From the NCBI GenBank assembly GCA_051955835.1, contig JBQCGH010000120.1, positions 7,019-71,018 on the forward strand: 64,000 bases of DNA, given 5' to 3'. This document shows positions 1 to 64,000 of the stretch, one piece after another. The position numbers were made by a program, and so were the translations under genes. This stretch comes from Gemmatimonadales bacterium. Lineage in GTDB: Bacteria; Gemmatimonadota; Gemmatimonadetes; Gemmatimonadales; GWC2-71-9. Each line of letters opens with the position of its first letter. Positions within the stretch are counted from its first letter, which is position 1. Under the pieces are notes generated by a model, which saw nothing but the letters and a program-made list of their open reading frames with translations, searched no databases and had not been told where the DNA came from.

Positions 1-450
1 CGGCGGGTGAGCGGGGGCGCGCTCGCGCGAAAGGTGCTCGCAACCGGACCGTTCGATGCGTGGTCGGGCCGGATCGTGACCGACGGCGCCGCGCTGGTCG
101 GTGACGCCGCCGACTTCTTCGATCCGTTCACTGGCGAGGGGATCTACAGCGCGCTCCGGGGCGCGGAGCTGCTCGCCGAGTCGGCGGGCGCAGCGCTGGC
201 GGACGGCGAGCCCGCGACGGCGGCCCGGCTCGCGGGCTACCGGCGCACGCGCCGGCGCGCGTTCGCCGGCAAGTGGGCGATCGAGCGGATCATCGGCTAC
301 GCAATGCTGTGTCCGCCGCTCTTCGACCGTGCGGTGGCCCGCATCGGGCGCCGGCCCGGGATGGCGGACACGCTGATCGGCGTCACCGGCGACCTCCTGC
401 CCGCGCGCCGGGTGCTCAACCCGCTCTACTTCGCGAGGATGCTGCTCTGA
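1..450 (+). CDS. FAD-dependent oxidoreductase, geranylgeranyl-reductase-like, C-terminal fragment (5' end outside window)
   Basis: The frame is open to the window edge. 'VGDAADFFDPFTGEGIYSALRGAELLAE' matches the second FAD-contact motif (GD..D.F.GEGI) of GG-reductase-type flavoproteins. Confidence 0.6.
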   Translation, partial: RRVSGGALARKVLATGPFDAWSGRIVTDGAALVGDAADFFDPFTGEGIYSALRGAELLAESAGAALADGEPATAARLAGYRRTRRRAFAGKWAIERIIGYAMLCPPLFDRAVARIGRRPGMADTLIGVTGDLLPARRVLNPLYFARMLL

Positions 451-461
451 GCCAGACCGCC

Positions 462-929
462 GTGGACTCCGCCCGCTTTCGCGAGCTGCTCGGCCGGTTC
501 GCCACCGGGGTCACCGTGCTCACGGTGCGCGACCCCAAGGGCCGGCCCGCGGGGATGACCGCGAGCAGCCTCGCGTCGGTGTCGCTCGAGCCGCCCCTGG
601 TCTCGGTGTGCGTGGAGCACACGGCCGACATGCACGACCTCATCGTCGCCGCGCCGGACTTCGTGGTGAACATCCTCGAGAGCCGGCAGGAGGAGCTGTC
701 GCGCCGGTTCGCCGACCCGCACGACGACCGCTTCGCCGGCGTGGGCTACCACTTCGGCCCCGAGGGCCAGGTCCGGCTCGACGGCGCGCTGGCGCACATC
801 GACTGCGCGCGGTTCGCGACCTATCCCGGCGGCGACCACACGATCATCATCGGGCGGGTGATCGGCGGCGGGGCGAACGACGGACACCCGCTGCTCTACT
901 ATCGCGGCGGCTACGCCGCGCTGTCGTGA
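462..929 (+). CDS. flavin reductase family protein (FMN-binding split barrel)
   Basis: 'FRELLGRFATGVTVLTV...GMTASSLASVSLEPPLVSVCV...YYRGGY' is typical of the HpaC/NADH:flavin reductase family. The GTG at 462 lies just after the upstream stop. The long 273 start overlaps the previous gene. Confidence 0.75.
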   Translation: MDSARFRELLGRFATGVTVLTVRDPKGRPAGMTASSLASVSLEPPLVSVCVEHTADMHDLIVAAPDFVVNILESRQEELSRRFADPHDDRFAGVGYHFGPEGQVRLDGALAHIDCARFATYPGGDHTIIIGRVIGGGANDGHPLLYYRGGYAALS

Positions 930-1633
930 TGGCGATCGAGCCGCTGGCGCCGAGCCCGCGGGGCGTCGAGCTGCTGGACGACCCGGCCGCCGATCCGGCG
1001 GCCGTGGCCGAGTCGCTCCGGAACATCGCGCGGGCGAACCGGTGGTTCGGCGGCACCGCGGTGGTGCTTCACGGCCTCCGGCGCGCGCTCGCCGGCACGC
1101 GGCGCGGGAGCCGGGTCACGATCGCCGACCTCGGCACGGGCCTGGGCGACCTGCCGCACGCGGCCGCGCGCTGGGCGCGGCGGCACGGCTTCCAGCTGGA
1201 GCCCGTCGCGCTCGAGCGGAGCCCGGTGGCGGCGCGGCTCGCACGCCGCGGCGGGGTACCGTGCGCGGTGGGCTGCGCGGGCGCGCCGCCTTTCCGCGAC
1301 AAATCTGTGGACATCGTGCTGGTGAGCCAGGTGGCGCACCATCTGGCGCACGAGTCGGCGGTGCGGCTGTTCCAGACCTGCGACCGCCTCGCCCGGCACG
1401 CGGTGGTGGTGGCCGATCTCCGCCGTGGCCGCCTCGGCCCGGCGGCGTTCTGGCTCGGCGCCAAGGGGCTCGGGTTCGACCAGAACACGGTGGCCGACGG
1501 GATGACCTCGCTCCGCCGCGGGTACACGACGGCGGAGCTGCGGGCGCTCGTGGCCCGCGCGGGCGTGCGCGCGACGGTGGAGCGGCGGCCGGGGTGGAGG
1601 TTGGTCGCGGTGTGGAGAACGGGGGACGCGTGA
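929..1633 (+). CDS. class I SAM-dependent methyltransferase
   Basis: The ATG overlaps the upstream TGA by one base (927-931, TGATG). Contains the 'IADLGTGLGDL' SAM-binding motif I and the downstream 'DIVLVSQVAHHL'. Confidence 0.75.
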   Translation: MAIEPLAPSPRGVELLDDPAADPAAVAESLRNIARANRWFGGTAVVLHGLRRALAGTRRGSRVTIADLGTGLGDLPHAAARWARRHGFQLEPVALERSPVAARLARRGGVPCAVGCAGAPPFRDKSVDIVLVSQVAHHLAHESAVRLFQTCDRLARHAVVVADLRRGRLGPAAFWLGAKGLGFDQNTVADGMTSLRRGYTTAELRALVARAGVRATVERRPGWRLVAVWRTGDA

Positions 1634-1706
1634 GGAAGGCGGCCAGGCGAGCGGGCGAGCGGGCGGTCAGGTGGGCGCTCAGGCGGTCGGGCGGTCGGGG
1701 GCGCCG
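1634..1706. repeat. short member of a GC-rich 'GGCGAGC(A/G)GGCGAGC' intergenic repeat family
   Basis: It starts 1 nt after the methyltransferase stop. By eye, 'caggcgagcgggcgagcgggcggtcaggtgggcgctcaggcgg' aligns with the reverse complement of 7700-7760. Confidence 0.45.
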
Positions 1707-2165
1707 GTGAAGACCATCGATCGTATTGCGATGCGCGCGCCGGTCGCACGGGTGCTGGACGCGGCCGTAAGCGTGGAACGGTGGCCCGAGTGGCTGCCGC
1801 ACTACCGGTGGGTGCGGCGGCTCCGGCGGGACGGCGACGGCGGGCTGGTCGAGATGGCGGCCTGGCGACCGTTCGGGCCGGTGAAGTATCCCACGTGGTG
1901 GGTGTCGGAGATGTGGGTGGATCGGACGGCGCCCGCGGTCCATTACCGCCACGTGCGTGGGATCACGACGGGCATGGACGTGGTCTGGCAGATATCGTCG
2001 GCGGGTGACCAGACCGAGGTGACGATCGTGCACGACTGGACCGGGCCACGCTGGCCGCTCATCGGCGCCCCCGCGGCGTCGTGGGTCATTGGTCCGGTCT
2101 TTATCCATGGCATCGCATCGCGGACGCTGGCGGGCATCCGGCGGGCGGTAGAGAGGGCGACATGA
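1707..2165 (+). CDS. SRPBCC family protein (polyketide cyclase/dehydrase-like)
   Basis: 'VERWPEWLPHYRWV' and the size and profile are typical of the SRPBCC/START fold. GTG start at 1707. The stop overlaps the next ATG (ATGA at 2162-2165). Confidence 0.65.
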   Translation: MKTIDRIAMRAPVARVLDAAVSVERWPEWLPHYRWVRRLRRDGDGGLVEMAAWRPFGPVKYPTWWVSEMWVDRTAPAVHYRHVRGITTGMDVVWQISSAGDQTEVTIVHDWTGPRWPLIGAPAASWVIGPVFIHGIASRTLAGIRRAVERAT

Positions 2166-3409
2166 GCGGGGCGCGTCGGGTGGTGGTCACGGGCATCGGG
2201 GCAATCACACCCATCGGGCTGGGGGTGGAGGGGCTGTGGACGGGCCTCCGCCGGCGGACCTCCGCGGTCCGCTGTATCACGCGATTCGATCCGACGGTGT
2301 TCAAGTCGCGCATTGCCGGCGAGGTCGTGGACTTCGTGCCGACCGACCACATCGAGGAGCGGCGGGCCAGGCGGCTGGATCGCTACTCGCAGTTCACCAT
2401 CGCCGCGACCCGCATGGCCCTCGCCGACGCGGCGCTCGACCTCGCCCGCGAGGACCCCGACCGGGTGGGCGCGATGATGGGCACCGCGCTCGGCGGCGTC
2501 GCGCACGGCGAGAAGAACTACCACGCGTTCCTTACGGAGGGACCGCGGTCGGTGGATCCGGCGCTCGCGCTCACGGTGTTCGCCGGGGCGGCGAGCTGCA
2601 ACATCGCGATCGAGTTCGGCTGCACCGGCCCCAACTCGACCAACGGGATGAGCTGCGCGTCGGGCGCCATCGCCATCGGCGATGGGTTTCGCGCGATCGT
2701 CCGCGGCGACGCCGACGTCATGCTCGCGGGCGGCGCGGAGGCGCCGCTCGCCCCGCTCTGCTTCGGTGCCTTCGCGATCATCCGCGCGATGTCCACCCGG
2801 AACGAGGACCCGGCGCACGCCAGCCGGCCGTTCGACGCGGGCCGCGACGGGTTCGTGATGGCCGAGGGCGCGGCGGTGCTGGTGCTGGAGGAGCGCGGGC
2901 GGGCGATCGCGCGCGGCGCGCCCATCTACGCGGAGATCTGCGGGTTCGGGCTGACCAACGACGCGCACCACATGACGGCGCCCCGGCCCGACGGGCGGCA
3001 GGCCGCCCGCGCGATGCGGAACGCGCTGGCGGAGGCCCACGTTGCGCCGGGCGAGGTCGGCTACATCAACGCGCACGGCTCGTCCACGCCGCTCAACGAC
3101 CCCACGGAGACCTCCTCCATCAAGCAGGTGTTCGGCGAGTCGGCCTACCGGGTGCCGCTCAGCGGGACCAAGGGGTACTACGGCCACGCGCTCGGCGCGA
3201 GCGGCGCGATCGAGGCGGCCATCTGCTCGCTGGCCTCGCGGCGCGGCTGGCTGCCGCCGACGGTCAACCTCGAGACGCCCGATCCGGCCTGCGACCTGCC
3301 CCAGGTGGTGGGCGACGGCCAGGACCTCGCGCCCGAGGTGCTGCTCAGCAACTCGTTCGGCTTCGGGGGGATCAATGCGGCGCTGGTGTTTCGACGGGCG
3401 GACACCTAG
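2162..3409 (+). CDS. beta-ketoacyl-ACP synthase II (FabF-like KAS)
   Basis: 'RRVVVTGIGAITPIG', active-site Cys in 'GMSCASGAIA', His residues in 'DAHHMTAP' and 'NAHGSSTP', and C-terminal 'NSFGFGGINAALVF'. Confidence 0.9.
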   Translation: MSGARRVVVTGIGAITPIGLGVEGLWTGLRRRTSAVRCITRFDPTVFKSRIAGEVVDFVPTDHIEERRARRLDRYSQFTIAATRMALADAALDLAREDPDRVGAMMGTALGGVAHGEKNYHAFLTEGPRSVDPALALTVFAGAASCNIAIEFGCTGPNSTNGMSCASGAIAIGDGFRAIVRGDADVMLAGGAEAPLAPLCFGAFAIIRAMSTRNEDPAHASRPFDAGRDGFVMAEGAAVLVLEERGRAIARGAPIYAEICGFGLTNDAHHMTAPRPDGRQAARAMRNALAEAHVAPGEVGYINAHGSSTPLNDPTETSSIKQVFGESAYRVPLSGTKGYYGHALGASGAIEAAICSLASRRGWLPPTVNLETPDPACDLPQVVGDGQDLAPEVLLSNSFGFGGINAALVFRRADT

Positions 3410-3456
3410 ATTCGCGCCCGTCCACACCCCGCCCCACCCGATAACGAGGATGGCTG

Positions 3457-4146
3457 ATGAGCTCGCTGCTCCGACGCTCGATCGCGGAGTTGGTCGGTAC
3501 GTTCGCGCTGGTCTTCATCGGCGTCGGCTCCGTCGCCGCCAAGTACTATCCGGACGCCAACTACGGGCTGTACGGGATCGCCACGGCGCACGCCATCGTG
3601 CTCGCCGTGATGATCACAGCGACGATGGCCATCTCGGGCGGGCACCTCAACCCGGCCGTGACGGTGGGCCTTCTGGTGGCGCGACGGACCACCGCCCGGA
3701 CGGCGGGCGCCTACATCGTGGCGCAGCTCCTCGGCGGCGTGCTCGGCGCGCTCCTCATCAAGCTGATCTTTCCGGTGGGCGTGACCCGGCCGATCTCGCT
3801 CGGCACCCCGACGCTCGCCAACAACGTGCAGATCGGGCAGGCGATCGCGCTCGAGACGGTGCTGACGTTCTTCCTGGTGTCGGCGGTGTTCGGGACGTGC
3901 GTGAACGCAGAGGCTCCGAAGGTCGGTGGCTTCGCGGTCGGGCTGGTGCTGTGGTTCGACATCCTGGTGGGCGGGCCGCTCACGGGCGCGGCCATGAATC
4001 CGGCGCGCGCGTTCGGGCCGGCGCTGGTGGCGGGGCAGTGGGTGGCGCACATCGTGTACTGGGTTGGGCCTTTGCTGGGCGGGATCATCGCGGCGCTGCT
4101 GTGGGAGTACGTGCTGCTGCCGCCACGCGTGAGGTCGGCAGCGTAG
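3457..4146 (+). CDS. aqpZ: aquaporin (MIP family, AqpZ-like)
   Basis: Two NPA boxes ('GGHLNPAVT', 'GAAMNPARAFGP') and six hydrophobic segments. Confidence 0.9.
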   Translation: MSSLLRRSIAELVGTFALVFIGVGSVAAKYYPDANYGLYGIATAHAIVLAVMITATMAISGGHLNPAVTVGLLVARRTTARTAGAYIVAQLLGGVLGALLIKLIFPVGVTRPISLGTPTLANNVQIGQAIALETVLTFFLVSAVFGTCVNAEAPKVGGFAVGLVLWFDILVGGPLTGAAMNPARAFGPALVAGQWVAHIVYWVGPLLGGIIAALLWEYVLLPPRVRSAA

Positions 4147-4310
4147 CTACTTAGATCGGAGCACGGTGCGAGCGCCCGACCATCGGTGAGGAGTGACGCG
4201 CACTTCCCTGTCGCGCGGGGCTGGTCTTCTTTCTTTTGATCACGATGCTTGCGCTGGAGTCAGTGTGTGACGCCGAGATTGGCGCCGCTTCGCTGACACC
4301 AACCGTTCGT

Positions 4311-4448
4311 TTACTTCCCGCCATTGTTGCCCAGCGCCCGCCGGACCCTTCCGAGCAGCGTCAGCAGGTAGCCCACCAGGATCACCGGCGCGACGATGTA
4401 GGCCGCGACCATGTAGCCGCTGTTCTGGGGCGGCTCAACGGGCAGCAT
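4311..4448 (-). CDS. ccmD: heme exporter protein CcmD (45 aa, below ORF-track cutoff)
   Basis: Manual translation gives MLPVEPPQNSGYMVAAYIVAPVILVGYLLTLLGRVRRALGNNGGK. It has a single TM helix followed by a basic tail. The ATG overlaps the ccmC 3' end by 14 nt, which is the canonical position after ccmC. Confidence 0.6.
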   Translation of the reverse strand: MLPVEPPQNSGYMVAAYIVAPVILVGYLLTLLGRVRRALGNNGGK

Positions 4449-5049
4449 CGGCGGCCTCGTCGCGTGCTTCCTCGGCCAGGGCCAGGCCGTAGCGGAGCGT
4501 CACGAGTCCTACGTAGAGGACGGTGAAGACCAGCATGGAGATCAGCAGGGTGCGGAGCATCTCGGGCGGCAGGGAGGGCGCGCTCGGCTTGAGGACGATC
4601 GGCTGCGGGTGCAGGGTGCGGAACAGATAGACGCTCAGGTGGATGAACGGCACCAGCAGCATGCCGAGGATGCCGACCACTGCGCTGAAGCGGGCGCGCT
4701 CCTGCGGGTCCTGGACCGAGGCGCGGAGCGCGAGATAGCCGATGAAAAGGAAGAACAGGAACAGCGTGAGGGTGAGCCGCGCGTCCCAGGTCCACCACGT
4801 GCCCCAGATGGGCCTGGCCCAGATCGGGCCGGTGGTGAGCATGACCGCGCTGAACGCGACGCCCACTTCCGCCGACGCGGCCGCGAAGCGGTCGAGCCGG
4901 GGGTCCTGCAGCCAGAGATAGAGCACGCTGGTGATGCCCACCAGCGAGAACGCCATGAGCGCGCACCACGCGGCCGGCACGTGGAGATAGAAGATCTTCT
5001 GCGCCACGCCCTGCCGAGCCTCGACCGGCGTGTAGCGCAGTGCCAGCAC
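4435..5049 (-). CDS. ccmC: heme exporter protein CcmC (main ORF; the N-terminal TM1 lies upstream behind an in-frame TAA, see findings)
   Basis: 'FYLHVPAAW' and the tryptophan-rich 'WGTWWTWDARL' WWD motif. Confidence 0.85.
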   Translation of the reverse strand: MLALRYTPVEARQGVAQKIFYLHVPAAWCALMAFSLVGITSVLYLWLQDPRLDRFAAASAEVGVAFSAVMLTTGPIWARPIWGTWWTWDARLTLTLFLFFLFIGYLALRASVQDPQERARFSAVVGILGMLLVPFIHLSVYLFRTLHPQPIVLKPSAPSLPPEMLRTLLISMLVFTVLYVGLVTLRYGLALAEEARDEAADAAR

Positions 5050-5132
5050 TTACACCCCGATGAGCGCCACCAGGGCCGTCACGCTGATCCGGAGCCCGCG
5101 CCGGGTCAGCGCCCGCGCCGCCTCGGTCGGCG

Positions 5133-5825
5133 TCATTCGTCCACCACGGCCGCGAACGCCATCGTGCAGAGGGTCACGAACACCACGTCGTAAAGGGCCA
5201 AGAGTCTAAGCCATCCCAGCATCTCGCTCAACGGACGGCCGGCGAGGAGCCGTGCCGTCACCTGCACCGCGCCGATAATCGGCGGCACCATGAAGGGCAG
5301 CAGCAGCACCGGCAGCATCAGCTCGGCGAACCGGGTGCGCACGGCCATGGCGCTGAAGATGGTGCCCACCGACACGAAGCCTATCGTCGCCAGCGCCGTG
5401 ACGCCCACAATGCCGGGCAGGGCGGCGGTCAGGTCCACGTTGAAGAAGAGTACAAAGAGCGGCAGCGTCACGGCCTCCACGATCCCGACGAAGGCCAGGT
5501 TCGCCAGCAGCTTGCCCAGAAACAGTGCGCCACGCGGCACCGGTGCGAGCAGGAGCCCGTCGAGCGCCCCGTGCTCGCGCTCGACGGTGAACGCGCGGTT
5601 GAGCGCGACCATCGCCGCGAGCGCGAAGGTCACCCACAGCACGCTGGGGGCGAGATCGGCCGCGGCGATGGCCGTGGGATCGCGCGCGAAGTTGAAGACC
5701 ACCAGCACCAGCGCGGCGAACACCACCGCGGACAACAGCGCGGTCCGGCTCCGGAGCTCGGCCCGGATGTCCTTGCCCGCGACGGCGAGCGCGAGCCGGA
5801 GGCTCTCAGGCACCGATCCACTCAC
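5133..5825 (-). CDS. ccmB: heme exporter permease CcmB
   Basis: Six-TM ABC-2-like profile with 'FTVEREHGALDGLLLAP'. The GTG at 5825 (alternative 5813) overlaps the ccmA stop. Confidence 0.8.
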   Translation of the reverse strand: MSGSVPESLRLALAVAGKDIRAELRSRTALLSAVVFAALVLVVFNFARDPTAIAAADLAPSVLWVTFALAAMVALNRAFTVEREHGALDGLLLAPVPRGALFLGKLLANLAFVGIVEAVTLPLFVLFFNVDLTAALPGIVGVTALATIGFVSVGTIFSAMAVRTRFAELMLPVLLLPFMVPPIIGAVQVTARLLAGRPLSEMLGWLRLLALYDVVFVTLCTMAFAAVVDE

Positions 5826-6522
5826 GGTAGCGGGGAAGGAACGCCTCGAGCGATCCGGCCCGCGCCTCCTCGGCGGCCCAGCGCCCATCGACCATGACCG
5901 CCACCCGGGTGGCAACGTCCCACACCTCGCCCAGATGATGGGTGACCACCAGAACGCCGAGCCCCTCGTTCCGGCGCTCGGCGAGCGTGGCGCGGAGCTG
6001 CTGCGCCGCGGCCGCGTCGAGCGCAGTGAACGGCTCGTCGAGCAGCAGCACGCGGGGCCCGTGCAGCAGCGCGCGGGCGATCGCCGCCCGCTGCAGCAGG
6101 CCGCGGCTCAGACGTCGGGGCTGGTGGTCCGCGCGATCGCCCAGGCCCGCGGCGGCGAGGGCGGCGCGCGCCGCCTCGGCTGGACGCGGCAGGCCATAGA
6201 GCCGGGCGGCGAAGGCGAGGTTCTCGGCCAGCGTCAGGTCGTCGTACAGCAGGCTCTGATGCGACAGGAGCCCGATGGTGCGGCGCGCCTCGGGATTGCC
6301 CGCAAGGCGGCGGCCTTCGATGCGCACCTCGCCGGCCGACGGACGGCTGAGTCCGGCCAGCACGCGGAGCAGCGTGCTCTTCCCCGCCCCATTGGGGCCG
6401 GCCACCGCGAGCAGGTCGCCGGCGGCGAGGGTCAGGTCGACGTCGCGCAACACCCTGAGCCGGCCGAACGACCGACGCAGACCTCGGGCGGCGAGCAGCG
6501 GCTCGCCGTCACGAGATGGCAT
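5806..6522 (-). CDS. ccmA: heme ABC exporter ATP-binding protein CcmA
   Basis: Walker A 'GPNGAGKST', signature 'LSRGLLQR', Walker B 'LLLDEP'. Followed by ccmB, ccmC and ccmD. Confidence 0.85.
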   Translation of the reverse strand: MPSRDGEPLLAARGLRRSFGRLRVLRDVDLTLAAGDLLAVAGPNGAGKSTLLRVLAGLSRPSAGEVRIEGRRLAGNPEARRTIGLLSHQSLLYDDLTLAENLAFAARLYGLPRPAEAARAALAAAGLGDRADHQPRRLSRGLLQRAAIARALLHGPRVLLLDEPFTALDAAAAQQLRATLAERRNEGLGVLVVTHHLGEVWDVATRVAVMVDGRWAAEEARAGSLEAFLPRYREWIGA

Positions 6523-6877
6523 CGATGCGTGCGCCGAGCTCGTCGAGGCGGAACGGTTTGACGATGTAGCCGGAGTGGGGGAGGTTGAGCACCTTGAGCT
6601 GGGGTTCGATGCTCATGTAGGCGGTAGTGATGAGGACCGGCAGGTCGGGCAGCGTGAGGCGGATGCGGCGGAGCAGCTCGACCCCGTCGGTGTCGGGCAG
6701 GCGCATGTCGAGCACGGCGACATCGAACCGGTGCTGCTCGAGCTGCTCCAGCGCCTCTTCCCCGGTCGAGGCGAAGGCCAGGTCGTAACGGGGCTGAAAC
6801 GCCCGCTGGTAGCTGAGTCGCAACGCAGGCTCGTCCTCGACGATCAGGACGCGTCGGCGGCGCTGTGCCTGCGTCAT
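6509..6877 (-). CDS. single-domain response regulator (REC only)
   Basis: 'VLIVEDEP...DVAVLDMRLPDTDG...YIVKPF'. The stop overlaps the ccmA start by 14 nt. Confidence 0.85.
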   Translation of the reverse strand: MTQAQRRRRVLIVEDEPALRLSYQRAFQPRYDLAFASTGEEALEQLEQHRFDVAVLDMRLPDTDGVELLRRIRLTLPDLPVLITTAYMSIEPQLKVLNLPHSGYIVKPFRLDELGARIDAIS

Positions 6878-7002
6878 TGCCTGGAACTCCGCGAGCCGGT
6901 GCCTTGGCGAACCCGATGTGAGAGTGGCCAGCGGCGTACACTAATCGGTTGCGGAGAGGCCGTCCATAGCACAGGCGCCCCGCCACGCGGCGGGGCGCTC
7001 GC

Positions 7003-7317
7003 TCAATCGTAACTGCTCTCGACGATGAAGAGGTCGTACAGCTTGGTGATCGTGAGGAGGAAGCGGATCTCCTCGCTCGGATTGCGCAGCACGACCGGCT
7101 GACGGCGCTCGGCGGCGAGGCGCTGGATCAGCATGAGCGCGCCGAGGCCCGCGGAGTCGACTTCCTTGGTGTGCGTGAGGTCGATGACCAGGCGACCGGC
7201 GCCTTCGGGCATCGCGTCGAGCAGTTGCTCCGCCGCCTGGCGGATCGCCACACGTGTCTCCAGGCCGAGCGTTTCGGGCGCGGCCAACCCACGTTCCAGC
7301 TCCTGCGGGGTCCTCAT
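7003..7317 (-). CDS. STAS domain protein (anti-sigma-factor antagonist-like)
   Basis: 'LVIDLTHTKEVDSAGLGALMLIQR' matches the SpoIIAA/STAS pattern. About 100 aa. Confidence 0.75.
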   Translation of the reverse strand: MRTPQELERGLAAPETLGLETRVAIRQAAEQLLDAMPEGAGRLVIDLTHTKEVDSAGLGALMLIQRLAAERRQPVVLRNPSEEIRFLLTITKLYDLFIVESSYD

Positions 7318-7570
7318 CGATACTCCTTCGGCACCGAGCTATCTCACCATCGATCGGTGAGACCTCTAGTTTTGCGGCCCCGGATCACTCCGGGTGTGCT
7401 CTTATCGGGCGGATCGACGCCTTGCCGCAGGTTCGTATGCGGCTGCGCCCCCGAGAAAGGCCAGACTGGTGCCAGCGGCGGCAACGCTATGTAAATCGGT
7501 GACTTACAGAGGGGATACGAGCGCCTGATGCGACTGCTTGCGCAGCACTCCGCGGCATTCTACCGCAAAA

Positions 7571-7772
7571 GAGGCGGGGGCGTAAGAGGCGGGCGGGCGA
7601 GCAGGCGAGCAGGGCGAGAACAACCGTTGCAGAGAAAAGGAGGCCGGAGAATCAGCACGGAGGACACGGAGGGATGCAGCGCATTCGAGTACCGCGCCGG
7701 TCCCCGCCTCGCGCCGTCCGAGCGCCTGACCGTCCACCTGCTCGCCTGCTCGCCCGCCCGGCTGTCCGCCTG
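7571..7772. repeat. ~200-nt intergenic element bounded by a perfect 23-bp inverted repeat (MITE/REP-like)
   Basis: 7591-7613 'gggcgggcgagcaggcgagcagg' is the exact reverse complement of 7737-7759. The element ends 1 nt before the kup stop codon. It contains no credible ORF. Confidence 0.7.
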
Positions 7773-7773
7773 T

Positions 7774-9708
7774 TCAGAACTGTATCTGCGCTCCCAACTC
7801 GACCACCCGGTTGGGCGGGAGCCCGAAGAATGCGGTGGCGGACCGGGCATTCCGGGTCATCAGGATGAACAGCTTCTTGCGCCAGAGCGACATCCGGCCC
7901 ATGCCGTCGCCCGGGTTGGCGCGGTGGGAGGCGCGGGTGGCAATGAGGGTCTCGCGGCCGAGGTAGAAGCTCGTATCCATCACTTTCACGCTGACCGGCT
8001 TGCCATCGGCGCCGGCCCGGCCCAGCGCATGGAGCACGGCCGGCACGTCGGGCGTTTCCATGAAGCCGTAGTGGGCCAGCACCTGGTAGAAGCCATCGCC
8101 CAGCTCCTTGCAGGTCACGCGGCCCTCGGCGTCCACCTGGGGAATCTCCTCCGTCACCACCGACATCAGCATCACCTTCTCGTGCAGCACCTTGTTGTGC
8201 TTGAGGTGGTGCAGCAGGACCGGCGGCGCGCCGGTGGCATCGGAGGTGAGGAACACGGCCGTGCCCGGCACTCGCGGCGGCTTCCGCCGGCCGACGTCGG
8301 CGAGGAAGAGGTCCATCGGGAGGGTGTTCTCGCGGACGATGGCGGCGAGCCGGGCGCGGCCGCGGTTCCAGGTGGTCATGAGCGTGTAGATGCCGATCGC
8401 CACGACCAGCGGGAACCACCCGCCCTGCCGGATCTTCACCGCGTTGGCGGCGAAGAAGGCGCCGTCGACCACGAGGAACAACGTGGTCAGGGCCCAGGCG
8501 CGCGGAGGGGGCCACCCCCACAGGTCGCGCGCCACCGTGTGGAACAGGAGCGTGGTGATGATCATGGTGCCGGTCACGGCGATGCCGTACGCGGCCGCGA
8601 GGTTGGTCGAGCTGCGGAAACCGATGACCAGCGCGAGGCAGCCCACCCAGAGCGCCTGATTCACCTCGGGGATATAGATCTGCCCCATCTCGGTCTTGGA
8701 GGTGTGCACGATCGTCACCCGCGGGCTGTACCCCAGCTGCACGGCCTGCCGGGTGAGCGAGAACGCGCCCGAGATCAGCGCCTGTGAGGCCACGATCGCG
8801 GCCGCGGTCGAGACCACGACCATCGGGTACAGCCCCCAGTCGGGCACCAGCGAGTAGAACGGGTTCACCGCCGCGGCCGGACGCTCGAGCAGCAGGGCCG
8901 CCTGCCCGAAGTAGTTGAGGAGCAGGCAGGGCAGCACCACGCCGAACCAGGTGAGCTTGATCGGCCGCCGTCCGAAGTGCCCCATGTCGGCGTAGAGGGC
9001 CTCGGCGCCAGTCATCACCAGCACGACCGAGCCCAGCACCAGGAAGCCCTGGACCCCGTCGCGGAGGAACAGGTTCACCGCGTGCGCCGGGTTGAGCGCG
9101 ACGAGGATGCCGGGATGGATGAGGATGCCACGCACGCCGAGCCCCGCGATGCAGGCGAACCAGATGGCCATGATCGGCCCGAAGATGCGTCCCACGCCGG
9201 CCGTCCCGATCCGCTGAAACAGGAACAGCACGCTCAGGATCACGACTGCGATGGGCCAGACGAACCGGCTGAACGCGGGCGTCGCCACCCCGATGCCTTC
9301 CACGGCGCTCAGCACCGAGATCGCCGGGGTGATGACACCGTCGCCGTAGAGCAGCGCTGCGCCGAACAGTCCCAGGCTCAGGAGCGCCGCCCGCGCCCGG
9401 TCGGCCCGAGTGCGCGGCCGGACCAGGGCCAGCAGCGCCAGGATGCCCCCCTCGCCCCGGTTGCTGGCGCGGAGCACGAAGGTCACGTACTTGAACGAGA
9501 CGACGAAGTTGATCGACCAGAAAACCAGCGACATCACGCCGATGACGTTTTTGTGGGTGGGCGGGATGCTGTGGTGCCCGCCGAAGCACTGCTGGAGCGC
9601 ATACAGCGGGCTGGTCCCGATGTCGCCGTAGACCACGCCGAGCGTGGCGAGCGAGAGCGAGAGGAACGCGAGCCCCCTGGTGGGGGTCTGGCTCGGGCCG
9701 GTGGACAC
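7774..9708 (-). CDS. kup: KUP/HAK/KT family potassium transporter
   Basis: 'GVVYGDIGTSPLYA' signature, a 12-TM N-terminal half and a soluble C-terminal domain. The GTG start directly abuts the VKOR stop (TAAGTG). Confidence 0.93.
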   Translation of the reverse strand: MSTGPSQTPTRGLAFLSLSLATLGVVYGDIGTSPLYALQQCFGGHHSIPPTHKNVIGVMSLVFWSINFVVSFKYVTFVLRASNRGEGGILALLALVRPRTRADRARAALLSLGLFGAALLYGDGVITPAISVLSAVEGIGVATPAFSRFVWPIAVVILSVLFLFQRIGTAGVGRIFGPIMAIWFACIAGLGVRGILIHPGILVALNPAHAVNLFLRDGVQGFLVLGSVVLVMTGAEALYADMGHFGRRPIKLTWFGVVLPCLLLNYFGQAALLLERPAAAVNPFYSLVPDWGLYPMVVVSTAAAIVASQALISGAFSLTRQAVQLGYSPRVTIVHTSKTEMGQIYIPEVNQALWVGCLALVIGFRSSTNLAAAYGIAVTGTMIITTLLFHTVARDLWGWPPPRAWALTTLFLVVDGAFFAANAVKIRQGGWFPLVVAIGIYTLMTTWNRGRARLAAIVRENTLPMDLFLADVGRRKPPRVPGTAVFLTSDATGAPPVLLHHLKHNKVLHEKVMLMSVVTEEIPQVDAEGRVTCKELGDGFYQVLAHYGFMETPDVPAVLHALGRAGADGKPVSVKVMDTSFYLGRETLIATRASHRANPGDGMGRMSLWRKKLFILMTRNARSATAFFGLPPNRVVELGAQIQF

Positions 9709-10158
9709 TTACGCCGATCCGGTGTCCCGCATCAGGGTGGCGGCCGCGGCGTGGCGCCGCTCGAGCAGCGCCACGACCAGGAGGCTCACGATGATCACCG
9801 CAGAACCGACGCACCAGCGGCAGACGGCATGGATGACGAAGAGCTCGAGGGAGGTGAGATACACGGTGAACAGGACGCCGCCCGCCGCCAGCGCGGTGAA
9901 CAGCCGCATCGGCCCCGGGCGACCCTCGGCGGACTGGAGCGCCACCAGCGCCACGACGAGGAGCACTGCATAGCCGACCACGCCGACCAGCGATACCTCG
10001 ACGCCCAGCACACGGCTCCAGGGACTGAGCTGCACGGTCTCGCAGCCGCCACTGCCGCAGGCGAGCGTCCCGATACGTCCGATCTTATAGAGGTAGAGGT
10101 AGGCGGACACGAAGAGCCCGACGAGGCTCAGGAGCGCCGCCCACATTCGGTAGATCAT
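9709..10158 (-). CDS. vitamin K epoxide reductase (VKOR) family protein
   Basis: Loop cysteines 'CGSGGC' and active-site 'CRWC' in a 4-TM protein. Directly downstream of a DsbA-like gene. Confidence 0.85.
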   Translation of the reverse strand: MIYRMWAALLSLVGLFVSAYLYLYKIGRIGTLACGSGGCETVQLSPWSRVLGVEVSLVGVVGYAVLLVVALVALQSAEGRPGPMRLFTALAAGGVLFTVYLTSLELFVIHAVCRWCVGSAVIIVSLLVVALLERRHAAAATLMRDTGSA

Positions 10159-10841
10159 TTGGCGCTGGTCGTCTTCGGCGCGAGCGAGTCCACCAGCCGG
10201 GTGATGGCGTCGGAGTCGAGCCGGCCGCTGTACAGCCGCCCGCCGACCAGAAGCGTCGGGGTCGAGTTCACCCCTACGCGCACCGCTTCCTCATAGCTCG
10301 CCTGGATCCGGCCCGCGTGGGCATGGGACGACATGCAGGCGTCGTACTTGGCGAGGTCGAGCCCGTTCTCTCCAGCGTACTTGCGGAAGACCGACGCGGC
10401 GTCATGCGACTCCGCCCATTCCGCCTGGCCCTCGTAGAGCTTCTCATGCTGCTGCCAGAACTTTCCCTGATCGTCGGCGCAGGCCGCGGAGTGGGCGGCG
10501 AGCCGGGAGTACGAATGCTGCTGCAGCGGGAAGTCCTTGTAGCGCCAGCGCAACCTTCCGGTCTTGATCAGCCGCTCCTCGATGGTGGGCATCTGCAGGG
10601 TGGCGAAGGTCTGGCAGAAGGGGCACTGGTAGTCGGCGTACTCGGTGATCTCGACCGGCGCGCTGGCCTCACCTTTCACGTAGCCGTTGAAACCCGCCGT
10701 GTCCTTGGGCTGGACCGTGACGTTGGCCGGAATGCTCACCGTGGCGGGCCTCGAGAGCTGCCAGCCCAGCAAACCGATGCCCACCACGGCCACGGCACCG
10801 AGCAGGCCGTAGAAGCGCTTCATTCCGGGCGTTGCCGCCAT
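10155..10841 (-). CDS. DsbA-family thiol:disulfide oxidoreductase (secreted or anchored)
   Basis: N-terminal hydrophobic anchor and thioredoxin-fold active site 'YQCPFCQ'. 4-nt overlap with VKOR. Confidence 0.85.
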   Translation of the reverse strand: MAATPGMKRFYGLLGAVAVVGIGLLGWQLSRPATVSIPANVTVQPKDTAGFNGYVKGEASAPVEITEYADYQCPFCQTFATLQMPTIEERLIKTGRLRWRYKDFPLQQHSYSRLAAHSAACADDQGKFWQQHEKLYEGQAEWAESHDAASVFRKYAGENGLDLAKYDACMSSHAHAGRIQASYEEAVRVGVNSTPTLLVGGRLYSGRLDSDAITRLVDSLAPKTTSAK

Positions 10842-11128
10842 GGCTCGTCGTCCTCCGAATCGTCGGCGTGAAACGGGTCTTGCCGCTGCGCCTCGTCCAC
10901 GATGCGCCGGCTGTCGGCGACCTCGGGGGTGTCGTAGGTGGAGCGGACCTCGTAGTGGAACATCTCGCTGCGCGCATCGCCCATGAGGCGGAGAAGCTCG
11001 GGCACGCCTCGGAGCAGCTGCCCCGAGCGGTCCAGCTCCCGGATGCGCTCCGCCAGGGCGCGCAGCATCTCCGCGAGCCGGTCGGCCCGCGCGTCGTCGT
11101 ACACTTCCTCGTGCTCTGCCATGGCCAC
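10820..11128 (-). CDS. hypothetical acidic protein
   Basis: Non-shadow amino-acid composition. It overlaps the DsbA start by 22 nt and sits behind a low-GC promoter region. No family recognised. Confidence 0.5.
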   Translation of the reverse strand: MAMAEHEEVYDDARADRLAEMLRALAERIRELDRSGQLLRGVPELLRLMGDARSEMFHYEVRSTYDTPEVADSRRIVDEAQRQDPFHADDSEDDEPWRQRPE

Positions 11129-11304
11129 CTCGAGGAGCGGCGGGACTCCTCGGTCAAGTTCATGTAAATGTTGCCGATAAACATAATCACCAGAGCGCGG
11201 GGCCAGCCAAATGGGCTGGTTTGCACCAAAAGGTGCAACCGGGTTAAATTCCGGTACGGGACAGCCCGTGAACCCCCGGAGACCCGACGCTCAAAGGACG
11301 GTGC

Positions 11305-11571
11305 ATGAACAAGAAGAAGACCCGACGTGACCCTGAAGCGGTATCGTTTGCGCAGGCCCGTGACGAGATGTTCAGTCACATTCTCCGCTGTGGCGTGATC
11401 GACGCGCTGCCGGAGCACCAGAAGGACTGGTTCGACGACACGATGCTCTACCTGGCCGACCGGTACGAGGACCTGACCGAAGAGGAGCTGGCGCAGCTTC
11501 GCCAGTTGGGCGAGCGGTTCTGCCAGCCAGTCCAGCGGAAGGTGGAGACAGTCGAAAGCGGCGCGGCGTAA
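11305..11571 (+). CDS. hypothetical protein (88 aa)
   Basis: ATG with AAGGA 9 nt upstream, balanced composition, and a strong intrinsic terminator downstream. Confidence 0.6.
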   Translation: MNKKKTRRDPEAVSFAQARDEMFSHILRCGVIDALPEHQKDWFDDTMLYLADRYEDLTEEELAQLRQLGERFCQPVQRKVETVESGAA

Positions 11572-11596
11572 GCCGGCCGACTCGCAACACGCCGCC

Positions 11597-11632
11597 GCCC
11601 CGATGCGCCTTGTGTGCATCGGGGCGTTTTGT
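11597..11632 (+). terminator. intrinsic terminator
   Basis: Perfect 10-bp stem gccccgatgc/gcatcggggc (11597-11606 / 11616-11625) followed by gttttgt. Confidence 0.7.
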
Positions 11633-11715
11633 CAGGCGGACGGGCGAGCGGACGAGCCGGAAGGGCACACCCGACAAGTCCGTGGTGTCGGCCCGCCTGC
11701 TCGCCGGTCCGCCTG
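11633..11715. repeat. hairpin-type member of the GC-rich repeat family
   Basis: 'caggcggacgggcgagc' (11633-11649) pairs with 'gctcgccggtccgcctg' (11699-11715) at 16 of 17 positions. It shares 'caggcggac' and 'ggcgagcaggcgg' with the 7571-7772 element. Confidence 0.5.
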
Positions 11716-11720
11716 CTGAA

Positions 11721-12212
11721 TCACTCGGGGGCCCAGTCCACCGGGAATGTGCGCCAGCGGTAGCCCAGGGCGAGGCGGGCGCCGCCGCCGACCCCGGCCT
11801 CGGCGAACCAGCCGGTGCGCGCGCCGGGACGCTGTTCGAGGCCGAGGGTGACCACCACATAGCCCTGGTCGACCGGACCGCCGGCGACGGCGACACCCCC
11901 GGCGCCGTAGAGGGCGGGGCCGCGGCGACGCGTGGGGTTGAGGAGAAAGTGGATCAGGGCCTCGCCGCGCCAGGCCGCCTCGCCCTCGCTCACGCCAGCG
12001 GCGAGGGCGAGCGAGCAACGGGTGCGGAGCGAGGTGCGGAGCGCCGCGAGCCCGCCGGCGAGGAACACGGCCGGATCAGCGGCCATGGCGATGCCCTGCA
12101 CGCCGACTTCGAGCACGCGTTGGGCGGCAAGTGGCGGGGGCGCGAGCACGGCGCCGGCGACGAGCGCGACGGCGAGCGCACGCGATGTTCCGCTACTCCA
12201 AGGTGAGCCCAT
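11721..12212 (-). CDS. hypothetical secreted protein (Gly/Ala-rich, possible small beta-barrel)
   Basis: Signal-peptide-like N-terminus 'ALAVALVAGAVLAPPPLAAQ' and an aromatic C-terminal end. Family not recognised. Confidence 0.45.
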   Translation of the reverse strand: MGSPWSSGTSRALAVALVAGAVLAPPPLAAQRVLEVGVQGIAMAADPAVFLAGGLAALRTSLRTRCSLALAAGVSEGEAAWRGEALIHFLLNPTRRRGPALYGAGGVAVAGGPVDQGYVVVTLGLEQRPGARTGWFAEAGVGGGARLALGYRWRTFPVDWAPE

Positions 12213-12603
12213 GCGTCACGCGGATATCGGGCGCGAGCGAGTGCAGCACGGAGCAGTATTTGGTAACGGACAGCTCGATCGCGCGGCTGGCCTTGGCCTC
12301 GTCGAGGCCATCACCGCGGAGATGGTACTCGAAGTGCAGCGAGGTATAGCGGCGCGGCTCCTGCTCGCGCCGTACGCCGCTGGCCTCTATGCGGAACGCG
12401 CGCAAGGTGACCCGCATCTTGGCCAGAATGCTCACCACGTCGGATGCGCTGCAGGATGCGGCGGCGAGCAGCAGCGTGAGCATGGGGCCGGGCGCCGCCA
12501 CGTTGTCGCCGTCGACGGTGGTGACGGGGCCGCCAGGCTCGCCGCCCCGAAAGACGAAGTCCGACTGCCACGCCAGCGAGATCCGTTTGGTCTCTTCCGC
12601 CAT
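12193..12603 (-). CDS. OsmC family protein
   Basis: 'LLAAASCSASDVVSILAKMR' and 'SVTKYCSVLHSL' carry the two conserved OsmC/Ohr cysteines. The ATG at 12603 overlaps the upstream TAA by 1 nt. Confidence 0.85.
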   Translation of the reverse strand: MAEETKRISLAWQSDFVFRGGEPGGPVTTVDGDNVAAPGPMLTLLLAAASCSASDVVSILAKMRVTLRAFRIEASGVRREQEPRRYTSLHFEYHLRGDGLDEAKASRAIELSVTKYCSVLHSLAPDIRVTHGLTLE

Positions 12604-13166
12604 TACGCCTCTCGGCCGCCCAGGCGCCGCTCGGCCCGCGGCGCCACCCGGTAATAGTCCCAGATCGCGTACAGCGCGACGGCCGTGGTCGCCCAGGCGA
12701 GCGGGCGAAGGCGCGGCGAGTCGGCCAGAAACGCGACCAGCGTGAGCACCTGCGCGACGGTCACGGCCTTGCCGCCGGCCCGCGCGGGAATCGCGCGCGG
12801 CCGGTGCGCGAACAGCGTCACCACGAAGGCCACCGTCGCCACGATGTCGCGGAGCAGCACACCAAGGATCTCGTACCACTCGAGCCGGCCGCTGAACGCG
12901 ACGACCCCGAAGGCCGATGCCATGAACAGCTTGTCGGCCACGGGGTCGAGCACGGCACCGAGCGACGAGCTGCCGAACCGTCGGGCGATCTGCCCATCGA
13001 GCAGATCACTCGCCGCGGCGAGCGCCAGCAGCACGAGGCGCACGCCGTTCGACGCGAACGGGAACGCGATCGCGAGCGGGATGCGCACCGCGCTGAGCAC
13101 GTCCGCGGTGCTCCACACCGCGCGGTCTTGCTCGCCCTCGCGGCGCGGACTAGGTTCGGACGCCAT
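12603..13166 (-). CDS. CDP-alcohol phosphatidyltransferase family protein
   Basis: Motif D-x2-DG-x2-AR-x8-G-x3-D-x3-D is present as 'DLLDGQIARRFGSSSLGAVLDPVADK'. Confidence 0.8.
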   Translation of the reverse strand: MASEPSPRREGEQDRAVWSTADVLSAVRIPLAIAFPFASNGVRLVLLALAAASDLLDGQIARRFGSSSLGAVLDPVADKLFMASAFGVVAFSGRLEWYEILGVLLRDIVATVAFVVTLFAHRPRAIPARAGGKAVTVAQVLTLVAFLADSPRLRPLAWATTAVALYAIWDYYRVAPRAERRLGGREA

Positions 13167-13342
13167 GGCCTGCAAGATACTCGCATGACGCTCGACGCCG
13201 CGGTCAGTCCCTGCGGCGGGCGCGGCGCCGCAGTGCATCGCATCGCGCGCCGGCTGCGTAGGGAGATTCTGCCGGTCGCGCCCGGCGGGCATCGGGTGGC
13301 CTTCGCCGTGTATCCTCCCCGCGCCTGAGCGATTCGCCCGCC

Positions 13343-13669
13343 GTGGACGCCGCGTTCAACTACCATCTCGACGAGCTCACCGGCATCAGCGGCACTCGGC
13401 TGGCCGATTCGGCCGGGCTCTGCGCGGTGCTCGTGGCCGCGGCGAGCGCGATCGGCATGTCGCCGCTGGGGCCGCCCATCTCGCGCGAAGGCGCGGGCGG
13501 CTCGTCGGTGGCGCTCCTCTGCCGGGACGGGCACATCGTGCTCCACACCGTGCCGCACGACGGCTTCTGCTTCGTCACGGTGGTGGCGCGCGCACCGGTG
13601 GACGCGGGGCGCGGCGTGGACGTCATTGCGCGGGCGCTGTCGAGAGAGTCGGGACGCGCTGCAACCTGA
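13343..13669 (+). CDS. S-adenosylmethionine-decarboxylase-like (PF02675-type) protein lacking the pyruvoyl serine
   Basis: By eye it aligns to prokaryotic SpeD/SpeH ('GHIVLHTVPHDGFCFVTVVA' against '[22 protein letters not shown]'). The 'ES' cleavage site is replaced by 'DG'. GTG start. Confidence 0.5.
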   Translation: MDAAFNYHLDELTGISGTRLADSAGLCAVLVAAASAIGMSPLGPPISREGAGGSSVALLCRDGHIVLHTVPHDGFCFVTVVARAPVDAGRGVDVIARALSRESGRAAT

Positions 13670-13828
13670 TCTTTGTTCGTTCGGGGGTCAGCCGGAGTGA
13701 TACGGGGCCGGAGCTCCGCCGGGCCCCGGCCCCGTCTCGCTCCGGCTGAGTTCTTAGTCAGAACTACGCTTCAGGGTTGGAGCTTTCCCTCTTCGGCTGG
13801 GAATATCACTTCAGGATGCAGCTTTCCT

Positions 13829-16480
13829 TTAGGACTGGAGCGCGGCGACCGGGGGTCTGACCGCGCCCCTGCCGCGAACCACGCCTTCCACCCGGCGTGC
13901 CGGATCGAGTGACGCGCGGGCTACCCGCAGCACATCGTCGGCCGTGACCGCGCGGTAGGCGGCCGCGGGATCGGCCAGCTCGCCCAGGCCGTTTCCGGCG
14001 ATCCAAGCTTCCAGGATCTCCGCCGCGACGGCACCGCCGCTCTGGCGGCTTACCTCGGCCTGTCCGGCGAGGTAGTTCACCGCCTGGCGCAGCTCGGGCT
14101 CGGTCACGGGCTCCCGGGCGAAGCGGGCCAGCTCGCGCAGCATCTGGTCGCGCGCTTCCTCCTCGCGCTCGGGCGAGGTGGCGATATAGGTGACCAGCGC
14201 GCCCGCCCGCGCCTTGAGCCACGCGGAGGCGACCACGGTGTAGGCCAGGGAGCGCCGGTCCCGCAGCGCCTCGAACAGACGCCCGCCCAGGCCGCTCGCG
14301 ATCGCCGCCCAGACCAGCGCGGCCGCGCGATCGGGCGACCGCCGCGAGAACCCGGGGAACACCATCGCCAGGGCCGCCTGCGCCTTGTCGCGGGGCACCA
14401 CCCGCGCGGGCGGCTCACCGCTGTCGCCGGCCGACCAGTCGAGCGCGGGAAGCGGACCGCTGTCCGCGCGAGCCGGCGCGTCGCCGAAGATCCCGGCCAG
14501 CGCGGCGGACGCGCGCTCGGGCTCCAGATCGCCCACGGCGATCACGACCGGCCGCGTGCCGACCAGCGCGTGCGCCTGCCACGCGCGAACGTCGGGCGCG
14601 GTGATGGCGGGCAGCGTGTGGGGCAGTCCGGACACGGGCAGCCCGTACCCCACCCCGCCGAACGCTTCGGCAAAGGCGAGCTGGAACGGGAAGCGGAACA
14701 TGTCGTCGGCCACCTGCTCCGCTTCGGCGATCATGATTCCGCGCTCACGCTCGACGTCGGCCGGGTCCAGTCTGGGCGAGGCAAAGACGAGCCGGAGCAG
14801 CTCGGCCGCGTCGCCCAGGTGCTCCGAGAGCACGGAGGTCGCAAAGCCGAGCCAGTCCACCGTGGCCGCGGGACTGAGGGTGCCCCCGAGCCGCTCGAAG
14901 GCGAAAGCGAGCGCCGCGGCGTCGAGGGCGCCGGCGCCGCGCACGGCGGCCCGCACGGTGAGCGCGCCGAGGCCAGCCTGCGCCGGCGGGTCCAGCTCGC
15001 GGCGCGGCACGTAAATGCCGAGATGGGCGAGCGGCACGCCCGCTTTCCTCCGCACCAGGAGGTCGACCCCGGCGAGCGCCGTGTGCCACACGTCGCCCTC
15101 GACTCGCCGAGCGGCGGGCGGTGACGGCGCCGCGACGGTGACCGGAGCCGCCGCGGGCGAGGGCGCCGTCGCGCGAAGCTCGGTGACGGCAAAGGCGCGG
15201 CCCAACGCGTCGGCGGTGAGGTCCTCGCCTTGGTCCTCCGGCAGGTACAGGACGGCCGAGACGGCGTCGGGCTGGAGATACCGCGCGGCGACCATGCGAA
15301 CCTGGTCCGCCGTGACGGCGCTCAGCGCCTCGAATTCGCGATCCAGAAAGTCGTAGCCGTCGAGCGCCTCCGCCGCGGCCAGCGCCGCCGCGCGGCCTTC
15401 CATCGGCTCGAGGCGGCGGGCCCACCGCGCGCGGAGCAGTGTTCGCGCCCGCTCGAGATCCTCCGGCGGCGGACCCAGCAGCGCCAGCCGGCTCACCGTG
15501 CCCGCAATGGCGTCGAGCGCCGGCCGCACCCGCTCGGGCGAGAGCTCCGCGGCAATGCCGAAGACCCCGAGTTCGGTCGGGGCGTAGTAGTTGGCCGTGA
15601 TCGACGTGACCAGGCCGGTCTCGCGGAGACCGCGGTACAGCCAGCTTCCGCGCCCGGCGCTCAGCACGGCGGCGGCGAGGTCGAGCGCGGGCGCCTCGGG
15701 CGAGAGCGGCGGGGCGGCGCGCCAGCCGAGCACGAGCTCGGCCTGGCTCACGTCGCCGCGGAGCGTGCGGGCGCGCACCTGGCGCCGTTCGGGCTCGTCA
15801 GGCGAGCGGTCGACCGCGCCGGGAGCGGCAGGCCAGTCGGCGTAGGCCTCGCGGGCCAAGGCGAGCGCCCGATCGGGATCGAGGTCGCCCACGATCGCGA
15901 CGATGGCGCGCTCGGGGACGTAGCGCGAGGCGTAGTATCCGTGCACGTCGGCCCGCCGGAACCCGGCGAGCTCGGCTTCATGGCCGATGCGCCAGCGGCG
16001 GATCCGGTGCCGGTCGTACATGACCTCGTGCAGGGTCTCGTACGCGACCGCCGAGGGCGTGTCGAGCTTGCGCTTTGCTTCCTGGATAATGACCTGCAGC
16101 TCGCGGGCGAGCTCGGTCTCGTCGATGGCGGAGTGCCGGAGGGCGTCGGCCTGGATGTCGAGCGCCTGGGCGAGGCCGGACGCGGGGAGAACCGTGAAGT
16201 AGGTGGTGTGATCGTACGTGGTGCTGGCGTTGAGATAGCCGCCGGCGCTCTTGGTCTCGCGGGCGATGGCGCCCACGCCGCGGCGCGCCGTCCCTTTGAA
16301 GAACATGTGCTCGAGCACGTGGGAGATGCCGGCCCAGCGATCAGGCTCGTCAAAGAAGCCAGCCTCCACGTGGGTCACCACCGCCACGACCGGCGCCGAG
16401 TGGTCCGGCTGCACCAGCAGCCGGAGCCCGTTCGACAGCACCTCCCGGCGGACGCCGTCGGTCCAATGCGTCCGCGCCAC
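13829..16480 (-). CDS. M16 (pitrilysin) family zinc peptidase, duplicated two-module form
   Basis: Inverted zinc motif HxxEH in 'ISHVLEHMFFKGT'. At 883 aa it corresponds to two M16 active/inactive pairs. Confidence 0.9.
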   Translation of the reverse strand: MARTHWTDGVRREVLSNGLRLLVQPDHSAPVVAVVTHVEAGFFDEPDRWAGISHVLEHMFFKGTARRGVGAIARETKSAGGYLNASTTYDHTTYFTVLPASGLAQALDIQADALRHSAIDETELARELQVIIQEAKRKLDTPSAVAYETLHEVMYDRHRIRRWRIGHEAELAGFRRADVHGYYASRYVPERAIVAIVGDLDPDRALALAREAYADWPAAPGAVDRSPDEPERRQVRARTLRGDVSQAELVLGWRAAPPLSPEAPALDLAAAVLSAGRGSWLYRGLRETGLVTSITANYYAPTELGVFGIAAELSPERVRPALDAIAGTVSRLALLGPPPEDLERARTLLRARWARRLEPMEGRAAALAAAEALDGYDFLDREFEALSAVTADQVRMVAARYLQPDAVSAVLYLPEDQGEDLTADALGRAFAVTELRATAPSPAAAPVTVAAPSPPAARRVEGDVWHTALAGVDLLVRRKAGVPLAHLGIYVPRRELDPPAQAGLGALTVRAAVRGAGALDAAALAFAFERLGGTLSPAATVDWLGFATSVLSEHLGDAAELLRLVFASPRLDPADVERERGIMIAEAEQVADDMFRFPFQLAFAEAFGGVGYGLPVSGLPHTLPAITAPDVRAWQAHALVGTRPVVIAVGDLEPERASAALAGIFGDAPARADSGPLPALDWSAGDSGEPPARVVPRDKAQAALAMVFPGFSRRSPDRAAALVWAAIASGLGGRLFEALRDRRSLAYTVVASAWLKARAGALVTYIATSPEREEEARDQMLRELARFAREPVTEPELRQAVNYLAGQAEVSRQSGGAVAAEILEAWIAGNGLGELADPAAAYRAVTADDVLRVARASLDPARRVEGVVRGRGAVRPPVAALQS

Positions 16481-16483
16481 GCG

Positions 16484-17602
16484 CTATTGGACGATGCGCA
16501 GCACGCCGGCCTCGGCGCTGCCGCGAATGAAGGCCTCCGCATCCGTGGTGGGGATGACGACGCCGGTCTCGGCCTGGCCTCGCCGCGCGAGGCTGGCCAT
16601 GAAATCACTGAGCGATCCGGTGGCCCAGTCGCGGTCGGCGGCCTTCATCTGGGCGAGGATCTCGTCCCAGTCGCCGCGGATGGCCTGGCCCGCGAGGGTG
16701 ACGATAAGGTGCGCGTCACCCTGGCCCGGCTTCTTCTGCATGGCGTGCAGCTCGCTCAGCAGCGTGCCGAACAGCTCGAGCTGGTGCGGATCGCGGATGC
16801 CGCCGTCGGCCTGCTGGGCCTCGACCTCCGCGAGCAGCATGTCGATGGCGTCGGGCTCGCCGGCCACCTCACCGAGGCGAGCGAGCCAGGGCGCGAGCTC
16901 GGGATCTTCATCGGGCAGCCGATACACGGATTTCTTGAGCTCGATGTGACGCCAGATGCCCAGCTCGTCGAAGTGATCTTCGGGCTGGGTGCGCTCGAGG
17001 TGGTGGAGCGCCGCCTCGGTCTCGCCGCGGTCGTAGAGCAGGTTGGCGAGATAGATACGCGCCTCGCTGTAGGAGGCGTCGAGTTCCAGGGCGCGCCGGA
17101 GCCAGTAGAGCGAGCCCGCGTCGTTGCCCAGCCGGTGCGACGCGTACCCGAGGCACGCCGCCGCGTCGGGCGACTCGGGATGGGCCGAGGCCGCCAGATC
17201 GAAGAAGCGGTGCGCCGGCGCAATGAGCCCTTCACGGAACAGCGCCCGCCCGACCTGGAGCATCAGCTCGTGGTCGTCCTGGAACCCGAGCTGGAGGATG
17301 CGCTCGAAGGTGCGCATGGCCCCGGCACGGTCGCCCAGCTTGAGCAGCGTCTCGCCCAGACCGGCCAAGCCGTCCTCGTGATCGGGGTCAAGACCGATGG
17401 CGTGCTCGAAGCTCCGCCGGGACCAGGCGAAATCCTCCCGGGCGAGCTGGGCATATGCTTTACCGATATGAAGTTCGATAGCGTGGGGGTACCGGGTGAT
17501 CCCCTCCTGGAGGATCAGCAGCGCTTCATCGTAGCGGCCTTCGTTATAGAGTTGATGGGCTTGTTCGTCGAAGTCGTCGGAGCTGAGGAATGCATCCGAC
17601 AT
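16484..17602 (-). CDS. tetratricopeptide repeat protein
   Basis: Repeated TPR-like 34-mers ('YNEGRYDEALLILQEG', 'LGDRAGAMRTFERIL', 'YDRGETEAALHHLER'). ATG at 17602. 3-nt gap to the M16 peptidase gene. Confidence 0.8.
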   Translation of the reverse strand: MSDAFLSSDDFDEQAHQLYNEGRYDEALLILQEGITRYPHAIELHIGKAYAQLAREDFAWSRRSFEHAIGLDPDHEDGLAGLGETLLKLGDRAGAMRTFERILQLGFQDDHELMLQVGRALFREGLIAPAHRFFDLAASAHPESPDAAACLGYASHRLGNDAGSLYWLRRALELDASYSEARIYLANLLYDRGETEAALHHLERTQPEDHFDELGIWRHIELKKSVYRLPDEDPELAPWLARLGEVAGEPDAIDMLLAEVEAQQADGGIRDPHQLELFGTLLSELHAMQKKPGQGDAHLIVTLAGQAIRGDWDEILAQMKAADRDWATGSLSDFMASLARRGQAETGVVIPTTDAEAFIRGSAEAGVLRIVQ

Positions 17603-17705
17603 CGGCGGTCCTCCGGCGGGTAGGTTGCTGCAAATTAGGGACTTGTGGGCCGTCCAGCAAGAAGCCTGGGGTGCGGCCTTGACTCGCTGGCGTGTTCTCA
17701 TATTT

Positions 17706-17719
17706 TACTGACCGGTCAG
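17706..17719. promoter_or_regulatory. 14-bp perfect palindrome, candidate TetR operator overlapping the promoter
   Basis: ACTGACCGGTCAGT lies 8-20 nt upstream of the tetR start. Upstream are TTGACT, a 16-nt spacer and TATTTT. Confidence 0.55.
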
Positions 17720-17726
17720 TTAAATA

Positions 17727-18395
17727 GTGAGCGCGCCCATGACAAGTCACCCAAGCTCCTCCCCCTCGCGCCGCTGGCAGCGGCGGCCCGAGGCCCGCCC
17801 GGAGGAGATCCTGGACGCCGCCCTCGCCACCTTCTGCGAATCCGGCTTCGCCCGTGCCAAGATCGAGGACGTCGGCCGCCGGGCCGGGGTCAGCAAGGGC
17901 ACCGTCTACTGCTACTTCGACTCCAAGGAATCGCTGTTCCGCGAAATGGTGCGCGGCAAGGTGGTGGCCAGCCTGGCCGAGGCGGAGGCGTTCGTCCGCA
18001 CCTATGAGGGCAGCGCCCGCGGGCTGCTGATCGAGCTCATCCGCCGGATGTACTTCCGCATGCGCCGCGAGGAGATGATGCAGCTCGCCCGAGTGGTCCA
18101 GGGTGAGCTACCGCACTTCCCGGAACTGGCCCGGTTCTACTTTGACGAGGTCATCCTGCGGGCCCGACGGCTGGTCGCGCAGGTGCTCGAGCGCGGCGTG
18201 GCGTCGGGCGAATTCCGGCGGGGCGTGGAGGGTTTCGCGGCCCGCGGACTCTCGTCGCTCCTCGTCCACACGGCGCAAGTGCAGTGCTTCTTCCACCGCT
18301 TCGATCCGCAGGCGCTCACCGAAGAGCAGGCGGTCGAAGGGCTTGTGGACCTGTATCTCCACGGGGTGCTCGCGCACTCCGCGGAGCGGAGCTGA
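17727..18395 (+). CDS. TetR/AcrR family transcriptional regulator
   Basis: HTH region 'ILDAALATFCESGFARAKIEDVGRRAGVSKGTVYCYFDSKESLF'. The start may be the ATG at 17739. Confidence 0.9.
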   Translation: MSAPMTSHPSSSPSRRWQRRPEARPEEILDAALATFCESGFARAKIEDVGRRAGVSKGTVYCYFDSKESLFREMVRGKVVASLAEAEAFVRTYEGSARGLLIELIRRMYFRMRREEMMQLARVVQGELPHFPELARFYFDEVILRARRLVAQVLERGVASGEFRRGVEGFAARGLSSLLVHTAQVQCFFHRFDPQALTEEQAVEGLVDLYLHGVLAHSAERS

Positions 18396-18404
18396 GACCC
18401 CGTC

Positions 18405-19724
18405 ATGCATCGCTCGTCGTTCGCCCTCGCGTCGCTCGCGCTCGGTCTCGTGGCGCCGGCCGCGGCACAGCAGCCCACCGTGCCCACCGGGCCGATTACG
18501 CTGCTCCAGGCGATCGAGCTGGGCCGGACCCAGGGCGTCAACGCGGCCATCGCGCGGCTCGACGTGCGCACCGCGGAGGCCCGCGTGGGCGAGCGGCGGG
18601 CCGATCTGTTGCCGACGATCGCGGGCAACGCGGGCTACACCCACCAGACGCTCAACCTCTCGGAGTTCGGCCTCTCGCTGCCCGGATTTCCGGCGGTGAC
18701 CGACCCGTTCAACATCTACCGGCTCCAGCTCCGCGGCTCGCAGACCGTGTTCGATGCCTCGGTGTTCGGCCGGCTCCGCGCCGCCAAGGACAGCGCCGTG
18801 GCGAGCGGCCTCGACGCGAAGGCCGCGGGTGAGATCTCGGGCGCCACGGCGGGGCTCGCCTACCTGCAGGCGCTCAGCGCCCTCGAGACCGTGCGGGCCC
18901 GCGAGGCGGACAGCTCGATCGCGGCCACGCTGCTGGACCAGGCGCGGCAGCTGGTGGCGGCTGGCGTGAGCCCCGCGATCGACCAGACGCGAAGTGAGGT
19001 GAGCTTCGCGGCCGTGCGCACGCAGCTCGAGGTGGCCCGCAACGGATCCGACCGCGCGAAGCTCGACCTGCTCCGCACGCTCGACCTCCCCTCCGGCACC
19101 AAGGTCGAGCTGGCCGACTCGCTCGGCCCGGCGGCCACGGAGCTGCCGCTCGATCCCGACTCCGCGGCCGCGTTCGCCCGCGAGCACCGGGCGGAGCTCG
19201 CCGCCGAGCGCGCACGGACCGAGGCGGCCCGCCGCTCGCTGGGCGCGGTGCGGGCGGAATACCTGCCGAGCCTCGGGCTCACGGGCCAGTATCAGCAGAC
19301 CGGGCCCCAGACGAGCAACCTGAACGGCACCTACGCGGTGCAGTTGCAGCTCACGGTCCCGATCCTCGACGGCTTTCGTCGCCAGAACCGGGTCAAGGAA
19401 GAAAACATCCGGGTGCAGGTCCAGGAGATCCGGGAGCACGACCTGGTCAACCAGGTGGAGACCGAGGCCCGCCAGTCGGTGCTCGACGTGGCCTCCGCGC
19501 GGCAGCAGGTGGCCATCGCGGGCGAGCGCCTGCGGCTCGCCGAGCAGGAACTGGCGCAGGCCCAGCAGCGGTTTCAGGCGGGCGTGGCGGGGAGCGTGGA
19601 GACGACCAACGCCCAGAGCTCGGTCATCAGCGCGCGCGACGCCTTGATCCAGGCGAGGGTGAACTTCGGGACGGCGCGGGTGGGCGCGTATCGCGCGCTC
19701 GGCGTCATCGATCAACTGCATTAA
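18405..19724 (+). CDS. TolC family outer membrane efflux protein
   Basis: Signal peptide, two repeated coiled-coil/beta halves, and the typical C-terminal 'ARVNFGTARVGAYRALG'. Confidence 0.88.
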   Translation: MHRSSFALASLALGLVAPAAAQQPTVPTGPITLLQAIELGRTQGVNAAIARLDVRTAEARVGERRADLLPTIAGNAGYTHQTLNLSEFGLSLPGFPAVTDPFNIYRLQLRGSQTVFDASVFGRLRAAKDSAVASGLDAKAAGEISGATAGLAYLQALSALETVRAREADSSIAATLLDQARQLVAAGVSPAIDQTRSEVSFAAVRTQLEVARNGSDRAKLDLLRTLDLPSGTKVELADSLGPAATELPLDPDSAAAFAREHRAELAAERARTEAARRSLGAVRAEYLPSLGLTGQYQQTGPQTSNLNGTYAVQLQLTVPILDGFRRQNRVKEENIRVQVQEIREHDLVNQVETEARQSVLDVASARQQVAIAGERLRLAEQELAQAQQRFQAGVAGSVETTNAQSSVISARDALIQARVNFGTARVGAYRALGVIDQLH

Positions 19725-19739
19725 GGAACGAGAACGACC

Positions 19740-20840
19740 ATGGCAACCGACATCGCGATGGACGTGCCGGCGGCAGCGAAGCCCGAGCGGGCGACGCGCA
19801 GCTGGACCCGGCGGCTTCCGCTGATCATCGGCGTGATCCTGGCGATCGCGCTGGCGACCTGGGGCGTCCGTCGCTGGATCTTCAGCCGTCACCACGTCAC
19901 CACCGACAACGCGCAGGTGGATGGGCACATCACCGCCATCGCGCCGCGGATCTCCGGGTTCATCGACCGGGTGCTGGTCGACGAGAACCAGCACGTGAAG
20001 GCGGGCGACACGCTCGTCGTGCTCGACCAGCGCGACCTGGTGAACAAGCTGGAGCAGGCCGAGGCCGATCTCCACAACGCCCAGGCGGCGGTGGGCTCCT
20101 GGCGGACGGCGGGGCAGGCCGAGGCGCAGCTCCAGGCCACGCGGGCGCAGGCGGCGTCGGCGCAGGCCTCGATCGCCGCCGCGCAGGCCAGCTATCGCCA
20201 GGCGAATGCGGACTACGAGCGCTACCGCGGGCTCGCCGCGACGAAGATCATCTCCGCGCAGCAGCTCGATGCCGCGCAGAGCGCGCGCGATGCGGCCGCC
20301 GCCAATCTCGAGGCGGCCAAGCGGCAGGCGGCGGCGGCGGGAAGCCAGGTGTCGGCGTCCGGAGCGGCGGTGCGCGCGGCCGACGCGCGGCTCGCCTCGG
20401 CACAGGCGGCGGTGGACAACGCGCGGCTTCAGCTCAGCTACGCAACCTTGCTTGCCCCGAACGACGGCGTCGTGGCCAAGCGCAACGCCGAGCCGGGCGC
20501 GCTGGTGCAGGTGGGACAGAACCTGCTGTCACTGGTGCCCGAGGAAGAGGTGTGGGTCACGGCCAACCTCAAGGAGACCCAGCTCACCAACGTGCGGGTG
20601 GGCGATGCCGCCGAGTTCAGCGTCGACGCGTACCCGGGACGGACCTTCCAGGGGAAGGTCGAGAGTCTGAGCCCCGCCACGGGCGCGCGCTTCTCCCTGC
20701 TGCCGCCGGACAACGCGACCGGCAACTTCACCAAGGTGGTGCAGCGGGTCCCGGTGCGGATCGCGGTCGACAACCGGGCGGACCCCGGCCATCCGCTGCG
20801 GCCCGGCATGTCGGTCGAAGTCACGATCACCACCGACTGA
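19740..20840 (+). CDS. HlyD/EmrA family efflux periplasmic adaptor
   Basis: N-terminal TM anchor, 'VTTDNAQVDGHITAIAPRISGFI', a long Ala/Gln coiled coil, and 'NFTKVVQRVPVRI'. Confidence 0.9.
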   Translation: MATDIAMDVPAAAKPERATRSWTRRLPLIIGVILAIALATWGVRRWIFSRHHVTTDNAQVDGHITAIAPRISGFIDRVLVDENQHVKAGDTLVVLDQRDLVNKLEQAEADLHNAQAAVGSWRTAGQAEAQLQATRAQAASAQASIAAAQASYRQANADYERYRGLAATKIISAQQLDAAQSARDAAAANLEAAKRQAAAAGSQVSASGAAVRAADARLASAQAAVDNARLQLSYATLLAPNDGVVAKRNAEPGALVQVGQNLLSLVPEEEVWVTANLKETQLTNVRVGDAAEFSVDAYPGRTFQGKVESLSPATGARFSLLPPDNATGNFTKVVQRVPVRIAVDNRADPGHPLRPGMSVEVTITTD

Positions 20841-20959
20841 GCGCTGCCTCGTGACCACCCTGGCGCTGCCGGCCCGGCGGCCGGCCCTCCCGCGCGAGCT
20901 GGTGTATCGCTCGCGCTACCTGATCGCCTTCGCCGTGACGCTGGCGAGCGTGCTCGCTG

Positions 20960-22432
20960 GTGGACACCAGCATCGTGAACGTGGCGATCCCGCACATGAT
21001 GGGCAATCTGGGCGCCACCCTCGACGAGGTGGCCTGGGTGAGCACGGGATACATCGTCGCGAACGTCATCGTCCTGCCGCTCACGAGCTGGCTGTCGGAC
21101 CGCTTCGGCCGGCGCAACTACTACACGGGATCCATCCTCCTCTTCACCCTGGCATCGTTCTGCTGCGGCGCCGCGCGGTCGCTCGAGGGCCTGGTGCTCT
21201 GGCGCATCGTGCAGGGGATCGGCGGCGGCGCCCTCATCAGCACCGCGCAGGCCATCCTGTTCGATGTGTTTCCCCTCGCCGAGCGCGGCACCGCCATGTC
21301 CATCTTCGGCATGGGCGTCATGGTCGGGCCGACGCTCGGGCCGACGCTCGGCGGCTGGATCACCGACAACTACTCGTGGCCCTGGATCTTCTACATCAAC
21401 GTGCCACTCGGGCTGCTCGCGGCCGTGCTCACCTGGCGCTCGGTCCCCGAGCCGGCGCATCTGGTGCGGCGGACGCGGGTGGACTGGCTGGGGCTCGCCC
21501 TGCTGATCGTAGGAATCGGCGCCTTGCAGATTCTGCTCGAGCGCGGCGAGAGCAAGGACTGGTTCGAGTCGCGGGAGATCGTGACCGAGGCGATCGCGGC
21601 CGGCGTGGGGCTGATCGCCTTCGTATGGCACGAGCTCCGGACTGCGAACCCGATTGTGGAGCTGCGGATTCTCCGGAACCGGCAGCTCGCCGGCGGCGTG
21701 GGATTCGCGGTGGTGCTGGGCTTCGCGCTCTACGCCAGCGTCTTCGCGCTGCCCGTCTTTCTCCAGAATCTCCTGGGCTACAGCGCGTGGGACACCGGCC
21801 GGGTGATCCTGCCCGGCGCGATTGCCAGCGCGTTCACGATGGCGCTCATGGGCCGGCTGAGCGCGCGCCTCGACGCGCGACTCCTGGTGACGATCGGGGT
21901 GCTGCTGTTCTTCTGGTCCATGTGGCTGCACTTCCACTTCACGACCGACATCGGCATGTCGGACCTGCTGCTGCCGATGGTGCTGCGCGGCGTGGGGCTG
22001 GGCTTCATCTTCGTGCCGCTCACCGGCGCCGCGGTGGCCGACCTCCGGCCCGACCAGCTCGCGCAGGGGACGGGGCTGTTCAACCTCTCGCGCCAGCTCG
22101 GCGGCAGCTTCGGGATCGCGGTCACGGCCACGCTGCTGACGCGGTTCACCGAGCAGAGCCGCGAGGCGCTGTTGCCACACCTGGCCGCCGGCACCCCGGC
22201 TGCGACGAGCTGGCTGGAGCAGGCAACCCGGCGCATGGTGACCCTCGGCTCGGCGGTGCCCGAGGCGCAGCATCGGGCTCAGGCCCTGCTCGACGCGGTG
22301 TTGCGCCAGCAGGCGTCGATGGTGGCGTTCGAGAAGGTGTTTCTGACGATGGGAATCGCCTTCGTGGCCGCATTGCCGCTGCTGGTGCTGTTCCGGACCG
22401 GGCGGGTGCGGGGAGGCGCGGCGGCTCATTAG
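20960..22432 (+). CDS. DHA2-family MFS efflux pump (EmrB-like). The N-terminal ~35 codons lie in another frame (20851-20958), giving an apparent frameshift.
   Basis: 'DTSIVNVAIPHMMGNLG', 'WLSDRFGRR', 14-TM profile. The upstream frame reads 'RYLIAFAVTLASVLA', the missing first half of TM1. Confidence 0.85.
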   Translation: MDTSIVNVAIPHMMGNLGATLDEVAWVSTGYIVANVIVLPLTSWLSDRFGRRNYYTGSILLFTLASFCCGAARSLEGLVLWRIVQGIGGGALISTAQAILFDVFPLAERGTAMSIFGMGVMVGPTLGPTLGGWITDNYSWPWIFYINVPLGLLAAVLTWRSVPEPAHLVRRTRVDWLGLALLIVGIGALQILLERGESKDWFESREIVTEAIAAGVGLIAFVWHELRTANPIVELRILRNRQLAGGVGFAVVLGFALYASVFALPVFLQNLLGYSAWDTGRVILPGAIASAFTMALMGRLSARLDARLLVTIGVLLFFWSMWLHFHFTTDIGMSDLLLPMVLRGVGLGFIFVPLTGAAVADLRPDQLAQGTGLFNLSRQLGGSFGIAVTATLLTRFTEQSREALLPHLAAGTPAATSWLEQATRRMVTLGSAVPEAQHRAQALLDAVLRQQASMVAFEKVFLTMGIAFVAALPLLVLFRTGRVRGGAAAH

Positions 22433-22636
22433 GCGAGCAGGCGAGCGGCGGGCGGGGCGGCCATGGCTGGCGGTCACACGGCGAGGCATCCTGCCCGGGT
22501 AGTCCGAGCCACGTCCCCCCGTATCCCTCCCGGCGCTCGGGATGCACAACATCGGCTCGCTGTCGCCAGCTTCCCCGCCCTTCACTACGTCCTCCCTCCC
22601 CGCTTGTCGCCGGCCCTCTTACCGCCTCCTTCCGGC
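22433..22636. repeat. second long copy (opposite orientation) of the GC-rich inverted-repeat element
   Basis: It starts 1 nt after the emrB-like TAG. 'gcgagcaggcgagcggcgggcgggg' is at one end, and the reverse complement of the other end reads 'gaggcggtaagagggccggcga'. Compare 7571-7600 'gaggcgggggcgtaagaggcgggcgggcga'. Shared internal 'gggagggat'. Confidence 0.55.
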
Positions 22637-22654
22637 TGCCCGTATGTTTCGTTC

Positions 22655-24124
22655 GTGACCTTCCAGAGCAAGCTGCTGTTCGGTTTCTCGCTGATGGTCC
22701 TGCCTGCCCTCCTCGTGGGGGCGGAAGCCATCCGCAGCAACGCGCTCGAGCGGCGCGCGCTCACGGCGCTGGGTCAGAGCATGGCGAGGACCCGGACGTA
22801 CGCCGAGCTCGAAACGGCAATGTTCGACCAGAACGAGCTGGTCTGGCGCTATCTGAGCGGCCTCGACGAGACGGCGCGGAAGGAATTCGTGCTTACCGGC
22901 CAGGTCGTCGACTATTGGCAGAACCGCTGGCGCGCGGAGCTGCACCCGGACGAGATGGGCATGGCTGACGGCGTGGCTGCCATTCAGCGCCAAATTGTGG
23001 CCGTGTCGGACAGCGTCTTCCACCTGGCCGACGAGGGCCACCGGGTCGAGGCCTACCGCCTGGCGCAGCGCGAGCTCAAGGGGCGACTTCAACCCGCCCT
23101 CACCGCCACCAACCGCGAGATCTATCGGCGCGCCCGGGAGTCGAGCGTGAAGGGCGCCTACGGCAGGCTGGAGGACATCCTGGCGGCCGAGGGACGGACG
23201 CTGGTGGCCATCATCGTGCTCGCGCTTGCGGCGGGACTCATGGCGAGCTGGCTCATTTCACGGAGTCTCGCCCGTCCCGTGGCCGATCTCACCCGCGCCA
23301 TGGCCGTAGTGGGCTCGGGCGACCTCGACCATCCGGTCCATGCGACGTCGCGCGATGAGATCGGCGATCTGGCGCGCGCCCTGGAGCGCATGACCGGGCA
23401 GCTGCGCGAGTCGCGCGAGCAACTGGTGCAGGCTGGAAAGCTCGCCTCGATCGGAGAGATGTCGGCGGCGGTGGCGCACGGGCTCCGGAACCCGCTGGCG
23501 AGCCTCCGGGCCGCCGCGCAGCTCGTGCGGCGCCATCCCGGGTCGCCGTCCGCGACGGAGCACCTCGACGCCATCATCGAGGAGGTGGACCGGCTGGATC
23601 GGCGGATCAGCCATCTGCTCAGCTTCAGCCGGCCCGCCCCGTTTCATCCGGTGAGCGAGAGCGTACCGCGGTTGATTGACGAACTGCTGCCGGCCGTGGC
23701 CCAGCCGATCCGCGAGCAGCGCGTGGAGCTGGAGAAGGCCGTGCCGCCGTCACTGCCCCAGGTCCGGGTGGACCCGATGCAGATCGAGCAGGCGATCCTC
23801 GAGATCGTCTCCAACGCCCTCGACGCGATGCCGGGCGGCGGCCGGCTCCGGATCAACGCCTTCGTGGCCGATGGCACCGGACCCGGCTCGCCCACGCCGG
23901 CCTCGGTTGTGGTCGAGGTGAGCGACACCGGTGGCGGGATCCCCGAGCACGCGCTCGCGTCCGTGTGCGAGCCGTTCTTCACCACGCGGCAGGAGGGCAC
24001 GGGGCTGGGCCTGGCGATCGCCAAGCGGTACATCGAGCAGAACGGTGGCCGGCTCGAGATCGCGTCCAGCCCGGGCCTGGGCACGACCGTGCGGGTGCGG
24101 CTGCCGACGGAGCAGGCGGCGTGA
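22655..24124 (+). CDS. sensor histidine kinase (2 TM, HAMP, HisKA, HATPase)
   Basis: GTG at 22655. H-box 'AAVAHGLRNPL', N-box 'EIVSNALDA', G-boxes 'DTGGGIP' and 'GTGLGLAI'. Confidence 0.85.
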   Translation: MTFQSKLLFGFSLMVLPALLVGAEAIRSNALERRALTALGQSMARTRTYAELETAMFDQNELVWRYLSGLDETARKEFVLTGQVVDYWQNRWRAELHPDEMGMADGVAAIQRQIVAVSDSVFHLADEGHRVEAYRLAQRELKGRLQPALTATNREIYRRARESSVKGAYGRLEDILAAEGRTLVAIIVLALAAGLMASWLISRSLARPVADLTRAMAVVGSGDLDHPVHATSRDEIGDLARALERMTGQLRESREQLVQAGKLASIGEMSAAVAHGLRNPLASLRAAAQLVRRHPGSPSATEHLDAIIEEVDRLDRRISHLLSFSRPAPFHPVSESVPRLIDELLPAVAQPIREQRVELEKAVPPSLPQVRVDPMQIEQAILEIVSNALDAMPGGGRLRINAFVADGTGPGSPTPASVVVEVSDTGGGIPEHALASVCEPFFTTRQEGTGLGLAIAKRYIEQNGGRLEIASSPGLGTTVRVRLPTEQAA

Positions 24125-25581
24125 CCGGCTCGACGGTGCTCATCGTGGACGATGAGCGCACCCTCGCCCGCGCGATCAAGGCGTTCCTCACCGAATCCGG
24201 CTACGAGGCCGAAGTGGCGGTCGACGCGGAGCAGGCGCTCCGGCTGCTCGAGACGATGCGGCCGGACGTGGTGTTCAGCGACGTGCGGCTGCCGGGCATG
24301 GACGGGATCGAGCTGCTGCGCCGGATCCGCGAGTTCGACGCGGCCATCCCCGTCATCATCATGACGGCGCACGGCACGATCGAGGGCGCGGTGGAGGCGG
24401 TGAAGCTCGGGGCCTTCGACTACCTCAAGAAGCCGGTGGATCTCGAGGAGCTCAGACTTCTCGCGGACCGAGCCCGCGAGAACTCGCAGCTTCGTCAGGA
24501 GCTCTCGTACTACCGGCGCCGGGATGCGGTCCGCGATGCGACCCTCGCAGGTGTGATCGGCGACTCGCCCGCGATTCGAGCGCTCCTGGACCAGGCCCGG
24601 CAGATCGCAACGCTGGATGAGACGCCGCCGGTGCTCATCACCGGCGAGACCGGGACCGGGAAGGGGCTGGTGGCCCGGACGATCCATGCGGCGAGCTCGC
24701 GTGCCGCGCGGCCCTTCATCGAGGTCAACTGCACCGCTCTTCCGGCGACGCTGATGGAAGCGGAGCTGTTCGGCCACGAGCGCGGCGCGTTCACCGACGC
24801 CAAGGAATCGCGAATGGGTCTGTTCGAGGCGGCCGAAGGTGGGTTCCTGTTTCTCGACGAAGTGGGCGACGTCGAGCTGTCGCTCCAGGGGAAGCTGCTC
24901 AAGGCGGTGGAGGAGCGAACGGTCCGCCGGGTCGGCGGCATCCGCGACCGACGGATCGACGTCCGCATCCTGGCCGCCACCAACCGCGATCTCGAGCGCG
25001 ACGCCCAGCGCGACCAGTTCCGCCGCGACCTCTACTTCCGGCTGGCGGTGATCATCCTGCACCTGCCCCCGCTGCGGGAGCGTGGGAGCGACGTGCTGCT
25101 CCTCGCGCAGCACTATCTCGATCGATTCAACGCCAAGTACGACAAGCAGGTGCGGCATATCGACCCGCGCGCCCGGGAGTTGCTCCTGACTTATCCCTGG
25201 CCGGGCAACGTGCGAGAGCTGAGCCACGTGATCGAACGCGCGGTTCTGTGGAGTCGAGGCGCGACGCTGGATGTCGAGCACCTTTCGCTGGCAACCCCGG
25301 AAACCCGGGAAAGCGTGCCGGCGTCGCCGATCTCCACTTCAGTGCCGGCCGAAGCGGGCGTACCGAATGCGTCCGATCAGCTCCCGGCCGTCCACGGGCC
25401 GCCTGGAACCAATGGGCCCTCGCTCCCGCCTCCGGGGATGGACCTCGACGGCTGGGAGCGCTCCATGATTGAGCAGGCGCTGCGGGAGTGCGAAGGAAAT
25501 CAGACCCGGGCGGCGCAGCGTCTGGGCATCAGCCGCGACACGCTTCGCTACCGGCTCAAGAAGTACGGATTGAGTGGGTGA
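24121..25581 (+). CDS. sigma-54-dependent response regulator (NtrC family: REC, AAA+, Fis HTH)
   Basis: GTGA overlap with the kinase gene. 'VLIVDDE...SDVRLPGMDG', Walker A 'GETGTGKG', GAFTGA-like 'ERGAFTDA', 'PWPGNVREL', and C-terminal 'AAQRLGISRDTLRYRLKKYGL'. Confidence 0.92.
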   Translation: MTGSTVLIVDDERTLARAIKAFLTESGYEAEVAVDAEQALRLLETMRPDVVFSDVRLPGMDGIELLRRIREFDAAIPVIIMTAHGTIEGAVEAVKLGAFDYLKKPVDLEELRLLADRARENSQLRQELSYYRRRDAVRDATLAGVIGDSPAIRALLDQARQIATLDETPPVLITGETGTGKGLVARTIHAASSRAARPFIEVNCTALPATLMEAELFGHERGAFTDAKESRMGLFEAAEGGFLFLDEVGDVELSLQGKLLKAVEERTVRRVGGIRDRRIDVRILAATNRDLERDAQRDQFRRDLYFRLAVIILHLPPLRERGSDVLLLAQHYLDRFNAKYDKQVRHIDPRARELLLTYPWPGNVRELSHVIERAVLWSRGATLDVEHLSLATPETRESVPASPISTSVPAEAGVPNASDQLPAVHGPPGTNGPSLPPPGMDLDGWERSMIEQALRECEGNQTRAAQRLGISRDTLRYRLKKYGLSG

Positions 25582-25609
25582 GGTGACCCAAGCTGGGTGA
25601 GATGACCCA
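25575..25609 (+). promoter_or_regulatory. candidate enhancer (UAS): two tandem TGGGTGA-N2-TGACCCA units
   Basis: TGGGTGAggTGACCCA at 25575-25590 is repeated as TGGGTGAgaTGACCCA at 25594-25609 with a 19-nt period. This lies about 100-135 nt upstream of the -24/-12 element. Confidence 0.35.
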
Positions 25610-25709
25610 GGCCGGCGGCCGGGGGTAGGCGGGCGGGAAGACGGGAACGCGAGCCGCATCCGTTTGGCTTCTCATGATTTATGCCCTCGGCGATCGCCGA
25701 TGCCAGGAA

Positions 25710-25726
25710 CGGCACGGAGTCTGCAT
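25710..25726 (+). promoter_or_regulatory. sigma-54 (-24/-12) promoter candidate for pqqA
   Basis: cGGCACGgagtcTGCAt against the consensus TGGCACG-N4-TTGCW. GG (25711-12) and GC (25723-24) have the correct 12-nt register. It lies about 100 nt upstream of the pqqA ATG and directly downstream of a sigma-54 activator gene. Confidence 0.6.
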
Positions 25727-25828
25727 TTGAGCGGGCGTCGTCGGGTCAATCCAGGATCCGGCTGGGTGGGAACACCCAACGCAACGGGCCCTCGCGGCCC
25801 AGCCCTCACTCCCAGGAGGCTCCTAACC

Positions 25829-25903
25829 ATGAAGTGGACCAAGCCCGAGGCCGAGGTCGTTGCCGTCACGATGGAAGTCACCGCGTACGTCGCGACGCTC
25901 TAA
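25829..25903 (+). CDS. pqqA: PQQ precursor peptide PqqA (24 aa)
   Basis: MKWTKPEAEVVAVTMEVTAYVATL contains the conserved Glu-x3-Tyr (EVTAY). AGGAGG lies 8 nt upstream. It is followed by pqqBCDE. Confidence 0.85.
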   Translation: MKWTKPEAEVVAVTMEVTAYVATL

Positions 25904-25919
25904 GGCGAACAGCTGATCC

Positions 25920-25953
25920 GAGGGGCTCGCGAAAGCGGGCCCCTCGATCTTTT
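25920..25953 (+). terminator. pqqA-pqqB intergenic hairpin with GAAA tetraloop and T-tract (attenuator or partial terminator)
   Basis: gaggggctcgc-GAAA-gcgggcccctc (11 bp including one G-U pair) followed by gatcttttc. Confidence 0.6.
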
Positions 25954-25969
25954 CGGCCCTCCCCACCCC

Positions 25970-26878
25970 GTGCACATCGTTCTTCTGGGCACCGCCGCCG
26001 GCGGAGGCTTCCCCCAATGGAACTGCTGGTGCCCGACATGCCGCGTCGCCCGAAGCGCGCCGGACCAGGCACGTCCGCGCACCCAGTCGTCCGCCGCGGT
26101 GAGCGCGGACGGCGCCCGCTGGTTCCTGCTCAACGCCTCGCCCGATGTGCGCGAACAGCTGGGGACGCTCGGGCTGCCGGCGCCCACCGGCGTCCGGCAC
26201 GTGCCGGTCGAGGGCGTCGTCTTCACCGACGCCGAGCTGGACCATACGCTCGGTCTGGCCCTGCTCAGGGAGGCGCGACACCTTCAGGTGTGGGCCACCG
26301 ACGCGGTGCGGGACGTGATCGCGCATGATTCGCGGATCCTGCCGGTCACGCAGGCATTCGCCGAGGTTCGGGTCGAGGCGATGGTGCTCGAGCGGCGCAC
26401 CGGCCTCTGCTATCACGACGGGAGCTCCAGCAGCCTCCGGGTGACCTGTTTTCCGGTGCCCGCGGGACCGCCCCGGTTCGCGAGCGAAGAGCGGCCGGGC
26501 CACACGGTCGGCCTCATCGTGCAGGACGAGCGCACGGGAGGGTCTTGCGCCTTCGTTCCTGGCTGCGGCGGGCTCGACGACGAGCTGCTCCGCCGCCTCG
26601 AAACGGTGAACCTCGTGCTGTTCGACGGCACGTTCTGGACGGACGACGAGCTGATCGGCCTTGGCATCGGCGAGCGCACCGCCCGTCAGATGGATCATCT
26701 GCCGGTATCCGGCGCGGACGGAAGCCTGGCACGTCTGGCCGGCCTTGTCGGTCGGCGGCGGGTCTACACGCACATCAACAACACCAATCCCATGCTGCTC
26801 GAGCACGGTCCGGAGCGGGCCGACGTCGAGCGGGCCGGCCTGATCGTCGGCGCCGACGGCATGCGGTTTACCCTGTGA
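25970..26878 (+). CDS. pqqB: PQQ biosynthesis protein PqqB (metallo-beta-lactamase fold)
   Basis: 'IVLLGTAAGGGFPQWNCWCPTC' is the characteristic PqqB N-terminus. GTG start. Confidence 0.9.
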   Translation: MHIVLLGTAAGGGFPQWNCWCPTCRVARSAPDQARPRTQSSAAVSADGARWFLLNASPDVREQLGTLGLPAPTGVRHVPVEGVVFTDAELDHTLGLALLREARHLQVWATDAVRDVIAHDSRILPVTQAFAEVRVEAMVLERRTGLCYHDGSSSSLRVTCFPVPAGPPRFASEERPGHTVGLIVQDERTGGSCAFVPGCGGLDDELLRRLETVNLVLFDGTFWTDDELIGLGIGERTARQMDHLPVSGADGSLARLAGLVGRRRVYTHINNTNPMLLEHGPERADVERAGLIVGADGMRFTL

Positions 26879-26883
26879 CGATC

Positions 26884-27642
26884 ATGACCACGACCTTCGC
26901 CGCCTCGCAGCTCGCCTCACCGCCACGGCCGCCCATCCCCCCGCTCGAGCGTCCGCTGAGTCCTACGGAGCTCGAGGCGGCGCTCCGAACATTTCATGGG
27001 TCGTATTACGTGCAGCACCCGTTTCACCAGCGCATGTACGAGGGGAAGCTGACGCAGCGGCAGTTTCAGGGTTGGGCCGCGAACCGGCTCGCGTACCAGC
27101 GTGTGGTGCCGCGAAAGGACGCGGCCATCCTCTCCAACTGTCCCGACCCGGACGTGCGCCGGGAGTGGATCCAGCGCATCATCGACCACGACGGCACAGC
27201 GCCGCGCACGGGTGGGATCGAGATGTGGATCCGGCTCGGCATGGCCCTTGGCGTTCCGCGCGAGGAGATGGAGGACGAGCGGCACGTGCTGCCCGCGGTG
27301 CGGCTGATCTGCGAGTCGTACGTCACGTTCTGCCGGACCAAGCCCTGGCAGGAGGCGTGCGCCTCCTCGCTGACCGAGCTGTTCGCCCCCAAGATCCACC
27401 AGCAGCGCATCGAAGCGTTTCCGACCCACTATCCGTGGATTCCGCCTGAGGCGCTGGACTACTTCCGGAGCCGGCTGGTGCAGGCGCCGCGGGACGTGAG
27501 CCACGGACTGCGGATCGTGCGCGAGTGGGCCACGACGCCGGAACGGCAGCGCAAGGTGTTCGAGGCGCTGGCGTTCAAGCTCGAGATGCTGTGGGCGATG
27601 ATCGACACGATCCACAATGCGTACCGCGAGGACGTCGCGTGA
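26884..27642 (+). CDS. pqqC: pyrroloquinoline-quinone synthase PqqC
   Basis: 'HPFHQRMYEGKLTQRQFQGWAANRLAYQ' and 'YFRSRLVQAPRDV' are typical of PqqC. ATG at 26884. Confidence 0.9.
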   Translation: MTTTFAASQLASPPRPPIPPLERPLSPTELEAALRTFHGSYYVQHPFHQRMYEGKLTQRQFQGWAANRLAYQRVVPRKDAAILSNCPDPDVRREWIQRIIDHDGTAPRTGGIEMWIRLGMALGVPREEMEDERHVLPAVRLICESYVTFCRTKPWQEACASSLTELFAPKIHQQRIEAFPTHYPWIPPEALDYFRSRLVQAPRDVSHGLRIVREWATTPERQRKVFEALAFKLEMLWAMIDTIHNAYREDVA

Positions 27643-27902
27643 CGCTCGCGCCCGACGCGGTCCCTCGACTCTGGCGACTGGCCCGCTTGGACTACGACCC
27701 GGCGCGCGACCGCCCCGTCCTGCTGTACCCCGAAGGCGCCGTCCTGCTCAACGACACCGGCAAGGCCATCCTGGAGCTGGTGAACGGGAGCCGCACCGTG
27801 GCCGAGATCGCCGCCACGCTGAGTGAACGCTACCAGACCGACGTGACCGCCGATGTGACCGAGTATCTGTCGCGGCTGGCGGAGAGAGAGCTGATCCAAT
27901 GA
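27639..27902 (+). CDS. pqqD: PQQ biosynthesis peptide chaperone PqqD
   Basis: GTGA overlap with pqqC. 'PVLLYPEGAVLLNDTGKAILELVNGSRTVAEI'. Confidence 0.85.
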   Translation: MTLAPDAVPRLWRLARLDYDPARDRPVLLYPEGAVLLNDTGKAILELVNGSRTVAEIAATLSERYQTDVTADVTEYLSRLAERELIQ

Positions 27903-28984
27903 CCACCCAGGAACGCCCGACGACCCTGCTCGCGGAGCTGACGCACCGCTGCCCGCTGCACTGCCCCTACTGCTCGAACCCGCTCGACCTGCTCCGGGCC
28001 GACACTGAGATCGGCACCGAGGACTGGAAGCGCGTCTTCACCCAGGCGCGCGAGCTCGGTGTGCTGCAGCTCGGGCTCTCCGGCGGGGAGCCGCTGGTGC
28101 GCAAGGATCTCGAGGAGCTGGCCGTGCATGCCCGGAGTCTCGGCCTGTACACCACCCTCGTAACCTCGGGCCTCGGTCTCACCCGCAAGCGCGCCGAGGC
28201 GCTGCGGGCCGCCGGGCTCGAGCACATCCAGGTGTCGGTGCAGGATGCCGATCCGGCCGTGGCGGAGCGGATCGCGGGGGTGAGCTCGGTAAAACAGAAG
28301 CAGGCGGCCGTATCATTGGTGAAGGAGCTCGGCTTCGCGTTCTCGATCAACGTCGTGCTGCACCGCGCCAATCTCGATCGGATCGGCGAGATCATCGACC
28401 TCGCCGCCGAATACGGCGCGGATCGGCTGGAGCTTGCGAACACCCAGTACTACGGCTGGGGCCTCAAGAATCGCGCATCGCTCATGCCGACGCGGCGACA
28501 GGTGCTCGAAGCCAAGGAGATCGCCCAGGAGCGGATCCAGCGCTACAAGGGGCAGATGCAGATCACGTTCGTGCTCCCGGACTACTTCGAGGAGCTGCCG
28601 AAGGCGTGCTACGGCGGCTGGGGCCGGTACTACATCGTGGTCTCGCCGGATGGGCGCGCGCTTCCCTGCCATGGCGCGTACGCGATCCCCTCGCTCGACC
28701 TTCCCAACGTGCGCGACCATTCGGTGGGCTGGATCTGGCACGAATCACCCGCCTTCCAGGCCTTTCGGGGGGACGCGTGGATGCGCGAGCCCTGCCGGAG
28801 CTGCCCGCGGAAAGGGGTGGATTTCGGCGGCTGCCGCTGCCAGGCGCTGGCGCTCACCGGTGACGCCGCCAACGCCGATCCGGTCTGCGCCCTGAGCCCG
28901 CACCGTCACGTGATCGACCAGGCTTTGCGCGAGCAGGCCGACGAGTACGTCTACCGCGATTACGTCGAGCCGCAGCGCGCGTGA
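27899..28984 (+). CDS. pqqE: radical SAM/SPASM enzyme PqqE
   Basis: ATGA overlap with pqqD. 'LLAELTHRCPLHCPYCSNP' (CX3CX2C) and a C-terminal SPASM cysteine cluster 'CRSCPRKGVDFGGCRCQA'. Confidence 0.92.
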   Translation: MTTQERPTTLLAELTHRCPLHCPYCSNPLDLLRADTEIGTEDWKRVFTQARELGVLQLGLSGGEPLVRKDLEELAVHARSLGLYTTLVTSGLGLTRKRAEALRAAGLEHIQVSVQDADPAVAERIAGVSSVKQKQAAVSLVKELGFAFSINVVLHRANLDRIGEIIDLAAEYGADRLELANTQYYGWGLKNRASLMPTRRQVLEAKEIAQERIQRYKGQMQITFVLPDYFEELPKACYGGWGRYYIVVSPDGRALPCHGAYAIPSLDLPNVRDHSVGWIWHESPAFQAFRGDAWMREPCRSCPRKGVDFGGCRCQALALTGDAANADPVCALSPHRHVIDQALREQADEYVYRDYVEPQRA

Positions 28985-29928
28985 GCCATTCGGCTGCGCC
29001 CGGGGCCGGCGCGACACCGGCGATTCTCACCGAAGGGCTCGGGCGCGACTATGGCGGCGTCCGGGCCCTCGACGCATTGACTCTCGAGGTCGCGCGGGGC
29101 TCGCTGGTCGGCCTCCTCGGCCCGAACGGCGCGGGCAAGACGACCGCGATGCTGCTGCTGGCCACGCTGCTCGCGCCCACCCGCGGAGGCGCCCGCGTGC
29201 TCGGGCACGACGTCGTACGGGATCGCGCGGCGGCGCGACGGCGGCTCGGGCTCGTGTTCCAGGAGACCAGCATCGACGGCCTGCTCACGGTCGAGCAGAA
29301 CCTGCGGTTCGCCGCCCGTCTCGCGGGGTTGGGTGGCCGGGAGCTTTCGGCGGCGGTCGCCGCGGCGATGGAGCGCGCGGGCCTCGGCCCACGTGCGGCA
29401 CAGGCGGCGAGCCGCCTTTCCGGCGGTTGGCGCCGCCTGGTCGACGTCGCCCGCGCGACCCTTGCGGGCCCCGAGCTGCTCATTCTGGACGAGCCGACGG
29501 TCGGCCTCGATCCCGAGCACCGCGAGCTGATCTGGAGGCTGCTTGCCGCGGAGCGGCGGGAGCGTGGTACGACCGTCCTGTTCTCCACGCATTATCTCGC
29601 GGAGGCCGAGCCGGCCGACCGAGTCGTGCTGCTCTCGCGCGGGCGGGTCGTGGCGGACGATGCGCCCCGCGCCTTGCGCGCCGCGGTGGGAGCCGAAGTC
29701 GCCGAGATCGAAGGTCCAGGCGCCGAGCGCCTGGCGAGAGCGGTGCGCGGACTCGGCGCCGCGGCTACGGTGCTCCGAACGGAGCGAGGGTACCGCTTGG
29801 GCATCAGCGGCGAGCGGGAAGCGGTGATCGAACTGGCCACGGCCGCGACCGGCATCGAGCGGCTCGCGCTCCGGCCGCCGACCCTCGAGGACGTGTACTT
29901 CGCGCGGACCGTCGGGAGCGAGGCGTGA
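28981..29928 (+). CDS. ABC transporter ATP-binding protein (ABC-2/DrrA-like)
   Basis: GTGA overlap with the pqqE stop. Walker A 'GPNGAGKTT', signature 'LSGGWRR', Walker B 'LLILDEP'. Confidence 0.9.
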   Translation: MSHSAAPGAGATPAILTEGLGRDYGGVRALDALTLEVARGSLVGLLGPNGAGKTTAMLLLATLLAPTRGGARVLGHDVVRDRAAARRRLGLVFQETSIDGLLTVEQNLRFAARLAGLGGRELSAAVAAAMERAGLGPRAAQAASRLSGGWRRLVDVARATLAGPELLILDEPTVGLDPEHRELIWRLLAAERRERGTTVLFSTHYLAEAEPADRVVLLSRGRVVADDAPRALRAAVGAEVAEIEGPGAERLARAVRGLGAAATVLRTERGYRLGISGEREAVIELATAATGIERLALRPPTLEDVYFARTVGSEA

Positions 29929-30746
29929 GCGCCTGGCACGCGGTCATCGGCATCGTCGCGCGCGATCTGACACGGGCAACGCGTCAGACGAGCCGCCTGC
30001 TGGGCGGTCTCGCCCGGCCGTTCATGTGGCTTATCCTGGTGGGCACCGGTTACAACGCCATCGCGCGGATCGACAACGGGCTGCCCTATCAGGCCTATGT
30101 GTTCCCCGGGGTCGTGGTGATGGCGGCGTTGTTCGGCGGGATGCTGACGGGCATCTCCACCGTGTACGACCGGGAGTTCGGCATGCTGCGCCTCATGCTC
30201 GCGAGTCCGGCCGGCTCGGCCGCCGTGCTGGCCGGCCGGGCGATCGCCGCGATGCTGGTGGGCGCGCTGCAAGGCGCGGTGGTGCTGGTGGTCGCGCCGC
30301 TCGTGGTGGACGCGGCCCCGGCGCGCTACCTGGCGGCGGCCGCGGCGCTTCTCGTCGTCGCGGCGATGAGCGCGACGTTGGGGCTGATGGTTGCCGCCCG
30401 GCTCCGGTCGGTCGAGAACTTCGCGGGAATCATCAACGTGGTCCTCTTTCCGCTCCTGTTCCTGAGCGGAGCGCTGTACCCCACGCGGGGCATGCCGCCG
30501 GCATTCCGGGCGGTGGCTCGAATCAACCCGGTGAGCTACGCCGTAGACCTCGTGCGCCACGCGCTGGGACAGCCGGCGGAGGCGTCGGCGCCGCTCGCGG
30601 CCGCCACCGTGATAGGAACGACCATCGCCGCATTCGTCATCGCCGTACTGGTGTTCGATCCGGAGCAGCGATTCGTGGGGCGCGCCAGACCGGCACGAAC
30701 GGACACGCCCAGGACCGATGCCTCGCCCGCGGGTGAGCCACGCTGA
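29925..30746 (+). CDS. ABC-2 type transporter permease
   Basis: GTGA overlap with the ATPase gene. Six hydrophobic segments and 'YDREFGMLRLMLASP', typical of ABC-2 permeases. Confidence 0.85.
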   Translation: MSAWHAVIGIVARDLTRATRQTSRLLGGLARPFMWLILVGTGYNAIARIDNGLPYQAYVFPGVVVMAALFGGMLTGISTVYDREFGMLRLMLASPAGSAAVLAGRAIAAMLVGALQGAVVLVVAPLVVDAAPARYLAAAAALLVVAAMSATLGLMVAARLRSVENFAGIINVVLFPLLFLSGALYPTRGMPPAFRAVARINPVSYAVDLVRHALGQPAEASAPLAAATVIGTTIAAFVIAVLVFDPEQRFVGRARPARTDTPRTDASPAGEPR

Positions 30747-30812
30747 ACCAAGTGCACCGGCGTGCGCGGAGGGATGCACTGCTCGTTCGCGCCACTGCGC
30801 TCGCAGGCGAGC

Positions 30813-31628
30813 TCATCGAGACTCGGGCTCAGCTGCACAGAATCGTCCGCTCCGCGTGAGCGCTGCGTCCTGCTCCAGCCGGGATCGGAGCGGCAGCTTG
30901 AGCGGACCACCGGCAGGCACCGACGTCTCGACCACGATGTGACGCACCCGCCGCACCAGGCCCGACCTCGCGTCCCAGTCTATCTCACCCGTTTCGGTGG
31001 TCACCTGGCTCACCGTGAGTCCGGTCATGTCGCCTCGAATCGCAGCTTCGTTCGATTGCGATCGATCATGCAAGGCGAGCCTCCACAGTGACCGACCGTG
31101 GGCCACGCTGTCGGGCAGCCGGCGCAGCTCGAGGCCCGCGCCGTCGCTCCACGCATCACCGACCGTCAGCGCGCGGGGCGGGAGCGGTGGCAGGAGATCA
31201 TCCAGGACGCGGCCGAGATCGGCGACCTCCGCAACGGCGTCGGGCACAAATGGCCGTGCGCGAGGCTCGTAGCGGCCCTCGGCCGACAGCGCACCGCGGT
31301 AGCGGCCTCCCAGCAGGCCGTCGGTGTCCGGGATGAGGGTGGTCTCGGGACTCACGCGCGAGACGGCGAGCGAATCGTACCAGGCCTCGAGGGCGATGCC
31401 CGAATCGGCGGCGCGAGCGCGGACACGGAGCACGCCGTCGCGGGAAAGCGTCTCGCGCCGGCGGCGGGCGCCGGTTTCGGCGTCGAGCCGTCCGGCCGCG
31501 TGATCCACGAAGGTGGCGCAGTCGAGCTGCGCCGCGGTGTATCGGAGTGAAGCAGGCGGACCTGCCGCGTACACGCCCACGCCAGCGACGAGCCACACGA
31601 GCAGCGCCGGGCGCCGCGCGCGGGTCAC
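30813..31628 (-). CDS. hypothetical secreted protein
   Basis: N-terminal signal-like 'ALLVWLVAGVGVYAA'. 13-nt gap after the upstream pruA-like gene. No family recognised. Confidence 0.5.
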   Translation of the reverse strand: MTRARRPALLVWLVAGVGVYAAGPPASLRYTAAQLDCATFVDHAAGRLDAETGARRRRETLSRDGVLRVRARAADSGIALEAWYDSLAVSRVSPETTLIPDTDGLLGGRYRGALSAEGRYEPRARPFVPDAVAEVADLGRVLDDLLPPLPPRALTVGDAWSDGAGLELRRLPDSVAHGRSLWRLALHDRSQSNEAAIRGDMTGLTVSQVTTETGEIDWDARSGLVRRVRHIVVETSVPAGGPLKLPLRSRLEQDAALTRSGRFCAAEPESR

Positions 31629-31641
31629 GGCGCCGATCAGA

Positions 31642-33270
31642 TCACGCCTCCGTCATGAACGGGTAGCGGTAGTCGTGGGCCGGCGCGAGCGTCTCCTTGA
31701 CGCTCCGGGGAGAGACCCAGCGCAGCAAGTTGAGCACCGAGCCCGCCTTGTCGTTCGTGCCGCTGGCCCGCGCACCGCCGAAGGGCTGCTGCCCGACCAC
31801 CGCGCCGGTCGGCTTGTCGTTCACGTAGTAGTTGCCGGCGGCCTGACGCAGCACCCCGTCGGCCTCCGCCAGCGCCGCGCGGTCGCGCGCGAACACGGCG
31901 CCCGTGAGCGCGTAGGGGCCGGTGCGGTCCACCAGCTCGAGCGTCTCGCGCCACCGCGCGGCCGGATAGACATAGGTGGTGAGCACCGGGCCGAAAATCT
32001 CCTCGCGCATCGTGCGATAGCCGGGGTCCTCGACCTGAAGCAGTGTGGGCTGCACGAAGTAGCCGACGCTGTCGTCGGTCCCGCCGCCCGCCACGACGCG
32101 GACGCCGGGCGCTGTGCGGGCGGTGGCGAGATGGTCGCGGATGCGGGCGAAGGCGCGGTGATCGATGACGGCGCCCATGAAGTTGCGGAAATCGGCGACG
32201 TCGCCCATCCGGATGTCCTCGATCATCGCGACGACCCGGTCGCGTACCGCGGGCCACAGGGTGTCGGGGATATACGCCCGGGACGCCGCGCTGCATTTCT
32301 GACCCTGGTACTCGTATGCGCCACGAACGAGCGCGACGGCCAGCGCGTCGATGTCGGCGCTCGGGTGCGCGACGACGAAGTCCTTCCCGCCGGTCTCACC
32401 CACGATGCGCGGGTAGCTGCGATAGCGGTCGAGGTTCTCCCCGATCTCCTTCCACAGACTCCTGAACACGGTCGTCGAGCCGGTGAAGTGGATGCCCGCA
32501 AAGTGGGGGCTCGAGAGGAGCGTGCGGCTGACCGCGATCGGATCGCCCGGGAGGAAATTGATTACACCCGGCGGCAGCCCGGCCTCTTCGAGCAGCTTGT
32601 AGAAGTGCCAGTTGCTGAGCGCGGCCGTGTGCGCCGGCTTCCACACGACCGTATTCCCCATGAGCGCCGGTGCGGTGGGCAGGTTGCCGCCGATGGCGGT
32701 GAAGTTGAATGGCGTGATAGCGTACACGAAGCCTTCGAGCGGACGATGGTCCATCCGGTTCCATGCGCCGGCTGCCGACTGCGGCTGCTCCTGGTAGATG
32801 CGCTCGGCGAAGTGCACGTTGAAGCGGAGGAAGTCGATCAGCTCGCACGCGCTGTCGATCTCCGCCTGAAACGCGGTCTTGCTCTGGCCGAGCATGGTGG
32901 CCGCGTTGAGCCGCTGCCGGTGCACGCCGGCGAGCAGATCGGCCGCCTTGAGGAAGACCGCCGCGCGGTCCTCGAATCGCCAATGCGCCCAATCCTGCTG
33001 CGCCTCGACCGCCGCGGTGACCGCCGAGTCCATGGTGGCCTGGTCGGCCTGGTGAAGCGTGGCGAGGACCCGGGCGTGGCAATGCGGCGACAGGACGTTC
33101 TGCGTGGCGCCGCTCCGAAACTCGCGGCCGCCCACGACCGCCGGGATGTCGGGCCGCTCAGCACCCACGACGCCGAGGGCGCCTTTGAGCGCCGTGCGCT
33201 CGGCGGTCCCCGGGGCGTAGCTCAGGACTGGTTCGTTGTGAGGCTGGGGGATGTTCGGGGCACCGCTCAT
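31642..33270 (-). CDS. pruA: L-glutamate gamma-semialdehyde (1-pyrroline-5-carboxylate) dehydrogenase
   Basis: Aldehyde dehydrogenase signatures 'VGETGGKDF' and catalytic Cys 'YQGQKCSAASR'. 542 aa, with 'MSGAPNIPQPHNEPVLSYAPG' typical of single-domain P5CDH. The ATG at 33270 was chosen over the long shadow extension. Confidence 0.88.
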   Translation of the reverse strand: MSGAPNIPQPHNEPVLSYAPGTAERTALKGALGVVGAERPDIPAVVGGREFRSGATQNVLSPHCHARVLATLHQADQATMDSAVTAAVEAQQDWAHWRFEDRAAVFLKAADLLAGVHRQRLNAATMLGQSKTAFQAEIDSACELIDFLRFNVHFAERIYQEQPQSAAGAWNRMDHRPLEGFVYAITPFNFTAIGGNLPTAPALMGNTVVWKPAHTAALSNWHFYKLLEEAGLPPGVINFLPGDPIAVSRTLLSSPHFAGIHFTGSTTVFRSLWKEIGENLDRYRSYPRIVGETGGKDFVVAHPSADIDALAVALVRGAYEYQGQKCSAASRAYIPDTLWPAVRDRVVAMIEDIRMGDVADFRNFMGAVIDHRAFARIRDHLATARTAPGVRVVAGGGTDDSVGYFVQPTLLQVEDPGYRTMREEIFGPVLTTYVYPAARWRETLELVDRTGPYALTGAVFARDRAALAEADGVLRQAAGNYYVNDKPTGAVVGQQPFGGARASGTNDKAGSVLNLLRWVSPRSVKETLAPAHDYRYPFMTEA

Positions 33271-33343
33271 CGGAACGTCCGGGCTCGGGGAGGGAAGGAA
33301 AATAACCGGGGCAGGATGCCGATGGGCGACCCGCTGGAGGTCG

Positions 33344-34099
33344 CTAGAACGACGCCTGCCAGCCCAGCCCCGCGCCTTGTGGGCCCGCGATGAAGGATGG
33401 GGGATGCAGACGGAAAATCCGCCACCGGCCGGACGCGAGCTTGGCCGAGGTGATGCCGACGAGCGCGCCGGCGGCCACGTCGGTGAACCAGTGGCGGTTG
33501 TCGTTGATGCGGGACCAGCCGACCGCCGTCGACAGGCCATACAGACCCACGGCCGCCACTGGATTGTGGATGGCGTCAGCGAGCGAGGTGGCCAAGGCAA
33601 AGGCGGCGGCCGTATGCCCCGAGGGCATCGAGACCTGGCCCGAGAACGGTTCATAGCCGTCCGCGTCCAGGCTCTGCTCGGGACGCGGACGCCCCACGGC
33701 GACCTTGCCTACCTCGGTGGCGGCCCCGGCCAGGGCCATCGCCAGGGCCAGCCGGCCGCCGCTTCGGGTAATGTCGGGCCGCCCGGCGATCAGCCCAGTA
33801 GCGAGCATGCCGAGCGTCACGGTGACGTAGGCCTCTGGCTGCCCGAAATGACGGACCACCGAGGCGACGTTGTCGGCACCGGTGCCGCTGTTATGCCGAG
33901 CGTATCGTTGCACGGGATGGTCCAGCACCATCAGCGTCGAGAGCGCCCCGGCGACGGCCGCCCCATGCCACCAGCGAAGGACGTGCGGCGCAGGCGTCTC
34001 GATCGTGGCACGCGACTCGGAGAGGGAGTCGAGCCCCTGCGCCGCGACCCAGGCGGGACTGCCGAGCAGGACGAGCGACAGCACCGCCGAACGCGACAT
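33344..34099 (-). CDS. PAP2 family phosphatase
   Basis: Signal peptide plus the three PAP2 motifs 'KVAVGRPRP', 'PSGH' and 'SRINDNRHWFTDV'. Confidence 0.85.
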   Translation of the reverse strand: MSRSAVLSLVLLGSPAWVAAQGLDSLSESRATIETPAPHVLRWWHGAAVAGALSTLMVLDHPVQRYARHNSGTGADNVASVVRHFGQPEAYVTVTLGMLATGLIAGRPDITRSGGRLALAMALAGAATEVGKVAVGRPRPEQSLDADGYEPFSGQVSMPSGHTAAAFALATSLADAIHNPVAAVGLYGLSTAVGWSRINDNRHWFTDVAAGALVGITSAKLASGRWRIFRLHPPSFIAGPQGAGLGWQASF

Positions 34100-34188
34100 C
34101 TCCCGCCTCCTGCCGGCCGTGGCACCTTCACCCCGGCTGTGATTACCTTCGGACGTCTCCGACGGACGCCTTCAGCTCAGGGGTACCG

Positions 34189-34551
34189 ATGATCCGACGC
34201 TTGGGGCTGTGCCTTGCCGCCATCGCTCTCGTCTCGTGCCGGGACTATCACTACAAGACGGGCATGTCCGACCAGCATGGTCTCACTCCGCCCGACCAGT
34301 TCGCACGCTACGGACATGATCAGGCGGAGGCCATCGCGATCGGCCGTGAGTTCGGCCGCACGGGTCGTGCCGACTCCGCCGCCGCGTATGCCAAGTCGCT
34401 CGGAGACGTCGAGGATGTAGTGACGGACACGCAGAGCTTCCGGTTGACGGTGCGGTTCAAGAGCGGCTGGCGGACGGGTATTCCCCCCATCAACGACGGC
34501 AAGCGCGGAAGCGATACGCCCGGCGTGGGCAAGGCGCAGCCCAAGTCCTAG
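34189..34551 (+). CDS. hypothetical lipoprotein
   Basis: Lipobox 'IALVSC' after a short basic N-terminus. Confidence 0.55.
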   Translation: MIRRLGLCLAAIALVSCRDYHYKTGMSDQHGLTPPDQFARYGHDQAEAIAIGREFGRTGRADSAAAYAKSLGDVEDVVTDTQSFRLTVRFKSGWRTGIPPINDGKRGSDTPGVGKAQPKS

Positions 34552-34565
34552 GGGTCCTCAATATA

Positions 34566-34898
34566 GTGACGGCGCCGGACCGACCCGAGTGCTGGCAGGT
34601 CACCACCACCCTGCCCGACCGCCCCAGCGCCGACCGTATTGCCGCCGTGCTGGTCGAGGAGCGCTGGGCCGCCTGTGCCCAGGTCGTCGGGCCGATCGAG
34701 AGCACCTACCGCTGGCGCGGGGACGTGGCGCACGCGACCGAGTGGTACTGCCACCTCAAGACCTCTGCCGCGCGCGCGGCCGGGCTTCGCGACCGCCTCC
34801 GGGCGCTCCACCCCTACGAGATTCCCGAGATCATCGCCGTCCCGATCGTGGACGGCGACCCTGCCTACCTCCGCTGGGTGGAGGATTCGGTCGGCTAG
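34566..34898 (+). CDS. cutA: divalent-cation tolerance protein CutA
   Basis: 'CAQVVGPIESTYRWRGDV...LHPYEIPEII' is typical of CutA1. Confidence 0.85.
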   Translation: MTAPDRPECWQVTTTLPDRPSADRIAAVLVEERWAACAQVVGPIESTYRWRGDVAHATEWYCHLKTSAARAAGLRDRLRALHPYEIPEIIAVPIVDGDPAYLRWVEDSVG

Positions 34899-35920
34899 GC
34901 TCGGCTCGGCCGGACCTCGGCCAGCAGGGTCGCGATCGCGTCCAACGGCAGTACATGGCCCGCGCCGCCGCGCTGAATCGCCGCGCGCGGCATCCCATAT
35001 ACCACGCAGCTCGACTCGCTCTCGGCGATCGTGGTGCCGCCTCCGGCGCGAATCGCCGTCATCCCGTCCGCCCCATCTTCACCCATCCCCGTGAGCAGGA
35101 TGCCGAGCACCTTGCCGGGCCGAGCGCGCGCCGCCGAGCGCATCGTGACGTCGACGCTGGGGATGTGCTTGGCATCGGCCGGCTCGGGGGTGAGGATCGC
35201 CACCAGGTTGGGCGACACCCGGAGATGCGAGCCCGCCGGAGCGATCACCGCGGTGCCGGCCGCGAGGCGCATGCCGTCCTCGCCCTCAGCCACCTGCACG
35301 CGGCTGAGCGAGGCGAGCCGCTGCGCAAACGGCCGGGTGAATCCCGCCGGCATGTGCTGCACCACGACGACCGGCATCGGGAAGTGAGCGGGCAGCGTCT
35401 GGAGGATGCGTTGCACGGCGGCGGGGCCGCCGGTTGACGCGCCGATGACGCAGAGCTCGGCCCGCGAGAAATCCGGCCCGGGGGACGCCGGTCGGAGCCC
35501 GGCCGCGGGGTGCGTGGCGCGCTGCCCGGCCGGTGCGACAGCACGCATGCGGTCCACCACCTCGCGCCGGAGGTACTCGAGGTCCATCACATTGAAGGTG
35601 GTCTTGTCGATGAAGTCCACCGCGCCGGCGGCCAGCGCCGCGACGGTGGCCTCGGTGCCGTCACGGGTATGGGCCGAGATCATCAGCACCTTGAGTGACG
35701 GCTTCCATCGGAGCAGCGCGGGCAGCAGCTGCAACCCGTCCATCCCCGGCATCGCGACGTCGAGCGTGACGAGATCGGGGTCGGCCTCGGTGATTCGGGC
35801 GAGGGCCTCGCCGCCGCTCGCCGCCTCGCCGACGACCTGGAACTCGGGCTCGACCGCCAGCACGCGGGTGAGCGCGCGGCGAACGAAGGCCGAGTCGTCC
35901 ACGAGGAAGACGCGGATCAC
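34895..35920 (-). CDS. cheB: chemotaxis response regulator protein-glutamate methylesterase CheB
   Basis: The GTG at 35920 overlaps the cheR stop (GTGA). REC 'VFLVDDS...LDVAMPGMDG', then 'IGASTGGP', 'VVVQHMP' and 'GMGEDG'. Confidence 0.9.
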   Translation of the reverse strand: MIRVFLVDDSAFVRRALTRVLAVEPEFQVVGEAASGGEALARITEADPDLVTLDVAMPGMDGLQLLPALLRWKPSLKVLMISAHTRDGTEATVAALAAGAVDFIDKTTFNVMDLEYLRREVVDRMRAVAPAGQRATHPAAGLRPASPGPDFSRAELCVIGASTGGPAAVQRILQTLPAHFPMPVVVVQHMPAGFTRPFAQRLASLSRVQVAEGEDGMRLAAGTAVIAPAGSHLRVSPNLVAILTPEPADAKHIPSVDVTMRSAARARPGKVLGILLTGMGEDGADGMTAIRAGGGTTIAESESSCVVYGMPRAAIQRGGAGHVLPLDAIATLLAEVRPSRA

Positions 35921-36747
35921 GCGGCCGCCTTCCGGTAGACGACGGCGCCGCTTACCATCGCGGGTGCGAACGCGGTCTTGCGGTCGAGCAGGGACTCGGA
36001 GTGACCGAGGAACAGGTAGCCCCCGGGCAGCAGCGACCGGGCGAACAGCGCGATGAGGCTGGCGAACGCCTCCTCGCTCACATAAATGAGGAGGTTGCGG
36101 CAGAGAATGGCGTCGTACACCGACCAACCGAGACTGCCGTTCGGCGCGACCAGGTTGGCCTGAAAGCAGCGCACGCCCTGGCGGTACTTCTCACGGAGGC
36201 GGAAGCCGTCGGGCTCCTGGACGAAGTAGCGGCGGCGGGCGTCGGCGTCACAGGCTCGAAGCGAGCTTTCCGCGTACAGGGCGGCCTGCGCTCGGGCGAT
36301 GCGCTCGGGGTTGAGATCGCACGCGTCGATCTCCCAGGTGATGCCGGTCAGCGCGAGCCCCGCGTTGTGCAGCGCGATCGACAGCGAATACGGCTCCTCC
36401 CCCGAGGAACACCCGGCGGAGAGGATCCGGAGGGGCCGGCCGCGCAGCACACTGCGGCGCTGGGGAATGACATACTGGAGCAGCATGTCGAACTGGTGGG
36501 TCTCGCGAAAGAAGTAGGTCTCGTTGTTCGTGACCATGGCGGGCAGGCGCGCGAGCTCGCTGTCGCGCTCGGGGTGGAAGCGGAGATATTGGTAGTAGTC
36601 GCGGACGCTGGTGAGATGCAGCTCCCGGAGCCGCGGTCGGAGCTTGGACTCCAGGATCTCGAGCCGAATGCCCTGGAAGGTCAGGCCGAACCGCTCCTCG
36701 ATCAGATCGGTCAGGAGCTTGAGCTCGGCCTGCTCGAACCCGGTCAC
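35917..36747 (-). CDS. cheR: chemotaxis protein methyltransferase CheR
   Basis: 'NETYFFRE', 'RILSAGCSSGEEPYS', 'DAILCRNLLIY'. Confidence 0.9.
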   Translation of the reverse strand: MTGFEQAELKLLTDLIEERFGLTFQGIRLEILESKLRPRLRELHLTSVRDYYQYLRFHPERDSELARLPAMVTNNETYFFRETHQFDMLLQYVIPQRRSVLRGRPLRILSAGCSSGEEPYSLSIALHNAGLALTGITWEIDACDLNPERIARAQAALYAESSLRACDADARRRYFVQEPDGFRLREKYRQGVRCFQANLVAPNGSLGWSVYDAILCRNLLIYVSEEAFASLIALFARSLLPGGYLFLGHSESLLDRKTAFAPAMVSGAVVYRKAAA

Positions 36748-38723
36748 GCGGAGATCCGGACGGCCTCGGGCTGAAGCCGGTCGAGCGCGGCGCGGGCGGT
36801 GGCGGCCACCACCGGCTCCACATCGCGCGCGAGGGCCAGGAGGATATGGCGGGTGGCCGGCTTGGCGAGCCTGCCGAGGCCTCGGGCCGCTTCGTGCCGG
36901 ATGCCCCAGTCCGGATCATCCGCGAGCGAGAGAAGGAGCGGCAGCTCGCGTTCCCCCGCCACGTCCGCCAGGCCCTGGGCAGCCACCCGACGCATCTCGT
37001 CCTCGGCGTCCCCCAGACGCTCCTGCAGGAAATCCACCAGCCATGGCGGGGCGATGCGGACCAGCGCGGCCACGATCTGGAGCTGCTCGTGCGGCCCGCA
37101 CTCGCCGAAGATGCTTCGCAGCTGGGGGGCGGCGGCCGCCGCACGGCAGCGGCCGAGGGCGCGGATGATGTGGAAGCGAAGTGAGTCCGCGGTGCCGAGC
37201 ATGGCGACGAGCACCGCGACCGAGCGGTCGCCGCCGCGGGCCACCAGCAGATCCAGCGCGTCCACCTGGGTGGCCTGCTGCCGATCGGCGAGCGCCCGGA
37301 GCAGGAGGACGTCGGTTCTCGAGCCCGCGAGACCGGCCGCCGCCCGGAGGCCGGCGCGGCGCACCTCGGGTCGCCGGTCTTCGGCGAGCTTGAGAACCGC
37401 CGGCTCGAACGCGGGCATCGGGCGCTCGGCCAGCACCCGGAGGGCGAGCACCAGGACCGCTCCGTCCGTCTCGGGGCGAAGACAGCTCTCGAGCTCGTGC
37501 AAGGCATCCACCGACAGGCGGCCGCGCGCCTCTGCTGCCGCCGCCTGCTCGATCGGGGCGCCGCGCCGAAGCCGCTCAGCGAGGAGCGGCGCGGTGCTGT
37601 CGAGCTCGAGCCGTCCCAGCGCGTAGCATGCGGCCGCGCGCACCTGTGCGTGCGTGTCTTCGAGGTGCTCGAACAGCTCGCCGACCTCGTCCTCCTCGAA
37701 GCGCGCCGCCCGGAGGGCGCCGCAGCGGACGTGGGGGTCGGCGTGCCCCAGGAGCTGCGCGCGCCGCGCGAGCAGCCCCGCGGGGAAGCGCCGAAAGAGC
37801 CCCTCGATCCACCCGTTCTCGGGCTCTGTTGCAAGCCGGGCGAGCAACGCGGGCTCCAGCGGGTCGAGGCCGGCGGCCGCGACCAGCGTGGCGGCGGCCC
37901 GGCGGAGGCTGTCGCCGTCGCCTTCCCCGTCGGCCGCCGGCGCGGTCAGCACGCCAACCAGGTATTCGAGCACGTGCGCCGATCCGGTGAGCGCCGGCCC
38001 GGCCGCCTCGAGCAGCGGGGCGGGATCCGGGTGGAGGTCGATGATGACACCGATCGCCAGGAGCAGAGGGTCGCGAAGCGCGCGCTCGCGCACCGCCGGC
38101 ATCAGCGAGAGCAGGGTCTCGAGCGATTCTGGCGCCGCGATGCTCCGGAGCGCCTGCACGGCCGGCTCGGCGAGGACCGAGTCCGGCACCAGGGCCATGA
38201 GCGGCCCCACGGCCTCGGGCGCGCCGATGGCGCCGAGGGCGTTGATCGCGGCGAGCTGGAGCCACAGTTCCCCGTTGACCAGCTCGAGCAACGCCGGCAC
38301 CGCCTCGCGCGTGTGGAGCTGGCCGACGGCTTCGATCGCCGCCTGCGCCACGTTGGGATCGTGGTGGTGGAGCAGCGGCAGAATCGAGCGGCCGGCCGGC
38401 GCGTAGCCGACACGGGCCAGGCTCTGCAGGGCGAACATCACCAGCTCGGGATCGGGGTCGCCCAGCATCACGGTCAGGTGCGGCACCGCGTACGGCCCCT
38501 GCCGCTCCAGCGCGGTCAGCCCCGCGTTCCGGCGAACGGCGTTCTCGCCGTCGGCGACCATCGCGCCCAGCACCGCGGGCTCCACGTAGCGCGCCGCGAG
38601 CCGGATCGCGCGCTCCCGCACCTGGGGCGCCTCGTCCTCGAGCGCCAGCAGGATGAATCGTTCGCGGTCTGGTCCACCGGCCGCCGCGTCGAGGGCGGCG
38701 AGCCGTTCGGCCGGCGTGCTCAT
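36744..38723 (-). CDS. HEAT-repeat (PBS-lyase type) protein embedded in the che operon (Cpc7-like)
   Basis: 659 aa of iterated ~30-aa 'D.D..VR..A..ALG.....A...L' units, for example 'DPNVAQAAIEAVGQL', 'DPHVRCGALRAA', 'DWGIRHEAARGLGRL'. 4-nt overlap with cheR. Confidence 0.8.
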   Translation of the reverse strand: MSTPAERLAALDAAAGGPDRERFILLALEDEAPQVRERAIRLAARYVEPAVLGAMVADGENAVRRNAGLTALERQGPYAVPHLTVMLGDPDPELVMFALQSLARVGYAPAGRSILPLLHHHDPNVAQAAIEAVGQLHTREAVPALLELVNGELWLQLAAINALGAIGAPEAVGPLMALVPDSVLAEPAVQALRSIAAPESLETLLSLMPAVRERALRDPLLLAIGVIIDLHPDPAPLLEAAGPALTGSAHVLEYLVGVLTAPAADGEGDGDSLRRAAATLVAAAGLDPLEPALLARLATEPENGWIEGLFRRFPAGLLARRAQLLGHADPHVRCGALRAARFEEDEVGELFEHLEDTHAQVRAAACYALGRLELDSTAPLLAERLRRGAPIEQAAAAEARGRLSVDALHELESCLRPETDGAVLVLALRVLAERPMPAFEPAVLKLAEDRRPEVRRAGLRAAAGLAGSRTDVLLLRALADRQQATQVDALDLLVARGGDRSVAVLVAMLGTADSLRFHIIRALGRCRAAAAAPQLRSIFGECGPHEQLQIVAALVRIAPPWLVDFLQERLGDAEDEMRRVAAQGLADVAGERELPLLLSLADDPDWGIRHEAARGLGRLAKPATRHILLALARDVEPVVAATARAALDRLQPEAVRISA

Positions 38724-38730
38724 CGGCGCC

Positions 38731-40206
38731 TCACACCTGGAAGATCGCGACGCGCTGGCGGAGCGCGTCCGATTCGCCGGCGAGGCTCTTGGCCGCACCG
38801 GTCATCTGCTCGACGGCGACGAGGTTCTGCCGGGAAACCACCGCGATCGCCTCGACCGCCTTGACGACCATCTCACCCCCGCGCCGCTGCTCCGCCACCG
38901 CCTCCGACATCTGGTGGGTCAATTGATTCATCTTCTGCGCCGCGGCGTTGATCTCCTGCGCGCCTGCCGCATTCTCGGTGATCGCGCCCGCGATGTGCCG
39001 TGCCAGCGTCGCCATCTCGCTCACCGTGCCGAGGACCGTGCGGGCGTCGGCCGCTTGCGCGTCGGCCGCGCGGGCGGCGTCGGCCACGAGTTGCGAGGTG
39101 GTGCCGATCGACTCTACGATCCCCGCGAGCACCTGGCCCATGAGTCCCACCGCGTGATGAGTGTCCTTCTGGACCGTCTCGATGACGCTACCGATCTCCT
39201 GCGTCGCCTGCACGGAGCGCTCGGCCAGCCGGCGGACCTCGTCGGCCACCACGGCGAACCCCTTGCCCGCCTCGCCGGCCCGGGCTGCTTCGATCGCGGC
39301 GTTGAGCGCCAGGAGGTTGGTCTGGTCGGCAATGCCCTCGATGACCTTCACGATCTTCCCGATCTCGTCCGACCGCTCGCCGATGGAGCCAATGGCCTCC
39401 TGCAGCCGCTCGCCGTCGCGGCGGACGTCGGACGCCGTCTGCTGACTCACCCGATCGACTTGGTGCACTCGCCCGGCGATGGCGCCGACGTTCTCGATCA
39501 TCGTGGTGAGCGTGCCCGTGGCCCGCTCGACCGCGCCGAGGAGGATCTCGCCGTTCTGGGCGGTCTGCGCCAGCGTGGCGCTCATCTGCTGGATCGAGGC
39601 CGAGGTCTGGTCCACGTTGGCGGCGAGCGCCTCCGCGCTTCGCGCGAGGTGCTGCATCTGCGACGCGATCTCGACCATCGTGGAGCTGGTCTCCTCGGTC
39701 GAGCTGCTCTGCATCTCGGCCCCTTTGGCCATCTGGGTCGAGTTGGCCGAGATCTCCTCCGCGGAGGTGGCGACGGTGCGTGACGAGACCGCGATCTGGG
39801 TCGCGATCTCGCGCAGGTTCTTCACCATCTGGCGCATCGAGTGCTCGAGCCAGCCGATCTCGTCGCGCGAGCGGCTTCGGATATCGGCGGTGAGATCGCC
39901 TTTCGAGACCTGTTCGGCCAGGACGCCGAGGGTGGTGAGCGGGTCGGCGATGAGCCGGCTCAGCGCGAGGGCGAGACCGACCCCGAGGGCGATCGTCACC
40001 ACCAGGAGCATGAGGATGGCGGTGCGGGAATCGTCGACGATCCGGTCGGCACCCACGTAATCGCCCGAGGTCAGCCGCGTCATCTGGCCGAGCGCGTGCA
40101 GGGCGCGCCACCCGAGCAGCGCGGTGAGCGCGAGCACGACGCCGAATCCGGTGAGGATTTTCCGTCGAATCGTCCAGTCCTTGACCACCTGCGTGAAGCT
40201 GGGCAT
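38731..40206 (-). CDS. methyl-accepting chemotaxis protein (very short periplasmic loop, HAMP, MA domain)
   Basis: Two TM segments separated by about 35 aa. HAMP '[13 protein letters not shown]'. Highly conserved hairpin '[40 protein letters not shown]'. Confidence 0.9.
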
Positions 40207-40226
40207 CGGTCCACCCGTGGTGAGAG

Positions 40227-40742
40227 CTACTCGGTCGGCGTGAGTGCCTTCTCGAGATCGAGGAGAATGATCAGCCGGGACTGCCACCGGGCGACCCCGG
40301 TCAGGTAGTCGGCTTCGATGGTCCGCACATCCTCCGGAGCCGGCACCACGCTCGCCTCCGGAACCTTGGTCACCTGCGACACGGCGTCGACCAGGAGACC
40401 GAGCACGCGCCCACGGAGATCGACCACCACGATGCGCGAGCGTGGCGTCGGCTCCACCTCGGGCAGGCCGAGACGCGAGCGCAAGTCGACGACAGCGAGG
40501 ATCCGTCCGCGCAGGTTGGCGACGCCTCGCACATGCGCCGGCGCATGCGGCACCCGGGTGATGTCGGCGACGCGAATGACCTCGCGCACCTGCGTCACCG
40601 GAATGCCGAACTCCTCCCGCCCCAAGCCGAAGGTCAGCAGGTGCAGCTCGGGGCCGGGCGCGGACCCTGCCTCGGCCGGACGGTCCTCCACGGCGTCGGC
40701 AAAACCGAGCAGCGCGTTTCGCGCGGATGTGTCAGCCGGCAC
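40227..40742 (-). CDS. cheW: chemotaxis coupling protein CheW
   Basis: '[21 protein letters not shown]...[17 protein letters not shown]'. The GTG at 40742 overlaps the cheA 3' end. Confidence 0.85.
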
Positions 40743-42396
40743 GTCGGCCTCCTTCGAGAATGCGCACCGCGTCGAGGATGCAGGCGACACGGCCGTCGCC
40801 CAGAATCGTCGTGCCCGACACCACGTCGGGCCGGCCCAGGGCTGCGTCCAGGCCCTTCACCACCACGTCCTGGTGGCCCACGAGGCGGTCTACCAGCAGC
40901 CCGCGGCGCTTGCCGCCGGCGGACATCACCACGTAGTAGCGCCGGGGCTCGGAGCGACCGCGCGTCGTGCCCAGCAGCGCGCCGCCATCGGCGACATGAA
41001 TCAGTCCGCCCCGCCACTGCGCGACACCGCGGTGGTTGATCTCACGGATCGCCTGGGCCTCGACGCGGACGGTTTCGGCGACGTGCGCGAGCGGCAGCGC
41101 ATAGCGCTCGCGGTCGATCTCGACGATGAGCGAGCGGACGATCGCGAGGGTCACCGGCAGACTCAGCGTGAACGCGGTTCCCTGCCCCGGCACCGTCGCG
41201 ACGTCGATGGTGCCGCCGAGCGCGTGGATTGCCCCGGCCACCACGTCCAGTCCGACCCCGCGTCCCGCCAATGTCGACACCCGCTCCGCCGTCGAGAGGC
41301 CGGGCAGGAAAATCAGGGCGCGGAGCGGCACGGTTTCGCCGTCCCTGAGGTCCTGACCCAGCGCCTCCGCCTTCTTGCGGATGGCCTGCTCGTTGAGTCC
41401 GCGACCGTCGTCCGTCACCCGGATGACGACGCGGCCCGCCTGCGGCGCCGCCTCGAGCCTGACCGTGCCTTCGTCCGGTTTCCCGGCCCGCCGGCGAGCG
41501 TCGCTGTCCTCGATGCCGTGCACGATGGCGTTGGTCATCAGGTGGAGCAGCGGCTCGCTGAGCCGGTCGAGGACGGCCTTGTCGAGCGGGGTCTCCCCGC
41601 CCGCCGTCAGCAATCGGACCCGCTTTCCCACGGCCTCCGCGGTATCCCGCGCCATGCGCCCGAACCGGGCGAACACGGTCGAGATCGGGAGCAGGCGCGT
41701 CTCCATCAGCGTCGACTCGAGACGCTTGAGCGTCTTCTCCAGGGCCACCACCGTCTGGTCGAGCCGCGCCAGCTCAGCCGTCCCGCCGGCGCCAGGCGCG
41801 AGCGCGCGATACGCCTCGGCGAGCGCGGCATGCTGGATGAGTCCTTCGCCGAGCACCTCGAGCATGGCGTCCAGCCGCCGAAAGTCGACTCGCACCACGT
41901 TGGCGGCCTTGTCGCCATCACCGCCCGCTGTTTCCGCGCCACGCCGCTCAGTGCGACGACGCTCGGGCTGCGTATCCGCCGCGGGTTCGCCGTCGGCGCC
42001 GACCCACTGCCGCACCCGCTCGACGAATCGCGCCGACGGCGCTGGGTCGAGGTCAGGCGAGGCGTGACGGACGAGGTCCACGAGCAGGCTGCCGCCCGCC
42101 ACCAGCAGCGCGGCCGCGGCCGGATTGCGCCGCTCGGGCCGCTGGCGCAGCGCCCCGCACGCATCCTCGAGCGCGTGGGCCGTTTCCCGGGTGGGGCCAA
42201 GGCCCATCATCGCCGAGTTGCCCTTCACGGTGTGCAGCGTGCCCGCCAGCGCGTTCAGGATCTCGTCGCCCGGGTCGCCATCGCGCCAGCGCCGCTCCAG
42301 CTCGACGAAGGCGTCGGCGACGTGTTCGGCCAAAGGCAAGCACTCGAGGACGTAGTCCTGCAGCAGCTCCCCGAAGGGGTTCTCCGACTCGCCCAC
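40732..42396 (-). CDS. cheA: chemotaxis histidine kinase CheA
   Basis: HPt 'LHTVKGNSAMMG', HATPase 'HLMTNAIVHGIE' and 'DDGRGL', C-terminal CheW-like domain. GTG at 42396 lies 1 nt after the cheY stop. Confidence 0.9.
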   Translation of the reverse strand: MGESENPFGELLQDYVLECLPLAEHVADAFVELERRWRDGDPGDEILNALAGTLHTVKGNSAMMGLGPTRETAHALEDACGALRQRPERRNPAAAALLVAGGSLLVDLVRHASPDLDPAPSARFVERVRQWVGADGEPAADTQPERRRTERRGAETAGGDGDKAANVVRVDFRRLDAMLEVLGEGLIQHAALAEAYRALAPGAGGTAELARLDQTVVALEKTLKRLESTLMETRLLPISTVFARFGRMARDTAEAVGKRVRLLTAGGETPLDKAVLDRLSEPLLHLMTNAIVHGIEDSDARRRAGKPDEGTVRLEAAPQAGRVVIRVTDDGRGLNEQAIRKKAEALGQDLRDGETVPLRALIFLPGLSTAERVSTLAGRGVGLDVVAGAIHALGGTIDVATVPGQGTAFTLSLPVTLAIVRSLIVEIDRERYALPLAHVAETVRVEAQAIREINHRGVAQWRGGLIHVADGGALLGTTRGRSEPRRYYVVMSAGGKRRGLLVDRLVGHQDVVVKGLDAALGRPDVVSGTTILGDGRVACILDAVRILEGGRRAG

Positions 42397-42397
42397 G

Positions 42398-42793
42398 TCA
42401 GGACGTCGCCGCGGCCTCCGCCAGCGCCCGCTGCACCAGGCGCTCGACGTCGGCGGGCTGAAAGGGCTTGCGCAGATACTCCCACGCACCCGCGGCGCGG
42501 CCGCGCGCCTCGTCTTCGGCGGTCCCCTCAGTCGTCACCAGCACCACGGGCACCTGCGGGTGCAGGGCCTCGGCCCGGCGGCGCTCGAGCACCTCGAGCC
42601 CGTTCATCTCCGGCATGTTGAGGTCCAGCAGCACCATGGTGAGCTCGGGGTGCGCCGCGAAGAGACCGTAGCCTTCACGACCGTTGGTTGCGAAGTAGAC
42701 CGTGCTCCCCGCCAGCGCGCCCCGCGAGAAGATGAGGCGGTACATCTGGTGGTGGAGCTTCGAGTCGTCGACCACGAGAAAGGAGTGTGGCAT
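42398..42793 (-). CDS. cheY: CheY-like single-domain response regulator
   Basis: 'FLVVDDS...VLLDLNMPEMNG...EYLRKPF'. Confidence 0.85.
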   Translation of the reverse strand: MPHSFLVVDDSKLHHQMYRLIFSRGALAGSTVYFATNGREGYGLFAAHPELTMVLLDLNMPEMNGLEVLERRRAEALHPQVPVVLVTTEGTAEDEARGRAAGAWEYLRKPFQPADVERLVQRALAEAAATS

Positions 42794-42796
42794 GCG

Positions 42797-43177
42797 TCAT
42801 CCGGTCGGAGAGTCCAGCACCCGCTGCACCAGCGTCCGAAGCGATTGAGGGGTCCACGGCTTTTTCGCCACGCCGGCGACACCGAGCGCGGTCGCTTCGC
42901 GCATCAAGTCGGAATCGTCGGCCTCGGCGGTCGTGAGCACCATCGGCGTGCGCCCATGTATCGGCAGTCGGCGCAGCGCCCGGATGAACTCGGGCCCGTT
43001 CATGTCGGGCATGCTCAGGTCGAGCAGCACCGCGTCAAACGGGGCGGCGCTCCCGCGCAGCAACTCCATGGCATGCCGGCCACTTTCCGCCTGCTCCAGA
43101 TGGTGGTGCGCGTTGGGGAAAGCCAAGCCAAACATCTTCCGCAGCAGGGGTGAATCCTCGACGACGAGTAGCCGCAT
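42797..43177 (-). CDS. second CheY-like single-domain response regulator (first gene of the che operon)
   Basis: 'LLVVEDS...VLLDLSMPDMNG...GVAKKPW'. ATG at 43177. Confidence 0.8.
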   Translation of the reverse strand: MRLLVVEDSPLLRKMFGLAFPNAHHHLEQAESGRHAMELLRGSAAPFDAVLLDLSMPDMNGPEFIRALRRLPIHGRTPMVLTTAEADDSDLMREATALGVAGVAKKPWTPQSLRTLVQRVLDSPTG

Positions 43178-43393
43178 CGGTCTCGCTGATCCGCAAAGCC
43201 TGCGATGTCGGGGGCACACGCGGACGTGCAAGAGACAGACCCAGCCGTACGAAAGGCCGTAAGTCGCTTTATGCCAATTGGATGGGTAATCGGGACCAGC
43301 CGGCCGTGTCTCCGCCGCCTGGGCCGTAATTCAAGTCACGCGGGAGAACTGCAATTCCTGGTGGAAGGGGAGACCGTCAAGCAGGTGCGCAGG

Positions 43394-43654
43394 TCATCGG
43401 ACTTGGCGGGGAGACTGCAGCCTCACGCCCAACGCTGCCAGGCGGGTGCGAACGATCGCTCGCAGTCGAACGGGGGCCTGACACGGCGCCTCCAAACTAC
43501 GGACGAGGACCAGAAGAAACGCGCGATCGCATCGATAGCGGGGCCGGCAATGGCCGCAGCCTTCGAGATGGCGCGCCACGGCCCGGGCCTCTTTCGCAGT
43601 TAGCTCGTCGTCCAGATATTCCCACAGCCGCTCGGCGACTTCGGGACACTCCAT
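43394..43654 (-). CDS. RsrA-type zinc-binding anti-sigma factor (ZAS), with no adjacent sigma gene
   Basis: MECPEVAERLWEYLDDELTAKEARAVARHLEGCGHC shows Cys3-x25-His29-x3-Cys33-x2-Cys36, the same spacing as the RsrA ZAS motif. Confidence 0.65.
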   Translation of the reverse strand: MECPEVAERLWEYLDDELTAKEARAVARHLEGCGHCRPRYRCDRAFLLVLVRSLEAPCQAPVRLRAIVRTRLAALGVRLQSPRQVR

Positions 43655-43738
43655 TTCGCACGCCTCCCTTCGCGCGCCGGCGGTCACGCCCTGCGTTTGC
43701 CCTGCTGAACAGCGCACCGCTTCCGGAGGTTCCTCGTC

Positions 43739-44011
43739 ATGACCGCTCGGGGACGAACCCTCACCTTGCTCGTCGTGCTGGGCTTCGTGGCCTTCCTGCT
43801 GTGGTCCACCCTCGCGAGCCAGCGAGCCGAGTGCAGCGTCGAGGTCTCGTTCAAGGGCCAGACGGGCTCCGCGACCGCCTCGGCCGGCTCAGAGGGTGAC
43901 GCCTTGCGCGAGGCCATGACCGCGGCCTGCGGCCCGCTCACCAGCTCGATGAACGATCGGATCGCCTGCGCCGGCACGGCGCCGGTCACTCGCCACTGTC
44001 GTTCACTCTGA
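43739..44011 (+). CDS. hypothetical membrane-anchored or secreted 4-Cys protein
   Basis: N-terminal TM or signal segment 'LTLLVVLGFVAFLLWSTLA' and four cysteines. No family recognised. Confidence 0.45.
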   Translation: MTARGRTLTLLVVLGFVAFLLWSTLASQRAECSVEVSFKGQTGSATASAGSEGDALREAMTAACGPLTSSMNDRIACAGTAPVTRHCRSL

Positions 44012-44027
44012 ACGGCGGGCGCCCGGC

Positions 44028-45395
44028 ATGAGCGCCCGGCGGATCCGGCTCCCCCACCCGCTCGTCCTACTGGTCCTCTGCGTGGTCGCCGCCGCCGCGC
44101 TCACCTGGGTGCTGCCGGCGGGCCAGTACGACCGGCGCCACGACGAGGCGACGGGGCGCGACATCGTTGTCGCCGGCACCTACCATCCGGTGGCCGCGAG
44201 CCCCGTCGGCGCATTCGAGACGCTTGTCGCCATTCCCAAGGGCATGGAGGACGCGGGCTCGATCATCTTCTACGTCTTCCTCGTCGGCGGCGCCTTCGCC
44301 GTGGTCGAGCGGACCGGGACGCTGGCGAGACTGGTCGAATGGCTGGTCCACCGGCTTGCGGGGCGAGGCTTGTGGGCGGTTCCAATCGTCGGGTTCGTCT
44401 TCGCCTGGGGCGGGATTCTCATTCAGATGCAGGAGGAGCTGATCGCGTTCGTGCCCGTGCTGCTCCTACTGGTCCGGCGGCTCGGGTTGAACGCGCTCAC
44501 CGCGGTCGCGATGAGCATGGGGGTGGCGGCGGTGGGCGCGTCGTTCAGCTTCATCAACCCCTTTCAGGTGGGCATCGCGCAGAAGGTGGCCGAGCTGCCG
44601 CCGCTCAGCGGCATGGCCTTCCGGTGCCTGGCGCTGGCAGCGGCGTGGCTGATCTGGATCGCCGGGACGATGCGTTTCGCGCGCCGCACGCGCATCGCGC
44701 CCGAGACGGCGGCCGCTGCGGAGGCCGAGGCGCGGCCGCCGGCGGGGACGGCCGGATGGCGACAGACGGTCGTCCTCGTCATCGTCGTGCTCACGTTCGT
44801 CGCCTTCGTGTACGGCGTGAAGGTGCTTGGGTGGGACTTCGATCAGCTGTCGGCGCTGTTCTTTCTGATGGGAGCGGCCGCTGGATTGATCGGCGGTCTC
44901 GGGCTGGGGGGCACCGCCGAGGGCTATGTCGAGGGGTTCCGTTCCATGGCCTTCGCGGGACTCCTCATCGGATTCGCGCGCGCGATTTTCATCGTGCTGG
45001 ACCAGGGACACGTGGTGGACACGATCGTCCACGGGCTGCTCGTTCCGATCGCCATCCTCCCGACAACGCTGGCAGCGCTCGGCATGATGGCCTTCCACGC
45101 GCTCGTCCATCTGCCGGTCCCGAGCACGAGCGGCCAAGCCGTCCTGACGCTACCGCTGCTGGTGCCGCTGTCGGACCTGATCGGCCTGTCGCGGCAGGTG
45201 ACCGTGCTTGCCTATCAGTACGGCGCGGGCCTGTGCGAGCTGGTCACGCCGACCAACGGCGCGCTGATGGCGATGCTGGCGGCGAGCGGGGTGCGGTATG
45301 AGGACTGGCTGCGGTTCGTGCTGCCGGTGGTCGGCGCGCTCGTGGCGCTCGCCGCACTGGCGATCGGTCTGGCCGTGGCGGTCGGGCTCAAGTAA
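44028..45395 (+). CDS. YfcC-family (DcuC/AbgT-like) integral membrane transporter
   Basis: About 12 TM segments. 'GMEDAGSIIFYVFLVGGAFAVVERTG' resembles the YfcC family. Confidence 0.7.
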   Translation: MSARRIRLPHPLVLLVLCVVAAAALTWVLPAGQYDRRHDEATGRDIVVAGTYHPVAASPVGAFETLVAIPKGMEDAGSIIFYVFLVGGAFAVVERTGTLARLVEWLVHRLAGRGLWAVPIVGFVFAWGGILIQMQEELIAFVPVLLLLVRRLGLNALTAVAMSMGVAAVGASFSFINPFQVGIAQKVAELPPLSGMAFRCLALAAAWLIWIAGTMRFARRTRIAPETAAAAEAEARPPAGTAGWRQTVVLVIVVLTFVAFVYGVKVLGWDFDQLSALFFLMGAAAGLIGGLGLGGTAEGYVEGFRSMAFAGLLIGFARAIFIVLDQGHVVDTIVHGLLVPIAILPTTLAALGMMAFHALVHLPVPSTSGQAVLTLPLLVPLSDLIGLSRQVTVLAYQYGAGLCELVTPTNGALMAMLAASGVRYEDWLRFVLPVVGALVALAALAIGLAVAVGLK

Positions 45396-45831
45396 CGCCG
45401 GCGAGCGTCTCGAGGGTCTTGAGGTCCGCCACGCCGACGTGGCGCCCGCGTTCCGCCCCTTGCTCGAAGACGATAACCGTCGGAATGCCGCGAATCCCGT
45501 AGCGTCCGGCGATGGCCGGATTGGCATCGGTGTCGAGCTTGAGCACCAGGGCGCGCCCCGCGTGCCGGTTGGCGAACTCGTCCACTGTCGGCGCCATCAT
45601 GTGGCAAGGCCCGCACCAATCGGCGTAAAAGTCCACCGCGACCGGCACGGTGGTGCCCCGGAGCGTCTGATCGAAGTCGTCCTGGGTGACCTTGAGGGGA
45701 CGGTCCAGCAGGATGGGGCGGTGGCACTCCCCGCACTTCGGTCCGTTGGCGAGTTTGGCGAGGTCCACCCGGTTGGGGGTCTGGCAGAACACGCAGCGGA
45801 CGGTCGCGTGTCGATCTTCACTCAAGGGCAT
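45388..45831 (-). CDS. trxC: thioredoxin 2 (N-terminal zinc finger plus thioredoxin fold)
   Basis: 'CVFCQTPN...CGECHRP' zinc-finger cysteines, then 'DFYADWCGPCHMM'. Confidence 0.9.
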   Translation of the reverse strand: MPLSEDRHATVRCVFCQTPNRVDLAKLANGPKCGECHRPILLDRPLKVTQDDFDQTLRGTTVPVAVDFYADWCGPCHMMAPTVDEFANRHAGRALVLKLDTDANPAIAGRYGIRGIPTVIVFEQGAERGRHVGVADLKTLETLAGVT

Positions 45832-45998
45832 GGCGGGCTCCGTTCGCCGCGGGTCGGTGCTCCTGATTCAAGCTAAGTGTAGAAGGGCGGTTGCGCGTGG
45901 CAAGCAGTGAGTGACTGCGTTCACAGACAGGAACCGTTTACCTGGCATTAGTGTTGCACAGGGCGGTTGGTGAATCATACCGGAAGGCGGGTGGCCCC

Positions 45999-46430
45999 AT
46001 GAGCGAGCTCACCATTCGAGAAATGGGACAGGACGAGGACTTCTCGGCCTGGTTCTCCGAGCTCCTCGATCAGGAGGAAGGCCTCACGGGTTCGGGCGAC
46101 CTCGACGAGCATTACCTCATTCTCAGCAACGAGATCGGCGACTGGGTGGGCGGCCTGCGGTATTGGCTGAGGGGTGGAGTGGCCCACCTCGTCGACGTGG
46201 TAGTCCTGCCGCAGGAGCGGCATCAAGGCCACGCCCACCGGCTGCTGGCAGCCTTCGAGGAGCGGGCGTTGGAAGCCGGCGGACACGTGGCTGAATTCTG
46301 GACGGACGACGAGCGCTCCGAAGGTCTGCTCGCCGCGCTCGGCTGGCGCCGGATCTTCCGGCGGGAGGACTACATAGGGCACCGCCCCTGGGCACTCATG
46401 GAGAAGAGCCTGGGACAGGACGCCCGGTAA
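45999..46430 (+). CDS. GNAT family N-acetyltransferase
   Basis: 'VVLPQERHQGHAHRLLAAFEERALEAG' is an acetyl-CoA-binding motif A-like segment. ATG at 45999. Confidence 0.65.
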   Translation: MSELTIREMGQDEDFSAWFSELLDQEEGLTGSGDLDEHYLILSNEIGDWVGGLRYWLRGGVAHLVDVVVLPQERHQGHAHRLLAAFEERALEAGGHVAEFWTDDERSEGLLAALGWRRIFRREDYIGHRPWALMEKSLGQDAR

Positions 46431-46456
46431 GACTCCGCAAGTTCGTTGGCGCGGGC

Positions 46457-46496
46457 ACGACCAGTCGCTGTATCTTTGGCGGCTGGTCGTTTTGTC
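46457..46496 (+). terminator. intrinsic terminator
   Basis: 8-bp stem acgaccag/ctggtcgt (46457-64 / 46483-90) followed by ttttgt. Confidence 0.5.
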
Positions 46497-46545
46497 ATCG
46501 GATGGGGCGCGCCCCGTTCCTGCAGACTGCTACAAAAGGAAACAC

Positions 46546-47523
46546 ATGGGCTCCGCCATCGATTCGGCGCGCGACCTCGCCTCCAAGATCGAAGTTCTGC
46601 GAGACTTGGAAGAGCCGGTGCGCGAACTGATGGAGACCCATGAGCGGAAGCGGGACGTCTGGCTTCCCTCCGAGATCCTGGGTCCCCAGCCGGAAACCTG
46701 TCCCGACGAGTTCACCCGCCAGCTCCGCGATCAGGCCAAGGGTATCCCCGATCCGATCCGCGCCGCGCTCGCTCTCAACATGCTGACCGAGGAAGGGCTT
46801 CCGCACTTCCACCGGCTCCTGGCGGTGTACCTGGGCGACGACAGCCACTGGCGGGCCTGGAACAACCTGTGGACGGCCGAGGAGGATCGGCACGGCCAGG
46901 TGCTCCATGACTACTGCCGGGACACCCGACTGTTCGACCAGCGCAAGATCGAGGAGATGCAGTTCGAGTACCTGCGAGCGGGCTTCCATCCGGAGTGGGA
47001 CAAGGACCCGTACCGGGTCTTCGCGTACACCACCGTGCAGGAGCGGGCCACGCAGTTTTCCCATGGGGAGACCGGCCGCATCGTGGGCGAGTTCGAGCCG
47101 AGGCTCGCGCAGGTGCTGGGGCACGTCGCGAAGGACGAGGCCCGGCACTACGCATTCTACCGCAACGTCTTCGAGCTGATCCTCCAGCGAGACCCGAATG
47201 GCGCCCTCCATTCCGCATCCTTCATCCTTCCGGCGATCGACATGCCCGGGGTCACGATGCCCGGCTTCAAGGACCTGGCGGAGGTGATCCGCCGGGCGGG
47301 GATCTACGGTCCGCGCGACTACCTTCGCATCGTGCAGGAGCAGATTCGCTACTGGAAGATCGAGAGTCTCCAAGGCTTGAACGAGATCGGGCGGATTGCC
47401 CAGGAAAAGATCATGGGCATCCCCGCTCGCTTGAAGCGCATCGCCGAGCTGATGGAAACACGGAGCCGCGCCAAGACCTTCCGCTTCGAAGTCGTGTTCA
47501 ACCGCGAATTCGCGATGGATTGA
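46546..47523 (+). CDS. soluble acyl-ACP desaturase (di-iron, DesA-like)
   Basis: Di-iron ligand motifs 'TAEEDRHG' and 'AKDEARHY'. ATG at 46546 with AAGGA upstream. Confidence 0.85.
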   Translation: MGSAIDSARDLASKIEVLRDLEEPVRELMETHERKRDVWLPSEILGPQPETCPDEFTRQLRDQAKGIPDPIRAALALNMLTEEGLPHFHRLLAVYLGDDSHWRAWNNLWTAEEDRHGQVLHDYCRDTRLFDQRKIEEMQFEYLRAGFHPEWDKDPYRVFAYTTVQERATQFSHGETGRIVGEFEPRLAQVLGHVAKDEARHYAFYRNVFELILQRDPNGALHSASFILPAIDMPGVTMPGFKDLAEVIRRAGIYGPRDYLRIVQEQIRYWKIESLQGLNEIGRIAQEKIMGIPARLKRIAELMETRSRAKTFRFEVVFNREFAMD

Positions 47524-47969
47524 TGTGCCGCACCGCGGCGGGACGCCTGTTCGCGCTGGTGCTCCTGGCGGCATGCGGCGCCAAGGAATCGAGCCACCCC
47601 AGCCGGTCCGCCCCGGCGGCGGACTTGCCGCCGGACCGCCGAGACGCCGACCTCCTCGGGCGGGAGGTGTTCGAGCTGGTCGACCGTGCGATCGACTATC
47701 GCGGGTCGCACCAGGGCCGGCCGGCGCGGTCCTTTCGCCAGATGGGCGTCGACAGCCTCACCCCGACCACCGCGCGGACGCTGGTCAACCTCTCCCGCGA
47801 GCCGGTGGTCACCGTCGCCTTCCGTCACACCGCCAGCCGGGAGATCACCTCCTGCCGCGGCGACAGCCAGATCCTCGAGGAAGCCACGCTGAACGGCGGC
47901 CGGTTTACCGTCATGTGCACCAGCGTGTCGGGCTCGCAGCGGCCGATGCAGGTGGGTGCGGATCGCTGA
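47523..47969 (+). CDS. hypothetical lipoprotein
   Basis: The ATG overlaps the desaturase TGA by 1 nt. Lipobox 'LLAAC'. Confidence 0.5.
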   Translation: MCRTAAGRLFALVLLAACGAKESSHPSRSAPAADLPPDRRDADLLGREVFELVDRAIDYRGSHQGRPARSFRQMGVDSLTPTTARTLVNLSREPVVTVAFRHTASREITSCRGDSQILEEATLNGGRFTVMCTSVSGSQRPMQVGADR

Positions 47970-48558
47970 GCCTCCGCCGATGATGGTCTTTCCCTACCTC
48001 ATACTGATTACCCGCGTCGTGGTTGTGGCGGCGCTTGTCTATGCCACGGTCGTGGGGCTCACCCATTGGGCGGTGCGGAGCCGGCGGATCACCCCGTTCG
48101 GCGCGTGGCCTCGCTTCATTCGTCGCCTGAGCGACCCGGTGCTCCAGCCCCTGGAGCGTCGCATCGTGCGGTCGGGCGGCAATCCGCAGAGCGCCCCCCT
48201 CTGGCTCGTCGGCATCGCGGTCGTGGGCGGCCTGCTGCTCGTGAGCCTGGTCCAGTGGCTTGCCGGCTTCGCCGTCACGATGGCGATCCTCGCGCACTCC
48301 GGCCCGCGCGCCTGGGGCTATGCGGTCGTCAACGGCGTGTTCAGCGTGCTCATGGTGGCCCTGTTCGTGCGCGTCGTCTCGTCGTGGTTCGGCGTCTCCC
48401 CCTATCGGCCCTGGATGCGGCCCGTCATGATCCTGACCGACTGGATCATCGACCCGATCCGGCGCATCCTGCCTCCGTTCGGCATGATCGACTTCAGCCC
48501 CCTGGTGGCCTGGCTGCTGCTCAGTGTGGCCCGCGGGTTCGTGCTGTCACTCATCTGA
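47956..48558 (+). CDS. YggT family membrane protein (two YGGT repeats)
   Basis: 'LSDPVLQPLERRI' and 'IIDPIRRILPPFGMIDFSPLVAWLLL'. The start may be the ATG at 47980. Confidence 0.75.
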   Translation: MRIAEPPPMMVFPYLILITRVVVVAALVYATVVGLTHWAVRSRRITPFGAWPRFIRRLSDPVLQPLERRIVRSGGNPQSAPLWLVGIAVVGGLLLVSLVQWLAGFAVTMAILAHSGPRAWGYAVVNGVFSVLMVALFVRVVSSWFGVSPYRPWMRPVMILTDWIIDPIRRILPPFGMIDFSPLVAWLLLSVARGFVLSLI

Positions 48559-48623
48559 GAGGCCGGCGAGGCCTTGGCCCCGCCGGGGTGCGTGGGTTAC
48601 ACTTCGAGGGACGGACAATCAGT

Positions 48624-48705
48624 CGTGGCGATTTGCGCTGCTTGCGGCCACGTTAAACAACCGCTAAAACGCATCCCCTGAGGCGTTTGGCCCCAGGGGC
48701 TTTTT
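48624..48705 (+). promoter_or_regulatory. structured metH leader: 6-bp hairpin with a conserved-looking loop, then an intrinsic terminator (riboswitch or attenuator candidate)
   Basis: Stem cgtggc/gccacg (48624-29 / 48647-52) with loop GAUUUGCGCUGCUUGCG, then tail GCUAAAACGC. A 10-bp terminator stem at 48675-48699 is followed by cTTTTTc. The metH GTG is 18 nt further on. Confidence 0.5.
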
Positions 48706-48722
48706 CATCCCCGGAGTGAGCC

Positions 48723-52460
<3,738 letters not shown>

Positions 52461-52461
52461 C

Positions 52462-54342
52462 GTGCCTACCTTGCGCGACCTGCTGGCCGACGGCCGCGTT
52501 CACGTGGTGGACGGCGCGATGGGCACCATGCTGTACGGGCGCGGCGTCTTCCTCAACGTGTGTTACGACGAGCTCAACCTCCGGCAGCCGGATCTCGTCC
52601 GCGACATCCATCGCGAGTACGTGCGGGCCGGCGCCGAGCTGCTCGAGACCAACACCTTCGGCGCCAACCCGCTCAAGCTCGCGACGTACGGGCTGGGGGC
52701 CGAGACCGAGCGGATCAACACCGAGGCCGCCCGGCTCGCCCGGGAGGCCGCCGGCGCGCGCGCCGCGGTGCTCGGCGCCATCGGCCCGCTCGGCGTGCGG
52801 GTGGAGCCGTTCGGCGAGCTGTCGCTCGAGGAGGCCTGCGCCATGTACGAGCGCCAGGTGCGCGGGCTCGCCGCCGGCGGTGTCGAGGGTTTCATCCTTG
52901 AAACCTTCAGCGACGTGGCCGAGCTGGGCGCAGCCGTGCAGGCCGTGCGCTCGGTCTCCGACCTGCCGCTCATCGCCCAGATGACGGTGGGCACCAACGG
53001 GAAGACGCACTACGGGACCGATCCGGTCGTGTTCGGCCCCGAGCTCCAGGCAATGGGCGTGGATGTGATCGGGGTCAATTGCTCGGTGGGACCGCACGGC
53101 GTGCTGGAGGCCGTCGAGAAGCTCGCGCGAGTGGTGACCCTGCCGATCTCCGCCCAGCCGAATGCCGGTCTGCCGCGCGAGGTGGGCGATCGCAAGATCT
53201 ACATGGCGTCACCGGAGTACATGGCGAGCTACGCGCGGCGCATGGTCGAGGCCGGCGCGCGGTTCGTCGGCGGGTGCTGCGGCACGACACCGGACCACAT
53301 CCGCGCGATCGGGGCGTTCGTGCAGAGTGTCTCGCCCCGGCATGCATTCGATCTCGGCACGTTGCCGCCGCCGGCGCCGGCGGTCGCGGTCGCCTCGATC
53401 CCGTTGGCCGCGCGCTCACGATTCGGCGGCAAGCTCGCGGAGGGCAGGTTCGTCACCACCGTGGAGATCGTGCCGCCCAAGGGCGTGGATCCGACCCCCA
53501 TGTTCGAGCAGGTGCGCCAGCTCAAGGCCGCCGGGGTGGACGCGGTCAACGTCCCTGACGGCCCCCGGGCGCAGAGCCGGATGGGCGCGCTCCTCTCCGC
53601 GCTCATGATCCAGCGCGAAGTGGGGCTGGAGGCGGTGGTGCACTATGCCTGCCGCGACCGCAACCTGCTCGGCATGCTGTCCGACCTGCTCGGCGCCGCC
53701 GCCGCCGGCGTGCGGAACCTCCTCATCATCACCGGCGATCCGCCGAAGATGGGTCCGTACCCCGAGGCCACGGCGGTCTTCGACATCGACAGCATCGGCC
53801 TCACCAATCTGGTGAGCCGGCTGAATCACGGGCTCGATCCCGGCGGAAACCCGCTCGGCCAGCCCACCCGGTTCGTGATCGGCGTCGGCGTCAACCCGGC
53901 GGCGCCGGATCTCGAGCGTGAGCTCAAGCGGTTCGCCTACAAAGTGGAGGCCGGCGCGGAGTACGCGATCACGCAGCCCGTGTTCGATCTGGCCCAGCTC
54001 GATCGTTTCCTCTCCCGGGTGGAGAGCTTCAGGATCCCCATCGTCGCCGGCATCTGGCCGCTGGTCTCGCTGCGGAACGCGGAGTTCCTCGCCAACGAGG
54101 TGCCGGGTGTAAGCGTGCCGGACACGGTGGTCGAGCGGATGCGTGTCGCGAGCGCGCGCGGCAAGGAGGAAGCGTTGGCGGAGGGCGTGCGGATCTCGCG
54201 CGAAATGCTGGCGGCCGTGGCCGACCGGGTGCAAGGTGTGCAGGTGGCCGCGCCCCTCGGACGGGTGCCGGTGGCGCTCGACGTGCTCGAGGCCGCGCCG
54301 ATTGAACCCGTCGGAAGTCCGGGATATACTCCCCCGACCTGA
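52462..54342 (+). CDS. bifunctional homocysteine S-methyltransferase / 5,10-methylenetetrahydrofolate reductase (YitJ-type fusion)
   Basis: N-terminal half 'VVDGAMGTMLY...[14 protein letters not shown]'. C-terminal half MTHFR 'VTTVEIVPPKG...LIITGDPP...AITQPVFD'. GTG lies 1 nt after the metH stop. Confidence 0.9.
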   Translation: MPTLRDLLADGRVHVVDGAMGTMLYGRGVFLNVCYDELNLRQPDLVRDIHREYVRAGAELLETNTFGANPLKLATYGLGAETERINTEAARLAREAAGARAAVLGAIGPLGVRVEPFGELSLEEACAMYERQVRGLAAGGVEGFILETFSDVAELGAAVQAVRSVSDLPLIAQMTVGTNGKTHYGTDPVVFGPELQAMGVDVIGVNCSVGPHGVLEAVEKLARVVTLPISAQPNAGLPREVGDRKIYMASPEYMASYARRMVEAGARFVGGCCGTTPDHIRAIGAFVQSVSPRHAFDLGTLPPPAPAVAVASIPLAARSRFGGKLAEGRFVTTVEIVPPKGVDPTPMFEQVRQLKAAGVDAVNVPDGPRAQSRMGALLSALMIQREVGLEAVVHYACRDRNLLGMLSDLLGAAAAGVRNLLIITGDPPKMGPYPEATAVFDIDSIGLTNLVSRLNHGLDPGGNPLGQPTRFVIGVGVNPAAPDLERELKRFAYKVEAGAEYAITQPVFDLAQLDRFLSRVESFRIPIVAGIWPLVSLRNAEFLANEVPGVSVPDTVVERMRVASARGKEEALAEGVRISREMLAAVADRVQGVQVAAPLGRVPVALDVLEAAPIEPVGSPGYTPPT

Positions 54343-54380
54343 TCACCATCCCATCCGACCTCCGACGGAGCGCCAGCCGC

Positions 54381-55544
54381 ATGCAGGACCTCCGCAGTGC
54401 CGCGCCCGCCCTCACCACGTTGTCCGACGAAGAACAGATGTTCCGCGATGCCGTGCGCGAGTTCGCGGAGACGGAGGTGCGGCCCCACGTCCAGGCGATG
54501 GACGAGGCCGCCCAGTTCCGGGCGGATCTGATCCCGCGGTTCTTCGAGCTCGGCCTCATGGGCATCGAGGTGCCCGAGCGATTCGGGGGCGCGGGCGGCG
54601 GAATCTTCATGTCGGTGCTCGCGATCGAAGAGCTCGCCCGGATCGATGCGTCGGCCGCGATCTATGTCGATGTGCACAACACCCTGGTGAACAACGGCTT
54701 TCTCCGCTGGGCCAACGACGAGCAGCAGAGCCGCTACTTGCCACAACTCACCAGCGGGCTGCTGGGCGCATTCGCCCTCTCCGAGCCGGGGAGCGGGAGT
54801 GATGCGTTCGCCCTCGCCACGAGAGCCGCGCGCGTAGGCGAGAGGTGGGAGCTCACCGGCCGGAAGTTCTGGATCACGAACGGCGCCGAAGCCGGTGTGT
54901 TCATCGTGTTCGCGAACGTCGACCCGACGAAGGGTTACAAGGGAATCACCGGCTTCATCGTGGAGCGCGGCTTTCCGGGCTTTTCCGTCGGCAAGAAGGA
55001 AAGCAAGCTCGGTATCCGGGCCTCGAGCACGACCGAGCTCATCCTCGAGCAGTGTCAGGTGCCGGATGCCAACGTGCTCGGCCCGATCGGTCAGGGATAC
55101 AAGATCGCGATCGAGACCCTCAACGAGGGACGGATCGGCATCGGGGCGCAGATGATCGGTCTGGCGACCGGCGCACTCGAGGCCGCCACCGCGTACGTGA
55201 AGGAGCGGCGCCAGTTCGGCAAGGCGATCGCGGAGTTTCAAGGCGTGCAGTTCCAGCTCGCGCAGATGGCGACCGATCTGGAGGCCGCCCGCCTCATGGT
55301 CTACAACGCGGCGCGTCTCAAGGACGCGGGGCAGCCATTCGCCCAGCAGGCGGCCATGGCCAAGCTGTTCAGCTCGCAGGTCGCCGACCGCACGACCTCG
55401 AACTGTCTCGAGTTGTTCGGGGGTTACGGGTACTCGAAGGAATACCCGGCAGAGAAGTACTATCGCGACGCCAAGATCGGGACGATCTACGAGGGCACCA
55501 GCAACATGCAACTGCAGACCATCGCGAAGGCGCTGCTCAAGTAG
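54381..55544 (+). CDS. acyl-CoA dehydrogenase (short/branched-chain type)
   Basis: 'GAFALSEPGSGSDA', 'WITNG', and C-terminal 'IYEGTSNMQLQTIAK'. Confidence 0.9.
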   Translation: MQDLRSAAPALTTLSDEEQMFRDAVREFAETEVRPHVQAMDEAAQFRADLIPRFFELGLMGIEVPERFGGAGGGIFMSVLAIEELARIDASAAIYVDVHNTLVNNGFLRWANDEQQSRYLPQLTSGLLGAFALSEPGSGSDAFALATRAARVGERWELTGRKFWITNGAEAGVFIVFANVDPTKGYKGITGFIVERGFPGFSVGKKESKLGIRASSTTELILEQCQVPDANVLGPIGQGYKIAIETLNEGRIGIGAQMIGLATGALEAATAYVKERRQFGKAIAEFQGVQFQLAQMATDLEAARLMVYNAARLKDAGQPFAQQAAMAKLFSSQVADRTTSNCLELFGGYGYSKEYPAEKYYRDAKIGTIYEGTSNMQLQTIAKALLK

Positions 55545-55909
55545 TCGCCGGCACCGGGTTTTCGCAGGGGCACCACCACGCGGTCGGGCCCCAGCGCGTG
55601 GGTAACGCCCCGCACCGCCCGTTGAACCGGCGCGACGTCCCGCCCGGACCTGTCGCAGCATCGGGCCCACGGCCCGTTGTGGGGCCGCCCGGGAGCGTCC
55701 CATTCGTGACCCGCGTAGGGCTCACATCCGGGCCCGGTATTTGCACTTATCTGCTGCGACCGAGGCAGATGGCCGCCCCGCCGTGCAACTCCCCTGGGGT
55801 GCGCTACGTAACATAGCACCGAGCATAGTGTTAGAGTCTTGACACGCCGGGTCGCCCCGGGCGATACATTCTCCCGCTCGAACGTCAGCAGCCATCTTTT
55901 CGCAGGGAA

Positions 55910-57508
55910 GTGCCAGTGGGTCTTTCATCGTTCCAGTATCGAGTCGTGTCGTTCGTGGTCGCGGCGGCGCTGCACGCGCCGCTCGCATCGCTGGCGGCGC
56001 AGACCGACGCCGGTTGGTTGACCGGGAGGATGGACGCCTGGTACCACCGCACCCAACGCACCGCGCCAGGAGACTGGGGCATCGCCATTGCCGACCAGTC
56101 GGGCGCGCTGCTCTGGAGCATGAACCCTGACGACGCCCTGATGCCGGCCTCGACCGTCAAGCTGTTCACCACCGGCTTCGCCCGGAGCGTTCTGGGCGGC
56201 GGCGCCCGCCGGCCGACGCGGATCGTCGGCGTCGGCAACCTGGATCCCACGACTGGCGACTGGGTCGGTACTTGGGCCCTCGAGGTCAACGGCGATCCGT
56301 CGCTCGAGCGAGCCGAAGGTTCGGGGCCGACGCTGTACGATCTGGCATTACAGCTCGCGAGCGGCGGCATCCGCAAGCTCACCGGGCCGCTGCAGCTTCA
56401 GAGCTCCGACGGTCCCGCCGACGCGATCTATCCCGCCGTCTGGTCGGTGCATCATCAAGGGAGAATCTTCGCGCCGCTGGTTGGACCGCTCACGGTGCAC
56501 GAGAACGTCGTGTGGGTCACGGTGCAGCCTGGGGCGCGAGCGGGCCAGCGGCCTCGCATCATCGAGACCGCGCCGGACGGCATTCGACCGATGGTAACCG
56601 TCGCCGCGAGAACCCGGTCCGGCCGTCGATCGCGGCTCGCACTCACGGCTCGGGCGGACGGGAGCTGGATCCTCACCGGCACGATCGGCGTGCGCGCCGC
56701 GCCGCGCCGGCTCACGGCCGTCGCCCGCGATCCGCGCGCGGTGCTGACCGCGGTCTGGGCCGGCGCGCTGCAGCGCGCCGGCATTGCCTGGGTCCCCTCG
56801 TCCACCGTCGGGCCGCGACCAACCGGCGCCACCAGGGTCTTGGCCGAGGTTTCATCGCCGACGCTGGACTCGCTGGCGAGCGAGATCAACCGGCGAAGCC
56901 TCAATCTCGGCGCGGAGCTGCTGCTCCAGTGGGCCGGCGGGCGAGACCACGCGCCGGCACTCCTCACCGACTTTGTGCGGAGCGTGGTTGGTCCCGAGAG
57001 CGGCGTCACGCTAGTCGACGGGAGCGGTCTCTCCTACGACGACCGCGTCACGCCAAAAACGTTCGTCACCTATCTCGCGAAATTTCCGAACACCACGGCT
57101 GGCCGGAACTTCCCGATGCTCCTGCCCGCGAACGGCAGCGGCACCCTGCACCGGCTCAACAGCGGGTTCCCCGGCGTGGGCGTCGTGCGGGCCAAGACCG
57201 GCACGCTCGGCCGTGTGTCCACCGTGGTCGGCTATCTCGGCCGACCGGAAGGCACGCTGCTGGTGGCGCTCATGTACAATGGCGGCCGACCGTGGGCAGC
57301 GCGACAGGCGCAGTGGAAGCTGTTCCGGGAGCTCGGTGCCAACGGCGTCGTGATCCCGACCGACACGGTGCCCGAGGCTCCGCCGGTGCAGCTCGGCGGC
57401 GACCAGGCATCGCCGCCGCCGTCCTGGTGGCCCGCCGGCGCCGCCGAGAGCGACTCGGTTGCCGATGAGCCGGCGACGGACGATACGCTCCTGCAGATGC
57501 AGCACTGA
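55910..57508 (+). CDS. D-alanyl-D-alanine carboxypeptidase/endopeptidase (PBP4, peptidase S13)
   Basis: Signal peptide, SxxK 'PASTVKLFT', 'DGSGLS', 'KTGTL'. Confidence 0.85.
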   Translation: MPVGLSSFQYRVVSFVVAAALHAPLASLAAQTDAGWLTGRMDAWYHRTQRTAPGDWGIAIADQSGALLWSMNPDDALMPASTVKLFTTGFARSVLGGGARRPTRIVGVGNLDPTTGDWVGTWALEVNGDPSLERAEGSGPTLYDLALQLASGGIRKLTGPLQLQSSDGPADAIYPAVWSVHHQGRIFAPLVGPLTVHENVVWVTVQPGARAGQRPRIIETAPDGIRPMVTVAARTRSGRRSRLALTARADGSWILTGTIGVRAAPRRLTAVARDPRAVLTAVWAGALQRAGIAWVPSSTVGPRPTGATRVLAEVSSPTLDSLASEINRRSLNLGAELLLQWAGGRDHAPALLTDFVRSVVGPESGVTLVDGSGLSYDDRVTPKTFVTYLAKFPNTTAGRNFPMLLPANGSGTLHRLNSGFPGVGVVRAKTGTLGRVSTVVGYLGRPEGTLLVALMYNGGRPWAARQAQWKLFRELGANGVVIPTDTVPEAPPVQLGGDQASPPPSWWPAGAAESDSVADEPATDDTLLQMQH

Positions 57509-57534
57509 GGCGGACGCGACACCCAGTGGGACGA

Positions 57535-57564
57535 GGGGCAGGCCCCGGCGGGCCTGCCCCATTT
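57535..57564. terminator. bidirectional intrinsic terminator between convergent genes
   Basis: 11-bp stem ggggcaggccc/gggcctgcccc with a 4-nt loop. ATTT follows on the plus strand. Confidence 0.55.
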
Positions 57565-57584
57565 CGTGCGTGGTCGGGACAGCG

Positions 57585-58190
57585 TCAGAAGACCAAGTGG
57601 GCCAGCGTCACACCTTCGGGCTCGTCCGAGCGGTTGCGCATGGGCTCCATCGTCAACGCCGCTCCCATGACCGGCGCCCGGACGCCCGGCATCGGCAGGG
57701 TCATGATCGCGGGCCGGCTGGGATCGGCGTTGACCTCGACCGACCGCACCATCCCGCTCTCCGTGATGAACCAGAACTGATACTTGCTGCCGGCGGGTGC
57801 GGGGGGCAGCCCGTGGACGATGACGCACCACCTGTGTGAGGCGGCGTCCTGGAAGATCAGCATGCCGCCCTGGTGGCCGCCCATCGAAATCCGGGTCTGC
57901 AGCACGTTATTGGCGCTCCGGAGCACGGAGAGCGTATCCTCGAGCGCCGCCAGGCGGACCTCGTTCCGCGCGAGTCGCACGCGGAGCTCCCGCCCCTCGC
58001 GCCGGGCGGCGAAGGCGGCGCCGCCGGCGGCGAGCGCCAGCATGGCCGCCGCCGCGAGGGGGACTCGCCGGCGCCACCGGCCACGTCGATCCAGCACCTC
58101 GGCGGCAGCACGGCGAACGAAGCCGGGCGCGGGCGCGACTGGGCGTACGGCCATCGGCAGCCAGCCCAGCTCCCGCTCAAGCCGCTCCAC
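57585..58190 (-). CDS. anti-sigma factor, RskA-type C-terminal domain. The ZAS N-terminus continues upstream, with an apparent 1-nt frameshift at about 58227.
   Basis: TM 'LAAAAMLALAAGGAAF' and C-terminal 'YQFWFI' RskA-like domain. Upstream in the same frame is 'DHLARCAECRGEV' (HxxxCxxC). The first 27 codons (58309-58229), whose ATG overlaps the sigma stop, are in another frame. Confidence 0.75.
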   Translation of the reverse strand: MERLERELGWLPMAVRPVAPAPGFVRRAAAEVLDRRGRWRRRVPLAAAAMLALAAGGAAFAARREGRELRVRLARNEVRLAALEDTLSVLRSANNVLQTRISMGGHQGGMLIFQDAASHRWCVIVHGLPPAPAGSKYQFWFITESGMVRSVEVNADPSRPAIMTLPMPGVRAPVMGAALTMEPMRNRSDEPEGVTLAHLVF

Positions 58191-58305
58191 CTCGCCCCGG
58201 CACTCGGCGCAGCGCGCGAGATGGTCGGGAACGTGCGCTCCTCGTCCGGCTCCAGGCTCCGGGCAACGAACCCGGCGCGGTTTTCGACGTACCAGTCGTG
58301 AGCGG

Positions 58306-58947
58306 TCATGCGACCCAGTCCCTGATCGACCCGAGGGTCACGCGCAACTTGTCGAACGCCAGGCGGAGCCTCGTCTTCACGGTTCCCATCGGGAGGTCAA
58401 GCCGGCGGGCGATCTCGGAGTGCGTGAGACCCTCGAAATAGGCGAGCCGGACCACGTCGCGCTGGTCGGCCGGCAGACCCGCCAGCGCCGCATGCACGGT
58501 CTCGTGCACATGCCAGCCGGGCTGCGCCGCCTCGTTGACCTCGCGGGGCCCCACCCGATCGGCGGAGAGTTCGCCGTAGGTCTTGGCCCGATCGAGCTTG
58601 AGCCGCCAGCGGCGTCGGCGCCGGAGACGATCGATCGCGCGATTCCGCGCGATGCGCAGCAGCCAGGGCAGCAGCGCCTCGTGCTCGTCCCCGAGGCCCC
58701 CCACACGATCCCATGCGGTCGCGAATACTTCGAGCACCACCTCTTCCGCTTCGTCCTGGTCGCGCAGCATCGACTGCACCAGTCCCAGGAGCCAGGGGCT
58801 CGCCACCTCGATCAGCTCGACCAGCGCCTGCTCGTCGCGAGCCATGAGGCGTCGGCGGAGGGTGGCCTCGCCCGCAAGGGTGAGCGCCCGGCGGCCGCCC
58901 GTGGCCCCAAGGTCCGAGTCAGATGACAGGCAAACGGGCCGTTGCAT
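58306..58947 (-). CDS. ECF-type RNA polymerase sigma-70 family factor
   Basis: Region 2 'EEVVLEVFATAWDRV...LLRIARNRAIDRLRR' and region 4 'DVVRLAYFEGLTHSEIARRLDLPMGTVKTRL'. Start uncertain: the ATG at 58947 is preferred, with 58845 as an alternative. Confidence 0.85.
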   Translation of the reverse strand: MQRPVCLSSDSDLGATGGRRALTLAGEATLRRRLMARDEQALVELIEVASPWLLGLVQSMLRDQDEAEEVVLEVFATAWDRVGGLGDEHEALLPWLLRIARNRAIDRLRRRRRWRLKLDRAKTYGELSADRVGPREVNEAAQPGWHVHETVHAALAGLPADQRDVVRLAYFEGLTHSEIARRLDLPMGTVKTRLRLAFDKLRVTLGSIRDWVA

Positions 58948-59126
58948 GCCTTGCCGAGGTGGTGAATGGTCCGAGTGGACGGCAGGGCGTCCCGCCATGC
59001 CGACACCGGTCGCCGATGCCGCCATGAAGGGAACGAGCCGAGCGCCAGTCCGGTTTTGCGCGAGAGAAATCGACAGCGGCGCGGGCCCGGACGGAAGGGC
59101 CGCCTTCAGGCTCGACCCCAAATGCA

Positions 59127-59160
59127 ACGAAGGGGAATCCTGGTGTGGATTCCCCTTCGT
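59127..59160 (-). terminator. perfect 13-bp hairpin downstream of the small membrane protein genes
   Basis: acgaaggggaatc / gattccccttcgt with an 8-nt loop. On the minus strand it is followed by tgcattt. Confidence 0.5.
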
Positions 59161-59197
59161 CAGCCCCTCGACCGCTCACGCGGCCAGGCGCCACCGG

Positions 59198-59419
59198 TCA
59201 GGCGCGCCGCGCGCTGCTCGCCAGCAGCACGACGCCGCCGACGATCGCAAGGCCGCCGAGAATCGGCGGAATAGGCACCGACTCCTTCTTGTCGGCACTG
59301 GCCTGGATGGGGCCGAGGTCGACGACTTTCTCCTTGTGGGTGAAGGAGAAGCCGCCGAACGCCAGGCCTACGACGCCGAGAATGATGAGCAGGATGCCGA
59401 CGATTGCCGCCGGCTTCAT
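59198..59419 (-). CDS. small two-TM membrane protein (73 aa)
   Basis: MKPAAIVGILLIILGVVGLAFGG...PPILGGLAIVGGVVLLA has two hydrophobic helices. The ATG overlaps the upstream stop by 4 nt. Confidence 0.55.
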   Translation of the reverse strand: MKPAAIVGILLIILGVVGLAFGGFSFTHKEKVVDLGPIQASADKKESVPIPPILGGLAIVGGVVLLASSARRA

Positions 59420-59565
59420 ACCACGCGCCTGCCCTGAATGAGCTGGATCAGCGCGATGACGATCGCGACGACCAGCAGCACGTGAATGAAGCCGCCGAGC
59501 GTGTACGATGACACCATGCCCAGCAGCCACAGCACGAGCAGGATTACGAAGATGGTCCACAGCAT
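59416..59565 (-). CDS. lmo0937-family small membrane protein (49 aa)
   Basis: MLWTIFVILLVLWLLGMVSSYTLGGFIHVLLVVAIVIALIQLIQGRRVV matches the pattern of that family. Confidence 0.6.
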   Translation of the reverse strand: MLWTIFVILLVLWLLGMVSSYTLGGFIHVLLVVAIVIALIQLIQGRRVV

Positions 59566-59845
59566 GACGCCCTCCCCTGGATTGGTCGTCCGTTGTGCCT
59601 CGCGCCACCACGATGATCTGCACCTCGTCGGCAGGAGCGAGCCGACCGTGGCCACAGTAGCACATCCGGCCCATAGCCGGCGGTGACTATGGTCACCCGG
59701 CGGGCCAGTCTGGCCGCACACGACGCCGGTGTTTCGCCCGGAGCCCACGCCTCCGGCGCCCCCAGCTTGGCTAGACTGACTCTTCCGGCCGCCCTACCTT
59801 TCCTGTTCCGATCCGCACGTCCGTTCCCCAACGCTCAGGATTCCA

Positions 59846-62035
59846 ATGGCGACCGTCCCGCCACCCGTCTCGGAACCCGCTCCGACGTTTCAGCCGTTCG
59901 TCCCTCCGAGCCGAGAGCCCGCCGAGCTCACGGTGCGGGCGCTCATCCTGGGTGCCCTGCTCGGACTCGTGTTCGCGGCGTCGAGCGTCTACCTGGCGCT
60001 CAAGATCGGGCTCACGGTGTCGGCCTCGATACCCATCGCCGTGCTCTCGGTGGCATTCTTCCGAACGCTGGGACACTCCACCATCCTGGAAAACAACATG
60101 GTGCAGACGACGGGCTCGGCGGGCGAGTCGATCGCCGCGGGCATCGTCTTCACCCTTCCGGCCATCCTGCTCATGGGGTACGACCTGAGCATCGGCAAGG
60201 TGGCCGTGGTCGCCGTCGTCGGCGGGGTCATGGGGACGCTGCTCATGATCCCCCTGCGCCGCGCGCTGATCGTGAAGGAGCACGGCCGGCTCACGTACCC
60301 GGAGGGCACGGCGTGCGCCGAGGTGCTGGTCGCGGGGGAGCAGGGCGGCCTGCAGGCGCGGCGGCTGTTCCAGGCCTTCGGGTTCGCGTTCGCCTACAAG
60401 TTCCTGATGTCGGGACTCAAGGTGTGGAAAGAGTACCCGGGGTGGGTCTCGACCGGGTACAAGGGCGCGTCGATCTCGGCCGAGGTATCGCCCGAACTCC
60501 TGGGTGTGGGCTACATCATCGGTCCACGGATCGCGGGCTACCTGTTCTCCGGCGGGTGCCTGGCGTACCTGGTGCTGATTCCGGCGATCAAGCTGTTCGG
60601 CAGCGGGCTCACCAAGCCGATCTTCGCCGAAACGACACTCATCGCGGACATGAGCCCGAGCGACATCCGGGCGAACTTCGTGTTCTACATCGGCGCGGGT
60701 GCCGTCGCGTCGGCCGGGATCATCGCCTTAGTGCGCGCGCTGCCTACGATCATCTCGGCGTTCCGCTCCGGCTTCCAAGACCTGCGTGGCAGCCTGGGCG
60801 ACGCGGCCGCCCGGGCCCGTACCGACGTGGATCTGCCCGTCTGGGTCACGGTGGCGGGCGCGATCGTGCTGGCCCTATTCCTCACGTTCCTGCCCCAGCT
60901 CGCCGTCAACCTGCTCGGCGCGATCCTGATCGTGCTGTTCGGCTTCTTCTTCGTCGTGGTCTCCTCGCGCATCACCGGCGAGATCGGCGTCAGCGCGAAC
61001 CCGGTCTCGGGCATGACGATCGCGGCGCTCATCGGGACGACGGCGATCTTCCTGCTGATCGGCTGGACCGGGGTGGACCATCGGGTGGGCGCGATCTCGA
61101 TTGCAGGCGTGATCGCGGTGGCCGCCAGCAACGCCGGCGCGACGAGCCAGGACCTCAAGACCGGTTTTCTGGTGGGTGCGACACCGCGCCGCCAGCAGAT
61201 CGGCATCATCATCGGCGCGGTGACCTCCGCGCTCGCGGTGGGCTGGACGCTCACCCTGCTCAACACCACCTACACGACCGTGGTGCCTGAACGGCATGCG
61301 GGCGTGGCACTCCAGGCCTCGGCCCCCGGCGCGGAGACGCGGTCGGTGACCACGCTGGGCGAGCGCATGCGGCACGATGGGCACGACTACGAAGTGGTGC
61401 GAGTCAACCTGCCGACCCAGGGCATCCAGCCCGGCAAGTACCTCATCAACCCGACCACCCGCGTGGTGGCGTACCTGGTCGATCCCGGGATCGGCGGGCG
61501 TATCCGCGAGCTCAATGGCCGGCCGATCACCAAGCTCGACAGCCCCAAGGCGACCATCATGGCCCTGGTCACCGACGGGATCCTGACCCAGAAGCTCCCA
61601 TGGGGGCTGGTGCTCATCGGCGTCTTCCTCACGCTGGCGATCGAGCTCATGGGGCTGCAGTCGTTGCCGATCGCGGTAGGGGTGTATCTCCCCATCTCCA
61701 CTTCGTCAGCGATGTTTGCCGGCGGGGTGGTGCGCTGGCTCGTGGAGCGTCGCGCGCGCGGCGGTGCGCGCTCGATCGCCGAGGTGGAGTCCGGGCCGGG
61801 GGTGCTGTTCTCCAGCGGGCTCATCGCGGGCGGCGCGCTGGCGGGGATCGCCATCGCCGGCGTGGCCGCGGCGCTGGTGAAGCGGGCGGATGCAGCGCAG
61901 GTGCCGGCCGCCGACTACCTGGCCCACATCGCAGGCCTGCAGGATGCCCTCGGCAGTGTCGCCACGAACGACGTAGTGGCCCTTGGCATCTTCGCGATCA
62001 TGGCGGCAGTGCTGCACCGCGTGGCGAGCCGCTGA
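59846..62035 (+). CDS. OPT-family oligopeptide transporter
   Basis: 729 aa and about 16 TM segments. 'ELTVRALILGALLGLVFAASSVYLALKIG', 'NMVQTTGSAGESIA', 'TYPEGTACAEVL'. Confidence 0.88.
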   Translation: MATVPPPVSEPAPTFQPFVPPSREPAELTVRALILGALLGLVFAASSVYLALKIGLTVSASIPIAVLSVAFFRTLGHSTILENNMVQTTGSAGESIAAGIVFTLPAILLMGYDLSIGKVAVVAVVGGVMGTLLMIPLRRALIVKEHGRLTYPEGTACAEVLVAGEQGGLQARRLFQAFGFAFAYKFLMSGLKVWKEYPGWVSTGYKGASISAEVSPELLGVGYIIGPRIAGYLFSGGCLAYLVLIPAIKLFGSGLTKPIFAETTLIADMSPSDIRANFVFYIGAGAVASAGIIALVRALPTIISAFRSGFQDLRGSLGDAAARARTDVDLPVWVTVAGAIVLALFLTFLPQLAVNLLGAILIVLFGFFFVVVSSRITGEIGVSANPVSGMTIAALIGTTAIFLLIGWTGVDHRVGAISIAGVIAVAASNAGATSQDLKTGFLVGATPRRQQIGIIIGAVTSALAVGWTLTLLNTTYTTVVPERHAGVALQASAPGAETRSVTTLGERMRHDGHDYEVVRVNLPTQGIQPGKYLINPTTRVVAYLVDPGIGGRIRELNGRPITKLDSPKATIMALVTDGILTQKLPWGLVLIGVFLTLAIELMGLQSLPIAVGVYLPISTSSAMFAGGVVRWLVERRARGGARSIAEVESGPGVLFSSGLIAGGALAGIAIAGVAAALVKRADAAQVPAADYLAHIAGLQDALGSVATNDVVALGIFAIMAAVLHRVASR

Positions 62036-62038
62036 CCG

Positions 62039-62458
62039 ATGGCCGCCGCGCGGGTCTCGCCTTCCATCCGGGCGAGGATCATCCATGGGGCCCTGGTATT
62101 CGGCATCCTGGCGTTCTGGGTGCTCGCCTGGGCCATTCGTGAGCGCTCGATCCCCGAAGTCGCGCTACCCGACCGGAAGGTGCTCTATATCGCCTTGGCC
62201 GTGGTGAGCGCGACGTTGTTCGCGGCCGCGGCATTCACGGTTGGGCGGTTGGGGGGCGTCGCCGGCGCTGGCGGTGAGGACGAGTGGTGGCGCGCGAACC
62301 TGGGCCGGGTGCTCGTGGCATGGGCGCTGGTCGAGGCGCCGACACTGATCGGTCTCCTGGTCTATACCCTGACGCACGATTTCCGGACCCTGCTGGCACC
62401 GTTCATCGGACTGCTGCTCTTCGCCAACTACCATCCTCGCCGCCTGACCGAGCGCTGA
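62039..62458 (+). CDS. hypothetical 4-TM membrane protein
   Basis: Hydrophobic profile. 3-nt gap after the OPT gene and 1-nt gap to the next gene. Confidence 0.5.
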   Translation: MAAARVSPSIRARIIHGALVFGILAFWVLAWAIRERSIPEVALPDRKVLYIALAVVSATLFAAAAFTVGRLGGVAGAGGEDEWWRANLGRVLVAWALVEAPTLIGLLVYTLTHDFRTLLAPFIGLLLFANYHPRRLTER

Positions 62459-62459
62459 G

Positions 62460-63347
62460 ATGCGCGTGGTGACGCTGCTTCCCGGCGCGACCGAGATCGT
62501 CGCGGCGCTCGGCGGCGGCGCGATGCTCGCGGCCGTCTCCCACGAGTGCGACTATCCGGACTGGGTGGCCGACCTTCCCCGCGTCACCGGTACGCCGATC
62601 GACCCGACGCTGCCAGGCGCGACCATTGACACGGAAGTGCGGAGGCTGCGGGATGGAGGCCGCGCTGTGATCACCGTGGACGGAGAAGCGCTACAGCGGC
62701 TCGAGCCGGATCTCGTCATCGCACAGGACCTCTGCGAGGTGTGCGCCGTGGCCGACGGCACCGTGCACCGGCTGGCCGCGGTTCTGCCGCGACCGCCCGA
62801 GATCCTGACCCTTACCGGCCGCACGCTGGACGGCGTGCTGGAGGACATCCGGCGCGTCGCGCGCGTCCTCGGCCGCGAGGCGCGAGGCGAGGCACTCGTC
62901 GGAGAGCTCCGCGATCGGCTCGCGAGTCTCCGAGGGCGGCACGCGAATCGGCGGCCACGGATACTCTGCGTCGAATGGCTGGAGCCGCTGTTCCTCGCGG
63001 GGCATTGGGTCCCCGACTTGGTGGAGGCGGCCGGCGGAATAAACGTCGCCGCCCGGTCAGGTGATCACTCGAGGGTGACGAGCTGGGAAGCCGCCACCGC
63101 GCTCCGTCCCGACCTGGTGGTGGTGATGTTGTGCGGCTTCGGCGTTACGCGGGCGCGGGCAGAGCTCGACCGGCTGGACGTGTCGGCGTGCCCCGAGGTC
63201 TGGGGGGCCGGGCCCGTCTGGCTGTTGGATGGAAACGCCTACACCTCGCGTCCAAGCCCCCGCATCGTCGACGGCGCGGAACGGATCCAGTCGGCCATCG
63301 CCGGCGAGTCGCAGCCCGGCCTGGAGCGCTGGCAGCCCCGGACTTGA
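62460..63347 (+). CDS. BtuF-like periplasmic-binding-fold protein without a signal peptide (cobalamin/siderophore-binding family)
   Basis: 'VVTLLPGATEIVAALG...SHECDYP...PDLVIAQDLCEVC' is typical of the PF01497 cobalamin-binding protein group. Confidence 0.65.
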   Translation: MRVVTLLPGATEIVAALGGGAMLAAVSHECDYPDWVADLPRVTGTPIDPTLPGATIDTEVRRLRDGGRAVITVDGEALQRLEPDLVIAQDLCEVCAVADGTVHRLAAVLPRPPEILTLTGRTLDGVLEDIRRVARVLGREARGEALVGELRDRLASLRGRHANRRPRILCVEWLEPLFLAGHWVPDLVEAAGGINVAARSGDHSRVTSWEAATALRPDLVVVMLCGFGVTRARAELDRLDVSACPEVWGAGPVWLLDGNAYTSRPSPRIVDGAERIQSAIAGESQPGLERWQPRT

Positions 63348-63826
63348 GGGTCGCGATCGAGCCGGCTCACCTCGGAGCCGCACTGGTCGAGGTGCGGGCA
63401 CTGTTCGAGGAATACGCCGCACGCCTCGGCATCGACCTGGAATTCCAGGGATTCGCGGCAGAACTCAGCGCACTGCCCGGGGACTATGAGCCGCCCGGCG
63501 GCCGCCTGCTGCTCGGTCGGGTCGAGGACCGACCGGCAGGTTGCGTAGGCGTCCGACCGCTCGCGCCGGGTGTGTGCGAAATGAAACGCCTTTATGTCAG
63601 GCCAAGCTACCGCGGGGTTGGGCTCGGGCGCCGTCTGGCGTCGGTGGCGGTCGAAGAGGCCCGCTCGGCAGGCTACGCGGCGATGCGACTGGACACACTC
63701 ATCGGGATGGCTGAGGCGCGCACGCTCTATCAGCGGCTCGGGTTCCGCGCGATCGCGCCATATCGGCACAACCCGATTCCCGGTGCCGAGTTCCTCGAAC
63801 TGACCCTGCACGGCACCGAGGGGTAG
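63344..63826 (+). CDS. GNAT family N-acetyltransferase
   Basis: 'MKRLYVRPSYRGVGLGRRLASVAVEEAR' is motif A (R/Q-x-x-G-x-G/A). The TTG start overlaps the upstream TGA (TTGA). Confidence 0.7.
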   Translation: MRVAIEPAHLGAALVEVRALFEEYAARLGIDLEFQGFAAELSALPGDYEPPGGRLLLGRVEDRPAGCVGVRPLAPGVCEMKRLYVRPSYRGVGLGRRLASVAVEEARSAGYAAMRLDTLIGMAEARTLYQRLGFRAIAPYRHNPIPGAEFLELTLHGTEG

Positions 63827-63876
63827 ACAAGCGGGGCCGTGGCCGCGACCTTTGTTCGCTCTTCCACCCAACGATC

Positions 63877-64000
63877 ATGACGCCAGAGTCGCTCGCCTTC
63901 CTCAAGTCGCTGCTCGACACCCCCGGTCCTTCAGCGTTCGAGGCCGCGCCCGCCCGCCGATGGCGGACCGAAGCCCAGGGCTTCGCGGATGAGGTGCGGG
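63877..64000 (+). CDS. M42-family peptidase-like protein, N-terminal fragment (runs off the window)
   Basis: Manual translation MTPESLAFLKSLLDTPGPSAFEAAPARRWRTEAQGFADEV resembles the 'L..L....G.SG.E' N-terminus of M42 aminopeptidases/endoglucanases. Confidence 0.45.
   Translation, partial: MTPESLAFLKSLLDTPGPSAFEAAPARRWRTEAQGFADEVR

Follow-up and report, generated by a model that had tools for sequence, protein, structure and literature searches.

The redox cofactor PQQ is synthesised in the cytoplasm but serves enzymes of the periplasm. Export genes for peptide-derived natural products usually lie inside the biosynthetic cluster. For PQQ, the way out across the cytoplasmic membrane is a recognised gap, and uptake, by PqqU and PqqT, is known in structural detail. 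No PQQ exporter is assigned in the literature searched, in agreement with an earlier note on this DNA, which held that no dedicated exporter had been assigned. An ABC transporter of Methylorubrum extorquens AM1, MexAM1_META1p2359, was hypothesised to be one because it has no binding protein and because growth on methanol, by XoxF as well as by MxaF, depends on it. A second described system is PedA1A2BC of P. putida KT2440. A pedA1A2BC deletion mutant required about 100-fold more La3+ for growth through PedH, and its PQQ/Ca-dependent growth through PedE was unchanged. The published interpretation is lanthanide import, which rests on growth phenotypes, not transport assays. Since PedE growth was unchanged in the mutant, the periplasmic PQQ supply of P. 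putida is independent of pedA1A2BC.

The window (the whole 64-kb stretch of DNA analysed) carries a pqqABCDE cluster followed directly by an ATPase and a permease gene, all on the + strand. The 24-aa precursor peptide PqqA (25829..25903; MKWTKPEAEVVAVTMEVTAYVATL in the ORF translation) contains the E-x-x-x-Y motif, here E-V-T-A-Y; by tblastn, its identity was 82-100% among the clade-1 loci of Gemmatimonadales and 69-82% among the three Acidobacteriota loci. The remaining biosynthetic proteins each exceeded the curated NCBIfam equivalog cutoff, which together with the PqqA motif identifies the cluster as pqqABCDE: PqqB (25970..26878; TIGR02108, 351 bits, cutoff 245), PqqC (26884..27642; TIGR02111, 311 bits, cutoff 240), PqqD (27639..27902; TIGR03859, 81 bits, cutoff 46) and the radical-SAM/SPASM enzyme PqqE (27899..28984; TIGR02109, 529 bits, cutoff 381). 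The ATPase (28981..29928, 315 aa, DrrA/PedB-like) and the ABC-2 (type V) permease (29925..30746, 273 aa) matched to Pfam ABC_tran and ABC2_membrane, both above the gathering scores. Upstream of pqqA, also on the + strand, Pfam identified a sensor histidine kinase (22463..24124; HAMP-HisKA-HATPase_c) and an NtrC-type sigma-54-dependent response regulator (24121..25581; Response_reg, Sigma54_activat and HTH_8), the GTG start of which, as translated, overlaps the kinase stop by 4 nt.

The earlier note had also described 4-nt start/stop overlaps between all neighbouring genes from pqqC through the permease gene, and all four were confirmed by reading the sequence: GTGA at 27639-27642 (pqqC/pqqD), ATGA at 27899-27902 (pqqD/pqqE), GTGA at 28981-28984, where the GTG start of the ATPase gene overlaps the pqqE stop, and GTGA at 29925-29928, where the GTG start of the permease gene overlaps the ATPase stop. 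Four consecutive overlaps are unremarkable on their own, because overlaps are common in the compact operons of this 70% GC genome. Further 4-nt overlaps were seen within the window at 24121-24124, 34189-34192 and 36744-36747. Among related loci, the pqqE/ATPase overlap was retained in 65/70 and the ATPase/permease overlap in 67/78, which makes these the best-conserved junctions of the operon; the pqqC/pqqD overlap was retained in only 39/65. It is the conservation of the overlaps, rather than their presence, that exceeds chance. The overlaps and conserved junctions support the proposal that the transporter pair forms one tightly coupled unit with pqqABCDE. Over the stretch that starts with pqqB and ends with the permease gene, neither a sigma-70-type promoter nor an intrinsic terminator, either of which might have uncoupled the pair, was predicted, and the pair is probably co-transcribed with the pqq genes.

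The terminator scan returned a single terminator-like hairpin on the + strand, located 3' of pqqA, between pqqA and pqqB (25919..25946). It is GC-rich, comprises 12 pairs and is followed by a T-run; it is likely to be a partial terminator or attenuator. A sigma-54-type promoter-like element, GGCACGGAGTCTGCA, was present on the + strand 118 nt upstream of pqqA (25711..25725). Within 320 nt upstream of pqqA, the pattern GGYAYR-N4-YTGCW was found in 32/58 loci, mostly at 105-123 nt and in three cases at 78 nt, and it occurred only 35 times in 2.54 Mb of locus sequence with both strands counted. The proposed operon would comprise seven genes, pqqA-B-C-D-E-ATPase-permease, with the exporter as terminal module, and would probably be transcribed from a sigma-54 promoter under the control of the adjacent kinase and NtrC-type regulator. 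As translation appears to be stop/start-coupled from pqqC on, synthesis of the pump would keep pace with that of the final enzymes of the pathway.

Close relatives of the pair were carried by 143 GTDB species. Synteny was counted in the best 80 of these, for which 72 loci had enough upstream sequence, and pqqE was directly upstream of the transporter orthologues in all 72 of these species-level genomes (Gemmatimonadales and three Acidobacteriota). The expectation that the orthologues would stay adjacent to pqqE in related genomes was strongly borne out. The three Acidobacteriota/Vicinamibacteria loci kept the order pqqABCDE-ATPase-permease while the Gemmatimonadales flanking genes were gone; the ATPase-permease module moves together with the pqq genes. 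In Gemmatimonadales the neighbourhood is conserved as well, including the kinase, the regulator, a hypothetical gene and an aldehyde dehydrogenase adjoining the operon. The histidine kinase was found 5' of pqq also in L001, L003, L005 and most of L008-L087, and is a conserved upstream partner of the operon in this order; the NtrC-type regulator was likewise kept in related loci. A second Gemmatimonadales clade, with 41-44% identity, a 250-aa ATPase and a relocated pqqB, was also fused to pqqE. More distant relatives (31-45% identity) were fused to pqqE in 31/48 evaluable metagenome loci, among them clusters bearing the names Methylophaga, Pelomicrobium and Burkholderiales (Beta- and Gammaproteobacteria). 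In a Variovorax locus (L172), the order was pqqBCDE-ATPase-PedA2-PedA1-permease with a true Ped-clade permease, corresponding to a complete PedA1A2BC set fused to pqqE. Judged by gene order, a predicted pump stands at the end of the PQQ operon in well over a hundred other species of three phyla.

The best NCBIfam matches of both proteins remained below cutoff. For the ATPase, these were DrrA (229 bits, cutoff 312) and then the PedB-type model PQQ_ABC_ATP, TIGR03864 (208 bits, cutoff 302); for the permease, PedC, TIGR03861 (171 bits, cutoff 241) was the top curated model, followed by DrrB (154 bits, cutoff 223). Five other pqq-linked pairs likewise fell below the TIGR03864 and TIGR03861 cutoffs. 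In the tree, the pqq-linked pairs and PedBC were placed on one side of a split with 99% bootstrap, and the MarR/PadR-type efflux relatives on the other. The Ped clade itself had 99-100% bootstrap, with the window clade outside it. On the PQQ side, 38/39 members adjoined pqq or ped/xox genes; for the 14 sequences of the opposing, unlinked clade, the stretches examined contained neither pqq nor PedA2 genes. The out-group relatives were heterogeneous, and several adjoined MarR or PadR repressors or sensor kinases, as is typical of efflux pumps.

As the whole Gemmatimonadales neighbourhood is conserved, synteny there partly reflects plain vertical inheritance. Together with scores under every curated family cutoff, this would agree with a multidrug-type efflux pump of unrelated function, which was fixed at the operon end in an ancestor and then inherited with the operon. 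Such an origin is very unlikely, however, given an association that spans permease clades of 31-45% identity, three phyla and differing layouts and flanks, a separate Ped-clade member also fused to pqqE, and the gene contexts on the two sides of the tree.

The Walker A, signature, Walker B and H-loop motifs of the ATPase were all intact. Its nearest PDB sequences were ABCA-family NBDs, with Rv1218c and NosF lower in the list. In the AlphaFold2 model (pLDDT 87.5, pTM 0.85), the permease has six transmembrane helices and, at the N terminus, an interfacial helix. The best Foldseek match of the model was KpsM (TM 0.68/0.72), followed by ABCH, ABCG25, ABCG2, NosY and TarG. The matched type V membrane domains thus include that of ABCG25, an organic-acid exporter. 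On the evidence of the model, the pair has the type V exporter fold. With the NBD and permease genes adjacent, a six-helix fold and no binding protein, it corresponds to a type V (ABC-2) exporter, and the predicted direction of transport is export. A residue comparison gave no clear sign of anion binding, for instance Arg-lined helices confined to the pqq-linked clades, which counts against PQQ as the substrate.

The statement that the window holds no quinoprotein dehydrogenase gene was upheld. A Pfam scan of the large ORFs and tblastn of the whole window with XoxF, PedA1, PedA2 and PqqT as queries found no homologue of a quinoprotein, PedA1, PedA2 or PqqT in the 64 kb. A Peripla_BP_2 gene at 62460-63347 is 32 kb off and belongs to another cluster. 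Within 10 kb, about 100 pqq-linked loci contained neither PedA1 nor PedA2, and tblastn with the S. meliloti PqqT homologue as query detected nothing of PqqT type, whether across the window or among the pqq-linked loci. The pair accordingly does not belong with the PqqT-type PQQ ABC importers. In S. meliloti, a Ped-type pair was situated directly 3' of an importer with overlapping junctions, the binding protein there being a close PqqT homologue (PDB 9B1U, E 1.6e-60); a PqqT homologue was also present in the Ped locus L152.

The leading explanation, to which we assign a probability of roughly 0.4, is that the pair exports PQQ or a late intermediate. The exporter would be of the homodimer type, with two 315-aa ATPases and two 273-aa six-helix permeases. 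Driven by ATP binding and hydrolysis, the two permeases would alternate as a dimer between facing inward and facing outward, and tri-anionic PQQ, or the late intermediate, would pass from the cytoplasm to the periplasm, where apo-quinoproteins would pick it up. That PQQ is the substrate is suggested by the gene context.

The main rival is a role related to lanthanides, which we consider possible, if doubtful. The pair would then supply the central membrane and ATPase components of a system through which lanthanide-dependent quinoproteins of the XoxF/PedH type become functional. It would act either by moving Ln3+ or a Ln-chelate across the inner membrane, or by using ATP to drive periplasmic partners such as a PedA2-type beta-propeller in loading metal or cofactor. 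The latter would resemble the way in which NosFY drives the supply of copper to N2O reductase; NosY also appeared in the structural matches. Co-expression with PQQ synthesis would follow because the same enzymes need both. The lanthanide-specific genetics of pedA1A2BC in P. putida point this way, as do the residues common to the window permease and PedC, their position on the same side of the 99% split, and the Variovorax operon, which joins pqqBCDE to the Ped set. Published Gemmatimonadetes xoxF3 clusters have a PedA2-type propeller, with no ABC genes given in the figure legend. Hosts with XoxF-type enzymes fit as well: the quinoprotein dehydrogenases adjacent in L110, L140 and L035 bear the D-x-D signature, all identifiable hosts look like lanthanide-type quinoprotein users, and the distribution therefore fits a lanthanide-linked role equally well. 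Against this stand the exporter fold and the efflux pumps among the out-group relatives. An importer would require a binding protein, and neither a cognate one nor a propeller turned up, be it anywhere in the window or in the 10 kb around the about 100 pqq-linked pairs. Moreover, it is pqqE, not xoxF, to which the pair is linked most tightly and with the best conservation, and import by PedA1A2BC was itself deduced from growth.

Some other product might also be exported, potentially reactive PQQ intermediates or by-products for self-protection, or toxic alcohols and aldehydes in solvent efflux, which appears improbable. The DrrAB-like efflux similarity, the aldehyde dehydrogenase beside the operon in Gemmatimonadales and another near the Variovorax operon, and the title of the NCBIfam PedC model, 'alcohol ABC transporter, permease protein', would be consistent with such a function. 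However, the substrates and products of quinoproteins are periplasmic, so a pump from cytoplasm to periplasm would be no help against alcohols or aldehydes, and the strict coupling at the junction level is with pqqE, not with dehydrogenase genes.

Export of PQQ must also be reconciled with producers that lack the family. Heterologous pqq clusters give active periplasmic glucose dehydrogenase in E. coli. Among classical PQQ producers, Rahnella has pqqABCDEF without the transporter, and a review describes P. aeruginosa as being without PedA1A2BC. PQQ producers in general can therefore do without a dedicated pump. The suggestion of the earlier note that the pair is a PQQ exporter was thus supported in part, by the pqqE-linked synteny, the exporter fold and the lack of a binding protein; the P. 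putida phenotype, which concerns lanthanides only, and the classical producers without the family count against it. The pair is a strong, still unproven, candidate for carrying PQQ, or something that lanthanide-dependent enzymes need, across the inner membrane. A broader version, in which the pqq-fused pairs and the whole PedBC family are inner-membrane PQQ exporters, the lanthanide phenotype lies downstream of PQQ delivery and PedA1/PedA2 are PQQ acceptors or chaperones, is put forward tentatively, as possible but doubtful.

For the gap in PQQ passage, the pair provides a concrete two-gene candidate, with a linkage to pqqE that over a hundred species keep down to the nucleotides and that recurs in the cultivable methylotrophs Methylophaga, Pelomicrobium and Variovorax. 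The poorly understood 'lanthanide transporter' PedA1A2BC is now tied to PQQ biosynthesis, and a re-reading of its role may follow. A sizeable uncurated protein family was identified, the members of which annotation pipelines label only 'ABC transporter'. If PQQ export is true, the pair would be of use in building strains that overproduce PQQ.

Among the known systems, MexAM1_META1p2359 is set apart by its description as one fused polypeptide of ATPase and membrane domain, not an ABC-2 pair, and its locus number puts the gene away from the pqq genes. PqqU, which is TonB-dependent, and the PqqT-type ABC systems are likewise dedicated to PQQ trafficking, but in the opposite direction; their protein families are not related to that of the pair, and they need an outer-membrane receptor or a binding protein. 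NosDFY(L), which acts in N2O reductase maturation, matched through NosY in structure (TM about 0.57-0.64) and through the NosF ATPase in sequence. It offers a precedent, in that an ABC-2 module there serves cofactor loading of a periplasmic enzyme via periplasmic partners. The analogy is mechanistic only; NosD/NosL-like partners are not encoded by the locus and identity is only 15-17%.

The pair had previously been called DrrAB/CcmAB-like, which holds loosely for DrrAB and not for CcmAB. DrrA was the top, sub-cutoff match of the ATPase, which aligned over the full model (TIGR01188) including the C-terminal domain, and architecture and fold class are common to the pair, DrrAB (TIGR01188/TIGR01247) and the MarR/PadR-controlled pumps. 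The sub-cutoff scores for both DrrA and DrrB speak against DrrAB itself. Unlike such pumps, the pair has no adjacent repressor or antibiotic cluster, and the 99% split separates it from the unlinked efflux-type relatives. CcmAB was rejected, with no CcmB-type model in nine permease matches and no CcmA in the 25 best of 182 ATPase families.

The real family is the PedBC group. PedA1A2BC likewise includes an ABC-2 ATPase and permease pair, and Ped pairs always occur within PQQ/quinoprotein gene neighbourhoods. PedA1 (a binding protein) and PedA2 (a YVTN beta-propeller) accompany the pair, next to a PQQ-dependent alcohol dehydrogenase, in the Ped loci L006, L007, L152, L166 and L171 and in the Variovorax hybrid; the window has none of the three and the 80 orthologous loci have no PedA1 or PedA2. 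The missing partners, the sub-cutoff scores and the position outside the Ped clade exclude PedBC proper. The window permease and PedC are only about 36% identical, and share the family-specific residues Q21, R31, W35, R89, N165, F175, Y185 and N201. By sequence and tree position, the pair belongs to a PQQ-system-specific ABC-2 family that includes PedBC of the quinoprotein alcohol-dehydrogenase clusters.

On re-reading the sequence, the four 4-nt start/stop overlaps were found exactly where the earlier note had placed them, all on the forward strand: GTGA at 27639-27642 (pqqC/pqqD), ATGA at 27899-27902 (pqqD/pqqE), GTGA at 28981-28984 (pqqE/ATPase) and GTGA at 29925-29928 (ATPase/permease). 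PqqB, PqqC, PqqD and PqqE scored well above the cutoffs of the curated NCBIfam models, and the ORF at 25829-25903 (+) translates to a PqqA peptide of 24 residues, MKWTKPEAEVVAVTMEVTAYVATL, in which the E-x-x-x-Y motif is present. The ATPase (315 aa, 28981-29928, +) has intact Walker A, signature, Walker B and H-loop motifs, and the permease (273 aa, 29925-30746, +) matched Pfam ABC2_membrane. In this genome (70% GC), genes in compact operons often overlap by 4 nt, as the upstream kinase and regulator genes do at 24121-24124; such overlaps are therefore not special by themselves. A consensus scan from pqqB to the end of the permease gene predicted neither a sigma-70-type promoter nor a terminator that would uncouple the pair from the pqq genes. 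The sole terminator-like hairpin on this strand, GC-rich, of 12 bp and followed by a T-run, lies directly 3' of pqqA (25919-25946, +) and is probably a partial terminator setting the ratio of pqqA to pqqB-E transcript.

The operon ends with the permease, since the next downstream genes are convergent. One of them (31642-33654, -) encodes an aldehyde dehydrogenase. The other, which follows it at 30813-31628 (-), encodes a protein of 271 aa that has a hydrophobic segment at its N-terminus and gave no hit in Pfam. Both genes were seen beside the permease in most loci of clade 1, the Gemmatimonadales clade of orthologues to which the window belongs, and were absent from the Acidobacteriota loci. 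Further downstream is a chemotaxis-type cluster (CheB, CheR, HEAT-repeat protein, MCP and CheA-CheW; 34895-42793, -), the first three members of which recur 3' of the pqq genes in one related contig, L001. Pfam analysis of large ORFs and tblastn of the whole window with XoxF, PedA1, PedA2 and PqqT queries revealed no homologue of a quinoprotein, PedA1, PedA2 or PqqT, in keeping with the earlier statement that no quinoprotein dehydrogenase gene is present.

Upstream of pqq, Pfam identified genes for a histidine kinase with a HAMP domain (22463-24124, +) and for an NtrC-type, sigma-54-dependent response regulator (24121-25581, +); the two share a GTGA overlap. A sigma-54-type promoter-like element, GGCACGGAGTCTGCA, was recognised by its pattern at 25711-25725 (+). 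Of 58 related loci, 32 had the same motif class within 320 nt 5' of pqqA, most often at a distance of 105-123 nt, and it occurred almost nowhere else; it is highly specific, as only 35 matches were obtained in the 2.54 Mb scanned. This arrangement suggests that PQQ synthesis here would be under sigma-54 and two-component control. Directly 5' of the kinase, at 17727-22432, are genes for a TetR regulator and then an outer-membrane factor, an HlyD-type adaptor and an MFS pump (EmrAB-TolC-like tripartite efflux). An 883-aa M16 (insulinase-type) peptidase is encoded about 9 kb upstream of pqqA (13829-16480, -); M16 is also the protease family of PqqF/PqqG. Neither the efflux genes nor the peptidase was accepted as part of the operon unit, as they are not conserved beside pqq in three long related contigs (L001, L003 and L005).

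These three contigs share the order kinase, regulator, pqqBCDE, ATPase, permease, convergent hypothetical gene and aldehyde dehydrogenase. An exhaustive search, covering 1.84 billion representative proteins, placed the permease in a tight clade, with full-length relatives at least 58% identical followed by a gap to at most 44%; the close relatives carry the name Gemmatimonadales. When one genome per GTDB species was scanned, 143 species were found to carry a relative. Among the best 80 of these, 72 had enough upstream sequence and eight were cut off by contig ends; pqqE was immediately 5' of the pair in all 72 evaluable loci, so the association with pqq extends to related genomes. The pqqE/ATPase overlap was kept in 65 of 70 loci and the ATPase/permease overlap in 67 of 78, against no more than 39 of 65 for the pqqC/pqqD overlap; the distance from pqqB to pqqC was variable. 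Three loci from Acidobacteriota/Vicinamibacteria (L035, L036 and L082, one on a 911-kb contig) carry pqqABCDE-ATPase-permease with permease identities of 62-67%. Their flanks are unrelated and contain none of the Gemmatimonadales neighbours (kinase, regulator, hypothetical gene and aldehyde dehydrogenase). Because the module is kept without these flanking genes, the seven genes travel as a unit, and the pattern suggests that the whole module may have been transferred between phyla. Identities across the seven genes were typical of comparisons within Gemmatimonadales. In L035, a D-L-D-type quinoprotein gene directly follows the permease.

The nearest out-group was a second Gemmatimonadales clade, with permeases 41-44% identical to that of the window and again fused to pqqE, in the order pqqB, kinase, regulator, pqqA, pqqC, pqqD, pqqE, short 250-aa ATPase and permease. 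This second version, in which the ATPase lacks the C-terminal domain, was seen in L088, L089, L090, L092, L100, L101, L104, L112, L118 and L141; in L088-L090, pqqB was relocated 5' of the kinase and regulator. Metagenomes scanned with still more remote representatives as seeds gave 80 loci, 48 of them evaluable: pqqE was directly upstream in 31 (three being clade-1 orthologues at 62-69% identity), two were PedA1A2/XoxF-linked and 15 had no upstream pqq genes. Outside the clade of the window, pqq-linked permeases were only 31-45% identical to the window permease. The pqq-linked protein clusters bore the names Methylophaga/Methylophagaceae, Pelomicrobium, Burkholderiales and marine Betaproteobacteria. 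The pqq-fused pair is widespread in Gemmatimonadales and is present in Acidobacteriota and methylotrophic Proteobacteria. In two pqq-linked loci, L130 and L140, the permease was tandem-duplicated within one 567-aa polypeptide, which would form a pseudo-heterodimeric membrane domain.

In a bootstrapped neighbour-joining tree, 14 of the 15 unlinked permeases fell into one clade (99% support), and all 33 pqq-linked permeases, all five Ped-type permeases and L111 were on the opposite side of the split. L111, from a 9-kb contig, was the only permease on this PQQ-associated side without pqq or ped genes. The neighbours of the unlinked relatives were heterogeneous, and several of these relatives adjoin a sensor kinase or a repressor of the MarR or PadR type, as is typical of efflux pumps. 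That the pqq-linked pair is itself a hitch-hiking drug pump was considered highly improbable. A hybrid pqq-ped operon was found at 35.9-42.9 kb of the Variovorax boronicumulans plasmid NZ_CP138497 (L172), in the order sigma-54 regulator, pqqB, pqqC, pqqD, pqqE, ATPase (overlapping pqqE), PedA2, PedA1-like binding protein and permease; an aldehyde dehydrogenase gene is nearby here as well. Since its permease is a true member of the Ped clade (100% bootstrap support), a different branch of the family also became fused to pqqE. The coupling to pqqE is extremely tight and recurrent, and independent in at least one case.

The AlphaFold2 model of the permease was confident (pLDDT 87.5, pTM 0.85). 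It has an interfacial helix at the N-terminus and six long helices, and TM5 and TM6 are separated by short helices. Foldseek grouped it with the membrane domains of type V ABC exporters, matching KpsM (TM-score 0.68/0.72), ABCH-9C, the abscisic-acid exporter ABCG25, ABCG5/8, ABCG2, NosY and TarG. The ATPase sequence was most similar to NBDs of the ABCA family; Rv1218c and NosF ranked further down. Neither the window nor about 100 pqq-linked loci had a binding protein alongside the pair. Together, these matches and the missing binding protein support the pair as a predicted exporter, or at least a module other than a classical importer. Pathway by-products or solvents as the exported cargo were regarded as unlikely. 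A substrate-charge signature was rejected, as residue comparison showed no convincing Arg or Lys in transmembrane helices that would set the pqq-linked clades apart. R31 and W35 of TM1 also occur in PedC, and R31 could simply reflect the positive-inside rule.

Synthesis of PQQ is cytoplasmic and its use periplasmic, and no defined exporter is named in reviews. In the literature searched, META1p2359 of M. extorquens, a fused ABC protein proposed from phenotype alone, was the sole explicit candidate, and no description of a pqqE-ABC-2 fusion or pqqE-ABC linkage was found. Export of PQQ or a late intermediate, as advanced in the earlier note, was considered the single most likely function of the pair, at a probability of about 0.4, because of the tight, recurrent coupling to pqqE, the exporter fold, the lack of a binding protein and the product-export logic of a peptide-derived cluster. 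The proposal is partly supported: coupling, synteny and fold speak for it, but three observations count against it and support a role specific to lanthanide quinoproteins, which we hold as a tentative alternative. One is genetic: in P. putida, deletion of pedA1A2BC raised the La3+ requirement of PedH-dependent growth about 100-fold and left growth on the Ca/PQQ enzyme PedE unchanged, from which the authors inferred lanthanide import by PedA1A2BC. A 2026 review repeats this view and notes that P. aeruginosa, without a lanthanide enzyme, is without the system. The other two are that Ca-only PQQ producers lack the family and that the hosts are of the lanthanide type. Rahnella has a classical pqqABCDEF operon and no transporter. 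Among quinoproteins adjoining pqq-linked pairs, three of five had the lanthanide-type D-x-D signature. For such a role, the pair could act in NosFY-like ATP-driven periplasmic loading, with a PedA2-type partner encoded elsewhere; the published Gemmatimonadetes xoxF3 clusters have a PedA2-type propeller, and their figure legend names no ABC genes. With regard to the favoured reading, PQQ export, the pqq-fused pair makes a long-standing question directly approachable in cultivable organisms, the cultivable carriers being Methylophaga sp., Pelomicrobium methylotrophicum and V. boronicumulans, the last with the pqq-ped link.

The pair was further compared with known transporters. The label 'DrrAB/CcmAB-like' given earlier stood in part: DrrA was the best model for the ATPase, though below cutoff, but a CcmAB-like reading was rejected, as no CcmA or CcmB model was among the matches listed (for the ATPase, the best 25 of 182 families). 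The second model for the ATPase was TIGR03864 ('PQQ-dependent alcohol dehydrogenase system'), and the best curated model for the permease was PedC (TIGR03861), both again below cutoff. The possibility that the proteobacterial pqq-linked pairs are already captured by TIGR03864/TIGR03861 was likewise rejected on score, as none of five other pqq-linked pairs reached cutoff; as these and the window pair all score below it, the pqq-linked proteins constitute an uncurated family.

The best annotated plasmid matches (35-39% identity), among them those of S. meliloti pSymB, Thioclava and Azospirillum, were Ped-type pairs inside XoxF/PQQ-dehydrogenase clusters that also encode PedA1 (binding protein) and PedA2 (YVTN propeller). 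On pSymB (L006, 8934-12792), an importer lies directly 5' of the Ped pair with overlaps of 4-8 nt. The importer, whose binding protein is closely homologous to PqqT, the crystallised PQQ-binding protein (PDB 9B1U, E 1.6e-60), includes a permease and an ATPase of its own and is coupled in translation to the Ped-type ABC-2 pair; a second Ped locus (L152) has a PqqT homologue beside the pair at 7262-8203. PedA1 gave no match to PDB sequences even at E = 10, and was rejected as a PqqT homologue, the S. meliloti homologue being a different, neighbouring gene. The pqq-linked and Ped permeases have in common Q21, R31, W35, R89, N165, F175, Y185 and N201, which are missing from the unlinked relatives. 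The feature is best classed with the PedBC-type ABC-2 family, as a new, pqq-fused variant that is uncurated.
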